DNA of 64,000 bases, from positions 43,030 to 107,029 of IMG/VR virus record IMGVR_UViG_3300033156_000775; one strand, given 5' to 3'. Both the position numbers and the translations under genes were made by a program. Below the pieces are notes generated by a model. It was not told where the DNA came from. It was given only the letters and a program-made list of their open reading frames with translations, and ran no database searches. This DNA is from a virus. Shown one piece after another: positions 1-64,000 of the stretch (the first letter of the stretch is position 1; each line of letters opens with the position of its first letter).

Positions 1-2
1 GA

Positions 3-491
3 GCATTAAAGACAGTTAAGATTATTCCTAAAGCTTCCTCTGGGAAGTTGAAATATGACATTAACTCAGGGTTCAGAGCTAGAATAATTATTAACGCTGA
101 TACAATAGGACCTGATGTTGGAGCTGAGTTCCAAATATCCATTGGAAGTATGAATGTGTCATCTTACTCTTCTAACTATTATGGGTTCAGATTGAAGGAA
201 GATGGCACTATAAACATTGAGGTAGGGAGCTCAACTGAGAAGTGGTACAATTCAGTAGCTATGGGTACATATGCTGTTAACGATACAATAGACCTGTGGG
301 CCATCTACGACAAGGAAAGTTACAAGATGTACTTCTTCAAGGATGGAATTATGAAGTTCATGTTTAGTGAAGTCACATTGGATACTAACATGTTACCCTT
401 CTATTTATATGCTGTTACAGGAAGCAGTGCCACTGGAGGAATGAGCATAGCTGTTGAGGGACTAAACATCATCCAGGGGTGGAAAGCATGA
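3..491 (+). CDS. Virion/tail protein, C-terminal part (frame open to window edge), beta-rich lectin/ConA-like
   Basis: Frame open from position 3; S/T/Y/G-rich beta-strand pattern; upstream of tail fibre. Confidence 0.45.
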   Translation, partial: ALKTVKIIPKASSGKLKYDINSGFRARIIINADTIGPDVGAEFQISIGSMNVSSYSSNYYGFRLKEDGTINIEVGSSTEKWYNSVAMGTYAVNDTIDLWAIYDKESYKMYFFKDGIMKFMFSEVTLDTNMLPFYLYAVTGSSATGGMSIAVEGLNIIQGWKA

Positions 492-697
492 AAATAACAA
501 TTGAAAGGGTTGATCCTGAGGAAATAATTAGGGAGATAGTAGGGAGTATCCCATATCATGTCAGGAAGTCAGGTAATAGGATAGAGATCAAAATTGAAGA
601 TGCTGACGCTAGAACACTAAGTGTTGTCCGGACTACACTTAGAGACAGGATTAAGAGGAAGCTCCCTAGAGGATGGAAAGTGAGGATTGATGGGTAA
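488..697 (+). CDS. Small hypothetical protein; contains a palindrome copy (VVRTT)
   Basis: ATG at 488 overlaps upstream stop (ATGA). Confidence 0.5.
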   Translation: MKITIERVDPEEIIREIVGSIPYHVRKSGNRIEIKIEDADARTLSVVRTTLRDRIKRKLPRGWKVRIDG

Positions 698-848
698 TGC
701 CTATAACTTCCCCAGTTAGAGTAGTAAACTTTGAAATGCTATTGCTATTATCATCCCTAAATATAGAAGAAGGGTTCCCTAGCCTGAGTGTTTCAAGCAG
801 GAATATAACTAATCATCAGATACAAACTTTTGGGGAGGTCAATATTGA

Positions 849-3800
849 ATGATTGAACTGATACGAAAGCATCTTTCTAGTTTCTTAAGACCAATTGTAG
901 AGGAGATTATAACTGAGGGGATTCAAATTGGTACACATACGATTTATTTAAGACCAACCTACATTGACATGCAAAATAATGCTTTAAAGAAAATTGGAAC
1001 CTTGACTTTTGGTACTGGTGAAGATACTAATCTTTACAGGTCAGGAGTAGATACACTGAAAACAGATGATACCTTCGAGGTAGCTGGAACAATCAAGACT
1101 GATATTATTCAGAACTATTCATCTGGTGATATTCTCCTCAAGGCGTTAACATCAGCAGATCTTAGAGTCCAGAATATGGGAGTAGTACTAGATAACATAG
1201 TGTCTATTGGATGGTATAACAATGCGGGTACCAAGATAGAACGTATTATTAGTTTGGATGAATACGACTCATTTGTTATCAGAGGAGGATCTCCTGGAAT
1301 CAGTGACAACTCTGTTAGATATGTTTCATTTGACATGTTAGGGAACACTACCTGGAACCAAATATGGCGTATTTGGGATGAGACTCCAGCTGATACAGAT
1401 TATTCAGATCCAGGAGCTAGTAGTGACTTACCTAGTGCTGGAGCTTCTTATGCAACTGACATAGTTAATATCTATAGAGATTATAAGAGAGAAGGAGGAG
1501 ACTTCTCTACATACATTAAGCTGTTTCCAGCTAAAGCAGAGTCTAAGACATCAGCTCAGATAAGAAAGTCCCCTCTATTGGTATTTATATCTAGATACTG
1601 GGATGGATATCAGAGTCAAGATGCAGAAGCTAAGATGCAATTTGAAGTAACGACTACTAGCCCATTAGCTGCTAATTTCTATTTGTCTCTATTAGGTACT
1701 ACTGTTCTAAACATCAATTCAGCTGGTAATCTTACTCCTGGAACTCCTGATTCACAGGATATGGGTAATGATGCCAGTAGATGGAGAGACCTATATCTGT
1801 CTAGAACTCTGGATATTGAATTAGATAGTTCCATAGGTGACGGAGATGACTATATAAGAGTAAAACGTAATGACTTAGCTTCTGATGAGCCTGTGTTCTG
1901 GTTACATGAAGAGCAGAAGTCTGGAGGAGGAACTACTGATCAGATAACTCATCTACAGGTAAGAGGTCCGTTACATGCCTATGTAGCTAAGGATGTATCA
2001 GCTGATAGCTTCTTTACTCCGTATATAGATTTAGCTGATGTTAATTGGTCATGGGCTTTGGGACTAGGTGCTAGTGGTAATACAAGTGGAGATACTACAT
2101 GGCTATATTTCTCATGGGTATATGGTACTGGTAGCTATCAAGAAATAGCTAGGATAGATAATGCTGGTTTTCTACAGATACGGAGTGGTATAACGACTCT
2201 GTTAGGAGGAACTACTTATGTTCCTACAGATCAAGTGCCATTGTATATAGCAGTTCAGTCTTCTCATGCAGCTAATTTAGCTGAATTCTGGACTGGTAGT
2301 AACAAAGTCTTCTATGTAGCTAACGATGGTAATCCTACGATAAATCATGCATCATCTCCATCTTTGATAATGCAAGTAGGTGGGACTGATAAATTTAGAC
2401 TAACATTTAATGGTACAGATACGCTTCTAGATGCTGTGACTGGAAATATCTATGCTAATGCAAACTTACTCCCTTATGGTTCTTATAGCTTAGGTTCTTT
2501 ATCTAGTAAATGGCTTAACGCCTTTCTCAGCGGATACGCTGACATAGGATCTCTAAGAATAAGTGGAACCGAGGTTTTAACAAGTGGAAGAGTTCTTCAG
2601 AACGTTTCTGCTGATGCTGGAATAATTACAAGTGGACTTTTTAATGTAGCAAGGATACCTGACCTAGATGCTTCAAAGATAGTTTCAGGAGTCTTCGATG
2701 TTGATAGAATTCCAAATTTAGATGCTTCTAAGATTACTTCAGGGGTTTTTGACCTAGTTAGGATTCCTTCTATCGACTGGACAAGGATGCCTTTCGATGA
2801 TTGGAATGAATTGCTGGCACAATTAGGCAATACTGTCGGAGACTACTTGAGCCTAAGCTATCTTCAGATAAACGGTTCAACTGTTTTAACCAGCGGTAGA
2901 GTATTACAGAATATCGCTTCAATAGCTCAGAGTTTACTTTCAGATGGGGATAATACGAGAGATTTGGGCAGTTTAAGCTATAGATGGCGAAATCTCTACA
3001 TCGGAACAGATATTTACTTAGGTGGTGATATTCGTGGAGATGGTCAAAATGCTATTATTGATCAAGTAGATGGTTCAAATGCCTACTTCCACTTTAGAAG
3101 CTATACTGGTTCTGGTAGCTACGTTAATGCAGCTTACTTAAATGCTGGAAAATTTGTCATAGCTGCTTCAGGAAACATACTTCCAGCTTCAACCCGAACA
3201 CATAATATTGGGACTCCAGACTTGAGATACTATGATCTGTTTCTAGGTCATTCACTAAACATAGAGCTCACAGGATCGATAGGAAATGGTAACAACTACA
3301 TATCTGTAATAAGATCAGACTTAGCAGCTGATGAACCAGTATTCTGGTTACATGAAGAATCCATAGAAGCTGGATCTACAGACCAAATCACTCACTTACA
3401 AGTAAGAGGACCAGTTCACGCATATATCAACAAGGATGTTAGTGTCAATATTAGCTACACTCCGTATATAGATGTAGCAGATGCTAACTGGAGCTGGACA
3501 GCTGGTCTAGGAGCTTCAGGTCCATCATCTTCAGATGATACATGGTTGTACTTTAGCTGGGTATACGGTACTGGATCATACACTGAAGTAGCTAGATTCG
3601 ATAAAGATGGATTCTTACAAGTAAAGAGTGGAATAACAACAGTACTTGGTGGTTCAGTAAGTGTACCAACTAGTGTAGTCCCATTGGATATAGAAGTTCA
3701 ATCCAGTCATGCAGCTGATATCATGAAAGTAGTTAGAGGAACAAGTACAGTTTTTGAAATAGGTCAGTATGGTCATATAATAATGAACACTACGAGTACT

Positions 3801-4124
3801 TCAGTAATTCCAATCAATGTTAATGCTCCCTCTGGACAGGCAGCTGACTTACTGAAGTTATCAATAAACAATGCTCCTATGTTCCAGGTTAGTAAAGCTG
3901 GTGACATTACAGTACAGGGACAAATATATGTTCCTAACATGGCTACATCAGACATATTTGATGACATTGAAATAATTAAGAACATAAGATCAAAACCAGA
4001 TGGTACTATAGATCCTGAGTCACTACCAGAGTTCTATAGAACTGGGAATGGAGTTAATCTTGTAAGGCTGGTAGGTTTATTACTTGGTGCTATTAAACAA
4101 TTATTGGGGAAGATAGATGTCTGA
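849..4124 (+). CDS. Tail fibre / receptor-binding protein with internal duplication and C-terminal chaperone-like (S74-type) segment
   Basis: 1091 aa, G/S/T-rich; DASKIxSGxFxxxRIP repeats; duplicated block DEPVFWLHEE...WVYGTGSY; C-terminal GVNLVRLVGLLLGAIKQL. Confidence 0.8.
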   Translation: MIELIRKHLSSFLRPIVEEIITEGIQIGTHTIYLRPTYIDMQNNALKKIGTLTFGTGEDTNLYRSGVDTLKTDDTFEVAGTIKTDIIQNYSSGDILLKALTSADLRVQNMGVVLDNIVSIGWYNNAGTKIERIISLDEYDSFVIRGGSPGISDNSVRYVSFDMLGNTTWNQIWRIWDETPADTDYSDPGASSDLPSAGASYATDIVNIYRDYKREGGDFSTYIKLFPAKAESKTSAQIRKSPLLVFISRYWDGYQSQDAEAKMQFEVTTTSPLAANFYLSLLGTTVLNINSAGNLTPGTPDSQDMGNDASRWRDLYLSRTLDIELDSSIGDGDDYIRVKRNDLASDEPVFWLHEEQKSGGGTTDQITHLQVRGPLHAYVAKDVSADSFFTPYIDLADVNWSWALGLGASGNTSGDTTWLYFSWVYGTGSYQEIARIDNAGFLQIRSGITTLLGGTTYVPTDQVPLYIAVQSSHAANLAEFWTGSNKVFYVANDGNPTINHASSPSLIMQVGGTDKFRLTFNGTDTLLDAVTGNIYANANLLPYGSYSLGSLSSKWLNAFLSGYADIGSLRISGTEVLTSGRVLQNVSADAGIITSGLFNVARIPDLDASKIVSGVFDVDRIPNLDASKITSGVFDLVRIPSIDWTRMPFDDWNELLAQLGNTVGDYLSLSYLQINGSTVLTSGRVLQNIASIAQSLLSDGDNTRDLGSLSYRWRNLYIGTDIYLGGDIRGDGQNAIIDQVDGSNAYFHFRSYTGSGSYVNAAYLNAGKFVIAASGNILPASTRTHNIGTPDLRYYDLFLGHSLNIELTGSIGNGNNYISVIRSDLAADEPVFWLHEESIEAGSTDQITHLQVRGPVHAYINKDVSVNISYTPYIDVADANWSWTAGLGASGPSSSDDTWLYFSWVYGTGSYTEVARFDKDGFLQVKSGITTVLGGSVSVPTSVVPLDIEVQSSHAADIMKVVRGTSTVFEIGQYGHIIMNTTSTSVIPINVNAPSGQAADLLKLSINNAPMFQVSKAGDITVQGQIYVPNMATSDIFDDIEIIKNIRSKPDGTIDPESLPEFYRTGNGVNLVRLVGLLLGAIKQLLGKIDV
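2600..2775 (+). repeat. Three tandem 19-aa tail-fibre repeats (DAxxIxSGxFxxxRIP)
   Basis: Visible in the translation of 849..4124. Confidence 0.8.
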
Positions 4125-4695
4125 TACTGAAGTTTATTATTACGTAGCTCAGACAAAATTCATGCAAGTAGATCTACTTAAGAATGGTTCTTTCTCAGAT
4201 GGTACTTTTAACAACTGGGATTACCATAGTAAGTTGGATATCGTTAGTCCTGGTTATGATGACGACTATTGTGTTGCCAGACAATGGGATTCGTACTATC
4301 ATTATTACAGATCGTTTCTTATTTATCAATATGTTTCTTATCCTCCTGGTAGCGTATCACAAGTCAAGGTAAGAACTATTAGGATGAATGCTTGCTATTT
4401 CAGAGTATTTTACGAAGATGGTTCTGGAGATCAAGTGACGGTAGGACTTACGAGCTATTGGTCTACAAATAGTATTGCACCGAATCCAAATAAGAGAATA
4501 ACGAGAATAGAGCTTTATGGCTATACGAATTCAGATTATCAAGGAAAAGCGGACTTGTTTGAAGTTGTATTGGAACCTACTGTAATGAAACGGGTACGAT
4601 GGGCAACTTCTGACTACCACTTATTTTATGCTGATAGTGGAGGAAAATCAGTATCTTACAATGTTAGTGACTATCATTTATACAGAGAACCTTAA
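4117..4695 (+). CDS. Putative virion protein with carbohydrate-binding-like domain
   Basis: LLKNGSFSDGTFNNW motif typical of CBM-like jelly rolls; overlaps tail fibre stop. Confidence 0.5.
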   Translation: MSDTEVYYYVAQTKFMQVDLLKNGSFSDGTFNNWDYHSKLDIVSPGYDDDYCVARQWDSYYHYYRSFLIYQYVSYPPGSVSQVKVRTIRMNACYFRVFYEDGSGDQVTVGLTSYWSTNSIAPNPNKRITRIELYGYTNSDYQGKADLFEVVLEPTVMKRVRWATSDYHLFYADSGGKSVSYNVSDYHLYREP

Positions 4696-4735
4696 AATAG
4701 GAATTTCCTTTATTCTGAAAAGGAGGTGTATGAAT

Positions 4736-4957
4736 ATGAGTAGAAGAATACCTCAGGTACGGGTAAATCCCAACTCAATAGAGTATTGGAAGGAGAAAGT
4801 ACTTACAAGATCAGTGTCTCTGGACTTAGCTATTAGAGAGTTCTTTGAGGCTCTGAACTCATACATGAGAATGGTAGAGGAAGAGCTCACTAAGCTAAAA
4901 TCTGAAAACATTGAACTAAAGAATAAGCTTAAGGAAAAGGGAAAGAAATCTAGGTAA
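4736..4957 (+). CDS. Small coiled-coil protein
   Basis: AGGAGG at 4721 before ATG 4730/4736; heptad pattern. Confidence 0.5.
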   Translation: MSRRIPQVRVNPNSIEYWKEKVLTRSVSLDLAIREFFEALNSYMRMVEEELTKLKSENIELKNKLKEKGKKSR

Positions 4958-4967
4958 GTGAGTGCTG

Positions 4968-5510
4968 ATGGGAAGGCAATGCAAAGTCTGCTATTCGTTG
5001 CATAGGAAGGAGTATGAGGAGCTACGCTTCCAGAAGTACCTGAAGCTGAAGGAGATCCAGGAGTACGCATGGAACAAGTATAGGGAGAAGCTGTCCATTG
5101 GGACTCTTTCTAGACACTTCAGGTTCCATGTTGAAGAGATACTGCATGCTCAGATAGAAGCTTCTAGGCTTAGGGCTGATGTTCTAAGAGAAGAGATACA
5201 CAAGGACATTAGAGTGGCTAGGGCACTGAGGGAGAACCTAGAGATTCTAAATGAGCAGCTTAGCAGGGTAAGTGAGCTTGACAGTCCAGACCAACGTAAC
5301 GAGGCTAGACAGATCATAGCTAAGATAAACGACACTATTGAGCTGCTTCTAAAGTTCTCTGACAAGATAAAGCTTGAAGAAGCAGGACCTAGTGAGGATG
5401 AGATCTTTGATAGAGTGGTGTATGCATTGGAGCCTCTACCTAATGAATATGTTATAGAGTTTAAAAAGAGATGGGACGAATACCCAAAAGTTAAAGGGAA
5501 GAAGCAATGA
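4968..5510 (+). CDS. Putative terminase small subunit
   Basis: CxxC, HTH-like LSIGTLSRHFRFH, helical C-terminus; overlaps TerL start. Confidence 0.55.
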   Translation: MGRQCKVCYSLHRKEYEELRFQKYLKLKEIQEYAWNKYREKLSIGTLSRHFRFHVEEILHAQIEASRLRADVLREEIHKDIRVARALRENLEILNEQLSRVSELDSPDQRNEARQIIAKINDTIELLLKFSDKIKLEEAGPSEDEIFDRVVYALEPLPNEYVIEFKKRWDEYPKVKGKKQ

Positions 5511-7811
5511 AAGATGTAGTCCGGACTATATATGAAGTCCCGGGTAGTGTTAAGTTCCAGCTGTTCTTATGGTACAAGGACCCAGTGCTCTTCTTCAGAG
5601 AAGTCTTCAATGTAGAGCCATACAGCTACCAGAAGAGAATCCTCAAGGAGTTTGTGAACTTAAAACGGATGATGATCTCAGCTGCCTCAGACACTGGTAA
5701 GACACTTCTGCTAAGTGCACTAGCGTTATGGTCAGCTCTGGTAAAGTCCTTCATAGAGGACATCAAGTATCAAGTTGTGATTCTAAGTGGCTCCAGAGAG
5801 CAAGCTGAACGGCTATATCAATACACCAGGGAAGCGTTGATGTCTAGTGAGGTGCTCTACCCACTTGTGGTTAAGGAAAGAGGTAAGCCTAAGATCCTCA
5901 AGAGCTACGTTGAGTTCATCAATGGATCATGGATAAAGACATTTGCCAGGGCACTGACATCAATCCAGGGTGTACACGCACAGATGGTGATTGTTGATGA
6001 GGCAGCTCTTAAGGAGCTGGACTTCTTCATCAAGGATACTCTGAGAATATCCAGAATATGACCCTAAGAAATGTCCAGATGGATGGAGGAGATATCACTG
6101 GAGTGCCGATGAATGTCCTAGGACCAAGAAAAAGCTAGAAGAGGCTAAGACACTGGATGAGGAGACATTCTCAATATACTATGAGGGGAAGCCATACAGC
6201 AAGGACCCAAACAAGGTTGTACCTATACATCTAATCAGAAGACAGTCTGAAGGTATCAAAAGATTCAAAGTAGATCCAGCTAACAGAGCTGGACTAATCA
6301 TCTTCGGGGTCGACTACGGATCATGCTTTTCAGAAGACACTCAAGTCCTGACTAATCATGGATGGAAATATTTCTATGAACTAAACCCATCCGACCTAGT
6401 TCTAACTTTGAATACTAAAACATTAAAAGCAGAATATCAGAAACCAAAGAAGATTCATTCTAGATTCTATTCTGGAGAAATGATATGGATTCATTCTAAG
6501 AATCTTGACATACTAGTGACTCCACATCATCCTATTCCCTTTCTTGATAGAAACAAGAAGAGACTCCATTGGCACTTGGCTTTCGAACGGACTACACATG
6601 ATTATCTAATTAGGAAAGCTCGGTTTTCAGGATATAAACCAGATTTTTGGGAGATTCCTGAATATTATAATGAATACTGGTGTGGACATTACCATTCAAG
6701 TCATAGAGAATATTTCAAGCCAAAGCTAAAAGTTCCAATTGAAGATTTCCTTAGGTTACTAGGCTGGTATCTATCAGAAGGTAATATTTTCAAAGAAGGA
6801 TTTTACATCTCCCAGTCTAAGCTGAAACACCCAAAATATTGTGCTGAAATCAGTGCCTTACTCTCTCGACTTGGGCTAAATGTTGATTATAATTTCAACA
6901 ACACTACTAAAGGCGGATACTTCAGAGTTTTCTCGATGCAGTGGAGACAATATTTTGCTCAGTTTGGAGAAAGTGAAGAACGATTCATCCCAGAAGACAT
7001 TAAAAATCTAGATGGTTCTCTCCTAGAAATCCTTCTTGAGACCTTGATGAAGGGAGATGGTGCCAAAACTGGTTTTTACTACTGGACGGATTCAAAACAA
7101 TTAGCAGATGACCTGCAGGAGATAGCTTTAAAGACTGGTAGATACATCCCTTGGATAAGCTCCAGGATCCGTAATGGGAAAGTAGAATACTCTGTACATA
7201 TGAAGCAGACAGACTCTAGCCCTAACAAGAAACATTACGATGAAGTCAAATATTCTGGTAAGATTTGGTACATAGAAACTGAAAATCAAACATTATGTGT
7301 ACGAAGAAACACTAAACCAGTATTTCTACATAATACAGCTGGGACGATGCTAGCTATTTTGCATAAAGTCGGTAAAGAATACCATCTCATAGATTTGCTA
7401 GAATGGAAAATGCAGAAGTACGATGACGTACAGGACTGGATAGAGTCTGTAACTGAGCTCTATAAACCGGACTACATATTTGTAGATGCACTGCCTAAGG
7501 GAGAGTCTGAACGCACAGTTGACAGGCTTGGACAGAAGGGGTACACTGTGACTCCAGTGTTCTTCTCTCAAGAGAAGTCTAGGTACCAGACTAGGATGAG
7601 AAGTCTATTTAGCCTTGGACAAATATGGATTCCAGAATCGTTTGTAGACCTTCTAGAAGAGTTAAGAGCGTATGAGTGGACTACCAAGAGAGGAGATGAT
7701 AGAGTAGTAGCTTTGATGCTAGCCCTGATTGACCCTGAACCTTCAGAATCACAGTCGGTATTTGGGATAGCTGCAAGACCAATCTCCAGACCACTCTCCC
7801 ATCGACTGTGA
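5507..7811 (+). CDS. terL: Terminase large subunit, frameshifted near 6050, with intein
   Basis: Walker A-like AASDTGKT and Walker B VIVDEAA in 5507..6061. Second frame open 6045..7811 with nuclease GVDYGS/TAGT, IFVD and GDDRVVALMLA motifs. Confidence 0.85.
6324..7334 (+). mobile_element. Intein with LAGLIDADG homing endonuclease in TerL nuclease domain (337 aa)
   Basis: Starts CFSEDTQV after GVDYGS; block B VTPHH; LLGWYLSEG and LMKGDG motifs; ends VFLHN followed by Thr. Confidence 0.92.
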
Positions 7812-7961
7812 TGCCCGGACTACACTTCAGCATCTCCACCCCCTTCCTTTACGATACACCAAACATTCCAACCCCAATAGAAACTAAACACCATTCATAT
7901 AATAAGAAGAGAAGGGAGAGAATTCTATTCGTTTAAAAAAAAAGATATGGAGATCCTAAGG

Positions 7962-8375
7962 TTATTCCTTTTCCCTCCATACATGGATATAGCCGATTAG
8001 CTGAGGGTATTCATATAGATCGTTATCGTCAAGCTCTATATCTTCAATGAAGAACTTATCGTTATCCTTAATGTCCTTAGGCATCAATGCCTTTAATGCT
8101 TCTCTAATGTTATCGTCAGTTAATAGATCAGCTATCTGGTCTTTATCCTGAAGGGTCAAGCTATCATCAAGCCACTCTATAGGACTCATGCAGTTGTTTA
8201 TGTCCTCAATGATCAAATCGATAATGTCCCTAACTGTTTCTCTATAGGTCACTGAGACACCGAACCTTATGCATGCAACCACATTAGGATCTACAAAGCT
8301 ATGCCCATGGCCACTGTAGAAGTCAGCATATCCCACATAATCGATAACTGCCTCCAAGCTATATCTTCCTCCCAT
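7962..8375 (-). CDS. Acidic hypothetical protein
   Basis: ORF with GGAGGTGG SD; T-run terminator downstream (A-run at about 7934-7943 on +). Confidence 0.6.
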   Translation of the reverse strand: MGGRYSLEAVIDYVGYADFYSGHGHSFVDPNVVACIRFGVSVTYRETVRDIIDLIIEDINNCMSPIEWLDDSLTLQDKDQIADLLTDDNIREALKALMPKDIKDNDKFFIEDIELDDNDLYEYPQLIGYIHVWREKE

Positions 8376-8482
8376 ATTTCCACCTCCTTATACATTTTAT
8401 ATGAGCCTGTCTACCACCCTTAAGGTTTACACTATCATCAAAATGTGTAGGCTTCCCACAAATCACACACCTAGCCAATCCC

Positions 8483-9223
8483 CTAATCCTCCTTTATGGT
8501 TGATTCTAAGATGAGCTTCTCATGCTGAAGCTCATCTATAACTCTAAGGATCAGCTTAGGGTTATGGTTATAATACACTTCACAGACACCTTTAATCAGC
8601 TCTAGAACTTCAGAATTATCCAAGCTCATTATTAGATCTAAATTGCAGTACACCCATTTTTTAATGTTCACAAATGTCTGTTCAGCTCTAGTGTTATATG
8701 GTCTTTTCTGGTTTTTAGGATATACGACTAGAGTTATTCCTATCCTCTCAAGGGCCTTAGCAACCTTCATTAAAACCCTATCTGAACGTAGATACTTGAT
8801 ATTTTCCCCAGCATCTAGAGCTTTTTGAACCAAGAATAACACTTTAAAGCTATTTTCAACTCTACCGATCCATAAATGATACACTACCCGATTAGTCTTA
8901 ATGTTTCTAATTGTGCCTAAAATTATGCCCTTTAAGACTTTTCTAGAATGATGTTTATCAGCTATCGAACCGTTAGTTATCGGTCTGGTGAAGTCTAAGA
9001 CATGAGTTATTTTCTCAATAGGGACATGATCATTCAGCTTCTGTTTCTGATGTGGATTATGCTTATCAAAGTCTCTTTTAGCTTCATAAGATTCAGCTTT
9101 AAGCAACCAATTCTTAATTGTCTGATGTGACACATTGTAACACTTAGCTATAGCCGTTAATCCAAAGTTGAGCTCATGAAGCATTTTTATCTCATTGATC
9201 TTTTCCATTTTTCCAACCCTCAT
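8483..9223 (-). CDS. HTH + DDE integrase/transposase-core (rve-like) protein
   Basis: N-terminal HTH (IAKCYNVSHQTIKNWL); VLDFT...LRSD...PYNTRAEQTFVNIKK fits D-D-E spacing. Confidence 0.6.
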   Translation of the reverse strand: MRVGKMEKINEIKMLHELNFGLTAIAKCYNVSHQTIKNWLLKAESYEAKRDFDKHNPHQKQKLNDHVPIEKITHVLDFTRPITNGSIADKHHSRKVLKGIILGTIRNIKTNRVVYHLWIGRVENSFKVLFLVQKALDAGENIKYLRSDRVLMKVAKALERIGITLVVYPKNQKRPYNTRAEQTFVNIKKWVYCNLDLIMSLDNSEVLELIKGVCEVYYNHNPKLILRVIDELQHEKLILESTIKED

Positions 9224-9443
9224 TTTTTGGTTATTCTATAGAGGAATAACCTAATAAGACTTTATATTATGCACATATTAGGAAGCTAATATTTTATAAC
9301 CAACTGGAATATTTCCACATGAGATTATGGCTTTAAGGCTTTACACAAAGCCTTAAAGTATGGGGAGAGCTCAAGCCCAACCCCCAGCCCCACCTCAAGC
9401 TCAAAGCTCTTAAAGAAAAGGAAAAAGTAAACCGCACTACATC

Positions 9444-9458
9444 CAAAATCTTATATAC
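9444..9458 (+). promoter_or_regulatory. Putative archaeal BRE/TATA promoter
   Basis: CAAAATCTTATATA upstream of ORF 9511 in a divergent intergenic region. Confidence 0.45.
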
Positions 9459-9510
9459 ACCATACGCACATAACTAAAAACCACAAAAGAAAAGGAGGAA
9501 TGAAACAGAA

Positions 9511-9708
9511 ATGGTTTATAAATCGAGAAATCCCCTGTTTAGAGACTTAACCGATGAGGAGGAGAAGGAGTTTAGAGAATCCGCTGAAAGCTTCTGTCAA
9601 CATGGCTTTTCGCTGTATAGTGAAGTATTGAAGGCAATTCATCCAGTGGTACGGAAAGAGATCATTAGGGTTCTGGAAGAGAGTCTTAGAGAGCAAGGGG
9701 AATTTTAG
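9511..9708 (+). CDS. Small hypothetical protein
   Basis: GGAGGA SD, ORF. Confidence 0.6.
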   Translation: MVYKSRNPLFRDLTDEEEKEFRESAESFCQHGFSLYSEVLKAIHPVVRKEIIRVLEESLREQGEF

Positions 9709-9727
9709 GAAGTAAGGAGAAACAGAA

Positions 9728-9952
9728 ATGAACCGTAGAGAAATTAAGGAACGTATAGAGAGGATAAAGGGGAACATTGAATACCTAGAGAAGAACCGTA
9801 TCTGTGAAGAAATGAAGAGGCACAACAGAGAACTTTATGAAACATCAGAGGAATTTAGAAACATGGTTAAAGGGCAAAAACACCTAGAGGATAACGCACT
9901 CAAAACCTGGGATTTAGAGATCGAGAGATTAACGGAGATGCTGAAGAAATGA
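9728..9952 (+). CDS. Small coiled-coil hypothetical protein
   Basis: AGGAGA SD, ORF. Confidence 0.6.
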   Translation: MNRREIKERIERIKGNIEYLEKNRICEEMKRHNRELYETSEEFRNMVKGQKHLEDNALKTWDLEIERLTEMLKK

Positions 9953-10155
9953 GGAAGCTGGTTAAAGGGATATATCTGATCTCAAACTCCAACAATGAAA
10001 CGATTATAACTTTGATACCTGAGAATCCCTTTAGCTATGAGAACACCAAGAAGATTCTAGACATGAATAATGAGACTTCAATTATTCTCCAACACCACCG
10101 TAAAGGCGGTTTACTCTACGAGTACACAAACACAGAACATAAAACCACACCATAG
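9949..10155 (+). CDS. Small hypothetical protein
   Basis: ATGA overlap with previous gene. Confidence 0.5.
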   Translation: MRKLVKGIYLISNSNNETIITLIPENPFSYENTKKILDMNNETSIILQHHRKGGLLYEYTNTEHKTTP

Positions 10156-10310
10156 AGAACCTAAGCTTTATACCATATCCCTATTTTTTTCTGTTTACTG
10201 TTAGTGTGTGGTTGTGTTGGATGCACTACAGCTTTATTATCAGATTTATAGAAAAACCCTTATGCATCCCATATTCCAAAATGTAAAATAAGGGAAAATA
10301 ACGATAATTA

Positions 10311-10328
10311 AGGAAAATATTTATATAC
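10311..10328 (+). promoter_or_regulatory. Putative BRE/TATA promoter
   Basis: AGGAAAATATTTATATAC about 40 nt upstream of ATG 10368. Confidence 0.5.
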
Positions 10329-10367
10329 CCCCATGCCTTTTTCTTTGAGTCAGAGGATCGGGGAGAA

Positions 10368-10742
10368 ATGAGCGGAAAATTACCGATTCTTATAAACGGT
10401 CAAGAACTTGAGTCCCAAGAGGCTCAAGAGACTGTTAGGCTGGAGATCCCCCTTAGCGTACTAGAGAAGTTTTACAACGATGTTCTTCATATGGAGATGC
10501 CTGTCAAACGAGCTACTAACTCAAGAGGCAACACCTATATAACGAATAGGAAAAGCCTCTTAGCACCGTTTCAAAGCTGGTTATTTGCCACTATTGAAGT
10601 GTGGTCTGAAAAGGGAAAAGTAACATTAGCCGTCAGGTCCCCAAAGAAACAAGCTAAACAACCTAAAGAATCTAAACAACCTAAACAAGCTGAAGAAGCT
10701 GAACAAGCTGAAGAAGCTGAACAGTCCGAATCTAATCAATAA
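10368..10742 (+). CDS. Hypothetical protein with low-complexity KQP/EEAEQA tail (9-bp tandem repeats at about 10646-10725)
   Basis: ORF; repeats visible in DNA. Confidence 0.65.
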   Translation: MSGKLPILINGQELESQEAQETVRLEIPLSVLEKFYNDVLHMEMPVKRATNSRGNTYITNRKSLLAPFQSWLFATIEVWSEKGKVTLAVRSPKKQAKQPKESKQPKQAEEAEQAEEAEQSESNQ

Positions 10743-10743
10743 A

Positions 10744-10763
10744 TCCCCTCTTTTTTTTTTTTA
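10744..10763 (+). terminator. Oligo-T terminator
   Basis: Long T run immediately after stop. Confidence 0.55.
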
Positions 10764-10785
10764 TCCTCTAAAGTTGTGATGGTTT

Positions 10786-11355
10786 ATGAGCATAATCATT
10801 GATGGTAAGGAAGCTGAGTTTATCAAGATGGATAAGGACAAGGTTATGCTCATAATTAAGAAGGATGAAGAAACAGCCTTAGCCTTTCACTCAACCTTTA
10901 AGCGTTTTGACTGTTACAAGTATAAGGACATTTCTGATGTGTTCACTGATGAAGGGTATAGAGCTGGAGCTATTCGGATTAAGGTCTTAAGTATGTATCC
11001 CTTTATGTGTAAGCTCTACGTTAAGAAGCTCGTAGTTGAGCTTAACCAGTATGATCTTATCAACTTCACATATCACAAGAATAAGAACCTTAACCATGAG
11101 TCTATCAAAGTCTTAAACACATTGAGGAATAGACTGGTTGAATATCTTAAACAGGTTAAGGCTCATATAGATGTCAAGCCTTTAAGGTTCAAGTATGACC
11201 ATAAGGATAAGAAACCAGTCTTAACGGTCTATTGTGACAGAGAGGTGTCTTATGTCCCTATTACTAAATGCCTGTTTTGTGAATATAACCGTAATAGACG
11301 CACATCAGTTAGGGATAAGTCTTATGATCCGTTAAAGATCAAGTGTGTCTATTAG
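10786..11355 (+). CDS. Hypothetical protein with C-terminal Cys cluster
   Basis: ORF; C...CLFC...C. Confidence 0.55.
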   Translation: MSIIIDGKEAEFIKMDKDKVMLIIKKDEETALAFHSTFKRFDCYKYKDISDVFTDEGYRAGAIRIKVLSMYPFMCKLYVKKLVVELNQYDLINFTYHKNKNLNHESIKVLNTLRNRLVEYLKQVKAHIDVKPLRFKYDHKDKKPVLTVYCDREVSYVPITKCLFCEYNRNRRTSVRDKSYDPLKIKCVY

Positions 11356-11409
11356 GATAAGCTTATTTTGATTCTAAGCCTGTTTCTAACTCTTTAGGAG
11401 GTGACTCTT

Positions 11410-11550
11410 TTGATTAGAGAAGAGTTTTTCAGGGTACTAGATCAATTCTACAAACTAGTTGGGGAATTTCTAGAAAAAGGTTATAATGAGAAGGAAGCTG
11501 TTAGGAAAGCTGAGCTCGTCCTCTTTAAAGGTTCAAAGTCTAAGGATTAA
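11410..11550 (+). CDS. Micro-ORF paralogous to 11572..11787
   Basis: AGGAGGTGA SD; EFLEKGYNEKEAVRKAEL vs EELIKQGYPVKEALRKAQL. Confidence 0.55.
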   Translation: MIREEFFRVLDQFYKLVGEFLEKGYNEKEAVRKAELVLFKGSKSKD

Positions 11551-11571
11551 TCTCTTAGAGGCTTTGTTATT

Positions 11572-11787
11572 TTGGGTAAGCTTATTTTCTTATTTAGGGA
11601 AATTCTAAGAAATGTAGAGTTAGGTCTCTTAGCTGAGGAGCTTATTAAGCAAGGCTACCCAGTTAAAGAAGCTCTTAGGAAAGCCCAGCTTATGGTCACC
11701 CAACCAGCTCGTGCCAACAGAGGAGCTACCCCAGAGGAAAGGGAAACAGCTCAAGGTTGGATAGGGAGGAAAAGGGTGACAAGCTAA
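11572..11787 (+). CDS. Small hypothetical protein
   Basis: ORF; shares motif with upstream micro-ORF. Confidence 0.5.
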   Translation: MGKLIFLFREILRNVELGLLAEELIKQGYPVKEALRKAQLMVTQPARANRGATPEERETAQGWIGRKRVTS

Positions 11788-12703
11788 AAATAATTTCTCT
11801 ATTCCTCCCTATGTAGTCCGGACAACACTTTAAGGAGAAACTAATTTGTCCTCTAGAAAAGATTTATTCCTCTTGTGTAGAAGGTTAGGAACAGAAAGAT
11901 GCAAGTACAGAAATTCTTATTGCTGTCTTGTTGGGTATAAGCCAAAGGGAAAGTGTCCAGCTGAAAATGATGTGTAGTCCGGACTACACTCTCATGGGTC
12001 TAGTCTATCTATATCCTAGATAGACAGATAAACCATGAAAGGAGAAATAAAGATGAAAATTGAACCATACGTGCTTGATGAGATTGAGAACAGAATAATG
12101 CAAGTGATTGAGTCCTTAACTGAGAAGCTTGATGCTGATGATGCTGATATTACTGAGCTTCGTATTTTAATAGAACACATCCATGTCTTGAAAAGACATC
12201 TTCAGGCTTAACGGGAAGGATGTAGGTTGTCAATTGAGATAAGTGAGGAGGACATATGTAGATTCCTAAAGCTGAAGATGGGAAGAAGACCGTCCCCTTC
12301 AGAAGTCAAGTCCTTCATCAGCTATCTGGAAATAGACATGCCAGAATGGCTGAATGACAACTTCAGAAGCTGGGAAAAGTGTAGTCCGGACAACACTTGT
12401 TAGGGATGAAAATTATGAGTAAAGCTAAGAGAGTAAAGGTTTATCTTGAAATAACTGATAAGAGCTACACAGCTCTCTACACAGCTTCAGACATAGCTGA
12501 CATCCTAGAAAAAGCACTATATGAAAATCTGATTGAATACTACATTATTAGAGTAGTGGAAATTTAAAGTTGTTAGTCTCTTGACAAGAGCTGATGTTTA
12601 TCTTGTCAATTATAGATCATTTCTTCATAGGATATTTCCTTTCATGCTTCTTCTGGATTGGATACTTGTTATATAAATCTAGAAAGAAGAAATAAGCCCT
12701 AGA

Positions 12704-12817
12704 CCACAGCTGATATGTAGCTAAGCTGGAAAATGCCAATCTAGAGAGTCTATTACAAAATTGATTGTCTACAGGACAACATTCCAGCTTAGCATTCTCC
12801 CTGCATGTCAGCTGTGG
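12704..12817 (+). ncRNA. Candidate structured RNA (long interrupted hairpin)
   Basis: CCACAGCTGATATGTAG/CTGCATGTCAGCTGTGG (17 bp, 2 G-U) plus CTAAGCTGGAA/TTCCAGCTTAG; TTATATAAA about 30 nt upstream. Confidence 0.55.
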
Positions 12818-12849
12818 AGGGAGACTTAAAATAAAGGAGGAAAATAAGA

Positions 12850-13422
12850 GTGAGAATTCTAGAATTGGATGACAACACCATATACATCGATGACCCCAGC
12901 TTCACATGTGAGCTGGACGATGGCAAGAAGGTCTATCTAGGTCTAGTGTGTGAAGCTTTTGACCTAAGGGAAATAGACGATAGACATGATGACGATCCCT
13001 ACCCGGTGGTAGTGGAAACTCAAGTAACAGTGGCCCCTAGATCCTTAGACAGCAGCTACCTCAAAGTAGCTAATGAAGGAGAAGGTCTTGATCTTAACAA
13101 TGATGGGATTAAAGTCTATGTGTCCTACCGTTATTCTGGAGGAGTCCCTGTAAACATGGAGTCTATCAAGGGATCTGTAAAGTCTAGTGTAGACTCTGAG
13201 GTTAGGACAATCAATCATAGGCTGTATGGAGAAATAAAGACTAGACATTTTAGAACTGTAGAGGATGCCTTATCCTATGCTAGGAAAGTCTATGCCCATA
13301 ACTGTAAAGCTCTATTTGGGCTGATAGGGTTCTACTTAGACAGGACACTGAACTTAGCTGGTACAACTGGATGGGACATCATACAGCTCCAAGCCTTGAA
13401 CAAGGACTACAAAGTTTTCTAG
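12850..13422 (+). CDS. Hypothetical protein
   Basis: GGAGG SD, 190 aa ORF. Confidence 0.65.
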   Translation: MRILELDDNTIYIDDPSFTCELDDGKKVYLGLVCEAFDLREIDDRHDDDPYPVVVETQVTVAPRSLDSSYLKVANEGEGLDLNNDGIKVYVSYRYSGGVPVNMESIKGSVKSSVDSEVRTINHRLYGEIKTRHFRTVEDALSYARKVYAHNCKALFGLIGFYLDRTLNLAGTTGWDIIQLQALNKDYKVF

Positions 13423-13628
13423 GATTGTGAAGCAATGTCCATAAAGTGGAAAGTGTATGATTCACTAGGAAACCTAGTAGGCTACTTCTATAAGGAAAAT
13501 GATAAAGTAGCTCTTGAGGACTTATCTGGAAAAGTCCAACATGTAAGGAAAGATCTGACATTAAAGCAAGCTGTAAGGATTCTTCTTAGCGAAGAATAGA
13601 TCTTAAGCTAAATAGAGGAACGAAAAGA

Positions 13629-13835
13629 ATGAAGCAGCTAACATTCTATGACTTTGAAGGGTTTAGAGAGCTATGTCACTTCTTTGATGAAGTGCATGAG
13701 GAGCTAGCTGACATGTATGAGGCATTGAAGAAACCTAGAGCATATATCAAGGTTGAGCTGACAGGATACACTGGAGATAAAAGAGATGTTCTGGAGATCA
13801 AGATCCCTAATAGTGTAGTCCGGACTACACTCTAG
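13629..13835 (+). CDS. Small hypothetical protein ending in palindrome-encoded VVRTTL
   Basis: ORF, SD. Confidence 0.55.
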   Translation: MKQLTFYDFEGFRELCHFFDEVHEELADMYEALKKPRAYIKVELTGYTGDKRDVLEIKIPNSVVRTTL

Positions 13836-13847
13836 GAAAGGTCTAAA

Positions 13848-14042
13848 ATGAATAGTGGAAAAGCTAAAGTCCATTTTAGAGATGTCTACTCTCTAGAGAG
13901 ACACAGAACTAGGCTGATAAGGATAGGGATAGATCCTAGAGAGCTAGAGGTAAAGTATGACGTAACAACTGGGAAGCTATTCCTACTTGTTCCCTCAACA
14001 GTCCCTGTACGCCTTAAAGCTCAGATTACAATGAAGAAGTAG
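13848..14042 (+). CDS. Small hypothetical protein
   Basis: ORF. Confidence 0.5.
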   Translation: MNSGKAKVHFRDVYSLERHRTRLIRIGIDPRELEVKYDVTTGKLFLLVPSTVPVRLKAQITMKK

Positions 14043-14071
14043 CCCCTGAAATCCTTCTATTTTTTAGGAAG

Positions 14072-14133
14072 CCAGCTGAAGCAATAGAAGCGTCTAAGTC
14101 CTGGCTTCTACCTACATTTGTAGGCTCAGCTGG
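14072..14133 (+). promoter_or_regulatory. Three-way-junction RNA structure in leader of Ubl operon
   Basis: CCAGCTGA/TCAGCTGG closing TAGAAGC/GCTTCTA and CCTACA/TGTAGG. Confidence 0.4.
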
Positions 14134-14164
14134 AGGCATCTAGACTGAAAGAGGTATGTGAACA

Positions 14165-14422
14165 ATGTCTGATGAAGGAAACGTTTGGACCACTCCAGAG
14201 CCTAAGGTGCCTCCTACCATACAGGTAGGGGACAAAGAATTCAAGGTTGAGCTAGAGAGTGACTTTGTGTCCACTATACTTGGGATCGTAAGATCCCTAG
14301 GTATAGGTAGGTTCCTAGTGAAGTACAATGGCTCAGTGATCACACCAGCTGAAGCACCAGACACATTCGAGGACTATGCTGGAAAAACAATCGTAATAGA
14401 GCCAGTTGATGAAGCTGGATAA
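14165..14422 (+). CDS. Ubiquitin-like (beta-grasp) protein
   Basis: 85 aa ending IVIEPVDEAG (C-terminal Gly); first gene of E2-E1-JAB operon. Confidence 0.7.
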   Translation: MSDEGNVWTTPEPKVPPTIQVGDKEFKVELESDFVSTILGIVRSLGIGRFLVKYNGSVITPAEAPDTFEDYAGKTIVIEPVDEAG

Positions 14423-14454
14423 GAGCTTCTACACACTGGCTCACTTTTTTTTTC

Positions 14455-15606
14455 ATGGAGGATGTTTATATGAGGCTTGTTTTCAAGAAGGATGGTGAAA
14501 GGCCTCCCAACTTCTATATTGAAATTTCCTATGAAGAGAAAGACCTGATTAACAATTATATCTATGAGAGTGGAGTTTACTATATCAGTGACAAGATCTA
14601 CCTGACCAATGCCACTGTGGCTAGAGCTCTAGGTCTCTCATCCAGATATTTGGACTATCATCCATTTATGAGTAGTTTTACTTCTAGGGAGCTCTTAAGT
14701 GCAGCCAAGATAGACATTGAAGATCCTGATGAAAGACAAAAGCTCATCTCTTCAGTGTACAAATACCTGAAAAACAGGCTTGAGATAGCCATGTCCAAGA
14801 CTGTTAGGGATGAACGTTCTATTCCCCTAGACATATCTCCATCCCTAGGAGAAATGAATGTAAGCCTAGAGGAAGTAGGAAAGATAGGGACACCTTTCCT
14901 CATCTCTATCGGGGACAAGGTGTTTGAGGCTAAGCTAGTAAAGGAGATTGACAGCTTCAGAGACTACATGCAGAGAAGGCTGAAGCAGATAGTGGGGGCA
15001 TATAGAAACCACATTACAGCTACTCTCAGTGCCCTACGTGACGAGTATGATAGGAAACTAGAGGAAATAGAAAAAACCAGGGAAACAATGATCCCAATGC
15101 CTAACATCACTCTTAGTGACTTAGCTACTGGCATGAGAATATGTAGGAACAACCAGTACCTAGAGGTTTATCTGCCAGTGAAGGTAGAGATCAAAAGAGT
15201 CTTTTACAACAAGAAATCTTTTACATTGAAAAAGGAGTACTGGTGTACTCTCAGAGGACTAGCTGGACTAGCACTGGATCGTGATCTTACAATAGTGTCA
15301 ACCAAGTTTGTGAGGTCTAAGAGGGCAAGTAGGGGAGTTAGGCATCCTAACGTGAATGATGATGGAATGGTGTGTCTTGGCTATACTAGACAGATCCTAG
15401 GTAGGAGGCTAAACGACATACATGATGCTTACACATGGATATATTCAGTGGTTGATTTGCTGTCCGTACCTAACTTCGATGATGCATACGATGTCCATGT
15501 TTCACAATGGGCTAGGGAGGTCTTTGATGCTCTGGAAAGTGGCCACTCAAGTGAGGTAGTAGAGGAAGTGGCTACTCTTCCTTCAGAAGTAGTGTGGAGG
15601 ACATAA
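14455..15606 (+). CDS. E2/UBC-like conjugating enzyme with N-terminal coiled coil
   Basis: HPNVNDDGMVCLG matches the E2 HPN...GxxCL catalytic motif. Confidence 0.75.
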   Translation: MEDVYMRLVFKKDGERPPNFYIEISYEEKDLINNYIYESGVYYISDKIYLTNATVARALGLSSRYLDYHPFMSSFTSRELLSAAKIDIEDPDERQKLISSVYKYLKNRLEIAMSKTVRDERSIPLDISPSLGEMNVSLEEVGKIGTPFLISIGDKVFEAKLVKEIDSFRDYMQRRLKQIVGAYRNHITATLSALRDEYDRKLEEIEKTRETMIPMPNITLSDLATGMRICRNNQYLEVYLPVKVEIKRVFYNKKSFTLKKEYWCTLRGLAGLALDRDLTIVSTKFVRSKRASRGVRHPNVNDDGMVCLGYTRQILGRRLNDIHDAYTWIYSVVDLLSVPNFDDAYDVHVSQWAREVFDALESGHSSEVVEEVATLPSEVVWRT

Positions 15607-15609
15607 CTA

Positions 15610-16248
15610 TTGTACGCTAGGCAGTCTAGTTTAAATCTCCATATTCCAAGTGACATTGGGATCATCGGGTGTGGAGGCATAGGCTCATGGGTAGCCATCT
15701 ACTCTGCTATGGGAGGAGTAAGGACAATCAGCTTGTTTGACCCTGACATCCTAGAGATCCATAACCTGAATAGACTTCCATATCCTGAGAGTGCTGTGGG
15801 CATGAAGAAAGTAGATGTCCTTAGAGAATACCTAGTCCACATTAGGCCTCAGAGTGAGGTATTTGCCTACGATAGACGTATTTCAAGGGACAATGCAACC
15901 CTACTTCACAAGTGTAAAATAGTCTTTGACTGTACAGATAGCACCAGAGCCCATAGGTTGATAGAGGGCTTATGGGTCAAGAAGAGCTTTACTGATCTGA
16001 TTAGAGCCTCATATGATGGTGACCATTACACCTTGTCCAAGAACCTTCGTTTAGAGAGCATGTCTTGGGGAAATGAAACCTCTGGGTACCAGATTGTCCC
16101 CAGCTGGGTCATCCCAGCATCGTTCATAGCCCAGATTGCATGTTGGTTGGCATATGCTGAGGATGCCCCTGAAAGATACTTTCTTTCTAACAGTTTAAGG
16201 AATACTGTTAACCGTTTCATTTATGGAGGTAAGACCACAATTGACTAG
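15610..16248 (+). CDS. ThiF/E1-like adenylyltransferase
   Basis: GIIGCGGIGS, DPDILEIHNLNR, KVDVL, DCTDS. Confidence 0.92.
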   Translation: MYARQSSLNLHIPSDIGIIGCGGIGSWVAIYSAMGGVRTISLFDPDILEIHNLNRLPYPESAVGMKKVDVLREYLVHIRPQSEVFAYDRRISRDNATLLHKCKIVFDCTDSTRAHRLIEGLWVKKSFTDLIRASYDGDHYTLSKNLRLESMSWGNETSGYQIVPSWVIPASFIAQIACWLAYAEDAPERYFLSNSLRNTVNRFIYGGKTTID

Positions 16249-16350
16249 AAGGAGGAGAAAAAAGAAGAGGAAAGCTACAGAGGAAACAGGTGGCATACTA
16301 GTAGTAGTGGATGATAGGGATAGGAGCAGTGAATTGTCATACCATATCCG

Positions 16351-16878
16351 TTGATTGCCAGGATCTCCAGCCTAGTTTCTAGACTTCATACTGAGTGGCT
16401 AGGTTACTTGGACTATGAACAGGTTGAGGACAATGGTAGACTTGTGTACAGAGCTACAGAGATTACTATCCCAGATCAGGAGGTCACATACTCATCGGTA
16501 AACGTTAACGATCCTGCTATAGGGATAGGTAAAGGAGTCATCCACTGTCATCCCTGGAAGGGATATTCATCTCATTCTAACACTGATGAGGACTACGTTG
16601 ATAGGAATCATCCCTTCAGCATAGTTGTAAACAAGGACTTGGACTTCTCTGTAAAAGCTGTAGTAGACGTCCCATGTGGGTCTAGGATACTAGTAGATGG
16701 GGAAGTAGAAATTGAATATCCAGATGTGGATACCAAGTCCTTCCTAGAGGAGGCTAAGAGCAAAATCAAGGAGAAGAAGTATGTCTACAGATACTCTGCA
16801 TCTAGGAAAAAGTCATCAGGGATAACTGCTATGGAGTATGGGTACCTAGATCCATACTCATATTCCTGGATGCCGTAG
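16351..16878 (+). CDS. JAB/MPN metallopeptidase (start uncertain)
   Basis: EWLGYL...HCHP-x6-HSNTD JAMM motif. Confidence 0.85.
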   Translation: MIARISSLVSRLHTEWLGYLDYEQVEDNGRLVYRATEITIPDQEVTYSSVNVNDPAIGIGKGVIHCHPWKGYSSHSNTDEDYVDRNHPFSIVVNKDLDFSVKAVVDVPCGSRILVDGEVEIEYPDVDTKSFLEEAKSKIKEKKYVYRYSASRKKSSGITAMEYGYLDPYSYSWMP

Positions 16879-17032
16879 TCCGGTCTACATCTAGAGAATG
16901 ATAGACTATGCCTCTAGCTCTTCTAATCATATCGTTAGTTGTATGGATAGTTGACTTTATACGTAGACCTAATCTATGGGAGCATTTACCCCTATCTGAG
17001 CGTTACAGACAGAAGTTTATACGGGACTGTCC

Positions 17033-17329
17033 ATGACCCAGTATAGAGATCTCCCTAACCTATTGCCAGATCCTTTGAAAAGAGTCCAGCATAGGTTGGT
17101 TATGGCTAAGCTTGTGCTTGCCATTCAGTCCTTGTCCAATGACACATTCACTATACATGACCTGATACCTCTTGTTAGGATTGGAAACAGACGCTTACTC
17201 TCCAAATACCTTCTATACCTCTATAGAGAGGGCTATCTGTCCCTTGTTGGAAAGGCAAATTACAGGAGACTGTCTGTTTACTCTAGAGAGGAAAAGATCT
17301 TCACTGTCTTTGATACTGGGATGAAATGA
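17033..17329 (+). CDS. Winged-helix protein
   Basis: FTIHDL...LSKYLLYLYREGYL...VY pattern. Confidence 0.5.
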   Translation: MTQYRDLPNLLPDPLKRVQHRLVMAKLVLAIQSLSNDTFTIHDLIPLVRIGNRRLLSKYLLYLYREGYLSLVGKANYRRLSVYSREEKIFTVFDTGMK

Positions 17330-17565
17330 TGAGAGCTAAGAGGTTAACATGTAAGATGGCAGATAAGGTAGTTACAATTTGGGAAATCGTTATCTATAGA
17401 GATGGATGGGAAAGGACAGGGATAATAGCACTTGACTCATATCCACATACAGCTTCTCATGCATGTAAAGAGGCAGGACTACTAGCTGACAGGTTTGGGA
17501 TCTTTAAAGAGATTTATAGTTATCCTTACACAGCAACATGGCTGAGGACAATTAAACTTGAATAG
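17326..17565 (+). CDS. Hypothetical protein
   Basis: ORF, ATGA overlap. Confidence 0.5.
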   Translation: MMRAKRLTCKMADKVVTIWEIVIYRDGWERTGIIALDSYPHTASHACKEAGLLADRFGIFKEIYSYPYTATWLRTIKLE

Positions 17566-17576
17566 GAGATAGGTCT

Positions 17577-18812
17577 ATGGAAAGCTCTATGGAATGGATA
17601 CCATCTGAAATACTGTCATCAATTAGAGAGGAGCTCAAGGGAGCTAGAAGTATCCAGGATATCAGGAGTATTGTAGTCCAAGCTACAAGATGTAAGCCTG
17701 GTGACATTAAAGATTTCCATTACAAGCTTGGAGGACATGACTGGAAAGGGGTGATCTATACTAAACGGAACACTCTTATGGGATCAGTATTCTCACTGTT
17801 TGACAGTAAACCCTTTGTAGTTAGAGGCTATCCTAAGATCAGATATGCATTAGATTCTAAACTCTTAGGAAAGGAAGTAACTGTACAGATGAAGTATGAC
17901 GGGACTAACATTGGACTTTTCCTCCTACCTAATGGAGAGATCATGGGAAAGACTAGGCTGATGCCTAGATGGGATGTCCAGTCTTTACAGGCTATGAAGA
18001 GACAGGTTTCTCATTGGAAAGAGCTCTTTACGAAGATAGATGATGGCTATCTCCTTAAGCAAGTCAAGTATCTAGCTGAAGATGACTACATGATATTTGG
18101 AGAGCTCTATGGATATCTAAATCCTGGAGAATTCATTAAATATTCAATTCCAATAGCCTTCAAAGCTTTCGATATAGTTGACACTAGGACACTAAAGTTT
18201 CTTAGCTCTAAAGACATGGAGGATCTATGCTATGAGCTGGACATTCCATATGTAGAGGAGCTATGGCATGGTATCCTAACTAGGAAAGAGGTTGAACGAA
18301 TAGAGTACGAAGCTAAACAGTATGTAAGAGAGGATGGCTATGAGGGATTTGTAGCTAAGCATTTCTCCCCTATAGATAACGACATGCACTTCTGCAAGCT
18401 TAAATGTGAAGAGATAAAGGAGAAAGCCTGGAAGCTTAGACCTACTGGAATCCCAATTTCTATTATTCGTAAAGCCATACGAAAGGCTATGGAAAGCTAC
18501 CCATACTATGACAAAGTAGATCAGCTATATCCAGTAGTTAGAGAGGAGCTCCTAGAAGAAGTAGAGCCCTCATTGGTAGATGAATCAGAGAACAAGATAA
18601 GATCTGTTATTAGAAGAGTACTGTCTCCTACACCTGAGGAGCTAAAGAAGTCCATAAGGGAAATTATGCTTGAGCTTAGGGAGAGAGGTATGGACTTGAA
18701 CAAGAAGGGAGAAGTGCTCCCAGCTCTAGCTCATCGTCTAGGAGACATATCAGGAAAAATGCTTTACAGACTTTACACTCAAGTCTTATTTGAGATGGAA
18801 AGTGAAGTGTAG
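17577..18812 (+). CDS. ATP-dependent RNA ligase, Rnl3 (Pab1020/MthRnl)-like
   Basis: VRGYPKI, motif I KYDGTN, III FGELYG, IIIa FDI, IV EGFVAK, V KLK; no OB domain. Confidence 0.85.
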   Translation: MESSMEWIPSEILSSIREELKGARSIQDIRSIVVQATRCKPGDIKDFHYKLGGHDWKGVIYTKRNTLMGSVFSLFDSKPFVVRGYPKIRYALDSKLLGKEVTVQMKYDGTNIGLFLLPNGEIMGKTRLMPRWDVQSLQAMKRQVSHWKELFTKIDDGYLLKQVKYLAEDDYMIFGELYGYLNPGEFIKYSIPIAFKAFDIVDTRTLKFLSSKDMEDLCYELDIPYVEELWHGILTRKEVERIEYEAKQYVREDGYEGFVAKHFSPIDNDMHFCKLKCEEIKEKAWKLRPTGIPISIIRKAIRKAMESYPYYDKVDQLYPVVREELLEEVEPSLVDESENKIRSVIRRVLSPTPEELKKSIREIMLELRERGMDLNKKGEVLPALAHRLGDISGKMLYRLYTQVLFEMESEV

Positions 18813-18843
18813 TCCGGACTACATTCTTAAGGAGAGTTTCCTA

Positions 18844-19062
18844 ATGAGAGAAGAATGTATAAAGGAAATTCTAAAGTCCTACTATAAGTGGAAAGCTGTA
18901 GGTGTAGCTGGTATCTGGATAGGAGCTGGAGTGGCCTGTTTATCCTCTACAGGAGATATCCCAGCATTAATCATATTCCTAGCTATGTTCTCATCTCTGC
19001 TCTATACTATGATAGGTGCTCCTGACTTCTATGCTAAGTGGATAAGGAAGAAAGGAGACTAG
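18844..19062 (+). CDS. Small membrane protein (2 TM)
   Basis: AGGAG SD before ATG 18844; two hydrophobic segments. Confidence 0.5.
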   Translation: MREECIKEILKSYYKWKAVGVAGIWIGAGVACLSSTGDIPALIIFLAMFSSLLYTMIGAPDFYAKWIRKKGD

Positions 19063-19066
19063 CTCA

Positions 19067-19606
19067 GTGAAAACGTGGTTTACAGCTGACACTCACTTTG
19101 GACATTCTAATATTATCAAGTACTGTAACAGACCATTCAAGTCAGTAGATCATATGGATATGAGGCTTATCCAGCTATGGAACTCTAGGGTTAAGAAGCA
19201 TGACATAGTTATCCATCTAGGGGACTTTATGTTTAAGGACATCAATAAGAGGGAATACTATCTAGACCAGCTTAATGGACACATTACCTTCATAAGGGGA
19301 AACCATGACCATAGCAATTCTCTCAATACCAAGATTAGCTACCTAGTGGTTCACATATCCAACATGGATGTTTACTGTACTCATAGACCTGAGGACTTTA
19401 ATTCCTCCTATCCTATCAACCTTGTAGGTCATGTCCATGAGAAATGGAAGGTAAAGAAGATCTACAACACTTATCTGGTCAATGTGGGAGTGGATGTCTG
19501 GAACTATCATCCTGTAGATATCAATGAGATCCTAAAGGCTATTAATGATTACAAGCTCTTCTGGGAGAAGATAGGGAAGACAGGCCAGGTAGGTTTAACT
19601 GAATGA
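19067..19606 (+). CDS. Calcineurin-like metallophosphoesterase
   Basis: DTHFGH, LGD, GNHD, GHVH. Confidence 0.92.
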   Translation: MKTWFTADTHFGHSNIIKYCNRPFKSVDHMDMRLIQLWNSRVKKHDIVIHLGDFMFKDINKREYYLDQLNGHITFIRGNHDHSNSLNTKISYLVVHISNMDVYCTHRPEDFNSSYPINLVGHVHEKWKVKKIYNTYLVNVGVDVWNYHPVDINEILKAINDYKLFWEKIGKTGQVGLTE

Positions 19607-19698
19607 AGAGACTTCAAAGAAAGAGGACTAAAGGCTGGAGAATGCCTCCTAACACTTATATAGGAATGCTCCGAATTATAGTGTATGCCCTGGTCTAA
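19603..19698 (+). pseudogene. Truncated 5' remnant of a DUF4326 gene
   Basis: MKRLQRKRTKGWRMPPNTYIG parallels RVQRKRTKGFRL...VYVGRP of 20130..20450. Confidence 0.65.
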
Positions 19699-20155
19699 AA
19701 GAGTTTCGAAAACAAAAGTTGTCTGCCTTTCTTGCGGTCGTAGTATCTATCTTAAGCCTTTACCGAGCTGTGCTGAACCTGCTCACTTGGCATATTATGA
19801 AAAAAGAAAGAAACGAAATAATGAATACAGGAGAAAACGCCGTGAGGAAGCTAGAAGACGAGGTGAAGTGTATCGTTCTGAAAGACCTGAAACAAGAAGA
19901 GCAAGAGAAAGGAGGAAATACAGAAAGGTTAGAGAGGCTTTGCTCCAAAAATTGGGAGGAAAATGTGTGCGATGTGGTTTCTCAGATATTAGGGCATTGC
20001 ATATCCATCATATAAATGGAGATGGAGGGAAAGAACGTAAAAAACTTGGATGGAAATATCTTAAGATTCTCTCAGAAATGCCAGAAAAAGAACTTAGAGA
20101 ACAATATGAAGTCCTCTGTGCGAATTGCCATGAAATCCTCCATCACACCAGTTAG
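19685..20155 (+). CDS. HNH homing endonuclease
   Basis: GGKCVRCG...LHIHHI...LCANCHEILH. Confidence 0.85.
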   Translation: MPWSKRVSKTKVVCLSCGRSIYLKPLPSCAEPAHLAYYEKRKKRNNEYRRKRREEARRRGEVYRSERPETRRARERRKYRKVREALLQKLGGKCVRCGFSDIRALHIHHINGDGGKERKKLGWKYLKILSEMPEKELREQYEVLCANCHEILHHTS

Positions 20156-20450
20156 GGTTCAGAGAAAGAGAACTAAAGGTTTCAGACTTCAAGATGCTAG
20201 TCCTAACGGGCTTCCTGTAGTCTATGTTGGACGTCCATCTAAATGGGCAAACCCATTTAGAATAGGTATTGACGGAGACAGGGAAGCTGTAGTTAGGAAA
20301 TTTAGAGAATATGCTATGAAAAAGTTGAAAGAAGATCCTAACTGGCTAGAACCTTTAAGAGGTAAGGATCTGGCATGCTGGTGTCCTCTAGATAAGCCTT
20401 GTCATGCTGATGTCTTGATAGAGCTTCTAAGAAAGGAGGCTGGTAAATGA
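20130..20450 (+). CDS. DUF4326 family protein
   Basis: VYVGRPSKWANPF...LRGKDLACWC...PCHADVL. Confidence 0.9.
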   Translation: MKSSITPVRVQRKRTKGFRLQDASPNGLPVVYVGRPSKWANPFRIGIDGDREAVVRKFREYAMKKLKEDPNWLEPLRGKDLACWCPLDKPCHADVLIELLRKEAGK

Positions 20451-20604
20451 TAAGGATTGACAACATACATGCATGTAAAATTAAGCTAACAGAGGATGGT
20501 TGGAAATTCTATTTCTTCAGTAGAGAATGTGACTTTGAGGTAACTGTCCTTAGGGACCATAGCCTACGAATTAGACAGGAAAAGCCATTAGTATCAGAGG
20601 ACAA

Positions 20605-21360
20605 ATGACAATGGATCTACTTATAGAGCCCGATCTAAAAGAGTTTATCAGTCGTTTACCAGATATTAGTCTTGACCCTCCAAGCGTCCATCTAGTTATG
20701 CTAGCTATAAGAAGTAGGAAGGCTAAGCAGATCCTAGGGATAAAGATCAAGGACTTGGTTGTAGAGAGAAGGATTATTAGGCCTTCTAAATGGAGAGAGA
20801 AATACTTCAAGACTGTGTATAACCTAGCTCTCCTACAGCATCATGGACTCTACTACTATAAGGGGTTAGAGATACCTCTACAAGCTAAAGCCATCTACGC
20901 TACGTTGACTCCAAGAAATGTATATCATGCCATAGCTGACCTGATGAAGGAGAACATATCCTATCTATTTCAGGGAGATGACTCAGCTAGGTATCAGCTT
21001 ACAAAGCAGGATATCCGTTTCTTTGGATGCTTACATAGACACAAAATGAGGACTAACAACTTTGTCACTCTAGATCTTGATAACAATGATGAAAAGATCC
21101 TGAAAGAGATCCTAGACTATGTTTCAGTCCTACCTCTATTCTTGGTCACTGAAACGTCCAGAGGCTATCATATAGTGTTGGATTTATCCAAGTCTGATGA
21201 TGCTAGAGCCTTCTATGGACAGGAAAAGATAATGCAGAAGCTAGGACTGAAATTTGCAGATAAGGGATTAGAGTTTCAAAGAGATAGTCAGGAGCCTGTT
21301 CCAGGGACTTTATATTTCAAGGAGAATGGGTCTCCTCATTATGTTAAGATTTTATATTAG
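20605..21360 (+). CDS. AEP-superfamily primase/polymerase-like protein
   Basis: TLDLD (DxD) and ETSRGYH motifs. Confidence 0.6.
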   Translation: MTMDLLIEPDLKEFISRLPDISLDPPSVHLVMLAIRSRKAKQILGIKIKDLVVERRIIRPSKWREKYFKTVYNLALLQHHGLYYYKGLEIPLQAKAIYATLTPRNVYHAIADLMKENISYLFQGDDSARYQLTKQDIRFFGCLHRHKMRTNNFVTLDLDNNDEKILKEILDYVSVLPLFLVTETSRGYHIVLDLSKSDDARAFYGQEKIMQKLGLKFADKGLEFQRDSQEPVPGTLYFKENGSPHYVKILY

Positions 21361-21403
21361 CATTTTAGGGTGATGAAGCTTAAATAAAGAGGAAATAGAA
21401 AGG

Positions 21404-21604
21404 ATGCTAGGTATTCCAGAAGCCCAAGCAGAGGTGCTATTCGATATAATACAGCTTTGCAACAAGCATGGAATTGACATTGTTGATCTTGAGGGTTATC
21501 TACAAGATCTCATATGGATTGAGGATCTTACAAGAGCTTCAGGGAAAGGTGTAGTCCGGACTACACTTAGAGAAGCTCTGGAAAGACTAGGCACTACAGA
21601 TTGA
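21404..21604 (+). CDS. Small hypothetical protein (contains palindrome)
   Basis: ORF. Confidence 0.45.
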   Translation: MLGIPEAQAEVLFDIIQLCNKHGIDIVDLEGYLQDLIWIEDLTRASGKGVVRTTLREALERLGTTD

Positions 21605-21909
21605 AAGAGAGAAGCTTATGGACTAATGGACTAATATTTACAAATTTATTTCTGTTTAGGAAACAAATAATGTAGTCCGGACTACATCTTAACTTAATCA
21701 TTGGAAATTTATCTGGTACTTTAGGTGAAGGAAATGAATGAGATATTGTTTAAACTAGGACATAGGATAGATGAGCTTGAAGAGAAACTGAACCTAGTCA
21801 TTGCAGCTAATCAATATCCACATCTAAGAAACCAGATCCTAAGGAGAATCTTGAGTAATAGTGCCCGTTCTTAGTACTCCTACCACTACAAATTATCTCT
21901 ATTTCCACA

Positions 21910-21921
21910 ATATTTATATTT
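21910..21921 (+). promoter_or_regulatory. Putative TATA box for the ncRNA array
   Basis: ATATTTATATTT about 50 nt upstream of first RNA unit. Confidence 0.35.
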
Positions 21922-21969
21922 GAAAGGGCTATCTTGAGTCCTTCACTGGTAAACGAATAATGAAACGTG

Positions 21970-22028
21970 ATGTGACAATGATGGAGCTTACAAACACGGA
22001 GTCTGTTGAGCTCCATTAGCTCTCACAT
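21970..22028 (+). ncRNA. Y-RNA-like unit 1 (minimal)
   Basis: ATGTGA/TCACAT outer stem, TGATGGAGCTT/GAGCTCCATTA inner stem, conserved TACA. Confidence 0.7.
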
Positions 22029-22038
22029 AAGTTGATTG

Positions 22039-22170
22039 GTGTGACTTGGACAGGAGCTTACAGGTCTAAAGCGTCACCCTGCTAAGGTGAAGATCTAGGT
22101 TCAAGTCCTAGCATGTCCACCATACTGGGCATGTGGCTGAAGTGGTTTAGAGCTCCTGTCACCTTCACAC
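22039..22170 (+). ncRNA. Y-RNA-like unit 2 with circularly permuted tRNA (anticodon GCT, internal ACCA)
   Basis: GACAGGAGCT/AGCTCCTGTC; anticodon arm TCACC-CTGCTAA-GGTGA; T arm CTAGG-TTCAAGT-CCTAG; acceptor CATGTCC-ACCA-tact-GGGCATG; D elements GCTGAAGTGG. Confidence 0.85.
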
Positions 22171-22180
22171 AGATTAAGTG

Positions 22181-22272
22181 ATGTGCCTAGCTAGGAGCTT
22201 ACAAACTGTGGCTATGGATACACGGTTAAGCTGGTAGGTCCAGCTGGTTAGAAGCTCCTAGCACTTGCACAT
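22181..22272 (+). ncRNA. Y-RNA-like unit 3
   Basis: ATGTGC/GCACAT; GCTAGGAGCTT/AAGCTCCTAGC; internal hairpins. Confidence 0.72.
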
Positions 22273-22279
22273 ATCTAAG

Positions 22280-22363
22280 ATGTCCCATAGACAGGAGCTT
22301 ACAAACTGCCCCAACCAAACTAAAGCTGGCAACTCTAGAAGAAAGCTCCTGTCACCTGGACAT
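22280..22363 (+). ncRNA. Y-RNA-like unit 4
   Basis: ATGTCC/GGACAT; GACAGGAGCTT/AAGCTCCTGTC. Confidence 0.72.
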
Positions 22364-22392
22364 ATCCTGTAAACACACTGGAGGATGATGAA

Positions 22393-22590
22393 ATGTCTAT
22401 ACTTAGGGTGGTAGTTGGACAGGACATTCAGGAGCTAGAAGTATCTGAGAACATGGCTAGACTGTCAGATGAGGAGATACTTAGCTTTGTAAGGGAAGCT
22501 ACAAATAGACCTGTAGATCCAGAGGACTTTGTAGTGGATAGGACAGAAAACAACAACATAGTGGTTAGGCCTAGAGCTGTCTATGGATAG
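22393..22590 (+). CDS. Ubiquitin-like small protein ending RPRAVYG
   Basis: GGAGG SD; beta-beta-alpha-beta-beta pattern; C-terminal Gly. Confidence 0.65.
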   Translation: MSILRVVVGQDIQELEVSENMARLSDEEILSFVREATNRPVDPEDFVVDRTENNNIVVRPRAVYG

Positions 22591-22733
22591 TGACAATATT
22601 GGATGAGATATTATCCATTCCAGATCCTAGTGGCCCTAGAAATTTCATTAAGAGGAATCTCAGGGTAGGAAAGGCTATAGATCAATACGGACATATCTAT
22701 CCTACTTATATATCTAAAGCTATCTATGGATAA
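22590..22733 (+). CDS. 47-aa micro-ORF ending KAIYG (same tail as upstream Ubl)
   Basis: GTG overlapping upstream stop; MTILDEILSIP...YISKAIYG. Confidence 0.5.
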   Translation: MTILDEILSIPDPSGPRNFIKRNLRVGKAIDQYGHIYPTYISKAIYG

Positions 22734-22743
22734 GGGCTGAACA

Positions 22744-22896
22744 TTGACTGATAATTCTAAACACATATTAACACCGAAGAAACTATTAGAGAAGTTTCTT
22801 AAAGTGTCTCTTCCTGCCTATATAATTGGGCTAGAGATATTCCCTGAATCTGGAGCTATATGGATAATCAAAGAAGATAATATGGATGTCCATTGA
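22744..22896 (+). CDS. 50-aa micro-ORF
   Basis: TTG start; fills the gap before RNA unit 5. Confidence 0.35.
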   Translation: MTDNSKHILTPKKLLEKFLKVSLPAYIIGLEIFPESGAIWIIKEDNMDVH

Positions 22897-22898
22897 AG

Positions 22899-23027
22899 GT
22901 GTGCTTTATGGATAGGAGCTTACAGCACACAGGGCTACCAGATCCTGTAGTATGGGTTCAAGTCCCGTCATAAGCAGCAGCTTGGCTATGTAGTGCAACT
23001 GGACAAGAGCTCCTATCACCTGCACAC
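22899..23027 (+). ncRNA. Y-RNA-like unit 5 with permuted tRNA-like domain (8-nt anticodon loop)
   Basis: GATAGGAGCTT/GAGCTCCTATC; D stem GTGC/GCAC; CAGGG-CTACCAGA-TCCTG; ATGGG-TTCAAGT-CCCGT; D loop AACTGG. Confidence 0.82.
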
Positions 23028-23068
23028 AATAGCTTAGCGGGTCCTCACTTTCCTGTCTAAGTTACCTG

Positions 23069-23199
23069 GTGTACCATGATGAGAGCTTACAAACCCAGTG
23101 TCGGTGGGAGAGATGTGGGTTCAAGTCCCACTATCCCTACATGGGATATGGTCTAACTGGCTGAGGACGCTTAATGTATAGCTCTCATCTCCTGTACAC
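23069..23199 (+). ncRNA. Y-RNA-like unit 6, YrlA-type topology (T arm, loop-closed acceptor stem, D arm)
   Basis: GATGAGAGCT/AGCTCTCATC; GTGGG-TTCAAGT-CCCAC; TATCCC-tacat-GGGATA; GTCT-AACTGGCTGA-GGAC. Confidence 0.82.
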
Positions 23200-23416
23200 T
23201 TTAATCCTCGTAGCGAAGTTAGAACGGATATGAGTTGATCTAATTTGCCAATCGATGTAAATCCATCTGAGCGTTGTATCTTTACTGAATTACCAGTTAA
23301 ATGTAGAATTAGAGCTGAGTTTAATCCAAAACCTGAGCTCTTAGTCAAGTTCTGTAGTATTTGTCCTGTTTTGATGGTGATAAAAAATAATATGAAATGA
23401 AAAGGAGAAATAGGTT

Positions 23417-24871
23417 ATGTCAGTAGATGAAAGAATACCCATATATCAAGAGCTCTTCCAGTCTATACTAGATTGTCCACATGGAAACCTAGAGGAGACA
23501 TTCAGAGTCCATAAGGAAGTCCTAGAGAAGAACCCACTGTTCTATATGAAGATGGCTGCTTGGTACATGAAGAATGGGATGGTTAGAGACCACAAAGTTG
23601 CTTTTGTAAAGACATTGATGGAGGCTGATGATCCTACTTTGAGGGATGAGGGATGGGCTCTTATTCAGAGGCTGCCCATACACTTGTTAGCTCAGGTAGT
23701 CCGGTCTACAAAGAAGACTAAGGCACTACGGTCAGCCGTGAAGCACAAGCTAGCTGAAATGCCATATAACAGGCTAGTGTCTGAGATCCTTAGATCATCT
23801 AAAGACCTTAAGAGCATGGTTGTTGCTCTACACATACCTACAACCAAGTCTTCAAACTTGAACTTTGAGACTATAGGAACTGAATTGTTCACTAAGAATC
23901 GTCCAATAAGGAGAGTCTTTGCTCAGCTAAGGAATGAGGAAGACCCAGATAAAGTAGCTGTCTTGCTTGAGAAGCTACCTATCCCATCCTACATTGCCAT
24001 GACCTCTATCAAGGTACGTACACCTGAAATAGTGAGAGTGCTAGTCAAACGTATGACTCCTAATGAGCTTATACAGTCTCTTAACATGCTGGGTAGGTTG
24101 AGAGCTATCAAGCCTAACATGGACATTATTAGGGGGAAGCTAGATAAGCTTGTATCTGACCCTAGAGTGAACGCTATGAGAGTCCTCAACATCCTACAGC
24201 ATCTAGAGCCAGCTCTAGTTCCCTATGAAGTGTTTGAGGTACTTGAGAGAGCTGTGTCCAGAAAAGCAAAGAGCATAAGCAAGATAGATGCTAGGGTCTC
24301 CCTCCACATTGACACTTCAGGTAGCATGGAGCCTGCTATTGAGATAGGGAAGATGCTGGCTACATCACTATCCATTGCATGTAAAGAGCCTCCTACGGTA
24401 TACAGTGTGTCTAGCACTCCATTCAAGGTTCAGCCTAGTAGCTACACTCCCTCAGGATGGAAGGAATCTTTCAGTCTACTGAGAGCTAATGGTGCTACCC
24501 CTCTTGGAGCAGGAATATCCCTAATGAAGCAGCATGGAGACACATGTGATGTCATCATACTGGTCACCGACACAGGGGAGAACTCATTCCCCAAGTTTGC
24601 TGATGAGTACCAGACATTAGGCAACAAGCCTAGAGTGATAATCCTCAATGTCAGCAGACACCCTGATAGAGGGTTCTTAGGGTCCCTCAGAAGAGCTAAT
24701 GTATCCTTTGAAATGCTACAGGTTAGAAGAGTAGATCAATACTCAGTGGACCAAGTGGTTACCCTTATAGGAGAAAGTAGCCCCTTCAAGACCATAATGG
24801 AGATAATGAACACTGATGTCCCATTGAGACCTACATGGACTAAGAAGCCCCAGTACTGGCTGAAGAAATAG
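23417..24871 (+). CDS. TROVE/Ro60-like helical protein with C-terminal vWA domain
   Basis: Long all-helical N-terminal region (NPLFYMKMAAWY...RDHK; MTPNELIQSLNMLGR); MIDAS DTSGSM, GATPL, ILVTD. Confidence 0.75.
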   Translation: MSVDERIPIYQELFQSILDCPHGNLEETFRVHKEVLEKNPLFYMKMAAWYMKNGMVRDHKVAFVKTLMEADDPTLRDEGWALIQRLPIHLLAQVVRSTKKTKALRSAVKHKLAEMPYNRLVSEILRSSKDLKSMVVALHIPTTKSSNLNFETIGTELFTKNRPIRRVFAQLRNEEDPDKVAVLLEKLPIPSYIAMTSIKVRTPEIVRVLVKRMTPNELIQSLNMLGRLRAIKPNMDIIRGKLDKLVSDPRVNAMRVLNILQHLEPALVPYEVFEVLERAVSRKAKSISKIDARVSLHIDTSGSMEPAIEIGKMLATSLSIACKEPPTVYSVSSTPFKVQPSSYTPSGWKESFSLLRANGATPLGAGISLMKQHGDTCDVIILVTDTGENSFPKFADEYQTLGNKPRVIILNVSRHPDRGFLGSLRRANVSFEMLQVRRVDQYSVDQVVTLIGESSPFKTIMEIMNTDVPLRPTWTKKPQYWLKK

Positions 24872-24914
24872 ACAAGTGTAGCCCGGACTACATTTTGAGG
24901 GAGGATACTTAGCG

Positions 24915-25286
24915 ATGGCTAATGATGAGCCTTTGACATTAGATCAAGTTATCTCTCTAGTCAGAGTCACAATGAAATCTATAGATCCAGTTAGGCTCTT
25001 CTATGAGCTAAAGAAGAAGAGAGTCAAGTTCTTAAGAGAAAGGTCAGTGGAAATAGCAAGAGCTGCAATATCCCTCCATATTCTTGGACTTCCAATAAAC
25101 ACCACTTTCCTCTCGTGCATACTAGATATTGATCCGCAAATAATACGTACAGTTATGCATACTCTAGGAGACAAGCATGTCTTTACCCTTAAGCGTGAAG
25201 GGTTTGGGAGTAAGGGATATGGATATGAGTGGACACCTAATCCAGCTATTCTAGGAGACTTTATAAATTGTCTAGAGGAAGAGTAG
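24915..25286 (+). CDS. Winged-helix-like protein
   Basis: HTH plus wing pattern (INTTFLSCIL...MHTLGDKHV...YEW). Confidence 0.45.
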   Translation: MANDEPLTLDQVISLVRVTMKSIDPVRLFYELKKKRVKFLRERSVEIARAAISLHILGLPINTTFLSCILDIDPQIIRTVMHTLGDKHVFTLKREGFGSKGYGYEWTPNPAILGDFINCLEEE

Positions 25287-26083
25287 GCACATTTGTGTCA
25301 GCTGTTCTACCTAAAACTAGAAAGGTAACTAGAGTGACTGATCTTGGAGTCAGAGAGTACTTGGTTACTAGGAAGGTCCCTCCTAACATCTATGTCTTCA
25401 GGTCTAGAGGGATATATGCTGAGCCACTAGCCATAGCTGCTGACATGGCTGATCGAATGGAATACTTTGAGAGCTTATGTCTACCAAGAGTCTATGTGTT
25501 CCCTGTAGTCCGGACTACACATTGGCTAGCTGTCCCACTAGCAAGGGAGCACTATAAGAAACATGTAAAGTATTCAGCCCCTTTACCTCTAATCTTTACT
25601 CCTAATAATCTAAGTCCGTTAGACCCTGTAATGGCTAGGGTCTATAAGGGCAAACGCACATACTTGATGTTTGAGGATTACCACTACAAATATGATCCAG
25701 AATTGGTTGAGAGAGCTAGGGACTATTTAATCTCACTGAGAGCTTCCTCTTATAGGAAAGACACTATGATTGATGCTCTTAAGCTGCCAGCTGAGCTTAG
25801 GGAGGCAGTTAAGATAATTGCTGACAGCATTACTCCTCCCCTAGAAAGAATGGTTAAGCATTCCCTTAGCCTTGTAAATGCTGAGTTTGTTTCTTTACAG
25901 GATATGGGAGCTGGAAGGTATAGAGTCACTTATCTTTACAAGGGAATTAAGGATTATATTGACATAGATGACTCCCTGTTCTGTCTAAATATCGGGATAT
26001 GTGTGGATGGACATGATAGGGATTTTGACTTAGCTAGTGGAATCCTAGTTAAGCATGAAAGAGATGATTACGTTTATGACTAG
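25268..26083 (+). CDS. Uncharacterised protein with C-terminal GICVDGHDRDFDL Cys motif (possible E2-like partner)
   Basis: ORF in TROVE operon; E2-like role is inference only. Confidence 0.45.
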   Translation: MSRGRVGTFVSAVLPKTRKVTRVTDLGVREYLVTRKVPPNIYVFRSRGIYAEPLAIAADMADRMEYFESLCLPRVYVFPVVRTTHWLAVPLAREHYKKHVKYSAPLPLIFTPNNLSPLDPVMARVYKGKRTYLMFEDYHYKYDPELVERARDYLISLRASSYRKDTMIDALKLPAELREAVKIIADSITPPLERMVKHSLSLVNAEFVSLQDMGAGRYRVTYLYKGIKDYIDIDDSLFCLNIGICVDGHDRDFDLASGILVKHERDDYVYD

Positions 26084-26289
26084 AATGAAAGAGTGGACTT
26101 GGGAGCTAGACCTGCAACATGAGAAAGCTGAAACAAAGCAGGAAGCTCTTAAGAACGTTAAAGCATTTTTCAAGTACCTATCAAATCTTCCAGTAGACCA
26201 GCTTGAAGAGTACATTACTATTTGGTCAGATGATGTTAGAGAGGAATAGATAATTGTTATCCCTTAAAAAAAAAAAGAGGTGAGTAAAT

Positions 26290-26532
26290 GTGTCGTTAGA
26301 TCTTAAACCTATAGATAGCCCTCCTTCCCTACGTAGAAATAAGTATAAAAATCTCTTAGAGAAATTCCTAGAAGACTCGGATGTTAAATATGCAGAAGTG
26401 GTTTTTCAGGACATTAGTCCACTTTCTGTAGTTCAAAGTCTCAACAAAGCCATTAAGTCTTCAGAGAGATACAGTAAAATCCAAGCGAGGAGAGCTGGAG
26501 GCAAGGTTTACTTAATAAAGGAGGATAGTTGA
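26290..26532 (+). CDS. Small putative DNA-binding protein
   Basis: GAGGTGA SD; RRNKY...GKVYL. Confidence 0.5.
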   Translation: MSLDLKPIDSPPSLRRNKYKNLLEKFLEDSDVKYAEVVFQDISPLSVVQSLNKAIKSSERYSKIQARRAGGKVYLIKEDS

Positions 26533-26583
26533 AAAAAAAATGGACATAGGACAAGTTGAAAATAAAAGGAGGAATGATAAGGT

Positions 26584-26865
26584 ATGGAGAAATTAGCAAA
26601 GTATACTCTGATAGCTACAGCAATAATATTTCCGTTGATGACTCTAGTTGCTTTCTACATTGACACAAGCTACTACTACGACTATATCTTCATATCCAAT
26701 AACTATCCTGAGCTACTGGACTATCACACTCGTATACTGAAATACGCTATCAATGCCATTGAACATACAAGCATTCTGTCTAGGATTTCCATCTACTTAG
26801 CCTTCCTAATCTTTGCTGGTATCCTAAGTCTACTCGCATGGTTATTTCTAAAGGATATGTTCTAA
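26584..26865 (+). CDS. Membrane protein (2 TM)
   Basis: Hydrophobic termini, GGAGG SD. Confidence 0.6.
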   Translation: MEKLAKYTLIATAIIFPLMTLVAFYIDTSYYYDYIFISNNYPELLDYHTRILKYAINAIEHTSILSRISIYLAFLIFAGILSLLAWLFLKDMF

Positions 26866-26882
26866 AATAGGGGAATTAGACT

Positions 26883-27875
26883 ATGAGTATAGACCCTGAA
26901 TTGTTGAAGCAAATAGTATCTGAAGCTGTCAAAGCAGCTCAGTCCGAAGCTAAGAAAGAACCAGAGTTAGACCAGTGGGCACTAGCTGAAGCTCCATTAG
27001 AAGAGGAGATAGACCTAAGCAAGCCTGAATATGAAGAGATGATCCTACAGCCCAGTGACATATCAGAGAAGAAGGAGCTATCAGGCTTCAAGACACATAC
27101 ATTTCTAGATCTGTTATTCATGGATGAAAAGAACAATTGTCTTAATGGAGTGCCTCATGGGGTCCAGCTTGGGATTGTAGGTACAAGTGGCTCAGGGAAA
27201 TCTATCTTAATAGAAGAGATTGCTGTCCGGGTAGCTAGTGAAGGTAAGAAAGTACTCTTGGCTTCTAGTGAAGATGTTTTTATCTCTGACACTCCTAGAT
27301 TCGATCTACAATCTAGATTAATGCAGAAAGCAAAGATACTAGACCTAGACTGGGATACTATAAAGGAGAACTTATATGTCCTAGATGCTATTAGCAATCC
27401 TAGACTTAGAGAGTGGGACTTCTTTGCTGAGATATATAGATATGCATATGAGACTAGAGAGTTTGAATTAGCCCTTATAGACTCTATAACTATGCTAGAG
27501 TCCTACAGGGGAGCTCTTAAGTATCGTTTGATGGAGCTTTCCAGATACAACCAAGTTAGAGGAATAACAGCTATCTATGTGAACCAAAGGGCTTCAGAGG
27601 ATTTTGACAAGCTATCCATTGCTGGAGGAATAGGATTAGCTCATGGTCTAGATGCTAACATAATCATTGATGTAGGCCGGACATACTTCAGTGACCAGAC
27701 AGCCTATCTAGGGAAGAGAGGCACTATAGTGAATATGTGTAGGGTTACTGATTGTAGGCTATGCTCCTTTATTCGAGAGCATATTCCCTTAACAATAACC
27801 AATCAAGGACTCTTAAAGTTGACAGATACAGGTGTAGAGATGATAAAGCAGTTCTACTCTCAAAAAGCAGAATAA
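26883..27875 (+). CDS. KaiC-like RecA-superfamily ATPase
   Basis: GVP...GTSGSGKS, LALIDSIT, AGGIGLAHGLD. Confidence 0.85.
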   Translation: MSIDPELLKQIVSEAVKAAQSEAKKEPELDQWALAEAPLEEEIDLSKPEYEEMILQPSDISEKKELSGFKTHTFLDLLFMDEKNNCLNGVPHGVQLGIVGTSGSGKSILIEEIAVRVASEGKKVLLASSEDVFISDTPRFDLQSRLMQKAKILDLDWDTIKENLYVLDAISNPRLREWDFFAEIYRYAYETREFELALIDSITMLESYRGALKYRLMELSRYNQVRGITAIYVNQRASEDFDKLSIAGGIGLAHGLDANIIIDVGRTYFSDQTAYLGKRGTIVNMCRVTDCRLCSFIREHIPLTITNQGLLKLTDTGVEMIKQFYSQKAE

Positions 27876-28131
27876 GGAAGATGAAGACAGTGAAATATGG
27901 TGATGGAAAGGGCAGAGTATTTATGTTGATGCCTGTTGGAAGGCTACGCTTTGTTCTGCCCTGGTATCTAGCTAACGACAGCACCTTCCATATTTCTGTT
28001 CCATTGGACTATAAAGACCTAGAATTCCTATCTAGAGAGCTAGGCTTGCCAATTGAGTCCTCTGTCAATGGTAGGAAACTTCTAGCTATTAAAGAGGGAG
28101 ACTTAGAAATCATTTTCATAGGTAGATAGAA

Positions 28132-28461
28132 ATGAGAAGGTCTAAAGCTAAGAAAGAAATGTCTGAGCTAATTGACTCCTTAGAAGAGGAGATAATTAAG
28201 CATAAGAAGCTAACCTGGATTAGAGTGCCATTGAAAGACAAGAAGGATACTCCTAGATTCAGACGCCTAACATTTAACGATGAGAATGGAGAGTTCAGTC
28301 CAGACAGGGTTAAGAGCTTCGTAGAGTTCCTTAGAGATATCACTAGTCAGGTAATAGATCAGGCCTACAAAGATAAGGTTGACATCAAAGATAGATCATC
28401 CTTGATTTATTTGCTAGGTCTAATTGTGGATCAGACATTTGAGGATTTAAGTTCAGATTAA
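28132..28461 (+). CDS. Hypothetical protein
   Basis: ORF. Confidence 0.5.
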   Translation: MRRSKAKKEMSELIDSLEEEIIKHKKLTWIRVPLKDKKDTPRFRRLTFNDENGEFSPDRVKSFVEFLRDITSQVIDQAYKDKVDIKDRSSLIYLLGLIVDQTFEDLSSD

Positions 28462-28476
28462 ACAGGAGGAATAACT

Positions 28477-28743
28477 ATGCTATGGATCTCAGTCCTTACT
28501 GGAATCCTAATTGGAATAGTAGTTGGATCTGTCTATTCCTTTTCTAGGAAATTATTCTTGGTAGGTGTCATAGGGGCTTCTGGTGTATTTGCCTTATTAC
28601 TCTCTGTAGCTCCCTACCCATTCCTTCTAACTCTACAGGAAGAGATAGTTTCCTGGAATAGCCTGTTGAAGTTAACAGGCTTCCTATTTGGACTGTATCC
28701 TGGTAATGATTTAGGACGGATCTTAAGAGAAGAGGTGAAATAG
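28477..28743 (+). CDS. Membrane protein (3 TM)
   Basis: GGAGG SD; hydrophobic. Confidence 0.6.
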   Translation: MLWISVLTGILIGIVVGSVYSFSRKLFLVGVIGASGVFALLLSVAPYPFLLTLQEEIVSWNSLLKLTGFLFGLYPGNDLGRILREEVK

Positions 28744-28746
28744 GAA

Positions 28747-28998
28747 ATGGAAATAATATACCATGACAGATGGAGTCAGGAAGCAACTAGCTATGGATTA
28801 GTAATAATAGAGGATGAGTCCTTCCTAGATGAGTATGGAGGACGATTCCTAGTAGTAGCTCTAGTCGGAAGCTATGGTACAACATACTTCTACAATAAGG
28901 GATACAAGCATCCAAGCTATGTGAAGGAGAAGCATTCCAATCTAACGTGGAGAGATGCTGAGATCATTGCTGAAAGGCTAAACGAGGTAATAGGATAA
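28747..28998 (+). CDS. Hypothetical protein
   Basis: ORF, GAGGTGA SD. Confidence 0.5.
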   Translation: MEIIYHDRWSQEATSYGLVIIEDESFLDEYGGRFLVVALVGSYGTTYFYNKGYKHPSYVKEKHSNLTWRDAEIIAERLNEVIG

Positions 28999-29327
28999 AT
29001 GTCCATTAGATGTGATCTACTGGACAATGCGAACAGAGCCATAGAATACTTACAGGACAGAATAGACACTCTAGTCTCAGATAGGGATAATGATGTCCAG
29101 CTAGCATCAGATGATATATTTTCTATCGTTGACCAATGGATAGAGGACTTACGTAAAGTCCTAAGCATCCTTACAGGAGAGGAATAAGGTAATGTCTGGT
29201 AAAGGTCTTATCCTTGAATGTCCATGTAACAACTGTAAGTATTCCTATGATGGTTGTGAGTTTGGATGCTCTAAACTTCTAGAATGGTTCTTTAAGTATC
29301 AGAAGCTTACAGGAGATGGGTCAGTAA

Positions 29328-29657
29328 TTGTCAAGCTACAGGGATGACATACTAGAACGGTACATGGAATTCTGGAACAAATGTGGGACACATGGGCTAA
29401 GTAACAAGGACAAGTTGAAGGTACTGAAGAGGCTAGTGGATTTTGAATCTAAATGTAGCTACATCAGCTTCTCCTACAAAGACAAGTATAAAGAAAAGAC
29501 ATTGACTGAGCTGTTCCCTGAGCTAGTGCCAGCTAACTTATGTAAAGTCCACAGACACTCAGCTAGGCTTAATGGCCTCATGCTCTATACCTTCAAGATT
29601 TGTCTAGAGAATGAACTTGAATCTTTAACTCTGGAGAGGAAGAGTGATGTCTCTTAG
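29328..29657 (+). CDS. Hypothetical protein
   Basis: ORF. Confidence 0.45.
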   Translation: MSSYRDDILERYMEFWNKCGTHGLSNKDKLKVLKRLVDFESKCSYISFSYKDKYKEKTLTELFPELVPANLCKVHRHSARLNGLMLYTFKICLENELESLTLERKSDVS

Positions 29658-29842
29658 GCTATCCAAGTTTATCTGGGCACTATATATTGACAAACAATTC
29701 ATAGAGTACTTTGACACTCACCAGTCAGCTATAGACTTTGGTAAGAAATACTATCCTAATTTCAGCTTCATAGTTAAGCCAATAACAGTATTCACGTTTG
29801 TAGGGGACAAGAAGCTTGAATGAAGGAGGATTTTAATGTCCT

Positions 29843-30046
29843 ATGGTTCTGAATCATTTGGTCTGTTTGCTCTTAGGTCACAAATGGAAGAGTCTGTTTG
29901 AGGAATGGTCTATCAAGAATCTAGGAAATGGTCTAGTAGAAGAGACAGAAGTCTTTGTTTGTACTAGATGTGGTAAACGATGGACATTGAAAGGTATAAT
30001 TGATTGCAAGGACCAGTCAGCTTTCCTAATGGAATGGAGGAATTAA
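29843..30046 (+). CDS. DUF1660-like zinc-binding phage protein
   Basis: CLLLGHKW...CTRCG. Confidence 0.6.
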   Translation: MVLNHLVCLLLGHKWKSLFEEWSIKNLGNGLVEETEVFVCTRCGKRWTLKGIIDCKDQSAFLMEWRN

Positions 30047-30049
30047 ACT

Positions 30050-30565
30050 GTGTCCGTAATAAGAACTGTCAAGGAAGAGCCATGTTCTCAGTGTGGTAGA
30101 CTAACAAACGCATACGATATGCTGATGGGTAGGCTATGTCCAGAATGTATAGCTAAACGAGCTATTACTTTTGCTAGGAACATTAGGAATCTATATGGAA
30201 TCGATGAGCCTGAAGAGTTAGACCCTTATTATTACAAATTAGCTACTTTGCCCCTGATAGATCATAGCAATGACATTGATGCTCATTTACATTCCATAAC
30301 AAACTATAGAGATCCTAAGAGGATACCAATAATCCTTAAGCGTTTAGAGAATATCTGGAGAAGGTTTCCAGACCTTAGACTAGGACAGCTTATAGAAAAT
30401 GTCTTCCCTAACAGAGGGATAGCTGGACATAGTGAATCAGCATATTATCTGGAAGATGAAGAGTTTATTGAACGAATAGAGAAATTTTATAGCAATATAA
30501 AGTCTGAAAAAGAGATAGACCATACCAAGCTAATAAGAGATGAAGAGAATGTCCAAAATAGATAG
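30050..30565 (+). CDS. Zn-finger plus conserved phage domain
   Basis: CxxC...CxxC; RDPKRI...WRRFPDLRLGQLI. Confidence 0.6.
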   Translation: MSVIRTVKEEPCSQCGRLTNAYDMLMGRLCPECIAKRAITFARNIRNLYGIDEPEELDPYYYKLATLPLIDHSNDIDAHLHSITNYRDPKRIPIILKRLENIWRRFPDLRLGQLIENVFPNRGIAGHSESAYYLEDEEFIERIEKFYSNIKSEKEIDHTKLIRDEENVQNR

Positions 30566-31211
30566 GCAATTCCTACATGAGTTTCTTTACAGAGGAAAAG
30601 AGCTAGAATCCCTAGAAGATAAACAAGTTACGCTGTGTGGGTGTGGAGCTCTAGGGACTTGGACAGCTGTGTTCCTAGCTAGGAGTGGACTTAGACATTT
30701 CAGGCTGATAGATATGGATAAGGTTGAGATACACAACACTTCTACTCAAGCATTCTTCCTAGAGAACCTTAACCAATACAAGGCTACTGCTCTGTCCAGA
30801 ATCCTCTACAGAATCAACAGAGCTAGATCCTCAATCTACAATGAGGAGCTAACAGCTGACAATGTGTCCCTAGCTTTCGATGACACAGACTTGGTTATTT
30901 GTACATTTGACAACTATAAATCTAGAAAGCTGGTTAGGGACAAGGCCCTAGAGCTAGACTTTCCAACAGTGTTTGCAGGTATGAATGGAAGCCTAAACTA
31001 TGGGGAGGTAGCTTGGGCTGAGGATTACAATCCTCCTAGAGATCCTAAATCTAGAGATATAGACCCATGCAATTATCCATTAGCAACAACTTTAGTGGTG
31101 TTGACTTCAGCTGTACTAGCTGAGGTCTCTCTAAACTATCTCCTTAAAGGATTCAAGTTCTATAAGCCATTTGGCTTTTCATTTAGCTCTTTCCAGGTAA
31201 TTTCAAAATAA
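30549..31211 (+). CDS. Second ThiF/E1-like adenylyltransferase
   Basis: CGCGALG, IDMDKVEIHN, KA, TFDNY, DPCNYP (candidate catalytic Cys). Confidence 0.9.
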   Translation: MSKIDRQFLHEFLYRGKELESLEDKQVTLCGCGALGTWTAVFLARSGLRHFRLIDMDKVEIHNTSTQAFFLENLNQYKATALSRILYRINRARSSIYNEELTADNVSLAFDDTDLVICTFDNYKSRKLVRDKALELDFPTVFAGMNGSLNYGEVAWAEDYNPPRDPKSRDIDPCNYPLATTLVVLTSAVLAEVSLNYLLKGFKFYKPFGFSFSSFQVISK

Positions 31212-31821
31212 GAGCTCTAGCATTATTTGTAGTCCGGACTACATAGAGGTGAAAGATGAATGAGAGTTCCTAACCCCAAAGAGAAGAAATATTGGTATAA
31301 GAGAATAGGTTCTAAGTTCTCTAGAGAGTTTGATATTAATCGATATCTGCAAGATTTCAATGAATGGGAAAACAAATTACTTCATTTTGTAGGATCTGTA
31401 TTAGGGACATTCTTGGCCTTAATGAGGAGGCTCAATTGAGTGATGAAGGGAACAGAACTTTATGAACAAGCAATAAGGAAAGCTACAAGATGGAATCATG
31501 GAAGGCTGCCAGACACAGGAATGCAGCTCATCTTTGTCTATAATGAGCTGAAAGACAAGATTGTTATCGAGAAATAATTTAGGAGACATAGAAGCATAAG
31601 TATACATCGGAGATGGAGGGATGAGTGGTAGATTTGCTCTCTTAAACAAAGAGTGGCAGAGAACTGAGAGGGAAATAATGGAGCTAATTAGGCAATTTAG
31701 ATTTGGACTTGATCAAATAAAGAATAGATATCCAGATGCAGGTATTGGAGATACAGAGACAGATGAGCTTATTGTTGAGGAGATCTATAATCAAATTCAC
31801 TAATTGGAGGTAGGTTCAATA

Positions 31822-32247
31822 ATGGCTGATTTCAGTCCCTATTCTGATAAAGTGTCAGACAGGGACAAGATACGAGTCCTAGAAAGGATACTTCAGAACA
31901 TTCTAGGATGGCTAGGTGCAGAGAAGGAAATCTCTTACCACAGAATGGGAGACACAGTATTTATCAGGATAGAAGTAGACCCTGACAAGATAGCTAAGTG
32001 GATCAGTGACCTTGCATATGATGACATAGATGTGTCATTCACCAACTACGTTAGGATGACAGAGATTATTCCTGGTGAGGGGAAAGAGCCAGAGGCATAT
32101 ACTGTAGCTGAGATAGCTGTCCATCCTAGATACTGGGAAGTAGCTGATAATCTAAAGAAGGAGCTTAAGAAGTTTAAAGCTGAAAACTCTAAGTTGAAAC
32201 GGAAGCTAAAGAAGCTTGAAAAGACAGTTAGCTCTACGGAGAAGTAG
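31822..32247 (+). CDS. Hypothetical protein with C-terminal coiled coil
   Basis: GGAGGT SD. Confidence 0.5.
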   Translation: MADFSPYSDKVSDRDKIRVLERILQNILGWLGAEKEISYHRMGDTVFIRIEVDPDKIAKWISDLAYDDIDVSFTNYVRMTEIIPGEGKEPEAYTVAEIAVHPRYWEVADNLKKELKKFKAENSKLKRKLKKLEKTVSSTEK

Positions 32248-32354
32248 AGTCCGATGATGGATAGGGTTCTTAGGCTCCTTAAGGAATGTTCAGAGTCCCT
32301 TTACTACGTCTATAAAGCTGGAGATCCTAAACGCTTCAACCTAGAGGAACTAGA

Positions 32355-33010
32355 ATGAACTATCTAATTATCAATGGAGATTGCTTATCCACACTTCCAA
32401 AGCTAAAGAGGGGATTCTTTGATCTAGTGTTCACTTCCCCTCCATACTGGCAGCTAATGGAGTATGGTAAGCTCTCAGGTGAGTTTGATCCAGACGTGTA
32501 GATGGATTCATTCCGTTCAGTGGGTTTGAATATATCTCTATAGCTAGGAAGGCAGGATTCAAGCTTGTAGACACAATAATATGGAGAGGAGCTCTTAAGA
32601 GAAACATAGGGTCTCCTAGATTCCTAGAGCATATGTATGAGCCTATAATGATATTTGCTAAGACTGATAGCTATCATTATCAGAAGGAAGCATTGAACTC
32701 TACTGGATTCCTATCTGACTTATGGAGCATATACTATGACGATCCCTATGACAGGTCTGGAATAGCTACGTATCCAGTAAGCCTAGCTGTAAACATCATT
32801 AGATTGTGTTCTCCTCTTCATGGTAATGTGTTAGATCCCTTTCTAGGTTCAGGGTCAACAATAGACGCCTGCATACGGGCTAGACGTAATTGCGTAGGTA
32901 TAGAGATTAATCCTGAATACAGTAAGAAAGCAAATGAGAGATGTAAGAGTATTCTGTTTGACAATGATATCTTATCCTTAAGAGATGAACAAAGCAGTAG
33001 GAGAAACTAG
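32355..33010 (+). pseudogene. N4/N6 DNA methyltransferase, frameshifted with internal deletion near 32490
   Basis: GDCL...FTSPPYW in 32355..32501; IIW...VLDPFLGSGST...GIEIN in another frame. Confidence 0.8.
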
Positions 33011-33101
33011 ACTTGGACGTTTATGCGTTGCTGGTAGGGATAATTCTAGGATTCTCACTAGGAGCCTGTGTTATTGCATACTTTATAGTTAGGAGAGATA
33101 A

Positions 33102-33713
33102 ATGGATATGAGTAGTGAAGTCCTTAAATTCGTAAGAGAACACTGGGTTAAACAAGTAAACAATGGTTCATCTTGTATACAAGAGCTTAAGTCCCTCAGG
33201 GACCTCTATCAAAAGGGTGGGTACTTCAAGAAAGCTTCGCAAATCCAACACCAAATACACGAGATACAGGTCCAAATAGAGCTAGAGAGGCTAAGGAAGG
33301 ACTATATCATCTTGAAAAAGCCTAGATTTGAAAGTATCCTGGTAGATGTGCCAAGGAAATATAGGTCATACTGGGATGAGAAATGGAAGTATTCTGGATA
33401 CAAGTTGTCCAGTAAATTCTCCATCAGGACAAAATACCTGTTTGAAATAGACCCCAGTAACTACAAGGGGCATATACCTCTCAAGCTAGTTGAAGAAACA
33501 ATTAAAGCTAGAGAGTCCGGATTCAAACCTATGATATGGGCCATAGCTACTGAAAGTGAAATCATAGAGCTGTCTGTAGGTGAGGAGCTTAGAAAATATG
33601 ACCCACTTCTAGTAGGCTATATTCCAGAGATACCTGGTTACGTGGTACTCTTGGGAATATGGGGTAAGGACATTGAGGACCTAGACAAGATATTCTCAAG
33701 TATGATTGATTAG
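33102..33713 (+). CDS. Hypothetical protein
   Basis: ORF; DPLLVG...LLGIW. Confidence 0.55.
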   Translation: MDMSSEVLKFVREHWVKQVNNGSSCIQELKSLRDLYQKGGYFKKASQIQHQIHEIQVQIELERLRKDYIILKKPRFESILVDVPRKYRSYWDEKWKYSGYKLSSKFSIRTKYLFEIDPSNYKGHIPLKLVEETIKARESGFKPMIWAIATESEIIELSVGEELRKYDPLLVGYIPEIPGYVVLLGIWGKDIEDLDKIFSSMID

Positions 33714-33921
33714 GAATGGAGGAGGTAGTACAGGCTATGAGTGAATACGATTATCATAAATGCTGGCTAAACGGAGAAGATTGTCTACCCATGTGAAAAG
33801 CATATGACCCTGATACTGGTGATTGCAGGATACTAAGGGCAATAGAAAAGGCAGTTAGCTCTCTAGATGTTTTCAACAAAATATTTGCTTTCAAGTCTTA
33901 GGGAATGTCTAGGGAAGATAA

Positions 33922-35565
33922 ATGAGCGTCGTAAAGATTCCTAGTTCAAAAGAACTGGTTAAGGATCTGGGACTAGAGAAGGCTATAAATCTACTATCAA
34001 AGACTAAACCACTAAGCGTCATAGCTAGAGATCTCAATATTCCATATTTCAGAGTAATGTTGTATTCAAAGGGAGTTAAGATAAACTCTACATTGAAGTT
34101 TAATGAAGTAGCTGATATCTACAACAGAATATCCCTTATGTCCTCCATTAAAGGTAAGACATCAGAGATGGAATCTTTATTGTCCCTACCTATTTCCTAT
34201 GAACAGAAGATTAGGCTGTTACTAGGTAGAATAGCTGATGTCCCTTTGGGAGTGGGAGATGACACTGTATTAGAATCGCTAAGGCTAGCCTACAATATCT
34301 CTAAGGTAGAGATGTCCAAGCTTAGAGAGAAGTATGGTGATGTAGGGGACATAACCTATAAGAAGGTGATGTTCCTAGCTTCGATCTTTAAGATAGCTAC
34401 TAATGATGAAGCAAAGTACATAGCTAGGCTATGTAGGAGATCCCTCAACCTCCATATCCCTTCACAGAGCATTGTAGCTTTAATCTCTAGGAAGCTGAGA
34501 GTTAGACCTGATCTGTTGAGAGAGGCTACTCTTACTAGAGGTTTGTTAGGAGGCCTTCTATTAGCTTCTAAAGGAAATAGAGCTTTATTGAAGGCTAAGC
34601 TCTCACCATCTAAGTTTCTAGAGCCTCAGCTAGCAATTATGTTTGATAGATCCAAGATAGTCTTCCCAGTTAGAGTAGAAGTAAAGTATGATGGTGTACG
34701 ATGTCAGGTCCATAAAATCAAGGATAGGGTATTCTTATTTTCTAGAGCTGGTAACCTTAAGAATAATAGCTATCCATCAATCGTAAATGATGCAGTCCGG
34801 ACTACATTAAGTGCTGAAAGCTGCATACTTGATTCTGAGATTGTAGGAGTAAAGAATGGTAATATAATTCCCTTCTATGAAGGTATCCAGTCCCAGGACA
34901 AGTGTGAACTAACTATACGTTTCTTTGATGTTCTTTATTACAATGGGATTAACCTGTTAGGTAGACCATTAAAGGATAGACTATCTATTCTCTACAAGAT
35001 TGTCCCTGAGGACTTAATAGCTTCTGGATTCACAGTTTCATCATATGAAGCTTTAATGTCTAAGTATGATGAGATAGTTTCTATGGGACATGAAGGGATA
35101 ATGGTTAAGTCCCTATCTGAGAGGTACCATCCTGGAAGGAGACATAGGAGCTGGATGAAGCTAAAGAAATCTAGAGACACACTGGATGTGGTGCTGGTTA
35201 AGGCTAACTATGGCTCTGGAGAGCTAGGAGGCTTGTATTCCAGCTTCAGGATGGCTGTTAAGCACCCATCTAAGATGTTACTATATGAGATAGGGAATCT
35301 AGGAGGAATAGAGAGGGATACATTACAGCTACTATCAGAAATGGCTGATCAATATTCTCTAGATAGAAGAGATAAGGAAGGTGTTTACCTGTTACCTAGA
35401 ATAGTTGTAGAAGTGTCTTTCTATGAGGTCATAAGATCCAGTAAATATCCTTCTGGATTTAGCTTGAGGTCTCCAAACTTGGTTAGGATTAGATATGATA
35501 AGACACCTAATCAGATAGACACAATAAGCAAGGTAAGAAAACTTTATTCTTTAAAGAATCTTTAA
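33922..35565 (+). CDS. lig: ATP-dependent DNA ligase
   Basis: KYDGVR, LDSEIV, FDVLY, EGIMVK, WMKLK, OB domain SLRSP..RIRYDK. Confidence 0.95.
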   Translation: MSVVKIPSSKELVKDLGLEKAINLLSKTKPLSVIARDLNIPYFRVMLYSKGVKINSTLKFNEVADIYNRISLMSSIKGKTSEMESLLSLPISYEQKIRLLLGRIADVPLGVGDDTVLESLRLAYNISKVEMSKLREKYGDVGDITYKKVMFLASIFKIATNDEAKYIARLCRRSLNLHIPSQSIVALISRKLRVRPDLLREATLTRGLLGGLLLASKGNRALLKAKLSPSKFLEPQLAIMFDRSKIVFPVRVEVKYDGVRCQVHKIKDRVFLFSRAGNLKNNSYPSIVNDAVRTTLSAESCILDSEIVGVKNGNIIPFYEGIQSQDKCELTIRFFDVLYYNGINLLGRPLKDRLSILYKIVPEDLIASGFTVSSYEALMSKYDEIVSMGHEGIMVKSLSERYHPGRRHRSWMKLKKSRDTLDVVLVKANYGSGELGGLYSSFRMAVKHPSKMLLYEIGNLGGIERDTLQLLSEMADQYSLDRRDKEGVYLLPRIVVEVSFYEVIRSSKYPSGFSLRSPNLVRIRYDKTPNQIDTISKVRKLYSLKNL

Positions 35566-35580
35566 GAGGTGGAATTGTTT

Positions 35581-35943
35581 ATGAGGATAAGAGACTTGGA
35601 GTTAGTCCTAGTTATACTGGGACTAATAATTGTAGTAGGCTCATATCCCATATATGCTGTCTGCTACTATCAGACTGCAACTACAAAGATAGTTACAGTG
35701 AAGGAGAAATGGATAAAAGCTGCTCCAGGATCAGACACCATGATATATCTGTTCTCTGACACAGAGGGCAATGTATACGCTGTTGCTGATGAGCTGCTGC
35801 TATGGAAGTGGGATGCATCAGACAGATGGGCCAAGCTAGAGGAAGGTAAGACCTATAGAATCACCTTCTATGGTTGGAGGATACACATCCTGTCCTGGTA
35901 TCCCAATGCCATAGAGATAGAGGAGATAGAAAGAGATGGCTAG
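35581..35943 (+). CDS. Membrane-anchored phage protein
   Basis: N-terminal TM; GWRIHILSWYPN. Confidence 0.6.
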   Translation: MRIRDLELVLVILGLIIVVGSYPIYAVCYYQTATTKIVTVKEKWIKAAPGSDTMIYLFSDTEGNVYAVADELLLWKWDASDRWAKLEEGKTYRITFYGWRIHILSWYPNAIEIEEIERDG

Positions 35944-36181
35944 ATGCATATCGTGTGGACTGTACTTGAACGATAAGGCTGTTTGTTTAGAATGTTATAA
36001 TGAGCTACTCTATGAGAGAGATCAGCTTGCTAGTGAAGTCGATAAGCTGCATAGATTAATAGCTGATCTGGAGAATAAGCTAGCAGACTTAGAATATGAG
36101 CTTTCATGTGCTAGGGAAGATATAGAGTACTGGAAAGAACGCTATCACAGGCTACTACCAGATGCTTTTATGGGAGAATAA
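35936..36181 (+). CDS. Zn-finger coiled-coil protein
   Basis: CxxC-x8-CxxC plus heptads. Confidence 0.55.
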   Translation: MARCISCGLYLNDKAVCLECYNELLYERDQLASEVDKLHRLIADLENKLADLEYELSCAREDIEYWKERYHRLLPDAFMGE

Positions 36182-36513
36182 GTAGTCCGGGTAAGCAATC
36201 TTTAAGTGATAGAACCATGAATCGTAGCATGTCTAAACGGGATGCAGGAATGATTCTAGAATGTCCATCATGTCTGAAGGATACGTTATTGAAGATGTGT
36301 TTAGATCTAAGCGTACTAGAAGAGGATACTCAAGATCTGACATTATGATCTACTGTAAGCTGGAGGATGTGTCTATAGATCCAGTAGGGAACTTGGTGTT
36401 ATTCCTTTCTAAGGAGAACAAGTCATATTTGTCCTTTCTTCTTAGACTGTTACAAAGCCATAGAGGTAAGGGATGTAGCATTTCGATACGGATAAAGGAA
36501 CAGGAACGGGACA

Positions 36514-37329
36514 ATGAGCATAGAAGATAGTTTCTATTTAAAGGATAAGACTCAGGAGTTCTTATCATTCCTATTTCCAGGAGTGGACATTATAGCTAGC
36601 CCACCCAAGACCAGCTACAGGACCAATGCTATAAGGATTAAGAATATAGTGCTATTTGGACAGATGAGTAAGGGGAAGACAGAGCTTGTAAGGAAGATAG
36701 CTGAGGAGGCAGTTAGCTTCTATGGTGAGAGCAATGTCCATGCTGTACATTCTGAGGAGGGAGATCTGGAAGCAGTAATGGAATCTATTGTTTCTAACGA
36801 TGAGCTAGTTCAATTAGCGTTTATAGACAATTTCACTCTTAAGGAAGTGCCTAAATCCTTGATCTCCAAATACTTCAATATCAGAGGAGACTGGATGGAC
36901 AGTACTGGTAGGAACTATGGATACATAATCTCCATATTTGGCCTACACAGGTTTGAAAGCACATATCCTGAGTTCAAGTCCAACTTTGATGGAGCTATAG
37001 TTAAGAGTGCTCCTGGATTCAGTAGATATGACAAGTCTGTAGTAAGGTCTTTTATTGGAGATAAGGGACTACATGACCTCTTAATTATAGAGGAGAAGAG
37101 AGATCAGGATCCAGAGTACATGAGCTACTCAGTGTTTGGAATATATGGTGGACTTAAGACCGGACTCCTAAAACTAGACATGGCTAGTAAGAACTATCTT
37201 GAAAGTGTAGTCCGGACTACATATTCTAATGAATATAACGATCAGGAAGAGATGCTTCTTAAGTATCCTTACTTGGACAGGGCATTAGTATCTGCCCTGC
37301 TTGGACGTACTATTAAGCGTTTAAGGTAA
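36514..37329 (+). CDS. P-loop NTPase-like protein
   Basis: GQMSKGKT; LAFIDN. Confidence 0.6.
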   Translation: MSIEDSFYLKDKTQEFLSFLFPGVDIIASPPKTSYRTNAIRIKNIVLFGQMSKGKTELVRKIAEEAVSFYGESNVHAVHSEEGDLEAVMESIVSNDELVQLAFIDNFTLKEVPKSLISKYFNIRGDWMDSTGRNYGYIISIFGLHRFESTYPEFKSNFDGAIVKSAPGFSRYDKSVVRSFIGDKGLHDLLIIEEKRDQDPEYMSYSVFGIYGGLKTGLLKLDMASKNYLESVVRTTYSNEYNDQEEMLLKYPYLDRALVSALLGRTIKRLR

Positions 37330-37379
37330 GAAGTCAAGTCAAGCATAGCTCCGTACTAGGTAAAGGAGAAAAGGAGAAG

Positions 37380-37838
37380 TTGAAGATAGCATTCGATATT
37401 GATGGAGTCCTTAGAAGGAAGGACCTTGGATTCTTAAGGTTATGTCTGGATCTAGGAATAGAGAAGACTAGAGAAGCATTAAGGATGTACGATTATGCTG
37501 AGACTGAGCCTATACTAAATCCAATGCTCTTTGCTACTGCTGATGACGAGATATATGTGATCACCAACTGTATGAGTAAGGAGAGTGCTGAGGTCAAGAG
37601 AAGATGGATCAGACATTTCTATGGAGATAGAATCAAGTTTCTATATGTCAGTGTAGCTACAACTGGTTGGGGCAAGGAGTATGTTGATGCTGTAGCTAAA
37701 GCTAAGGTTAACGTTATGCTTCGGGAAGGTATAGAAGTATACTTTGACAATGACCCAGCTATAATTAAAGTTATGAGGTCTTTAACAGACAAGATAAAGT
37801 TCATAAAGTATGGTCCTTGGATAGAGGAGTACTATTAG
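37380..37838 (+). CDS. HAD-superfamily phosphatase (5'-nucleotidase-like)
   Basis: IAFDIDGVL, VIT, K, YFDND. Confidence 0.8.
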   Translation: MKIAFDIDGVLRRKDLGFLRLCLDLGIEKTREALRMYDYAETEPILNPMLFATADDEIYVITNCMSKESAEVKRRWIRHFYGDRIKFLYVSVATTGWGKEYVDAVAKAKVNVMLREGIEVYFDNDPAIIKVMRSLTDKIKFIKYGPWIEEYY

Positions 37839-37839
37839 G

Positions 37840-38466
37840 ATGATGAAGTGTCCTATATGTGGAAAGGACTTTGATGATTACCTACCATTAAAGAGTAAAG
37901 ACGATATTTACCTATGCATGGAACATGGCCTGTTCAGCTTACATGATGGGAAGCTAGTACCTGCTAAGTTCCCCTGTCCAAAGTGCCATGGTAATTACAA
38001 AGTCCCTAAGTACTATGATGGCACATGGGCAGTATGTGAATGTGAGATACATGGAGAGTGGAGAGTGAGCTTTCTAAGATCCTTTAAATTCAGAAAGCTA
38101 TGTAGTATAGTAGCTTCTAAACCAAACAAGTCTCCTGAATATTATACTCCACCAGAGCTGAAGGTTAAGCAAATTCTGGACAAGCTTGGATTAAAGTATG
38201 AGCATAATAAACGATTCAGAGATGAGGAGCATAACACATACTACTATCCGGACTTTGTAGTATATCTCAATCCATTAACTTTGATAATAGGAGTATCTCC
38301 CTCCATATGGCATGAACGTTGGAATCGTATTAAGTCCGAAAAGCGTAAGAAAGAATACTTCAGGAAGCTAGGCTATCCATATATTGAGCTTACAGAGAAA
38401 AATGAGAAAGAATGGGAAAATATCATACGAGACGTTTATAGGAGAGCCTCTAAGAATGGGAAATAA
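37840..38466 (+). CDS. Zn-ribbon plus DUF559/Vsr-like endonuclease
   Basis: CxxC/CxxH pairs; TPPELKV...YYPDF...WH...LGY. Confidence 0.65.
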   Translation: MMKCPICGKDFDDYLPLKSKDDIYLCMEHGLFSLHDGKLVPAKFPCPKCHGNYKVPKYYDGTWAVCECEIHGEWRVSFLRSFKFRKLCSIVASKPNKSPEYYTPPELKVKQILDKLGLKYEHNKRFRDEEHNTYYYPDFVVYLNPLTLIIGVSPSIWHERWNRIKSEKRKKEYFRKLGYPYIELTEKNEKEWENIIRDVYRRASKNGK

Positions 38467-38900
38467 GACTTACTATGGGAAGATCTGTGACAGATGTGGA
38501 TCATGGGTTTATGAGACTATTCCCTACAATAATCAAAGTCTTTGTGACTCTTGCTATCTAGACGTAAAGAGAAAGAGAGGAAGGAGAAAGAGGAGATAGA
38601 AATTGGGGCCATCTAGTTTAAATCATATAAAAACTGGGGAATACACTATTAGAGCTAACATAGAGAAAGTGGAGAAAGCTACCCCACATATAGTAGAGCC
38701 ATATAACTTAGAGAGGGAAAAGGAGCTTGCAGAGAAGATCTTGGAGGCTCTACGTCCAATATCCAGGGGATACACCTTTCCAGAGTTAATTGTTGCATGC
38801 TACCAAGTTATATTCACCTTAGTGTGGGAGAAAGCACATAAGGAGAATTCTGAAGAATGAATGAGTAAAAGTTAAAAATAGAATTAGGGGAGGATGAGCG

Positions 38901-39266
38901 ATGCGAATAGGAATATATGAGAAAGATGGGAGAGTTCACATAGTCCTTGATGGAGAGAATAATGTTATGTTGCAAAGTAAACCTGCTGTTTCGACGTTTG
39001 TCATAGATGAATCAATACTAGATAACCCAAAATATGAAGTGGTGGTGCTAAATAACTACATAGACTTTCTAGAGCCCGATGTTATGAGGAAAATAAGACA
39101 AGGAATTGCAGAGGGCAAGCACATTAAAGATGTGGTATTTGAAGGAAGACCATCCTCCTTCAAGAGTACTTTCGGAATAACTAAGATTCGATGCTCATGT
39201 GGAAAAATAATAGAGGTCCCTAACAAAACAACATTCAGATGTCCCGGTTGTGGTGTGGAATATTAG
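38901..39266 (+). CDS. Zn-ribbon protein
   Basis: CSCG...CPGCG. Confidence 0.55.
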   Translation: MRIGIYEKDGRVHIVLDGENNVMLQSKPAVSTFVIDESILDNPKYEVVVLNNYIDFLEPDVMRKIRQGIAEGKHIKDVVFEGRPSSFKSTFGITKIRCSCGKIIEVPNKTTFRCPGCGVEY

Positions 39267-39730
39267 CTTATAGGAGACGAATCTCTGTGATTCAGGAGAA
39301 AGAAATTGACGAAGCAATAAAAAAGATAAGAGTGATTCTGCTTGCAGTGAAAACGTCTAGAAATGTACAGGAAGCAGAAAGATGGGTTAAAGAAGAGATT
39401 GAAGAAAACAGGTTGTGAGTCCTTATGATGGATTGTGAAGCATATGTGAGCCCCTATGGAATAAGCTTGGAGCTTACGGATAGAGTTATGATAGATAACA
39501 TCCGGACTATATGCAGCATAGAAGGATGCAATAATGTTGCCGATAAATACCTTGTTGTAGGAGACGAGCTATTTTACAAGGCTTATCTGAGGATGAAGCA
39601 TCGTGAATTCATCGAGTCTCACGGTTTTCCTGTTGTGATATTGGGAGTATGTAGGAAACACTATGAAGAAATTATAAGAGCCAATCAAACTTGATCCTAT
39701 GGGATTTATGGGAAGACAAGGTAGGTTAAA

Positions 39731-40036
39731 GTGTCTAAGCGGACTAGACTAGAAATCGAGACGTATATACTCCACTTAATCAGGACACACTATACTCCTC
39801 CATATGCCATGGAGAAATATCAGGGTACATTAGGTACCCATATAGCTCAGAAGGCTAATCTAACGTGGAAGCAGCTACAGGAAATACTGGAACGCTTTAA
39901 GCAGCTAGGCTTGATCAGAGAGGTTAAGGAGATATCATCCAAGCCTAAATGCTCTTATGTAATCACTGAAAAGGGGAAACTAGCACTGGACACCTACAAG
40001 TACTTGAAGTATTTACTTGGCCATGCAATGGTGTAG
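39731..40036 (+). CDS. Archaeal winged-helix regulator
   Basis: KRTRLEI...THIAQKANL...GLI...YVITEKG. Confidence 0.8.
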   Translation: MSKRTRLEIETYILHLIRTHYTPPYAMEKYQGTLGTHIAQKANLTWKQLQEILERFKQLGLIREVKEISSKPKCSYVITEKGKLALDTYKYLKYLLGHAMV

Positions 40037-40299
40037 TCCGGACTACATTTAAATTCACCTAAATGGAGAGAGAACATCCATGTATGGAAGGAGAAAACTA
40101 ATTGTAATAGAAAGGAAAGATGAGAATGGAGATATCCTGCCCATATGGAACTGTCCATACTGTAATGGAAGCCTAGAAATAGTTCATAAGGAGGAATGTT
40201 CAAGTCTGGATATTTACAAGCAATGTACTAAATGTGGAAGAGTCTACAAAGAGACTTATGTGATAGAGCAGATTGAATTAGTGGAGGACAGAATATACG

Positions 40300-40870
40300 T
40301 TGACTTTAACACTGAAAGAACGAATAGTGAACTACAAGAAGCAGTTTCCCAGATACACCCATGAGCTTGGAGTGTCATGGCGTATCTATGGGATATGGCA
40401 GATAGGAAACTACTATAGACGTAGACATGGGTACTATGGAGAGTATCCTCCATCCTATCTTAAACGAGTATATGCACTGTTCCCTGACAAGAATAGGATT
40501 CTACATTTATTCTCTGGTACAGTAAAGGATAGGGGAGTTACTTTTGACATTAATCCAGATCTGAATCCTGATGTTGTTGGTGACGTAAGAGAGATCAGGA
40601 AGCACTTTTCAGATGGCCAGTTTAACCTAATAATAGCTGACCCTCCATACGAGAGAAAGGACTTTGAAAGATATGGGGTACAAGCCATTTTCTAAGCAGA
40701 GGGTGGTTAGAGACCTGTGGTACATCACTGAGAAGGGAGGGTTCCTAGTATGGTTAGATGTCATTGTACCAATCTACTCAAAGGAGCAGTGGAGCTTAAG
40801 GGGAAATATATTGTTGCTAACTGGTACAAATAGACGAGTTAGAGTAGTTACCATATGGGAACGAGTCTAG
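40300..40870 (+). pseudogene. DPPY-type methyltransferase split by an extra base in the GGGG run near 40677
   Basis: YYGEYP, LHLFSG, ADPPY in 40300..40695; continuation in 40664..40870. Confidence 0.7.
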
Positions 40871-40944
40871 CTTTAGTAGTTCACCTCTAAAGCTTAAATA
40901 ATTGCTCTGTAGGAAAGCTGAGTTATCCATTTTAGACTGGAAGG

Positions 40945-42744
40945 ATGAGCATGGGTAACTCAGCTAGATCTAGGAAAAGAAGGAATAGAGCACCTATAGA
41001 TGAATACTTAGGGAACAATTCCTGGAGACTTAAAGAGAATGCTAATTTCAACAGGTCATTTAGTGGATTATTGTCTTACATAGCTGATAAGGAAATGGCC
41101 AGGTATGTCCTTTCCAGGATGCCTAAAGAGGCAGCTAAAGCTCATGTAAATGGGGACATTCACATCCACAACTTGAGTAGAGGAATAATTCCCTATTGTC
41201 ATGGAGGAAGCTTGCTATCTCTACTTGAAAAAGGACTGTTCTCCGGAGCTGTACATTCAAGGCCAGCTAGGCACTTTGACACAGCTATAGATCATATATC
41301 TAATTATTTTCTTATGGCCCAACAGGAGTTTGCTGGTGCCTTAGCCTTCAGCTCATTTAACACTCTCATAGCTCCATTTGTCCATTATGACAAGCTGTCC
41401 AGGAGAGAGGTTAAGCAAGGTGTTCAAAGGCTAATATACAATGCCAACTTCACTGTTAGAGCTGCTTTCCAGACTTTATTCACTAACTTGACTTTTGATG
41501 CTAGATGTCCACGTATGTTTAGAGATATCCCTGTAATGGTAGGAGGTAAGCCACAAGAGGACACATATGGGGACTTTGAGGAGGAAGCTAGGCTAATACT
41601 AGAAGTGTTCTCTGAAGTATTGTTAGAGAAAGATCCCAATGGAGTTCCATTTACCTTTCCTATTCCAACAATCAACATCGGAAAGGACTTCAGATGGGAC
41701 TTTAGATGTACAAGGAAGCTGGTTGAGTGCTCAGCTAAGCTTGGATCATGGTACTACATGAACTTTAGAGGCAGCAACATAGATGAGGACTCAGTCAGGG
41801 CTTTATGTTGTCATTTGAACTTAGATATCAAGAACCTACCTTCTAGAGGAGGATTCTGGAACTTTACTGATGGAACTGGAAGCTACGGTGTATGTACAAT
41901 TAATCTTCCAAGACTAGGCTACATATCTAAAGATGAGTCTCACTTTTATGAGAGGCTAGACAATATCCTGGACATTGTAAAGGCTCAGCTTATATGGAAG
42001 AGGGAAATGATCATTAGGACAATGAAGGCTGGACTTATGCCATTCATGGATTTCTATGACTTTACACTGGACAGATATTTTGCTACTATAGGTCTCATAG
42101 GCATAAATGAGATGGTCCTTAACCTTACAGGTGAGGATGTCTTGGAGAATAGACGACTAGTTAGGGATGTTGTCCAGTATGTTAAGGATAGGGCTAGGGA
42201 GTTCATGGATGAGACTGGAATGCTATGGAACGTGGAGCTAATACCTGGAGAGGGATCTAGCTATAGATTGGCCTTCATAGATAGGAAGAAGTACAGGAAC
42301 ATAGTTACTCTAGGCACTAGGGAAGCTCCATACTATAGTGCCTTGCTTGTTCCTCCAAGCTACAATGTAGACTTGATGGACAAGGTGATCTTTGAAGAGG
42401 AGATATTGCCTCTATTTGATGGAGGAGCTGTGTCTAGAACGTTCCTAGGAGAGACACCTGAAGCTGACATGGCTGCTAAGCTCCTGAGAATGCTGAGTAG
42501 CACTAAGCTACCGTACTTTGACCTTACACCTACATTCAGCATATGTCCAGTAGACGGTACGTTCCATCAGGGAGTAGTGGAGAAGTGTAGGGTATGTGGA
42601 CATGAGAATGACATATACTCTAGGGTTGTGGGGTACTATAGGCCTTTCAAGAAGTATAATGTAGGCAAGCTGCAGGAAGCTAAGGAAAGAGTCCTGTACA
42701 CCAGTGACACCCTTACAAGTGTAGTCCGGACTACACCCACCTGA
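40945..42744 (+). CDS. nrdD: Class III anaerobic ribonucleotide reductase
   Basis: HIHNL..PYC, FTFPIPT, LCCHL, TINLPR, SRVVGYY glycyl-radical loop. Confidence 0.95.
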   Translation: MSMGNSARSRKRRNRAPIDEYLGNNSWRLKENANFNRSFSGLLSYIADKEMARYVLSRMPKEAAKAHVNGDIHIHNLSRGIIPYCHGGSLLSLLEKGLFSGAVHSRPARHFDTAIDHISNYFLMAQQEFAGALAFSSFNTLIAPFVHYDKLSRREVKQGVQRLIYNANFTVRAAFQTLFTNLTFDARCPRMFRDIPVMVGGKPQEDTYGDFEEEARLILEVFSEVLLEKDPNGVPFTFPIPTINIGKDFRWDFRCTRKLVECSAKLGSWYYMNFRGSNIDEDSVRALCCHLNLDIKNLPSRGGFWNFTDGTGSYGVCTINLPRLGYISKDESHFYERLDNILDIVKAQLIWKREMIIRTMKAGLMPFMDFYDFTLDRYFATIGLIGINEMVLNLTGEDVLENRRLVRDVVQYVKDRAREFMDETGMLWNVELIPGEGSSYRLAFIDRKKYRNIVTLGTREAPYYSALLVPPSYNVDLMDKVIFEEEILPLFDGGAVSRTFLGETPEADMAAKLLRMLSSTKLPYFDLTPTFSICPVDGTFHQGVVEKCRVCGHENDIYSRVVGYYRPFKKYNVGKLQEAKERVLYTSDTLTSVVRTTPT

Positions 42745-42764
42745 AACACATAAGGTAGCTAGCA

Positions 42765-43094
42765 ATGAATTTGACAGTCCTGGGGATGGTCATTGGAGCC
42801 TTGATATGTGCAGTGTGGAGAGTGAAATTCAGCAGCATTGAAGCTCTTTACATATTGAGGACTCTACTTAAGGCTCTTGAACACTACCATCATGGACTCC
42901 TTCTAGTCATCGTTTCTAGCTTTGTTGCTTCTCCCAGCCTGTCATCCTTCATATTTGGCCTAGGGTCTTACCTGATTATTGATGAGGCCAATCAGGATAC
43001 TCCATTTGCATATGGGAAGGACACCTTTAAGGCTTCCACATCCATAGGAGTCATACTTGTAGTTATTTGGATAGTGTGTCTCTTTATAGTTTAA
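42765..43094 (+). CDS. Membrane protein
   Basis: Multiple TM; EHYHHG. Confidence 0.55.
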   Translation: MNLTVLGMVIGALICAVWRVKFSSIEALYILRTLLKALEHYHHGLLLVIVSSFVASPSLSSFIFGLGSYLIIDEANQDTPFAYGKDTFKASTSIGVILVVIWIVCLFIV

Positions 43095-43131
43095 ACTTAT
43101 TAATCTTCTACTTCAGGAGAAGTGATATGCT

Positions 43132-43911
43132 TTGAAACTATTTTATTATTTGATGCAGGGAGATTGCTCAGAAGCTCTCTCTAAGATTGATGATGACTCA
43201 GTAAACCTGGCAGTTACAAGTCCTCCATACAACGTAGGCATAGATTATGGAGTCTACAAGGACAATCTAGAATGGGAAGAGTATTATGACTGGTGTGAGA
43301 AATGGATGAGGGAGATTTATAGAGTTCTCAGACCGGATGGAAGATTCTGCTTAAATCACTATCTCAGCTTAGGTACTAGCAAAGCAAGGTCAAGTCCAAT
43401 TTTAGAGCTCCACTGCCTATCTAGGAGAATAGGCTTTAAACACCATGCATTGGTGATATGGGAAGAAAGAACGAGATCGAAATACACAGCTTGGGGAAGC
43501 TGGCTAAGTGCTTCTGCCCCATACATTAACTCTCCATATGAAGGCATACTAGTTCTGTACAAGGATCAATGGAAAAGAGCTGATAAAGGTAAGAGCACAA
43601 TTTCTAAGGAAGAGTTTCTTGAAGGAGTTTCAGGAGTATGGAAACTAGGACCAGATAAGCTACGTTTGACTCCAGCTACCTTTCCAGAATCTCTACCTAA
43701 GAGATGTATAAGCCTATTGACTTTTGAAGGTGATGTTGTTTTAGATCCGTTTATGGGATCTGGCACTACAATGAAAGCTGCTCAGGATCTTAAACGGAGC
43801 TGCATTGGGATTGAAATAAACCCGGAATATTGCAAGGTCATTAGGAGAAGGTGCTTCGGTAAGCTGTTTCTGGACTACGAGGCTGAATATAAATTCGAGA
43901 TCTTTAAATGA
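43132..43911 (+). CDS. Beta-class N4/N6 DNA methyltransferase
   Basis: TSPPYN, RVLRPDG, VLDPFMGSGTT, GIEIN. Confidence 0.93.
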   Translation: MKLFYYLMQGDCSEALSKIDDDSVNLAVTSPPYNVGIDYGVYKDNLEWEEYYDWCEKWMREIYRVLRPDGRFCLNHYLSLGTSKARSSPILELHCLSRRIGFKHHALVIWEERTRSKYTAWGSWLSASAPYINSPYEGILVLYKDQWKRADKGKSTISKEEFLEGVSGVWKLGPDKLRLTPATFPESLPKRCISLLTFEGDVVLDPFMGSGTTMKAAQDLKRSCIGIEINPEYCKVIRRRCFGKLFLDYEAEYKFEIFK

Positions 43912-44200
43912 AAGAGAAAGTTCTAGATCTGTAAAGAGCTAACATGGAAGTTGAAGTATGAGATATTACTACAGACCAAAAGTTAGATGCTCCATATGTG
44001 GAAACATAGATGAGGGTACCTGCTAGAGATTGACCTATGGATCTTTACACTGGAAAGAGGACTATGTGAATCCTGTCTTTAGCAGAATGTTTAAGGGACT
44101 ACATAAGAAGCTAAAGAAATAATATTTCACTCTTGAGTGAAGATCCTTATCCTTGGAAGTGAAAGCTTTCACTATACAGCACTTCTTTGGAGGTATTCTC

Positions 44201-44566
44201 ATGGAAATATTAGAGGAGTATAATCCTAGAACTATATGGTCAGCTAGACAGGACAATCCAGAGCTTATAGTACAGGACCTCAAGAAGGCCTTTGACTTAA
44301 ATGAGGAGCAATGTGAAATAGTCAGGAAGATACTTTTATACAGAGGGGTCAACAAGTGGTTCTATGCTAGGAGACTATTTATCAAGCTAAAGCATGAGGT
44401 AAAGGAGATGCTAAAGGCAGATCCTAGAAACAAGACGCTACAGTATATAAATGAGAAGATGCAGAACATAGCTAAGCTACCTAGATGGGTTGAGTTTCCA
44501 CATACCACCACTCATAACTGGAGAAACATTGAGAAGCAAATAGTAATCAAGGGTAAACACTGCTAA
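44201..44566 (+). CDS. Hypothetical protein
   Basis: GGAGGT SD before ATG 44201. Confidence 0.5.
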   Translation: MEILEEYNPRTIWSARQDNPELIVQDLKKAFDLNEEQCEIVRKILLYRGVNKWFYARRLFIKLKHEVKEMLKADPRNKTLQYINEKMQNIAKLPRWVEFPHTTTHNWRNIEKQIVIKGKHC

Positions 44567-44856
44567 GATCACTTGTGGACTGGTAGATCAGTCTGGAATG
44601 ATCAAATTCCCTGAGTCCATATATTAATTCCAGACTTTGGAAACACAAAGCTTTATGTAGGAAGCTATGAGAAAAGAATAGATTGATATAGGATGCTTAG
44701 AGAACGTTGTGCTAATCCATTTAAGAGATCTAAATGTGGGAATAGTGACATAGTCCTCTACATCTGGTATAAGGGGAGACGATACCCTATTTGTAGTAAA
44801 TGTTGGGAGAAGATAGCTAAATCTAAGATTGAATGGAGCTATGAGAGGTCATAAAT

Positions 44857-45534
44857 TTGGAGATTGCTTATATCCAGTCTATCAGCCTAATAGATTTCCC
44901 AGATACATTATCAGCTATAGTCTTCACTCAGGGATGCAATTTTTACTGTCCCTATTGTCAAAATCCTGATCTCATAAGAATCTCTAGAGGTAAGTTGTCA
45001 GGAATTGATGCTCTCAAGTACTTATCTAGGATCTCAGATAAGATAGAGGGAGTTTCAATCACTGGAGGAGAGCCTACCATACAGAAAGACCTTATCAGCT
45101 TCTGTAGAGCTATTAAAGACCTAGGTTTGAAGGTTAAGATCGATACTAATGGAAGCAATCCTAAGATGATTAGAGAGCTTCTTGATAGAGATATATTAGA
45201 TTATATTGCTATGGACTTTAAAGCTCCATTATCTAAGTATCAGGAAGTCACTAGGTCAAATGTTAAGCCAGATAGAATTCTAGAGTCAGCTAGAGCCATA
45301 ATGGACTTTAGCATCCCATATGAGTTTAGAACTACAGTTGCTAAGGAGCTCCTCACCTTAGACGACATAGTTGAAATCTCCAAAATCTTAAAAGGTGCTA
45401 GACTATATGTAGTCCAGAAGGTACGATCCATCAAGACTCTTAGTCATATTCCATTCACTCCATACTCTGACAGTGAGATCGAATCGATCAGGGATACTGT
45501 TCTCAATTATGTAAAGTCTTTCCTAGTTAGGTGA
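44857..45534 (+). CDS. nrdG: Radical-SAM RNR activase
   Basis: GCNFYCPYCQN, TGGEPT, DTNGS, MDFKAP. Confidence 0.92.
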   Translation: MEIAYIQSISLIDFPDTLSAIVFTQGCNFYCPYCQNPDLIRISRGKLSGIDALKYLSRISDKIEGVSITGGEPTIQKDLISFCRAIKDLGLKVKIDTNGSNPKMIRELLDRDILDYIAMDFKAPLSKYQEVTRSNVKPDRILESARAIMDFSIPYEFRTTVAKELLTLDDIVEISKILKGARLYVVQKVRSIKTLSHIPFTPYSDSEIESIRDTVLNYVKSFLVR

Positions 45535-45612
45535 AAGTGTAGTGTAGTCCGGACTACACATATTAAGCTTTAAATTTCAGATTGCTTCCTCTCTTATCAT
45601 GGTGTATCAACA

Positions 45613-45830
45613 TTGTCTGATGATAGGGGAAATGATCCTGACCTAACATTGGAAATTGTACAGAGGCTTTCAAGAGTAGAGACAAAGGTAGATGTGCTGT
45701 GCCAGGACTTCAAGGACTTTAAGAATTCATATAGATCCTTTAAGTCTGAGCGGCTATTGCAGTTGCCCTTATCTCGTCCGTTGGACTTGTGATTCAAAAG
45801 ATCATAGAGATTATACCTGTATTAATATAA
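45613..45830 (+). pseudogene. Coiled-coil plus TM (XhlA/holin-like) micro-gene, frameshifted near 45750
   Basis: QRLSRVETKVD in one frame, AAIAVALISSVGLVI in another; flanked by two palindromes. Confidence 0.4.
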
Positions 45831-45848
45831 AGTGTAGTCCGGACTACA

Positions 45849-46256
45849 TTGAGAGAGGTGAAACACTTGGGAACAAAGGATCTAGTTTATCAATACTTAA
45901 AATCTAAAGGATGCTCCTTCATTTCTGAAATTAAGAGGGATCTTTCTCTTCCATCTTATATGATATTTAAAGCTCTAAAAAGTCTTGAAAGAGACGGACT
46001 TGTACAGAAGTTTCCAGTAAACTTTTCTAAAGCTAGACACATAGGCCAGATTAGGTTATTTGGTAGAAGAATTGGAAAGTACCTTTACTATACAGACAGA
46101 GAGAGCTTAATTTCTTTCCTCTCTAGGAATTTAAACCCCAAAGTATTTAGGCCCAAAGTCTCTCCAAAGCTATTCTTTCCTGCCTTGACACTTGAAGAGT
46201 CAAGGACAATACATTATTATATTAAATCTCTAAGAAGTTTAGAATGCATTTCGTAA
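45849..46256 (+). CDS. Winged-helix protein
   Basis: ISEIKRDLSL...ALKSLERDGLV. Confidence 0.65.
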   Translation: MREVKHLGTKDLVYQYLKSKGCSFISEIKRDLSLPSYMIFKALKSLERDGLVQKFPVNFSKARHIGQIRLFGRRIGKYLYYTDRESLISFLSRNLNPKVFRPKVSPKLFFPALTLEESRTIHYYIKSLRSLECIS

Positions 46257-46313
46257 TACTTAAAAAATAGACTGCTTTCTCAGCTCCAAACTAGAAAAAA
46301 GAGTTGACATGGT

Positions 46314-47315
46314 TTGGAGCGTACATCTATATTTACTTCTCTAGGTAAGACAGTTGATGAGATCAAGTCCATTATAGAGGACAAGCAACCTTTGCAGGTG
46401 ATATACCATGATGATGCTGATGGCCTAGCTTCAATAGCTCTTATAAGGTCGATATTTGATGTAGAGGAGTCTAGCAAGTTCCCCTATAGCCCAGAGATAT
46501 TTGGAGCTTACAAGGAAGGAGACCTAGCTGTAGACATTGGACAGCCATTGTTCAAGGAATATTCAGGTGTGGTAATAGACCACCATGACCATCCTAATCC
46601 CTGGTACCCATTAATTTGGAGTTCAGTACCAACTGGTCTAATAATCTACAGGGTCTTTAAGGACAGGATACCAGATGACAAGGTGTTCCTAGTTGTCCTG
46701 AGCTGTCAGGGAGATGGACAGCCAGAGCTAATTCCTGATGAGATATGGGACAAGCTATGGGACACATTATGGGAACACAGAGGAAGCCTGTATAAGGAGA
46801 GGTATGGCAGAGGACTTAATGTCTATTCCTACCCATTATTTTCTCTAGTAGCTAGTCCGGTTAACAGCCTATGTAGGACAGGTCATGTCACAGATGCATA
46901 TAAGCTTGTGACAAGAGCTAGGAGTCTCCATGATATTGTTAACAGTGCTCTAGGGGAAACTGAACGTCAAGCTGTGCAGGAGGAAGAAAGCAGAACATTG
47001 GATCCACGTAGCCCACTGAAGATACAGGTAGTGGACGATGTGTTTGGTCTAGTCATGTTTAGGAGTAGATATAACATTGGGAGCAGAATAGCTGCTAGTG
47101 TTCTTAGTAAGAATCCATATCTGACTGTCCTAGCTCTCAACTTGACAACCAACTCAATGAGCATCAGAGGTATACTTGCCAAGTACGTGGCCAACAAGTT
47201 GAGGAAGCTAGGCTTCCATGCTGGGGGACATGCAGGATACTGTGGAGGTGTACTTCTTAAAGGACAAACTCCAGATCACCTCCTAGAGGCACTACGCAAG
47301 ATTAGAAGGGTATGA
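46314..47315 (+). CDS. DHH-family phosphoesterase (RecJ/NrnA-like)
   Basis: YHDDADG, AVD, IDHHD, AGGHAG. Confidence 0.88.
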   Translation: MERTSIFTSLGKTVDEIKSIIEDKQPLQVIYHDDADGLASIALIRSIFDVEESSKFPYSPEIFGAYKEGDLAVDIGQPLFKEYSGVVIDHHDHPNPWYPLIWSSVPTGLIIYRVFKDRIPDDKVFLVVLSCQGDGQPELIPDEIWDKLWDTLWEHRGSLYKERYGRGLNVYSYPLFSLVASPVNSLCRTGHVTDAYKLVTRARSLHDIVNSALGETERQAVQEEESRTLDPRSPLKIQVVDDVFGLVMFRSRYNIGSRIAASVLSKNPYLTVLALNLTTNSMSIRGILAKYVANKLRKLGFHAGGHAGYCGGVLLKGQTPDHLLEALRKIRRV

Positions 47316-47483
47316 TGAGGATGGAATTTGTAAGTGAAAGGAAAGTGTATTGTCCAAGGTGTGGTAGGTCCAGAGGAGTTGTCTTGTGGAAAGAGACTAT
47401 TAAAGACTCTACCTGGTACTATATCACCTGTAAGCATTGTCACTTGATATTTAGGATAGTAAATCTGGGAGTGTGGAGTGGAT

Positions 47484-48500
47484 ATGTCTGAATGGAAGAA
47501 CTTGGCTATTCCCTCAGAAGAAATTGAGGATGTAGCGTACTTTGTATATAGGAAGGGAACTAGAGTAGTCAAGAACATAGCTCTCAAGACCACTAGAGAA
47601 GTTATATTTCTTAACAGCCAGAGAGCTAGGAGACAGTTCCTTAACCATCTGGGTCTACCATTCCTGGACACTGAGCGTATCTATGACTATAGAGAGAGAA
47701 ACAGAGTTGTTAAGGAGGCCATAGAGAAGAGGTCTCGTCTTGAACGCTCAGGTAGAGCTTCAAAGCTGCTGTTTAGATGTAGGGAGCATCCTAGGTATGG
47801 TCTCCAAGCCTGGAGTGTAGTTACTGAGGAGTATGTTGAGATCCCAGTACCTGAAGCTAGGGACATGGCATTCAACATCCTAGAGAAGGTGGTTGGAGGA
47901 TACAAGCTTGAGCATTCATGGGACTCAGGGTCAGCATGGTACTACAGGGTTATCCTATACAAGGAAGATAAGCCATTAAAGGTAGGGGATATAGCCATCT
48001 GTGGGCTAGTATTCAAAATAGGATACTCAGGAGATAAGTCCCTAGCAGTGTATCCATACTGGAAGATCCTGTCATGTCTAAATGGACTGATGTCCCACCA
48101 TTCAATTCAGATCTATAGGGGAATACATAGAGGAGATAAAGAGAAGATACTGTCAAGGTTTAGATATGCCATCTATGAGGCTCTGGACAAGCTAATGGAG
48201 CTAGCTCCAATAATCGATAAGGCTAAGTCTCCAATTTCTGAAGCTGAAGAACGAGCTATGCTAGAGAAAGTGCTACGTAAGTACCCCCAGCATGTTCAGG
48301 AAAAAATATGGTATTTACTACGTTCAAAGTATAGGGATGAGACTGGAGTGTACAAGCTGTCACAAGCATTGTCTGATGTAGCCTCACATGGAATAGGGAT
48401 TACTGATAGATATGCTCAGGAGCTGTCTAAAGATGCCTATAGACTTATAACCCGGTGTAGTCCGGACTACACAGAAATAAAAGGAAATGGTAGAGAATGA
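47484..48500 (+). CDS. DUF932-like protein
   Basis: GDKSL...SCLNGLM...H motif. Confidence 0.6.
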   Translation: MSEWKNLAIPSEEIEDVAYFVYRKGTRVVKNIALKTTREVIFLNSQRARRQFLNHLGLPFLDTERIYDYRERNRVVKEAIEKRSRLERSGRASKLLFRCREHPRYGLQAWSVVTEEYVEIPVPEARDMAFNILEKVVGGYKLEHSWDSGSAWYYRVILYKEDKPLKVGDIAICGLVFKIGYSGDKSLAVYPYWKILSCLNGLMSHHSIQIYRGIHRGDKEKILSRFRYAIYEALDKLMELAPIIDKAKSPISEAEERAMLEKVLRKYPQHVQEKIWYLLRSKYRDETGVYKLSQALSDVASHGIGITDRYAQELSKDAYRLITRCSPDYTEIKGNGRE

Positions 48501-49354
48501 GTAACGATACAGTTTGGGTAGTCCTTGAAGCTAAAGACACTAGTTCTCTTCTATATGAAATAGAAGGAAAGGAGCTTGAATGGCACCAGAAGTATGGACG
48601 GGACAAGTGTAAGTTTGGCAGTCAATGTGTCCACTGTTGTCCGATTTGCTGTTGCATAATCGAAGATATCAAGGATGAAGAAGGGAGGCTAATCGGCTTT
48701 AGACTTATGGGAATGAGGTTTGAACCGAAGAAGGAGGAGAAATAATGCTGATTACTAGCAGAGAAGTCTCAGTAGATGTAGAGGGAGACAGTGTACAGGA
48801 GTGTATAAGGAACTTCTTTAGGCCAGATGGACAGGTAATTCCCTTCAGAATAGTTCCTAGCTTGTATAATTTAGGACTAATAAATGGGCAGGTTGCCGTA
48901 GCCAATCTGCTTAGGACAATATTTGGATCTGACACTCCAATAGGATCAGCCATAATTGAGGCTAGATCTATCCTTAAGCAGTTAGCTGAAGAGGACAGAT
49001 GGATGACAGACTGGAATAGGAAGTGAGAACATGGATATGGAGAACAAAAGCTTTGATATCCTTGTTCCAATTAATGTGGAAAGGTCTAAGCATATTATAA
49101 TTACCCTGCTTCCAGAAGCTGTAAAAGATATCTTTGATGAAATTGTTAAGATGAGAACTAGAGGGCTAGATGTTACTGGAGTCATAGTAAATGAAAAAGC
49201 ATTTACCACTAAGTCCTCATATGCTGATTTCCATAGGGTGCTGGAAAGGTTCAATCAGAGAATGATAGGTACAATATTTGGATGCAAAGTATTCCTGTAC
49301 TTGGGAGCTCCAAGGGTATTTGCAATTGGAGAATAAAATGGAGGACATTATAGC

Positions 49355-50038
49355 TTGACAATTATTATGGATAGCAATGAAGCTTCAGAAGCTCCAGCAA
49401 TAAAGCAGAAGCTTAGGGAAAGAGGGATTAGAGTAGAAGTCCAGCATCTAGAGGTAGGAGACTACATTATTGGAGGACTATGTGTAGAGAGAAAGGACAT
49501 TGATGACTTCATAGCTTCAGTGAATGACAGGAACAACCGTTACTGGAACCAGCTGTATAATATGAAGCTTAATTATGACAGGAGAATTCTATATGTGGTT
49601 GGACAGTATCCTAGAAGGGTACCTAAGTATAAGAACAGACCATTCCTCCTACATGACTTCATGGTTTGGGTGTCATGTACATCATACTATTCATATCAGG
49701 TTCCTGTAATCCATGTCTTTACTTTAGATGAGTTCATAGACCATCTAGTCTGCTACCACAACAGATATGGCAAACTAGGTAAGTCTATTAGACCACTAAG
49801 AGCTAAGAAGGTTAAGCGGACTACATTTCAGATCTGCAGTGACATATATTCCATGTTCCCTGGTATTGGAAGACAGGTAGCTGATGAGCTTGCTAGGGAA
49901 TATTCACTACATAAGTTTTTTAATATGGACAGAGATCTAATGTCCAAAGTCAAAGTTGGGAAGCGTAGGTTAGGCATTAGGGGAGAACGTATGTATGACA
50001 TTATCCATTACGATCATAAATTAGAAGAGGTGAAGTGA
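49355..50038 (+). CDS. ERCC4/XPF (Hef-like) nuclease with HhH
   Basis: DSNE, GDY, VERKxxxDF, FPGIG. Confidence 0.9.
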   Translation: MTIIMDSNEASEAPAIKQKLRERGIRVEVQHLEVGDYIIGGLCVERKDIDDFIASVNDRNNRYWNQLYNMKLNYDRRILYVVGQYPRRVPKYKNRPFLLHDFMVWVSCTSYYSYQVPVIHVFTLDEFIDHLVCYHNRYGKLGKSIRPLRAKKVKRTTFQICSDIYSMFPGIGRQVADELAREYSLHKFFNMDRDLMSKVKVGKRRLGIRGERMYDIIHYDHKLEEVK

Positions 50039-50384
50039 AATTGGATTTGGAAAAGTCTGAAGTAAGTAGATCTGAAAAAGAACCAGTCCTAAGAGACTCG
50101 TTTACAAATCTACTAGAAATGTTAGACATCATAGACGATATTTGGGAAAGGATAGATCTCCTCCATGCTATGATGGATGTTAGCTTTGAGGAGTGGGAGC
50201 CTAAACCGTCAGCTAGACCTGTCCATGAAAAGAACTTTAGATTTGGAATGTACAGTCTATCTAACTTCATACAATGTCAACTTGTAGAGATAAAGCTGAG
50301 TCTGGACAATCTGATCTCTAAATTTGTTACAGAAAAACCTCAGGCACATGAATCATGTTAACAAAAATAAAGGAGGAATGAGAC

Positions 50385-51377
50385 ATGAGTAATGTTCCGA
50401 ATGAATATGTAGAGAAAATAAGGAAGTGGGCTGAGAAATACGCTATACCGTTAGGAGAGCTGGAAACAGAGCTTACTGAGAACTATGCTAGTGTCACAGA
50501 GGAGCATCCTAGCTACTCTGATGGTAGAAAGTGGAAAATAGCCTACAAGAGGCTAAGGGCTAGGATAATCAGTGAAGAGGAAGCTCCATTCAGTCCAGCT
50601 GTCATGTACACAGCCATGTTCTGTGGAGCTGAGAAGCTTAAGAACTCTATAGACCAGAAGAAAGCCAGGATACTAAGAATGTCCAAGGCAGATCAGCTAA
50701 GATACCATCCGGACGAGGACACATGGATAGATCCTAACACTGGAGAGGCCATAGATGACAGCACACCAGTATGGGTAAGGACATTCTATGGTATAGGTAA
50801 TGCAGGTGGAGACCTAGATCCGGCTAGAGCTGCATTCCTAAAGCTAGAGGCATGGAGAGACCAAGCACAATCAATTGAATATGATCCATATACTGTCTAT
50901 AAGTTCAGAGCTGTAAGTAAAGCTCAGAAGGCATCTAAGGATTGGTATTTAGGGGCTACCACAGCCACCAAGCTAAGACCCCATTCTAAACAGCTAGGTG
51001 AAGAAGAGCTAGTAGATTTCCTAACAAAGCTAGTGGAGAACCGTCAGCTGAAGCTCTTCAAGAGCAAAAGGGACATATTGACACTAGCTAAGACATGGGA
51101 AGGCTTCCAGGATCCAGTGTTCATTGAAGCTGAGGTTGGAAGGATAAGGATGAGGGAGAACAGTGACTCCAATGTGGTGGATCTACTGGACATTGATGAG
51201 GAGGGAGGAGCCATTATGCAGGCATATGTACCTAAGTATCTGGAGATAGACTTCACTGAGGGACAGGATGTGCTGTTCCTAGCTACATTTGGAGAGATAA
51301 CATTCCGTACTGGGAGGTCTAGGCTAGCAGCGTTTGTACGTGGATTCATCAGTCTACCAGAGGGAATTGAGATATAG
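50385..51377 (+). CDS. Putative OB-fold ssDNA-binding protein
   Basis: Beta-rich C-terminal OB-like pattern; replication context. Confidence 0.45.
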   Translation: MSNVPNEYVEKIRKWAEKYAIPLGELETELTENYASVTEEHPSYSDGRKWKIAYKRLRARIISEEEAPFSPAVMYTAMFCGAEKLKNSIDQKKARILRMSKADQLRYHPDEDTWIDPNTGEAIDDSTPVWVRTFYGIGNAGGDLDPARAAFLKLEAWRDQAQSIEYDPYTVYKFRAVSKAQKASKDWYLGATTATKLRPHSKQLGEEELVDFLTKLVENRQLKLFKSKRDILTLAKTWEGFQDPVFIEAEVGRIRMRENSDSNVVDLLDIDEEGGAIMQAYVPKYLEIDFTEGQDVLFLATFGEITFRTGRSRLAAFVRGFISLPEGIEI

Positions 51378-51593
51378 TGTAGTCCGGACTACACAATATG
51401 GAGGAGAGATGTTGAGTACACCTGAAAAATGTCCACTGATCAAAACATGTAAAGAGAAGGTACCCAAAGACATCTTTGAAGACATATGTATGACTCCTGG
51501 ATGGATTTACTGTGAAAGTGCAGTTGAGGAAGCTAAGAAACACTTCAAGCTCCCTAGAGAATGGATGAAAGAGTATGAGGAGGAGATGGAGTA

Positions 51594-52652
51594 ATGGAAG
51601 TGAAGGATATATTAAGTGATCTTATCACTGAAGTTACATTGTACTTTGGAGAGCCCTGGAGATACAAGAACACTGAGGGAGTTATCCTCCCAATAATAGC
51701 TAGGGCTTCATGGGAAAGGAACTATGTCCTACTTTCGGAGGTACAGGACCAGGTTAAGATAACTGACACTGGAAGCATCAGTAAGCTAAATGTAGAGAAC
51801 AGCTCTGACAAGAATGTCCTCATTAGAACTGGAGAAATGTTAAAAGGGGCTTCAACTCAGCCAAGGACATTCCAGCGTTCAGCTGTCATAGCTCCTAACA
51901 AGAAGAGCCTCATAGACGTAAGATGTATTCAAGCTTCACACCCAATATTGCCTAGTAGCAGATTCACAGCTACTGGATGGTATACTCCTAAAGAGGTCAA
52001 TGAAGTCCTACTGTCTTCTTATTATACTCATAATAGGCAGGGTGCTGTATGGCAATGCATCAACAGTATCAGCACTACATATCATGCATTAGTGTCAGCA
52101 TCAAGTCCAGAGCTAGCTACTTCTCTTAGCTACACAGATTCTCTGATAGATGCTCAGAGGACTTTGGAGTCTGGACTCAAAGTGCTAAGTGAAATGATTA
52201 GCCATGTCCCCATACATTCCAAGCAGGTAGGAGCTGTATTCTTCAAGGGAAACAAACTACTAGGGCTAGAGATGTTTGACAGTCCAGATTCATGGAATGC
52301 TTCGTATGAAGCTGCTATCAAGAAGTATGGTTACAACCTAACAAGCCCAGTGGATGAGTCAGTGCTAGATGTCAAAGTTAGAGCTGAAGTTGTAAAGAAG
52401 AAGGCTAAGGAGTTCATTAGGAAAATCATTGAATCCAAGATACATGACAAGGTAGAAACTGGGCTCTATGAGTCCGCAATATTGGAGAGCAAGGATATAG
52501 TTGGTGAATATGTAAGGATGGACGACAGAGTAATCTATTTAGTGGCATTAGCAAAGGATCCTAGCCAAAAGCCTCCTAGCACCAGGACTTTTCCATCAAC
52601 ACAGACAATTACGTTTCCTGATGTGACATTCACAGGCTGGAGTGTGGAATGA
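51594..52652 (+). CDS. ARPP-1/DUF6569-like protein
   Basis: GEMLKGA..Q.R...IDVRCIQ; QGAVW; QVGA...LGLEMFDSP. Confidence 0.7.
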   Translation: MEVKDILSDLITEVTLYFGEPWRYKNTEGVILPIIARASWERNYVLLSEVQDQVKITDTGSISKLNVENSSDKNVLIRTGEMLKGASTQPRTFQRSAVIAPNKKSLIDVRCIQASHPILPSSRFTATGWYTPKEVNEVLLSSYYTHNRQGAVWQCINSISTTYHALVSASSPELATSLSYTDSLIDAQRTLESGLKVLSEMISHVPIHSKQVGAVFFKGNKLLGLEMFDSPDSWNASYEAAIKKYGYNLTSPVDESVLDVKVRAEVVKKKAKEFIRKIIESKIHDKVETGLYESAILESKDIVGEYVRMDDRVIYLVALAKDPSQKPPSTRTFPSTQTITFPDVTFTGWSVE

Positions 52653-53521
52653 AATTGGTTGACTTTAGGGAAAGGTTGAAATGGGTTACACCTGGAGAAT
52701 GGGAGCTAATAAAGATCCCAGTAGAGGACATCAGGGGAATATCAAAGTTTAATGTTAGACAGATAGCTCCTGAGATGGAGATAGACATTCTAGCTAAATC
52801 CCTTAAAGTATCTGGGATCAACATAGTCCCAGTTGTCCTTGATGAGAACAATGAGGTCATAGCTGGTGGACGTAGATACATGGCTGCTAAACGTGCAGGG
52901 ATAAAGGAGCTATTTGCCATTAGGAAACCTATGAATGAGAAGGAAAAGCTAGTATACTCGATGATTGAGAATGTAGTCCGTCTAGACTTACATCCAGAGG
53001 ACAAGTTCAACTTTGCACTGAAGATGCGTAGAGCAGGGTTCAATGTAACAGAGATAGCTGAGATCCTAGGTGTGCATAGGCTCACAGTTACTGAGTGGCT
53101 AAAGTGGCATGACATCCCACCAATATTACAGGAAACAGAAGAAGGGGCTAGGAGATACCAACAACTATCACAGAGGACTAGAAAGAAAGTTAGACCACTC
53201 CTCAAGAAGGAGCCATTCAGGAAGAATGTTGACAGTGCAGTTAAGCTGATGAAGGTGGCTGAGAAGGGACCTACAAGGGAAGTGGAGCAGATACAGAAGG
53301 AGACTAATCTTGGGCTGTATCCAAACATGGACTTCCATGAGGAGATAGCTGAGCATGAGGAGGAATATTCTCTACACCACATCAGGTTCCATAAGGATCT
53401 AGAAAGGAGGCTAGTTAAGGTCTTCAGATATATGGGATGTGGCTTCTCAGATGGTGTAGTAGCCCTGCTAGAGGAGATACTACCAGATAAAGAGAAAGAA
53501 CTGGGGATAGTACCTAGTTGA
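52649..53521 (+). CDS. ParB/Srx-domain protein with HTH
   Basis: FNVR, PVVL, IAGGRRYMA, IENVVR.DL, EIAEILGVHRLTVTEWL. Confidence 0.88.
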   Translation: MKLVDFRERLKWVTPGEWELIKIPVEDIRGISKFNVRQIAPEMEIDILAKSLKVSGINIVPVVLDENNEVIAGGRRYMAAKRAGIKELFAIRKPMNEKEKLVYSMIENVVRLDLHPEDKFNFALKMRRAGFNVTEIAEILGVHRLTVTEWLKWHDIPPILQETEEGARRYQQLSQRTRKKVRPLLKKEPFRKNVDSAVKLMKVAEKGPTREVEQIQKETNLGLYPNMDFHEEIAEHEEEYSLHHIRFHKDLERRLVKVFRYMGCGFSDGVVALLEEILPDKEKELGIVPS

Positions 53522-53955
53522 GGAGTAAGAAACTAGTGGACATCGAAATTAAGAGAGCTTTGGATTTTGCTATGAAGCTAGCTTTGACATTTAGGAGTAG
53601 GGTTGGAGCAGTTCTAGTAGCCGAGAACAACAGGGTATTTCTGGGATTCAATATTGAGAACTACTGTCACAAAGGCTACCATGCAGAGGAGACAGCTCTC
53701 ATAAATGCCCTACTACATGGATATAGAGGCATAATGCTTAAAGAGCTCTATTTGACATATGACTTCCATGAACACTCAGAGAATATCTATCCAATGTGTG
53801 GACATTGTAGGCAGCTATACTGGGAGTTTACCCATCCAGACCTATTTGTCACGGTAGTAAATCAGAAAGGAGAAATAATGTACAGTGGGAAGCTTTCAGA
53901 GCTATATCCTTTCCCATATCCAAGAATAGATAGAAATGTAGTCCGGACTACATGA
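53518..53955 (+). CDS. Cytidine deaminase-like protein
   Basis: VGAVL, GFNIEN, HAE, PMCGHCRQ. Confidence 0.88.
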   Translation: MRSKKLVDIEIKRALDFAMKLALTFRSRVGAVLVAENNRVFLGFNIENYCHKGYHAEETALINALLHGYRGIMLKELYLTYDFHEHSENIYPMCGHCRQLYWEFTHPDLFVTVVNQKGEIMYSGKLSELYPFPYPRIDRNVVRTT

Positions 53956-53967
53956 GGAGCTTAACGT

Positions 53968-56508
53968 ATGGCTATTGAACTATCCTTGTGCAACATCGAT
54001 TACCAAATACATGATGACAAGCCAATAGTCTATTTATTTACTAGAGACTCTAATGGAAAACAGATTATAATTCCAGATGACACCTTCGAGCCATACTTCT
54101 ATGTTGAAAGTAGGGCTCTATTAGACCCTAGAATAAGGAAGATCATTGGTATCCTTGGAAAGGAGCTTTCTCCTAGGGTTAAGAGAATAGACTTTGAATA
54201 TCATGGCCTCACTAGGCTAGGAGTCTCAGAGCTAGCTAGGGTAACCTGTAGGGTTCCTGGTGATGTGGCTGAGATAAGGAGGAAGCTTCATAGTCTTAGC
54301 CCTCCTATAGAGACGTTTGAAGCTGACATCCTATTTGTCCTCAGATACCTAATTGATAGAGGAATAAAGTGTGGAGTCCTATACGATCCTATATCTAGAA
54401 AGGTTCTAGGTCCAGCTGAACCCGAGAGCAATTATAGAGTCCTGTTCATAGACATTGAAGTCCTAGCTAAGAACCAACGTGAGCTGCAAAAGTATCGGGG
54501 ACCTGTCATAATAGTTGGCTTTTATGACTCCTATACTAGACAGTATTTTGTCCATTATACTGGCCATTATCCGCTTAGAGGGTTATCGTCTCATTTCAAG
54601 TACCATCCCAATGAAACATCATTGCTACAGAGCATTATTGACTATCTTTCTAACGAGGATACTAGACCAGACTTTATCCTTTCCTTCACCACTTTTGATA
54701 TGATATATCTTCTTAGGAGGATGATCTTCAAGGGGCTAGACTACAGAGCTATCTCTCCAATTAGACATGTCAAGATAGATAGCAGGAGACACCAGATCCT
54801 GATAGGTGGGATGGAGTACCTGGACATTGGAGAGATATATCGGACTTTGTATCGTAGACATGCCAAGTACTTTTCATTAGAAGATATCTGTAGAGTAGCT
54901 TTGGGACACAGATATAGGAAGATACCTCTAAAGTATGGAGATGTATACAATACTTGGCTGATGGACAGGAGAGATGTAGTATTCTACAACCTCAGAGACG
55001 TATATTTGATAAAGAAGCTTGCATACCACACTGCCTTGTTAGAGTCCCTTGATGTTATTAGACGTAAGATAGGAGTTAGAATGTCAGATGCCCTTACTCC
55101 TTCTAGGATAGCTGACGTTGCACACCTAAGGCTCCTACATGGAAAAGTAGCCCTTCCAACCAGACCTATAGAGAAGCCTGAGCATCTAGATCGGTTGAAG
55201 TACAAGGGAGCTGAAGTATTCGAATGTAAGGGAGGTATCTATGATAATGTCTTGGGAATAGACTGGGAAGCTATCTACACTAACGTCATGAAAGCATTCA
55301 ATATTGGGTACAATACACTAGATCCATATGGCAAGCTAAAGATAGATGAGAGTCATAGGTTTAAGTCTCCAGATGAGGAGGAAAGCTGGACAGTCCAAAT
55401 TATAAAGGATATTGAACCATTGCTTCAGGAGAATAAAAGGCTAATCAAGGAGGCCCAGAAAGCAGGTGATGAACGGCTAGTAAACTTGTTGAAGGCTAAG
55501 CGTCTAGGCTTGAAAGCAATATTGCATGGCCAGTATGGCTACTTTGGCTTTAAAGGGGACCCTAAGAAAGGATATCCAGCATCTAGATTGCTATGCATCA
55601 CCATTGCTGAAGCAATAGCCATGGTCCCTAGAATAATACAGGAAGAAGGAGTTAAAAGGGCAGCTGATGAGTTAGGTTATGAGCTAATATATGGGGATAC
55701 TGATTCATTATACGTTAAGCTTCCACCTAACACAAGTCCAGAAACAGTGAGAGATCAGTTTCAAGAAAAGCTATCGGAGTTTATTAGGAAGAGATGGAAC
55801 ATTGACCCTGGATACTTCAAGCTTGATATCGATGTTCTATTCAAGCGTGTGATCTTCCTATCTAAGAAACGATATGCAGGGATAGATAGCAATGACATGA
55901 TTGTCAATAAGGGACTGGAAATAGTCAGGAGAGACCAGTCTATACTTACATCTAGAACTCAGGAAGGACTTATCAGACATATCTTTAAAGAGAGCAGTAG
56001 GGAAGCAATTAAGAGATTTGTAGCTGAGCAAGTAAGCAGGATGTATTCAGCTCCATTGATGGAAATAGCTGTCCCAGCTAACCTGAGACATAGAGTTGAA
56101 GAGTACAAGACTAGCTCCCAGCATCTAAAGGCATTTGTGTTTTCCAGGGACTATCTCAATATCCCATTAGCTGAGGGAGAAAGATTCTACTATGTCCTAA
56201 TCAAGCCTATAAACGCTAGGTGTAAGATTAGGATAGGTGACAAGACACGGACATTCACCCCTGATGGTGTAGCCTTCACTCATCCAGACCAGATAGCTGG
56301 GGAGCTAAGTATGAGGGTTGAGAGCACACTACTAGATTTCTTCAACACCCAGATGAACAGCAAGGTTCAGCTGGAAATAGATTATGAACGGATGGTGGAC
56401 AAGACAATAAAAGGGAAAGTTCTACCTTTCCTGGAATTGTTACATATATCATGGGAAGAAATTATGGATGAAGTTTGCAAGATGAGAAGTCTAAATAGAT
56501 TAAGCTAG
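53968..56508 (+). CDS. polB: Family B DNA polymerase (archaeal type, atypical motifs A/B)
   Basis: FEPYFYV, FEADI..RYLID, DIE, YNLRD, DWEAIY, KAILHGQYG, YGDTDS, KKRY, KGLEIVRRD. Confidence 0.95.
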   Translation: MAIELSLCNIDYQIHDDKPIVYLFTRDSNGKQIIIPDDTFEPYFYVESRALLDPRIRKIIGILGKELSPRVKRIDFEYHGLTRLGVSELARVTCRVPGDVAEIRRKLHSLSPPIETFEADILFVLRYLIDRGIKCGVLYDPISRKVLGPAEPESNYRVLFIDIEVLAKNQRELQKYRGPVIIVGFYDSYTRQYFVHYTGHYPLRGLSSHFKYHPNETSLLQSIIDYLSNEDTRPDFILSFTTFDMIYLLRRMIFKGLDYRAISPIRHVKIDSRRHQILIGGMEYLDIGEIYRTLYRRHAKYFSLEDICRVALGHRYRKIPLKYGDVYNTWLMDRRDVVFYNLRDVYLIKKLAYHTALLESLDVIRRKIGVRMSDALTPSRIADVAHLRLLHGKVALPTRPIEKPEHLDRLKYKGAEVFECKGGIYDNVLGIDWEAIYTNVMKAFNIGYNTLDPYGKLKIDESHRFKSPDEEESWTVQIIKDIEPLLQENKRLIKEAQKAGDERLVNLLKAKRLGLKAILHGQYGYFGFKGDPKKGYPASRLLCITIAEAIAMVPRIIQEEGVKRAADELGYELIYGDTDSLYVKLPPNTSPETVRDQFQEKLSEFIRKRWNIDPGYFKLDIDVLFKRVIFLSKKRYAGIDSNDMIVNKGLEIVRRDQSILTSRTQEGLIRHIFKESSREAIKRFVAEQVSRMYSAPLMEIAVPANLRHRVEEYKTSSQHLKAFVFSRDYLNIPLAEGERFYYVLIKPINARCKIRIGDKTRTFTPDGVAFTHPDQIAGELSMRVESTLLDFFNTQMNSKVQLEIDYERMVDKTIKGKVLPFLELLHISWEEIMDEVCKMRSLNRLS

Positions 56509-56523
56509 GGTGATAAATATATA

Positions 56524-57441
56524 ATGAGAGTTTTAGTTACTGGTGGATGTGGATTCATAGGGAGCAATCTAGTGGAAAAACTAGTTGATGAAGGGAATAC
56601 TGTGACCGTATATGACAACCTGCATACTGGATCAAGAGACAATATCTCTGGCTTGGACGTTGATGTTCATATCCAGCTACGAGCAAGGCCCTACAAGAAC
56701 CTATTGAGAGAGGTAAAAGACGTGGATGTAATATTTCATTTGGGCATGCCATCCAGCTCTCCAATGTACAAAGATGACCCTGAGCTAGTTGCTTGGACAA
56801 TCAATGATGCAATTGATATTTTCGAATACTCAAAGGAGACTGGTTGTAAGGTGGTGTATGCTAGCTCAAGTAGTCTCTACAACGGCAACATTGTCCCCTT
56901 CAGAGAGGACATGGACATTTATATCACTGATTACTACACTGAAACCAGATATTGGATAGAGAGACTGGCTCATTTGTATAATACCCTGTTTAGTGTACAA
57001 TCAGTTGGTCTAAGGCTCTTCAGTGTCTATGGTAGAACGGAACATTACAAGGGGAAATATGCAAACATAGTCACCCAGTTCCTATGGTCAATTAGCAGGG
57101 ATCGTCCTCCATTGATCTATGGAGTTGGCACACAATCAAGGGACTTTATACATGTGGATGATGTGGTAGAGGCATTTATCTTAGCTTCAAGAAGGGACTT
57201 TGAATGTGAAATATTCAATGTAGGAACTGGAGTTTCATACTCGTTTAATCAGGTGGTTGAGATAGTAAACAAGGCTCTAGATAAGAACGTTAGGCCAGTT
57301 TATGTCCCCAACCCAATTAAGAACTATGTGTATCACACGTTAGCTGACACCACTAAGGCATCTAGGATGTTAGGGTTCCAATCTAATATCTCATTGGAGG
57401 ATGGGATTCAACGTTTAATTAAGGATTATAAGATAAGGTGA
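56524..57441 (+). CDS. NAD-dependent nucleotide-sugar epimerase/dehydratase
   Basis: TGGCGFIGS, ASSSSLY, YxxxR in place of YxxxK, RDFIHV, FNVGTG. Confidence 0.92.
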   Translation: MRVLVTGGCGFIGSNLVEKLVDEGNTVTVYDNLHTGSRDNISGLDVDVHIQLRARPYKNLLREVKDVDVIFHLGMPSSSPMYKDDPELVAWTINDAIDIFEYSKETGCKVVYASSSSLYNGNIVPFREDMDIYITDYYTETRYWIERLAHLYNTLFSVQSVGLRLFSVYGRTEHYKGKYANIVTQFLWSISRDRPPLIYGVGTQSRDFIHVDDVVEAFILASRRDFECEIFNVGTGVSYSFNQVVEIVNKALDKNVRPVYVPNPIKNYVYHTLADTTKASRMLGFQSNISLEDGIQRLIKDYKIR

Positions 57442-57656
57442 TGTCTATGAGTTCAGATCTAGATGAAGCATACAAATATTGTCCACAGTGCCATGTTGAG
57501 ACTAAGAAGACAGTTGTCACATACATTAAGCCTCAACATGGAATATTCAAGACTGACTTGTCCAGTAGGAAGACTAAGAAAAAGGTCACTGAGACCACAT
57601 ATGAATGTCCAAAGTGCGGATGGAGCTACTGGGTTATACAGGAAGAGGAGGAATAG
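57438..57656 (+). CDS. Zn-ribbon protein
   Basis: CPQC...CPKCG. Confidence 0.55.
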   Translation: MMSMSSDLDEAYKYCPQCHVETKKTVVTYIKPQHGIFKTDLSSRKTKKKVTETTYECPKCGWSYWVIQEEEE

Positions 57657-58324
57657 TTAGGGATGGGCATACATGTAAAGATTAGGAAGGAGCATGGTAA
57701 AGCATACTTAATTGGGAAATATCTAGTGTCTAGTAGGGCTAAATACCCATTATCAACTTATACTAATGTGCCCCATGAGGATTTGAGGAAAATAATTGAG
57801 AAGACTCTAGAGCTAGAAATTAAAAACAGAGTCATAAGGGACTCTCTTGATGAGCTCCTTAAGCAATACTCTGGAAGCTTGTTGATAGATGGACTTCAAG
57901 TAAGAGTGTTGGTTGACAGCTCAGTAAAGGAGCCACTCTTAGTGGTAACTCCAGATGACTACTCAAGGATAATTGAGCTTGAAGGATTCGTGTTTCTGGA
58001 AAGTGAGGTAGATGAGTATAGGAATAGACCAGACTAGGACAAGGGACAAGCTAATGTCCATTGTCCCAGAGGGCATACGTCCAGAGATATATGACACTGA
58101 GTTCTACAGCAACTTTAGCCCAAACCCTGAAACACTAACGTTCACTATGAAATTCAAGTATAAGGGACAGGTACTCCAGATTACGATAGGCTATTCGATG
58201 CTAGAAGATCAGGAAGCTCTAGATGAGCTTAGGAAGAGATTTGCATTTGCTATTCAGAGGCTAAACGAGATGATTGAGCAGGGACTTGTATTGACCTCTA
58301 TTCGTCCAAAGAATAAGGAGTACA

Positions 58325-58714
58325 TTGCGTAACAGGTGTCCAGCTTTGACTAAAAACAAAAGATCATCTAGCAAAGAGAGGACTTTAGCTGATTTCTGTG
58401 ACAGGTGTGGAGACTGCTGCAGGGACTTCAGCATAAGGCTACGTCCAGAGAAGAGTCTGCTAGAGACTTTGAGGTTCAGGTATGGTGATGGCTTTAGAGA
58501 CAACGATGTACATTTGCTGATAGACAAGAATGGAGACGTCTATATCAGGCTGTTCCGTCCATGCCAGTTCCTAGCAAATGGGAATGAATGTATGATCTAT
58601 GATGAGAGGCCAGAGATATGTAGGAATTTCTACTGCTCCAAGGCTAGGAACAGATATGACGCCTGGAAGTCTCTCCATAAGAGGAACAAGGATAAAGAGA
58701 AGGATGACGTTTAG
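58325..58714 (+). CDS. YkgJ-family CxxCxxCC Fe-S/Zn protein
   Basis: CDRCGDCC, CQFL, CMIYDERPEICRNFYC. Confidence 0.85.
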   Translation: MRNRCPALTKNKRSSSKERTLADFCDRCGDCCRDFSIRLRPEKSLLETLRFRYGDGFRDNDVHLLIDKNGDVYIRLFRPCQFLANGNECMIYDERPEICRNFYCSKARNRYDAWKSLHKRNKDKEKDDV

Positions 58715-58995
58715 CTTCTATAGTGTAGTCCGGACTACATCTGGTGAGGACTATGTATAGTGTGGATGTAACCAGACAGGTAGTAGAACAGCTTAGACAT
58801 TTCCCTGAGCTAGCTCTGTTCTTTGATACGCACTTTGTAATTAAAGACAAGGTTTCCATAGTACCAGTCTTCACTAGGGAGGGAATGACATTCCCCAAAT
58901 ATTCCGTTATAGCTAGAAGAAACATCACATTCATTGACAAAATAAGATATTATTTTAGAGATTTTGTTCTCTACATGAGATATCTAAGGTGATAT

Positions 58996-59190
58996 TTGAT
59001 GGTGGACTATATAATTAAACAATTAGATATTGACATTTGGGAAATAATCTCTCCTAAGGGAGAACTTTATCATGTCTGGATAGACGCTAACGGAATCTTT
59101 AAATGCACATGTCCACATCACGTCTATCACAAAGGAAAAGTAGAATGCAAACACATTAAGATGGTGAAAAAACGCTATTTGAGGGAATGA
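58996..59190 (+). CDS. SWIM zinc-finger protein
   Basis: CTCP...CKHI. Confidence 0.8.
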   Translation: MMVDYIIKQLDIDIWEIISPKGELYHVWIDANGIFKCTCPHHVYHKGKVECKHIKMVKKRYLRE

Positions 59191-60173
59191 TATTGAGTAA
59201 CTTAACGGATATTAAAGGCTTAGGGCCTAAGAAAGCTGAGCTTCTAGAGGAGAAGGGAATAACAACTATAGAGCAAGTGTCCATCATGGAGCCTGAGGAG
59301 CTAAAGGTTATTCTAGGTGTCAACCTCAACAAGGCTAAGGAAATACTGGAGTCAGCTAATGAGCTCACTGAGGGTAAGATAAGGCTGATGACAGCTAAGG
59401 ACATCTATGAAATAAGGAAGAAGACCATCAAGAGGATACCTACTGGGTCAGCAGCTCTTGATGAGATGATAGGTGGAGGAGTACCTACATGTTCGCTGGT
59501 AGGGCTGTTTGGACGTCTGGGAAGTGGTAAGTCCCAGACTTGCTATCAGCTAATAGTAAACTGCATGAAATATTTAGGTAGAAAAGCAGCTTTCATAGAG
59601 ACAGAGCCCCAGACATTGGACTTAGATAGGATACTACAAATGGCCAATGATCAGGGAGTTGAGCTAGACTTAGATGATATCTATGTCATCCCAGCTGAGA
59701 TGATAGACAGTCCAGAATGGCTGTACAAGGCATACCAGTTTATCCATCAGCGTATCCTTGAGGGCATGGACATTGGGCTAATAGTAATAGACAGCTTCAA
59801 TGCTCCATTTACTCAGACAGCTAGGGAACATCTACCTATCAGGTCTAGAGCTCAGCGTAGACATATAGGGTTCCTGCAAATGCTAGCTAGGAAATACAAC
59901 ATAGCTGTAGTAATGACATTCCAGGTGATGGGAGTCCCAGATCAGGGGCAGCAGCTTCAGGCTAGAAAGGACTTTGGAATAATGTATCCTCCAGTGGCAT
60001 CTGAAGCTGTGAAGCATGGAGTTAACTACTGGATAGCTCTAAGGAGAAAAGCTGCATCCAAGGGACCATTTCATGAAGCTACACTGGCTGATGGTCCAAT
60101 GCCTAGGGCTACAGTTGAATTCTTGATAGACAAGATAGGCATAAGAGATATTGGTGGACGTAGAGGAGCTTAA
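59187..60173 (+). CDS. radA: RadA recombinase
   Basis: N-terminal HhH (IKGLGP), PTGS..LDEMIGGG, GRLGSGKSQ, IVIDS. Confidence 0.92.
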   Translation: MILSNLTDIKGLGPKKAELLEEKGITTIEQVSIMEPEELKVILGVNLNKAKEILESANELTEGKIRLMTAKDIYEIRKKTIKRIPTGSAALDEMIGGGVPTCSLVGLFGRLGSGKSQTCYQLIVNCMKYLGRKAAFIETEPQTLDLDRILQMANDQGVELDLDDIYVIPAEMIDSPEWLYKAYQFIHQRILEGMDIGLIVIDSFNAPFTQTAREHLPIRSRAQRRHIGFLQMLARKYNIAVVMTFQVMGVPDQGQQLQARKDFGIMYPPVASEAVKHGVNYWIALRRKAASKGPFHEATLADGPMPRATVEFLIDKIGIRDIGGRRGA

Positions 60174-60498
60174 GTGTAGTCCGGACTACATTCAAGAGGC
60201 ATATACATTGACAGATGCTCGTGAATCTATATTCAAGAACAAAGCAAATGAATTGTTAGAGTTCTTGATTGAGAAGGACAGGAAATATGCTGGTGACATT
60301 CCATTAGGGAATATTAAGGAATATTCAACAAAGTGGGACATATCACCTCTCAAGGTGTTGCTTGTTAGGATTCATGACAAGCTCAATAGAATATCAAAGA
60401 ATCTAGATGACAAGGAAATACTTAGAGAAGAGATCAGGGACATTTGGGGATACTCATTGATCATCCTAATCTTGATGGATGAAGGTGTTGAAGTGTAA
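60151..60498 (+). CDS. DUF1599-like nucleotide-modification-associated protein
   Basis: KDRKYAG...VRIHDKLNRI...DIWGYS. Confidence 0.65.
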   Translation: MVDVEELKCSPDYIQEAYTLTDARESIFKNKANELLEFLIEKDRKYAGDIPLGNIKEYSTKWDISPLKVLLVRIHDKLNRISKNLDDKEILREEIRDIWGYSLIILILMDEGVEV

Positions 60499-60866
60499 TG
60501 CCTAAAATAGTTATTCTAGGATCATGCAAGTATGAGCCATATGAGATAATGTTTGTACCTAAGAAAGTATCTGAAGAGCTGTATAATACTGAGGAAGGAT
60601 ACAGGATAGCCTCTAAAAAGTGCTACACAGCTATTGATGAAGCTGATGAAGTCTGGGTATATATTCCTGAAGGAATGGGAGAGCATACAACCAGGGACTT
60701 TGAATATGCACTTTCAAAGAACAAGAAAATATTTCTAGTAGTTGACTTTGAAAAGTTCAAGATATGGCAAAATATAGTCCTGAAGCTCAAGGAGCTTTTA
60801 ACCAGAATGTGGATTGAAATTATTAAGGAACTAGAGAAGATAGGACGGTATGAACTTGGACTATGA
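60498..60866 (+). CDS. Nucleoside-deoxyribosyltransferase-like (DUF4406-like) protein
   Basis: IDEADEVWVY..G.GEHT...EYA....K.I. Confidence 0.55.
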   Translation: MPKIVILGSCKYEPYEIMFVPKKVSEELYNTEEGYRIASKKCYTAIDEADEVWVYIPEGMGEHTTRDFEYALSKNKKIFLVVDFEKFKIWQNIVLKLKELLTRMWIEIIKELEKIGRYELGL

Positions 60867-63381
60867 GAAGTGGACGAACAAGATCTACTTAGGAGATGCA
60901 TTGTCAGTACTCAAGAAGCTACCTAGCAACCTAGTGAATTGTATAGTCACTTCTCCTCCATACTACAGACTTAGAGACTATCAGGTGGAGGGACAAATAG
61001 GGCTGGAGGACACTCCTCAGGAATACATTGAGAGGCTAGTAGATGTCTTTAGGGAAGCTAGGAGAGTTCTTAGGGACGATGGGGCCCTATGGTTGAACCT
61101 AGGGGACACTTACTATTCTGGTAAGGGAGAGATCTATTCTGGTAGAAGCTCAGATGACTACACTAAAGCTGTGTCCCATAGCTGGAGACCTAAAGTCTTT
61201 AGCAACTGGCTTAGACATAAGCAACTGTTACTGATCCCTCCTAGAGTAGCCATAGCTATGCAGGAGGATGGATGGCTCCTTAGGAATGTTGTTGTCTGGG
61301 AGAAGACAAATCCAATGCCCTCTTGTTTATCTGAGGATACAGAGATTTACATTCGAGAGAACAATCAAGTCAAAGTTCTTACTTTAGGAGCACTTTATGC
61401 TAGTGGTATAGAAGGGAAGGAAATATTAACACCTCATGGCTGGAAAAGAATCAGGAAAATATGGAAAGTGAAAAAAGAAAAATACTTACAATTCAGGTTT
61501 GGTTCTTCCAGTGAGGTTAAATGTTCTTTAGATCACCGATTTCCTGTTAGTCATGACAATAGAAGGAAAAATTATGAAGTCAAGAAAGCAAAAGACTTCA
61601 GGGACGACCCTCACAGAATGCTAGATAGGTTGCTTTTTGTTCCAATAGGGAAATTTCTAGAAGGTAACATAAAAGAGATATATGGAGTGAAGTTGGACTA
61701 TGAGCTAGGCAGGTTCCTTGGTCTAATAGTAGCTGAGGGCGGTTTTAATGCTCCACGAGGCCATCAATGTAAAATTACTCTTTCAAGAGAAGAAAAAGAG
61801 ACCCTTAGCTTCTTTACGAATGTTCTAAAAGAAAGATTTAACCAGTATTTTAGCATCTATGAAATGGACAACTATGTGAGTTGCCTATTTAGTTCTCTGT
61901 TAATTAGAAAGCTCTATGAAAAAGTCTGTAAAGGTAAGTGTAAAGAAAAAGAGCTTAACTTGAATTTTATTCTGAATACACCTCTTGAGTTTAGACAAGG
62001 TCTGTTCGATGGAATTATTGAAGGAGATGGGCATTATGATGAAAATGGAAGGATTAGCTATGGGACAGCTTCCGAAGCTCTGAGGAACCATGTTTATCTC
62101 TTAGCAAGTTCGATAGGCTTACTTGCTTCTAGACATCCTCCCATAAAACGACTTGATAAAAGAACTCAGAAGGTATATACTTTATATCCCCTAACAATTC
62201 CACTTTCTCTTCAAAGGGAAGTTATCAAAGGTGAAATGGTAAAGATGGGCTATTATAATCGAAAACTCCAGAAATATATCCCTTCAAAATATCGTAATGA
62301 GTTCTATGCCAAAACGCTGAAAATTACAAATATTAAAGTTGAGAAGACAGAGTGTGAATTAATAGATTTAGAAGTGGAAGGTGGTCTATTCCTGATTAAT
62401 GGTGGACTAGTTACTCATAACTCGGTAAAGGACCGTTTAAGCTGTACTTGGGAGTATATGTTCTTCTTTGTTAAGAATGAAAAGTATTATTTCGACTTAG
62501 ATGCTATCAGGGTTCCACATAAATCTAAGATAAGACAATATGGGATACGTCCAAAACAGAAGGCTAGTCCAGACTCGGTTGTTGGTGGTCCACATCGTCT
62601 CACTAGGGAATATCATCCTCTAGGGAAGAATCCAGGAGACACATGGAGCTCTAGTGAGCTAGAGGAAAAATTCACTCAGGGAATTCTGTTAGTTAGAGAA
62701 GCAATGGAACAGAGTGATCGAACATACAAAACCAAGTATACTGGAACAGGGATGGAAGGCAAACACTTTGCTTCGAGAGAAGGTAGAATAGCTAAAAGCA
62801 GAGAAGTGGCTAAAGCAGTGGCTAAACAGATATTCCCTGATAGTCCAGCATTGCAGAGACAATTCATCAAGTTCTACCATAATTTTGTTGGGCATCCATT
62901 TGGAAAGAATCCAGGGGACATATGGAAGCTACCAACAGCTAGCTTCAAGGAAGCCCATTTCGCCGTATTCCCTAGTGATCTAGTTAAGAGACCAATATTG
63001 GCAACTTGTCCACGGTGGATATGTAAAAAATGTGACAGGCCTAGAGAACGTGTAGTTAAGATAGAGAAGCTAGAGCCTGAAGATGACTCTACCAGGAAGA
63101 AGAGAGGAAGATCACAGGCTAAAATGGCTGTGATGAGGGAAGCCCCAAGCAAGGGATGGCTATCTATCCACAGGACTGTTGGATGGACAGACTGTGGATG
63201 TAATGTGGGATGGAGGAAGGGAATAGTGCTAGATCCATTCTGTGGGTCTGGAACTACATTGTATGTAGCTCAGCAGCTAGGAAGGTCCTGGATAGGTATA
63301 GACATTAAGCCTGAATATGTAGAGATGAGTAAGCGTAGGATAAGTAAGATATATGCAGATGACCTGTCCAGGTGGATATAA
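60850..63381 (+). CDS. Beta-class N4/N6 DNA methyltransferase with intein
   Basis: TSPPYY, RVLRDDG, W.K.NPMP, HFAVFP, VLDPFCGSGTT. Confidence 0.93.
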   Translation: MNLDYEKWTNKIYLGDALSVLKKLPSNLVNCIVTSPPYYRLRDYQVEGQIGLEDTPQEYIERLVDVFREARRVLRDDGALWLNLGDTYYSGKGEIYSGRSSDDYTKAVSHSWRPKVFSNWLRHKQLLLIPPRVAIAMQEDGWLLRNVVVWEKTNPMPSCLSEDTEIYIRENNQVKVLTLGALYASGIEGKEILTPHGWKRIRKIWKVKKEKYLQFRFGSSSEVKCSLDHRFPVSHDNRRKNYEVKKAKDFRDDPHRMLDRLLFVPIGKFLEGNIKEIYGVKLDYELGRFLGLIVAEGGFNAPRGHQCKITLSREEKETLSFFTNVLKERFNQYFSIYEMDNYVSCLFSSLLIRKLYEKVCKGKCKEKELNLNFILNTPLEFRQGLFDGIIEGDGHYDENGRISYGTASEALRNHVYLLASSIGLLASRHPPIKRLDKRTQKVYTLYPLTIPLSLQREVIKGEMVKMGYYNRKLQKYIPSKYRNEFYAKTLKITNIKVEKTECELIDLEVEGGLFLINGGLVTHNSVKDRLSCTWEYMFFFVKNEKYYFDLDAIRVPHKSKIRQYGIRPKQKASPDSVVGGPHRLTREYHPLGKNPGDTWSSSELEEKFTQGILLVREAMEQSDRTYKTKYTGTGMEGKHFASREGRIAKSREVAKAVAKQIFPDSPALQRQFIKFYHNFVGHPFGKNPGDIWKLPTASFKEAHFAVFPSDLVKRPILATCPRWICKKCDRPRERVVKIEKLEPEDDSTRKKRGRSQAKMAVMREAPSKGWLSIHRTVGWTDCGCNVGWRKGIVLDPFCGSGTTLYVAQQLGRSWIGIDIKPEYVEMSKRRISKIYADDLSRWI
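61324..62421 (+). mobile_element. Intein with LAGLIDADG endonuclease (366 aa)
   Basis: NPMPS|CLSEDTEI ... LGLIVAEG, GIIEGDG ... VTHN|SVKDR. Confidence 0.93.
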
Positions 63382-63619
63382 AATATGAAGAGCCTGTTTA
63401 GGAAGCTTAGGGAATGGAAATGGTTAATCCTATGGTTCGTAAGCATACAGATCTTCTTCAACACACCATTATACGTTACTAGTTGTTTACTGAAAGCATC
63501 TATGACGATGGTGTCCCGGACTACTAGCTTTCCTTTCAGTTTACAAGATTAATTCAGATCATATAAAATGACTTAACCTTTAAAAGGATAATGTAAATAG
63601 AATAAGGATGGTGTAAAGC

Positions 63620-63823
63620 TTGACCTATGATTCAAATATATACTATCATGAAGAATTCCAGCCATTAATTGCTTCAGCATTCTATTTCAGATGTCCACAA
63701 TGTGGATACCTAGTGCAATCTAACTGGAAACACTGCCCTCTTTGTGGAAGGAAGCTAGAGACAACAGGGATTTGTTTTGATTTTCCAAATAATAGGACTG
63801 ATACAAGCTCGAATTTGTATTAG
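63620..63823 (+). CDS. Zn-ribbon protein
   Basis: CPQCG...CPLCG. Confidence 0.55.
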   Translation: MTYDSNIYYHEEFQPLIASAFYFRCPQCGYLVQSNWKHCPLCGRKLETTGICFDFPNNRTDTSSNLY

Positions 63824-63836
63824 GAGGAGTTTTAAA

Positions 63837-64000
63837 TTGAAGTCAATAAGACTTTATGTTGATGGAGGATGCTTCCCTAACCCAGGAGAGAAAGCTATAG
63901 CTGTTGTCACAGCTGATGGTGAGGTTCTGGAAGCTAAACGTACTGGATATGGAACAAACAATGAAGCTGAATATGAAGCCTGTATTCGAGGACTTGAAAT
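63837..64000 (+). CDS. rnhA: RNase HI (partial, runs off window)
   Basis: GGAGG SD; LYVDGGCFPNPG...TNNEAEYEA. Confidence 0.88.
   Translation, partial: MKSIRLYVDGGCFPNPGEKAIAVVTADGEVLEAKRTGYGTNNEAEYEACIRGLE

What the first reader, a model, noticed from the sequence alone, without database searches (positions are those of the whole stretch)
22393..31211. Possible second, dispersed conjugation pathway: Ubl(AVYG) + TROVE/vWA + GIC-motif protein + second E1
Seen: a second ThiF (30549..31211, with DPCNYP) lies outside the first Ub operon. ORF 25268..26083 in the TROVE operon ends with a GICVDGHDRDFDL Cys motif reminiscent of the E2 GxICL active site. Inference: these form an orthogonal E1/E2-like relay acting on the Ro-like protein, its RNAs or host targets. 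I recall similar gene sets in uncharacterised bacterial loci but cannot verify that here.
Basis: inference. Interest (0 to 1): 0.72.

Follow-up and report, generated by a model that had tools for sequence, protein, structure and literature searches.

The report
Ubiquitin-like module wired to Ro60-Y RNA
This virus carries a conserved gene set, also found in many bacteria and phages, that joins a Ro60-type RNA-binding protein and its small structured RNAs to a tiny ubiquitin-like protein, its activating enzyme and a new RNA-binding cysteine protein, a link between RNA surveillance and protein tagging that I found in no paper I could search.

Summary

- **Ubl (22393-22590):** belongs to a 71-member family. 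68 members stop exactly at the Gly of RP(E)AV(Y/F/W)G, 2 carry two extra residues, and 1 is fused to the Ro-like protein.
- **Ro-like (23417-24871):** a divergent Ro60 (TROVE + vWA/MIDAS). Its family profile hits human RO60 at E 9e-12.
- **271-aa protein (25268-26083):** not a recognisable UBC protein. It has two cold-shock/S1-type OB folds, a helical linker and a small C-terminal domain. The "GIC" cysteine in that domain is the only invariant residue among 103 homologues.
- **ThiF#2 (30540-31211):** an intact minimal E1 with an invariant Cys.

The four genes lie in the same order and on the same strand in 38 cellular loci and about 10 viral loci. In 251 cyanobacterial genomes the Cys protein and the Ro-like protein occur in exactly the same 25. 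Phage versions add a JAB peptidase. Six Y-RNA-like structured RNAs flank the Ubl gene here, and similar RNAs lie upstream of the Ro-like gene, between Ubl and Ro in most cellular loci.

Whether the Cys domain has an E2 fold could not be tested. This scan has found the same module before on other DNA (at least 33 genomes). I found no publication describing it.

The parts
21962..22036 (+). Y-RNA-like unit 0: outer stem, internal loop, inner stem ATGGAGCTT/GAGCTCCAT
   Evidence: RNA fold -26.5 kcal/mol, z -4.4. Repeat families.
22030..22176 (+). Y-RNA-like unit 1, with a tRNA-like inner module that ARAGORN and Rfam call tRNA-Ser(GCU) at 22048-22122
   Evidence: Fold z -3.0. tRNA calls. Inverted repeat I1 (35 nt arms).
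22176..22276 (+). Y-RNA-like unit 2 (inner stem GCTAGGAGCTT/AAGCTCCTAGC)
   Evidence: Fold z -4.6. Inverted repeat I5 is 100% complementary.
22279..22366 (+). Y-RNA-like unit 3 (inner stem GACAGGAGCTT/AAGCTCCTGTC)
   Evidence: Fold z -4.75. Inverted repeat I3.
22393..22590 (+). Ubiquitin-like protein, 65 aa, with a free C-terminal Gly (…VRPRAVYG)
   Evidence: Family HMM E 8e-28. 68 of 71 family members end exactly at the Gly. R59, P60 and G65 are invariant. 8 of the 10 best PDB profile hits are ubiquitin or FAT10, though weak (best E 0.016).
22900..23032 (+). Y-RNA-like unit 4, with a T-arm-like GGTTCAAGTCC module
   Evidence: Fold z -2.0. Inverted repeat I10 is 100% complementary.
23062..23205 (+). 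Y-RNA-like unit 5, with a T-arm-like module (inner stem GATGAGAGCT/AGCTCTCATC)
   Evidence: Fold z -4.1. Inverted repeat I14.
23417..24871 (+). Divergent Ro60-like protein: helical TROVE-like ring part plus a vWA domain with a MIDAS motif
   Evidence: The family profile hits human RO60 (9nen) at E 9e-12 over helical and vWA parts, and TROVE proteins 9l5y and 9kop at E 1e-8. D299, S301, S303, T361 and D385 are invariant. The Pfam TROVE model itself does not hit.
25268..26083 (+).
26084..30539 (+). About 4.4 kb of genes that are not part of the module (KaiC/RecA-like ATPase at 26883-27875, small ORFs, Zn-ribbon protein at 30050-30565) and that separate the Cys protein from its E1 in this genome
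   Evidence: Of the genes in this stretch, only the 59-aa ORF 29644-29823 has a homologue in any related locus, and only in the close relative L003. In 43 cellular loci the two genes are separated by between -87 and +389 nt.
30540..31211 (+). ThiF#2: the minimal E1-like adenylyltransferase of the Ro-linked clade
   Evidence: Pfam ThiF E 3e-27. Clade HMM E 2.5e-84, against 2e-15 for ThiF#1. GxGxxG, D58, D60, E63, N66, Q70, K81, D124, N125, R129 and C177 are invariant or nearly so.

Best explanation
The region holds one copy of a conserved module. It has four protein genes (Ubl, divergent Ro60-like TROVE-vWA protein, OB-OB-Cys protein, minimal ThiF-type E1) plus Y-RNA-like structured RNAs. Phages add a JAB peptidase.

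**Proposed mechanism**
1. ThiF#2 adenylates the free C-terminal Gly of the 65-aa Ubl. It probably then takes the Ubl onto its invariant crossover-loop Cys (C177).
2. The Ubl passes to the invariant Cys (C245) of the OB-OB-Cys protein.
3. The two cold-shock/S1-type OB folds of that protein hold it on RNA, most plausibly the Y-like RNAs or RNAs captured by the Ro-like ring.
4. The Ubl is then attached to a target at or near the Ro-Y RNA particle.
5. Where present, JAB trims precursor tails and Ubl-Ro fusions, and may remove conjugates.

**Basis of each step**
- Shown here: the genes are real, each carries the conserved residues expected of its role, and they are linked by gene order and by phyletic co-occurrence.
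- Inferred from established ThiF/E1 biochemistry: adenylation of the terminal Gly.
- Inferred only: thioester relay to C245, RNA-dependence, and the identity of the target.

In this virus the module is stretched out by a 4.4-kb insertion and lacks its own JAB. That fits its Ubl ending exactly at Gly.
For: **Gene order**
- Ubl, Ro-like, Cys protein and ThiF lie co-directionally and in that order in 38 of 79 cellular loci. That is 28 of the 45 loci with enough flank. About 10 of 37 viral loci have the same set.
- 12 of the 13 sequences with the closest Ro-like proteins (the window plus 11 of the 12 closest viral loci) carry the Cys protein and the ThiF.
- Few other window genes have any homologue in these loci, and none recurs with the module.
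- Cys protein and ThiF abut or overlap in 43 of 43 cellular pairs.

**Phyletic pattern**
- In 251 cyanobacterial genomes the Cys-protein family and strong Ro-like hits occur in the same 25 genomes. In at least 6 of them the two genes are on different contigs or far apart.

**Ubl**
- 68 of 71 members end at ...RPEAV(Y/F/W)G*. Two have 2 extra residues and one is an in-frame Ubl-Ro fusion. All three of those loci encode the JAB. The JAB-less loci (window, L003, L010) end exactly at Gly.
- The best PDB profile hits are ubiquitin or FAT10, with the tails aligned.

**E1**
- The adenylation motifs are intact and C177 is invariant.

**Cys protein**
- High-confidence model, RNA-type OB folds, and a single invariant Cys.

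**JAB**
- Pfam Prok-JAB above its cutoff, with an HTHPx7SxxD motif.

**RNAs**
- Six units share one architecture. Five have z-scores from -3.0 to -4.75 and one has z -2.0. Stem changes between units are compensatory.
- A structured GAGCTTAC...AGCTC motif occurs 12 times in related loci. All 12 are on the Ro strand and upstream of Ro, and most cellular hits lie between Ubl and Ro.
Against: - The Cys protein matches no UBC, Prok-E2, PADLOC or NCBIfam model. It lacks an HPN motif and gave nothing in hhalign against the window's own E2-like protein.
- The fold of its C-terminal domain was not searched on its own.
- Minimal E1s with a Ubl and a JAB can work without any E2 (SAMP/UbaA) or as sulfur carriers (ThiS/TtuB). 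The best NCBIfam match of ThiF#2 is a ThiS adenylyltransferase, below its cutoff.
- No conjugate, thioester or RNA binding has been observed.
- The Ubl fold itself is unmodelled, and its PDB hits are individually non-significant.
- The cyanobacterial co-occurrence counts related genomes, so they are not independent events.
Confidence: 0.55

Rival explanations
1. E2-independent tagging, as in archaeal SAMP/UbaA/HvJAMM1. ThiF#2 alone activates the Ubl and transfers it to targets. The OB-OB-Cys protein is not a thioester carrier but an RNA-binding adaptor, sensor or substrate whose Cys has another role.
For: - The E1 is minimal, and a Ubl and a JAB accompany it in phages.
- The Cys protein shows no sequence membership in any E2 family.
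- Earlier follow-ups in this scan chose the same closest analogue.
Against: - A single invariant Cys in an otherwise 19%-identical family points to catalysis or covalent chemistry.
- The Cys-protein gene abuts or overlaps the E1 gene in 43 of 43 cellular pairs, as E2-E1 pairs and fusions do.
- No conserved His accompanies the Cys, which argues against a protease role.
Confidence: 0.2
2. Sulfur-carrier pathway. The small protein is a ThiS/MoaD/TtuB-like carrier that ThiF#2 thiocarboxylates. The OB-OB-Cys protein relays sulfur to RNA, for example to T-loop-like modules of the Y-like RNAs.
For: - The best NCBIfam matches of ThiF#2 are ThiS and ThiF adenylyltransferases.
- From my knowledge of E. 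coli ThiF and MoeB, the invariant Cys sits about where ThiF C184 and MoeB C187 lie.
- The Cys protein has RNA-type OB folds.
- Units 1, 4 and 5 carry T-arm-like modules.
Against: - The tail is aromatic-Gly, not the Gly-Gly of known sulfur carriers.
- No rhodanese, cysteine desulfurase or PP-loop ATPase is conserved in the module.
- An in-frame Ubl-Ro fusion in L020 and precursor tails in L009 and L011 occur, though such tails also occur in some sulfur-carrier systems.
- The PDB profile hits are to ubiquitin and FAT10, not ThiS or MoaD.
Confidence: 0.12
3. No dedicated second pathway. ThiF#2 is a spare E1 serving the first Ub-like operon (14165-16878) or host Ubls, and its closeness to the Ro locus is ordinary viral synteny.
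For: - The window's module has no JAB of its own, while the first operon has a JAMM-like gene.
- A preprint on Nidhogg viruses interprets viral ThiF genes as hijackers of host ubiquitin systems.
Against: - ThiF#2-clade genes accompany the Ro-like gene in bacteria and phages where no relative of the window's first-operon Ubl or E2-like protein was found within about 10 kb.
- ThiF#1 scores about 70 orders of magnitude worse against the clade HMM.
- Co-occurrence of the Cys protein and the Ro-like protein is exact.
Confidence: 0.03

Closest known systems
Bacterial and phage Ro60 (Rsr) with Y RNAs (YrlA/YrlB; Deinococcus Rsr-Y RNA-PNPase; Salmonella rsr-yrlBA-rtcBA). Sources: PMC4201824, and Sim et al. 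2020 as cited.
   Same: - A TROVE-like helical ring plus a vWA/MIDAS protein.
- The gene lies next to structured RNAs built from a long terminal stem with an internal loop and tRNA-like inner modules.
   Different: - The protein is too divergent for the Pfam TROVE model.
- The RNAs are not found by Rfam Y_RNA or YrlA models, even at E 5.
- The partners are a Ubl, an E1 and an OB-Cys protein. None of the conserved module families is RtcB or another RNA ligase. PNPase, which is not operon-linked in the known systems, was not examined.
Bil system (BilA-D), which I equate from memory with operon type 6d of Iyer, Burroughs and Aravind 2006 (PMC1779556; one search shows only the type 6d description)
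   Same: A small Ubl, an E1-like ThiF, a JAB peptidase and a Cys-bearing partner encoded together, present in bacteria and on mobile elements.
   Different: - Bil has a recognisable E2-fold protein. Here the Cys protein has two OB folds and matches no E2 family.
- Bil has no Ro-like protein or ncRNA.
- That paper mentions neither vWA nor TROVE.
E2-independent prokaryotic Ubl systems: archaeal SAMP/UbaA/HvJAMM1 and Thermus TtuB/TtuC with a JAMM peptidase (PMC4443979, PMC2948915)
   Same: A minimal ThiF-type E1, a small beta-grasp-type protein with a free C-terminal Gly, and a JAMM peptidase.
   Different: - Those Ubls end in Gly-Gly and double as sulfur carriers. This one ends in aromatic-Gly.
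- Those systems have no obligatory Cys-protein partner, Ro-like protein or RNA.
CBASS type II Cap2/Cap3 and Bub pathways (PMC10097602, PMC11601596)
   Same: Prokaryotic E1-type adenylation of a C-terminus, with a dedicated peptidase. ThiF#2 hits PADLOC 'E1-E2' models through its E1 part.
   Different: - Cap2 is an E2-E1 fusion acting on the cGAS-like enzyme.
- Bub works through oxyester intermediates, and its peptidase-E1 fusion (BubCD) lacks a catalytic Cys.
- Here both the E1 and its partner keep invariant Cys residues, and the context is an RNP.
Nidhogg viruses of Helarchaeota (bioRxiv 10.1101/2021.07.29.454249)
   Same: Large tailed archaeal viruses reported to encode Ro60 (TROVE+vWA), an RNA ligase and several ThiF/E1-like proteins. 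This genome has the same inventory, plus a RadA-type recombinase, a Lig1-type ligase, PolB and NrdD.
   Different: - The paper treats Ro60 and the E1-like genes as separate features, with the E1s as hijackers of host ubiquitin.
- It describes no Ubl, Cys protein, Y-like RNA array or linkage.
- I did not test whether this genome is itself a Nidhogg virus.

Membership tests
Ro60 / TROVE-vWA | Sequence relationship to Ro60 across both the helical TROVE part and the vWA domain | tested here: met
   The profile of 28 family members hits human RO60 9nen at E 9e-12 (profile positions 97-412) and TROVE proteins 9l5y and 9kop at E 1e-8 (profile positions 27-309).
Ro60 / TROVE-vWA | Match to the Pfam TROVE model (PF05731) | tested here: not met
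   No Pfam family at E 0.1 for the window protein apart from a chance L36e match. None of the 120 listed homologues carries a precomputed TROVE (PF05731) hit; a few carry vWA-type families PF13519 or PF05762. This is a divergent clade, not a canonical member.
Ro60 / TROVE-vWA | MIDAS motif DxSxS...T...D in the vWA domain | tested here: met
   D299, S301, S303, T361 and D385 are invariant in 28 sequences.
Ro60 / TROVE-vWA | Cognate Y RNA encoded nearby | tested here: inconclusive
   Six adjacent RNAs have a Y-RNA-like stem/internal-loop/stem design and tRNA-like modules, and a conserved structured motif lies upstream of Ro in 11 other loci (12 hits). Rfam Y_RNA and YrlA models do not match, and binding is untested.
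ThiF / E1-like adenylyltransferase | Pfam ThiF domain above its cutoff, with nucleotide-binding and catalytic motifs | tested here: met
   95.6 bits against a cutoff of 28.1. GxGxxG, D58, D60, E63, N66, Q70, K81, D124, N125 and R129 are conserved in 55 sequences.
ThiF / E1-like adenylyltransferase | Catalytic Cys able to take the Ubl as a thioester | tested here: inconclusive
   C177 is invariant, about 53 residues after the DN motif. Its equivalence to ThiF C184 or an E1 catalytic Cys is inferred from position only.
Ubiquitin-like modifier (beta-grasp Ubl) | Free C-terminal Gly, or Gly exposed by processing | tested here: met
   68 of 71 members end at Gly, 2 have two extra residues, and 1 is fused to the Ro-like protein.
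Ubiquitin-like modifier (beta-grasp Ubl) | Beta-grasp fold | tested here: inconclusive
   8 of the 10 best PDB profile hits are ubiquitin or FAT10, but the best E is 0.016. The Atlas has no model.
Ubiquitin-like modifier (beta-grasp Ubl) | Genomic association with an E1 and a JAB | tested here: met
   JAB is present in 9 viral loci but not in the window.
E2 / UBC superfamily (including Prok-E2 families) | Sequence match to UQ_con or Prok-E2_A-E models | tested here: not met
   None of 103 family members matches any Pfam family at E 0.01. PADLOC and NCBIfam gave nothing. hhalign against the window's E2-like protein gave probability 0.2%.
E2 / UBC superfamily (including Prok-E2 families) | Conserved catalytic Cys in a loop after the beta-meander | tested here: met
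   C245 is invariant. In the model it lies in a loop after strands 206-241 and before helix 255-267.
E2 / UBC superfamily (including Prok-E2 families) | HPN motif upstream of the Cys | tested here: not met
   The conserved motif is S-A-G-I-C-L-x-G-x-D, with no conserved His, Pro or Asn upstream. As far as I recall, many prokaryotic E2-like proteins also lack HPN.
E2 / UBC superfamily (including Prok-E2 families) | UBC fold | tested here: inconclusive
   The OB domains dominated the whole-model searches, and the tool states that the C-terminal part was barely tested.
ThiS/MoaD-type sulfur carrier | C-terminal Gly-Gly | tested here: not met
   The penultimate residue is Y, F, W or L in all 71 members.
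JAB/JAMM peptidase (module component) | HxHx7Sx2D motif and a Prok-JAB match | tested here: met
   Met in 9 related viral loci. The window has none by family HMM. The window's only JAMM-like gene is 16351-16878 in the first operon, with motif HCHx8SNTD and no Pfam hit.

The most novel reading that the evidence does not exclude
The module is an RNA-directed tagging machine. The Y-like RNAs and the Ro-like ring capture or present a specific RNA or RNP. The OB-OB-Cys protein reads that RNA and transfers the Ubl onto whatever is bound there, either an RNA-associated protein or the RNA itself as a protein-RNA conjugate. That would make it the first prokaryotic or viral system in which a non-coding RNA specifies the substrate of ubiquitin-like conjugation.
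Probability: 0.12. Interest if true: 0.95.

Novelty: new variant of a known kind. Interest (0 to 1): 0.8.

Why it matters
Ro60-Y RNA particles are conserved from bacteria to humans and are a major autoantigen, yet what they do beyond RNA quality control is still debated. Prokaryotic ubiquitin-like pathways (CBASS Cap2, Bil, Bub) have only recently been shown to act in phage-host conflict.

This module hard-wires the two together. The link is seen in cyanobacteria and other bacteria, in phages including very large ones, and in what looks like an archaeal virus. The co-occurrence is exact, and one natural Ubl-Ro fusion exists.

If the proposed relay is real, three things follow:
- It defines a new family of Ubl pathways with a non-UBC, RNA-binding Cys carrier.
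- It gives Ro-like proteins a direct biochemical partner.
- It offers a compact four-gene operon (for example L045, L049, L054, L099) that can be reconstituted directly.

Its presence in viruses as well as hosts suggests a role in infection conflicts or in takeover of RNA metabolism.

Tried and rejected
- **Structure with a shallow alignment.** The first AF2 run on the 271-aa protein used a 6-sequence alignment and was useless (pLDDT 39). It succeeded only after the sensitive profile search gave 103 sequences.
- **Fold of the C-terminal Cys domain.** Foldseek against PDB and BFVD, and VIA-align wide, returned only OB/CSD/S1 matches for the N-terminal half. The C-terminal Cys domain stayed effectively unsearched. 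The Atlas gave nothing on residues 172-271.
- **Sequence family searches.** A PDB sequence search with the single protein and with the profile gave nothing meaningful. Pfam, PHROGs, PADLOC and NCBIfam gave nothing for the Ubl, the Ro-like protein or the Cys protein.
- **E2 profile tests.** hhalign against the window's own E2-like protein was negative. Harvesting Prok-E2_B sequences for a real E2 profile found only 2 in 251 genomes. No viral relatives of the window's E2-like protein were found. A proper profile-profile E2 test was therefore not possible.
- I obtained neighbourhoods through the search for related loci instead.
- **JAB in this genome.** The module-type JAB was sought in the window, L003, L004 and L010 and not found.
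- **The 47-aa ORF 22590-22733 ending AIYG.** Another note flagged it as a second modifier. It does not match the Ubl family HMM even at E 10. It has no counterpart in L003, where the Ubl directly abuts Ro. Only a 19-nt repeat of the Ubl 3' end supports it. I do not count it as part of the module.
- **Literature.** No paper combines TROVE with ThiF, JAB or Ubl genes. Iyer et al. 2006, the 2021 jumbo-phage survey and the 2020 vWA conflict-systems paper do not link them. I could not read Burroughs and Aravind 2016 (NAR) on RNA-repair systems. Prior mention there cannot be excluded.

Full report
**What the window is**

The window is bases 43030-107029 of a complete 107-kb virus record with terminal repeats. 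Nearly all genes are on the + strand.
- It encodes a split large terminase, an RNA ligase, a calcineurin-like phosphoesterase and a Lig1-type ATP-dependent DNA ligase.
- It also encodes PolB, anaerobic NrdD and a RadA/Rad51-type recombinase with an N-terminal HhH domain.
- This inventory resembles the Nidhogg viruses of Helarchaeota, which are reported to carry Ro60, an RNA ligase and several ThiF/E1-like genes. I did not test that identity directly.

**The observation**

All four ORFs exist as described.
- ThiF#2 is a solid Pfam ThiF match at E 3e-27.
- The genome has exactly two ThiF genes.
- The first sits in a separate Ubl/E2-like/E1/JAMM-like operon at 14165-16878.

**The TROVE/vWA protein**

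Pfam does not recognise it. A profile of 28 homologues hits human RO60 at E 9e-12 across helical and vWA parts, and two TROVE-domain structures at E 1e-8. The MIDAS residues are invariant. It is a divergent Ro60-like protein.

**The RNAs**

The DNA around the Ubl gene holds six units with one design. Each has an outer 6-7 bp stem, an asymmetric internal loop, a 10-11 bp inner stem (GACAGGAGCUU/AAGCUCCUGUC, with compensatory changes between units) and a variable inner module.
- Three of the inner modules are tRNA-like, and one is called tRNA-Ser(GCU).
- Five units fold with z-scores from -3.0 to -4.75; unit 4 has z -2.0.
- Rfam Y_RNA and YrlA models do not match.

A relative with 60% identity in the Ro-like protein (L003) has the same genes packed into about 6 kb. 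Its 66-aa protein ends in the same VRPRAVYG.

Among 37 viral loci with a Ro-like gene:
- Of the 12 loci with the closest Ro-like proteins, 11 also carry a ThiF#2-clade gene and a homologue of the 271-aa protein, downstream and co-directional.
- 10 of them carry the small protein.
- 9 carry a JAB peptidase, with motif HTHPx7SxxD and a Prok-JAB score above the Pfam cutoff.
- Few other window genes have any homologue in these loci, and none recurs with the module, so this is not general synteny.
- ThiF#1 matches the clade far more weakly, at 2e-15 against 2.5e-84.
- A more distant viral Ro clade (L012-L039) has none of the partners.

In cellular genomes there are at least 499 relatives of the Ro-like protein. 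Most are cyanobacteria, with Acidobacteriota, Chthonomonadaceae, Proteobacteria and Chloroflexia also represented.
- Of the 79 loci fetched, 38 have Ubl, Ro-like, Cys protein and ThiF. All 38 share one order and one strand.
- The Cys-protein and ThiF genes are separated by between -87 and +389 nt in all 43 pairs.

In a sample of 251 cyanobacterial genomes, the Cys-protein family and strong Ro-like hits occur in exactly the same 25.

**The Ubl**

Of 71 family members, 68 stop at the Gly of RPEAV(Y/F/W)G. Two have two extra residues. One (L020) is fused in frame to the Ro-like protein.
- Those three loci all have the JAB.
- The JAB-less loci, including this window, end exactly at Gly.
- The family profile's best PDB hits are ubiquitin and FAT10 with the tails aligned, but they are weak (best E 0.016).
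- It belongs only to unnamed clusters.

**The 'GIC' protein**

With a 103-sequence alignment the model is confident (pLDDT 92.7).
- Helices follow, then a four-strand meander, a loop with C245, and a final helix.
- C245 is the only invariant residue. G243 and D250 are nearly invariant. No His is conserved.
- No member matches any Pfam family.
- The protein is therefore not a demonstrable UBC member. It is a strongly constrained Cys protein that always sits next to the E1.

**The E1**

The ThiF#2 clade keeps all adenylation motifs and an invariant Cys (C177). From my knowledge of ThiF and MoeB, the crossover-loop Cys lies at about that position.

**Reading**

The simplest account is a Ubl activation and transfer pathway coupled to a Ro-like/Y-like RNA particle. 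The OB-Cys protein would be an RNA-tethered, E2-like carrier. E2-independent tagging and sulfur-carrier chemistry remain possible. The aromatic-Gly tail, and the absence of any sulfur-donor or PP-loop gene, count against the sulfur-carrier reading.

**Prior knowledge**

I found no paper linking TROVE/Ro60 to ThiF, JAB or Ubl genes. One relevant survey could not be read.

This scan has noted the same module in at least 33 other genomes, with concordant follow-ups. One of those is flagged 'part of it fell' without saying which part.

This window adds four things:
- a probable archaeal-virus version
- a JAB-less, stretched layout
- the exact 25 of 25 co-occurrence
- the conserved RNA motif upstream of the Ro-like gene, mostly between Ubl and Ro

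Noticed in passing
window 5507-6061 and 6408-7811: The large terminase is split. The ATPase part and the RNaseH-like nuclease part lie in separate ORFs about 350 nt apart. This could be an intron, an inserted element or a true two-gene terminase.
   Followed up: no
window 60850-63381: An 843-aa DNA methylase matches N6_N4_Mtase in three stretches and carries a LAGLIDADG domain in the middle. This looks like an intein or a homing-endonuclease insertion.
   Followed up: no
window 59187-60173, 33922-35565, 53968-56508, 40945-42744: A RadA/Rad51-type recombinase with an HhH N-terminus, a Lig1-type ATP-dependent ligase, PolB and anaerobic NrdD. Together they suggest an archaeal tailed virus from an anoxic habitat, similar to the published Nidhogg viruses.
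   Followed up: partly
window 22571-22589 vs 22714-22732; TATGGATA at about 22213, 22582, 22725, 22859, 22907: A 19-nt direct repeat of the Ubl gene's 3' end (89% identity), and five copies of TATGGATA within 700 nt. The repeat creates the 47-aa ORF ending AIYG, which does not match the Ubl family HMM. It may be a remnant of a duplication or an RNA or promoter element.
   Followed up: partly
L020 9689-11740: A natural in-frame fusion of the Ubl to the N-terminus of the Ro-like protein (…VLRPDSVLG-KEDEY…). One open frame matches both HMMs. This locus also has the JAB.
   Followed up: partly
L040 8154-8894, L056 8251-8979 and 7 other cyanobacterial loci: An accessory family of about 243 aa lies between the Ubl and Ro-like genes in 9 of 22 cellular loci, with no Pfam match. 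A second family of about 74 aa lies just upstream of the Ubl in 6 loci.
   Followed up: no
window 51594-53521: An ARPP-1 domain protein is followed directly by a ParB_N/HTH protein. Other notes on this genome report a genome-wide 16-18 bp palindrome that might be its binding site.
   Followed up: no
window 14165-16878: A separate Ub-like operon. It has an 85-aa ORF, a 383-aa protein with a weak UQ_con match (E 0.004), ThiF#1, and a JAMM-like protein with motif HCHx8SNTD and no Pfam hit. No viral relatives of the E2-like protein were found.
   Followed up: partly
window 30050-30565: A 171-aa protein with an N-terminal CxxC...CxxC zinc ribbon overlaps the start of ThiF#2 by 26 nt, in the position that JAB occupies in several phage loci. 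It is not a JAB and is not conserved in L003.
   Followed up: partly
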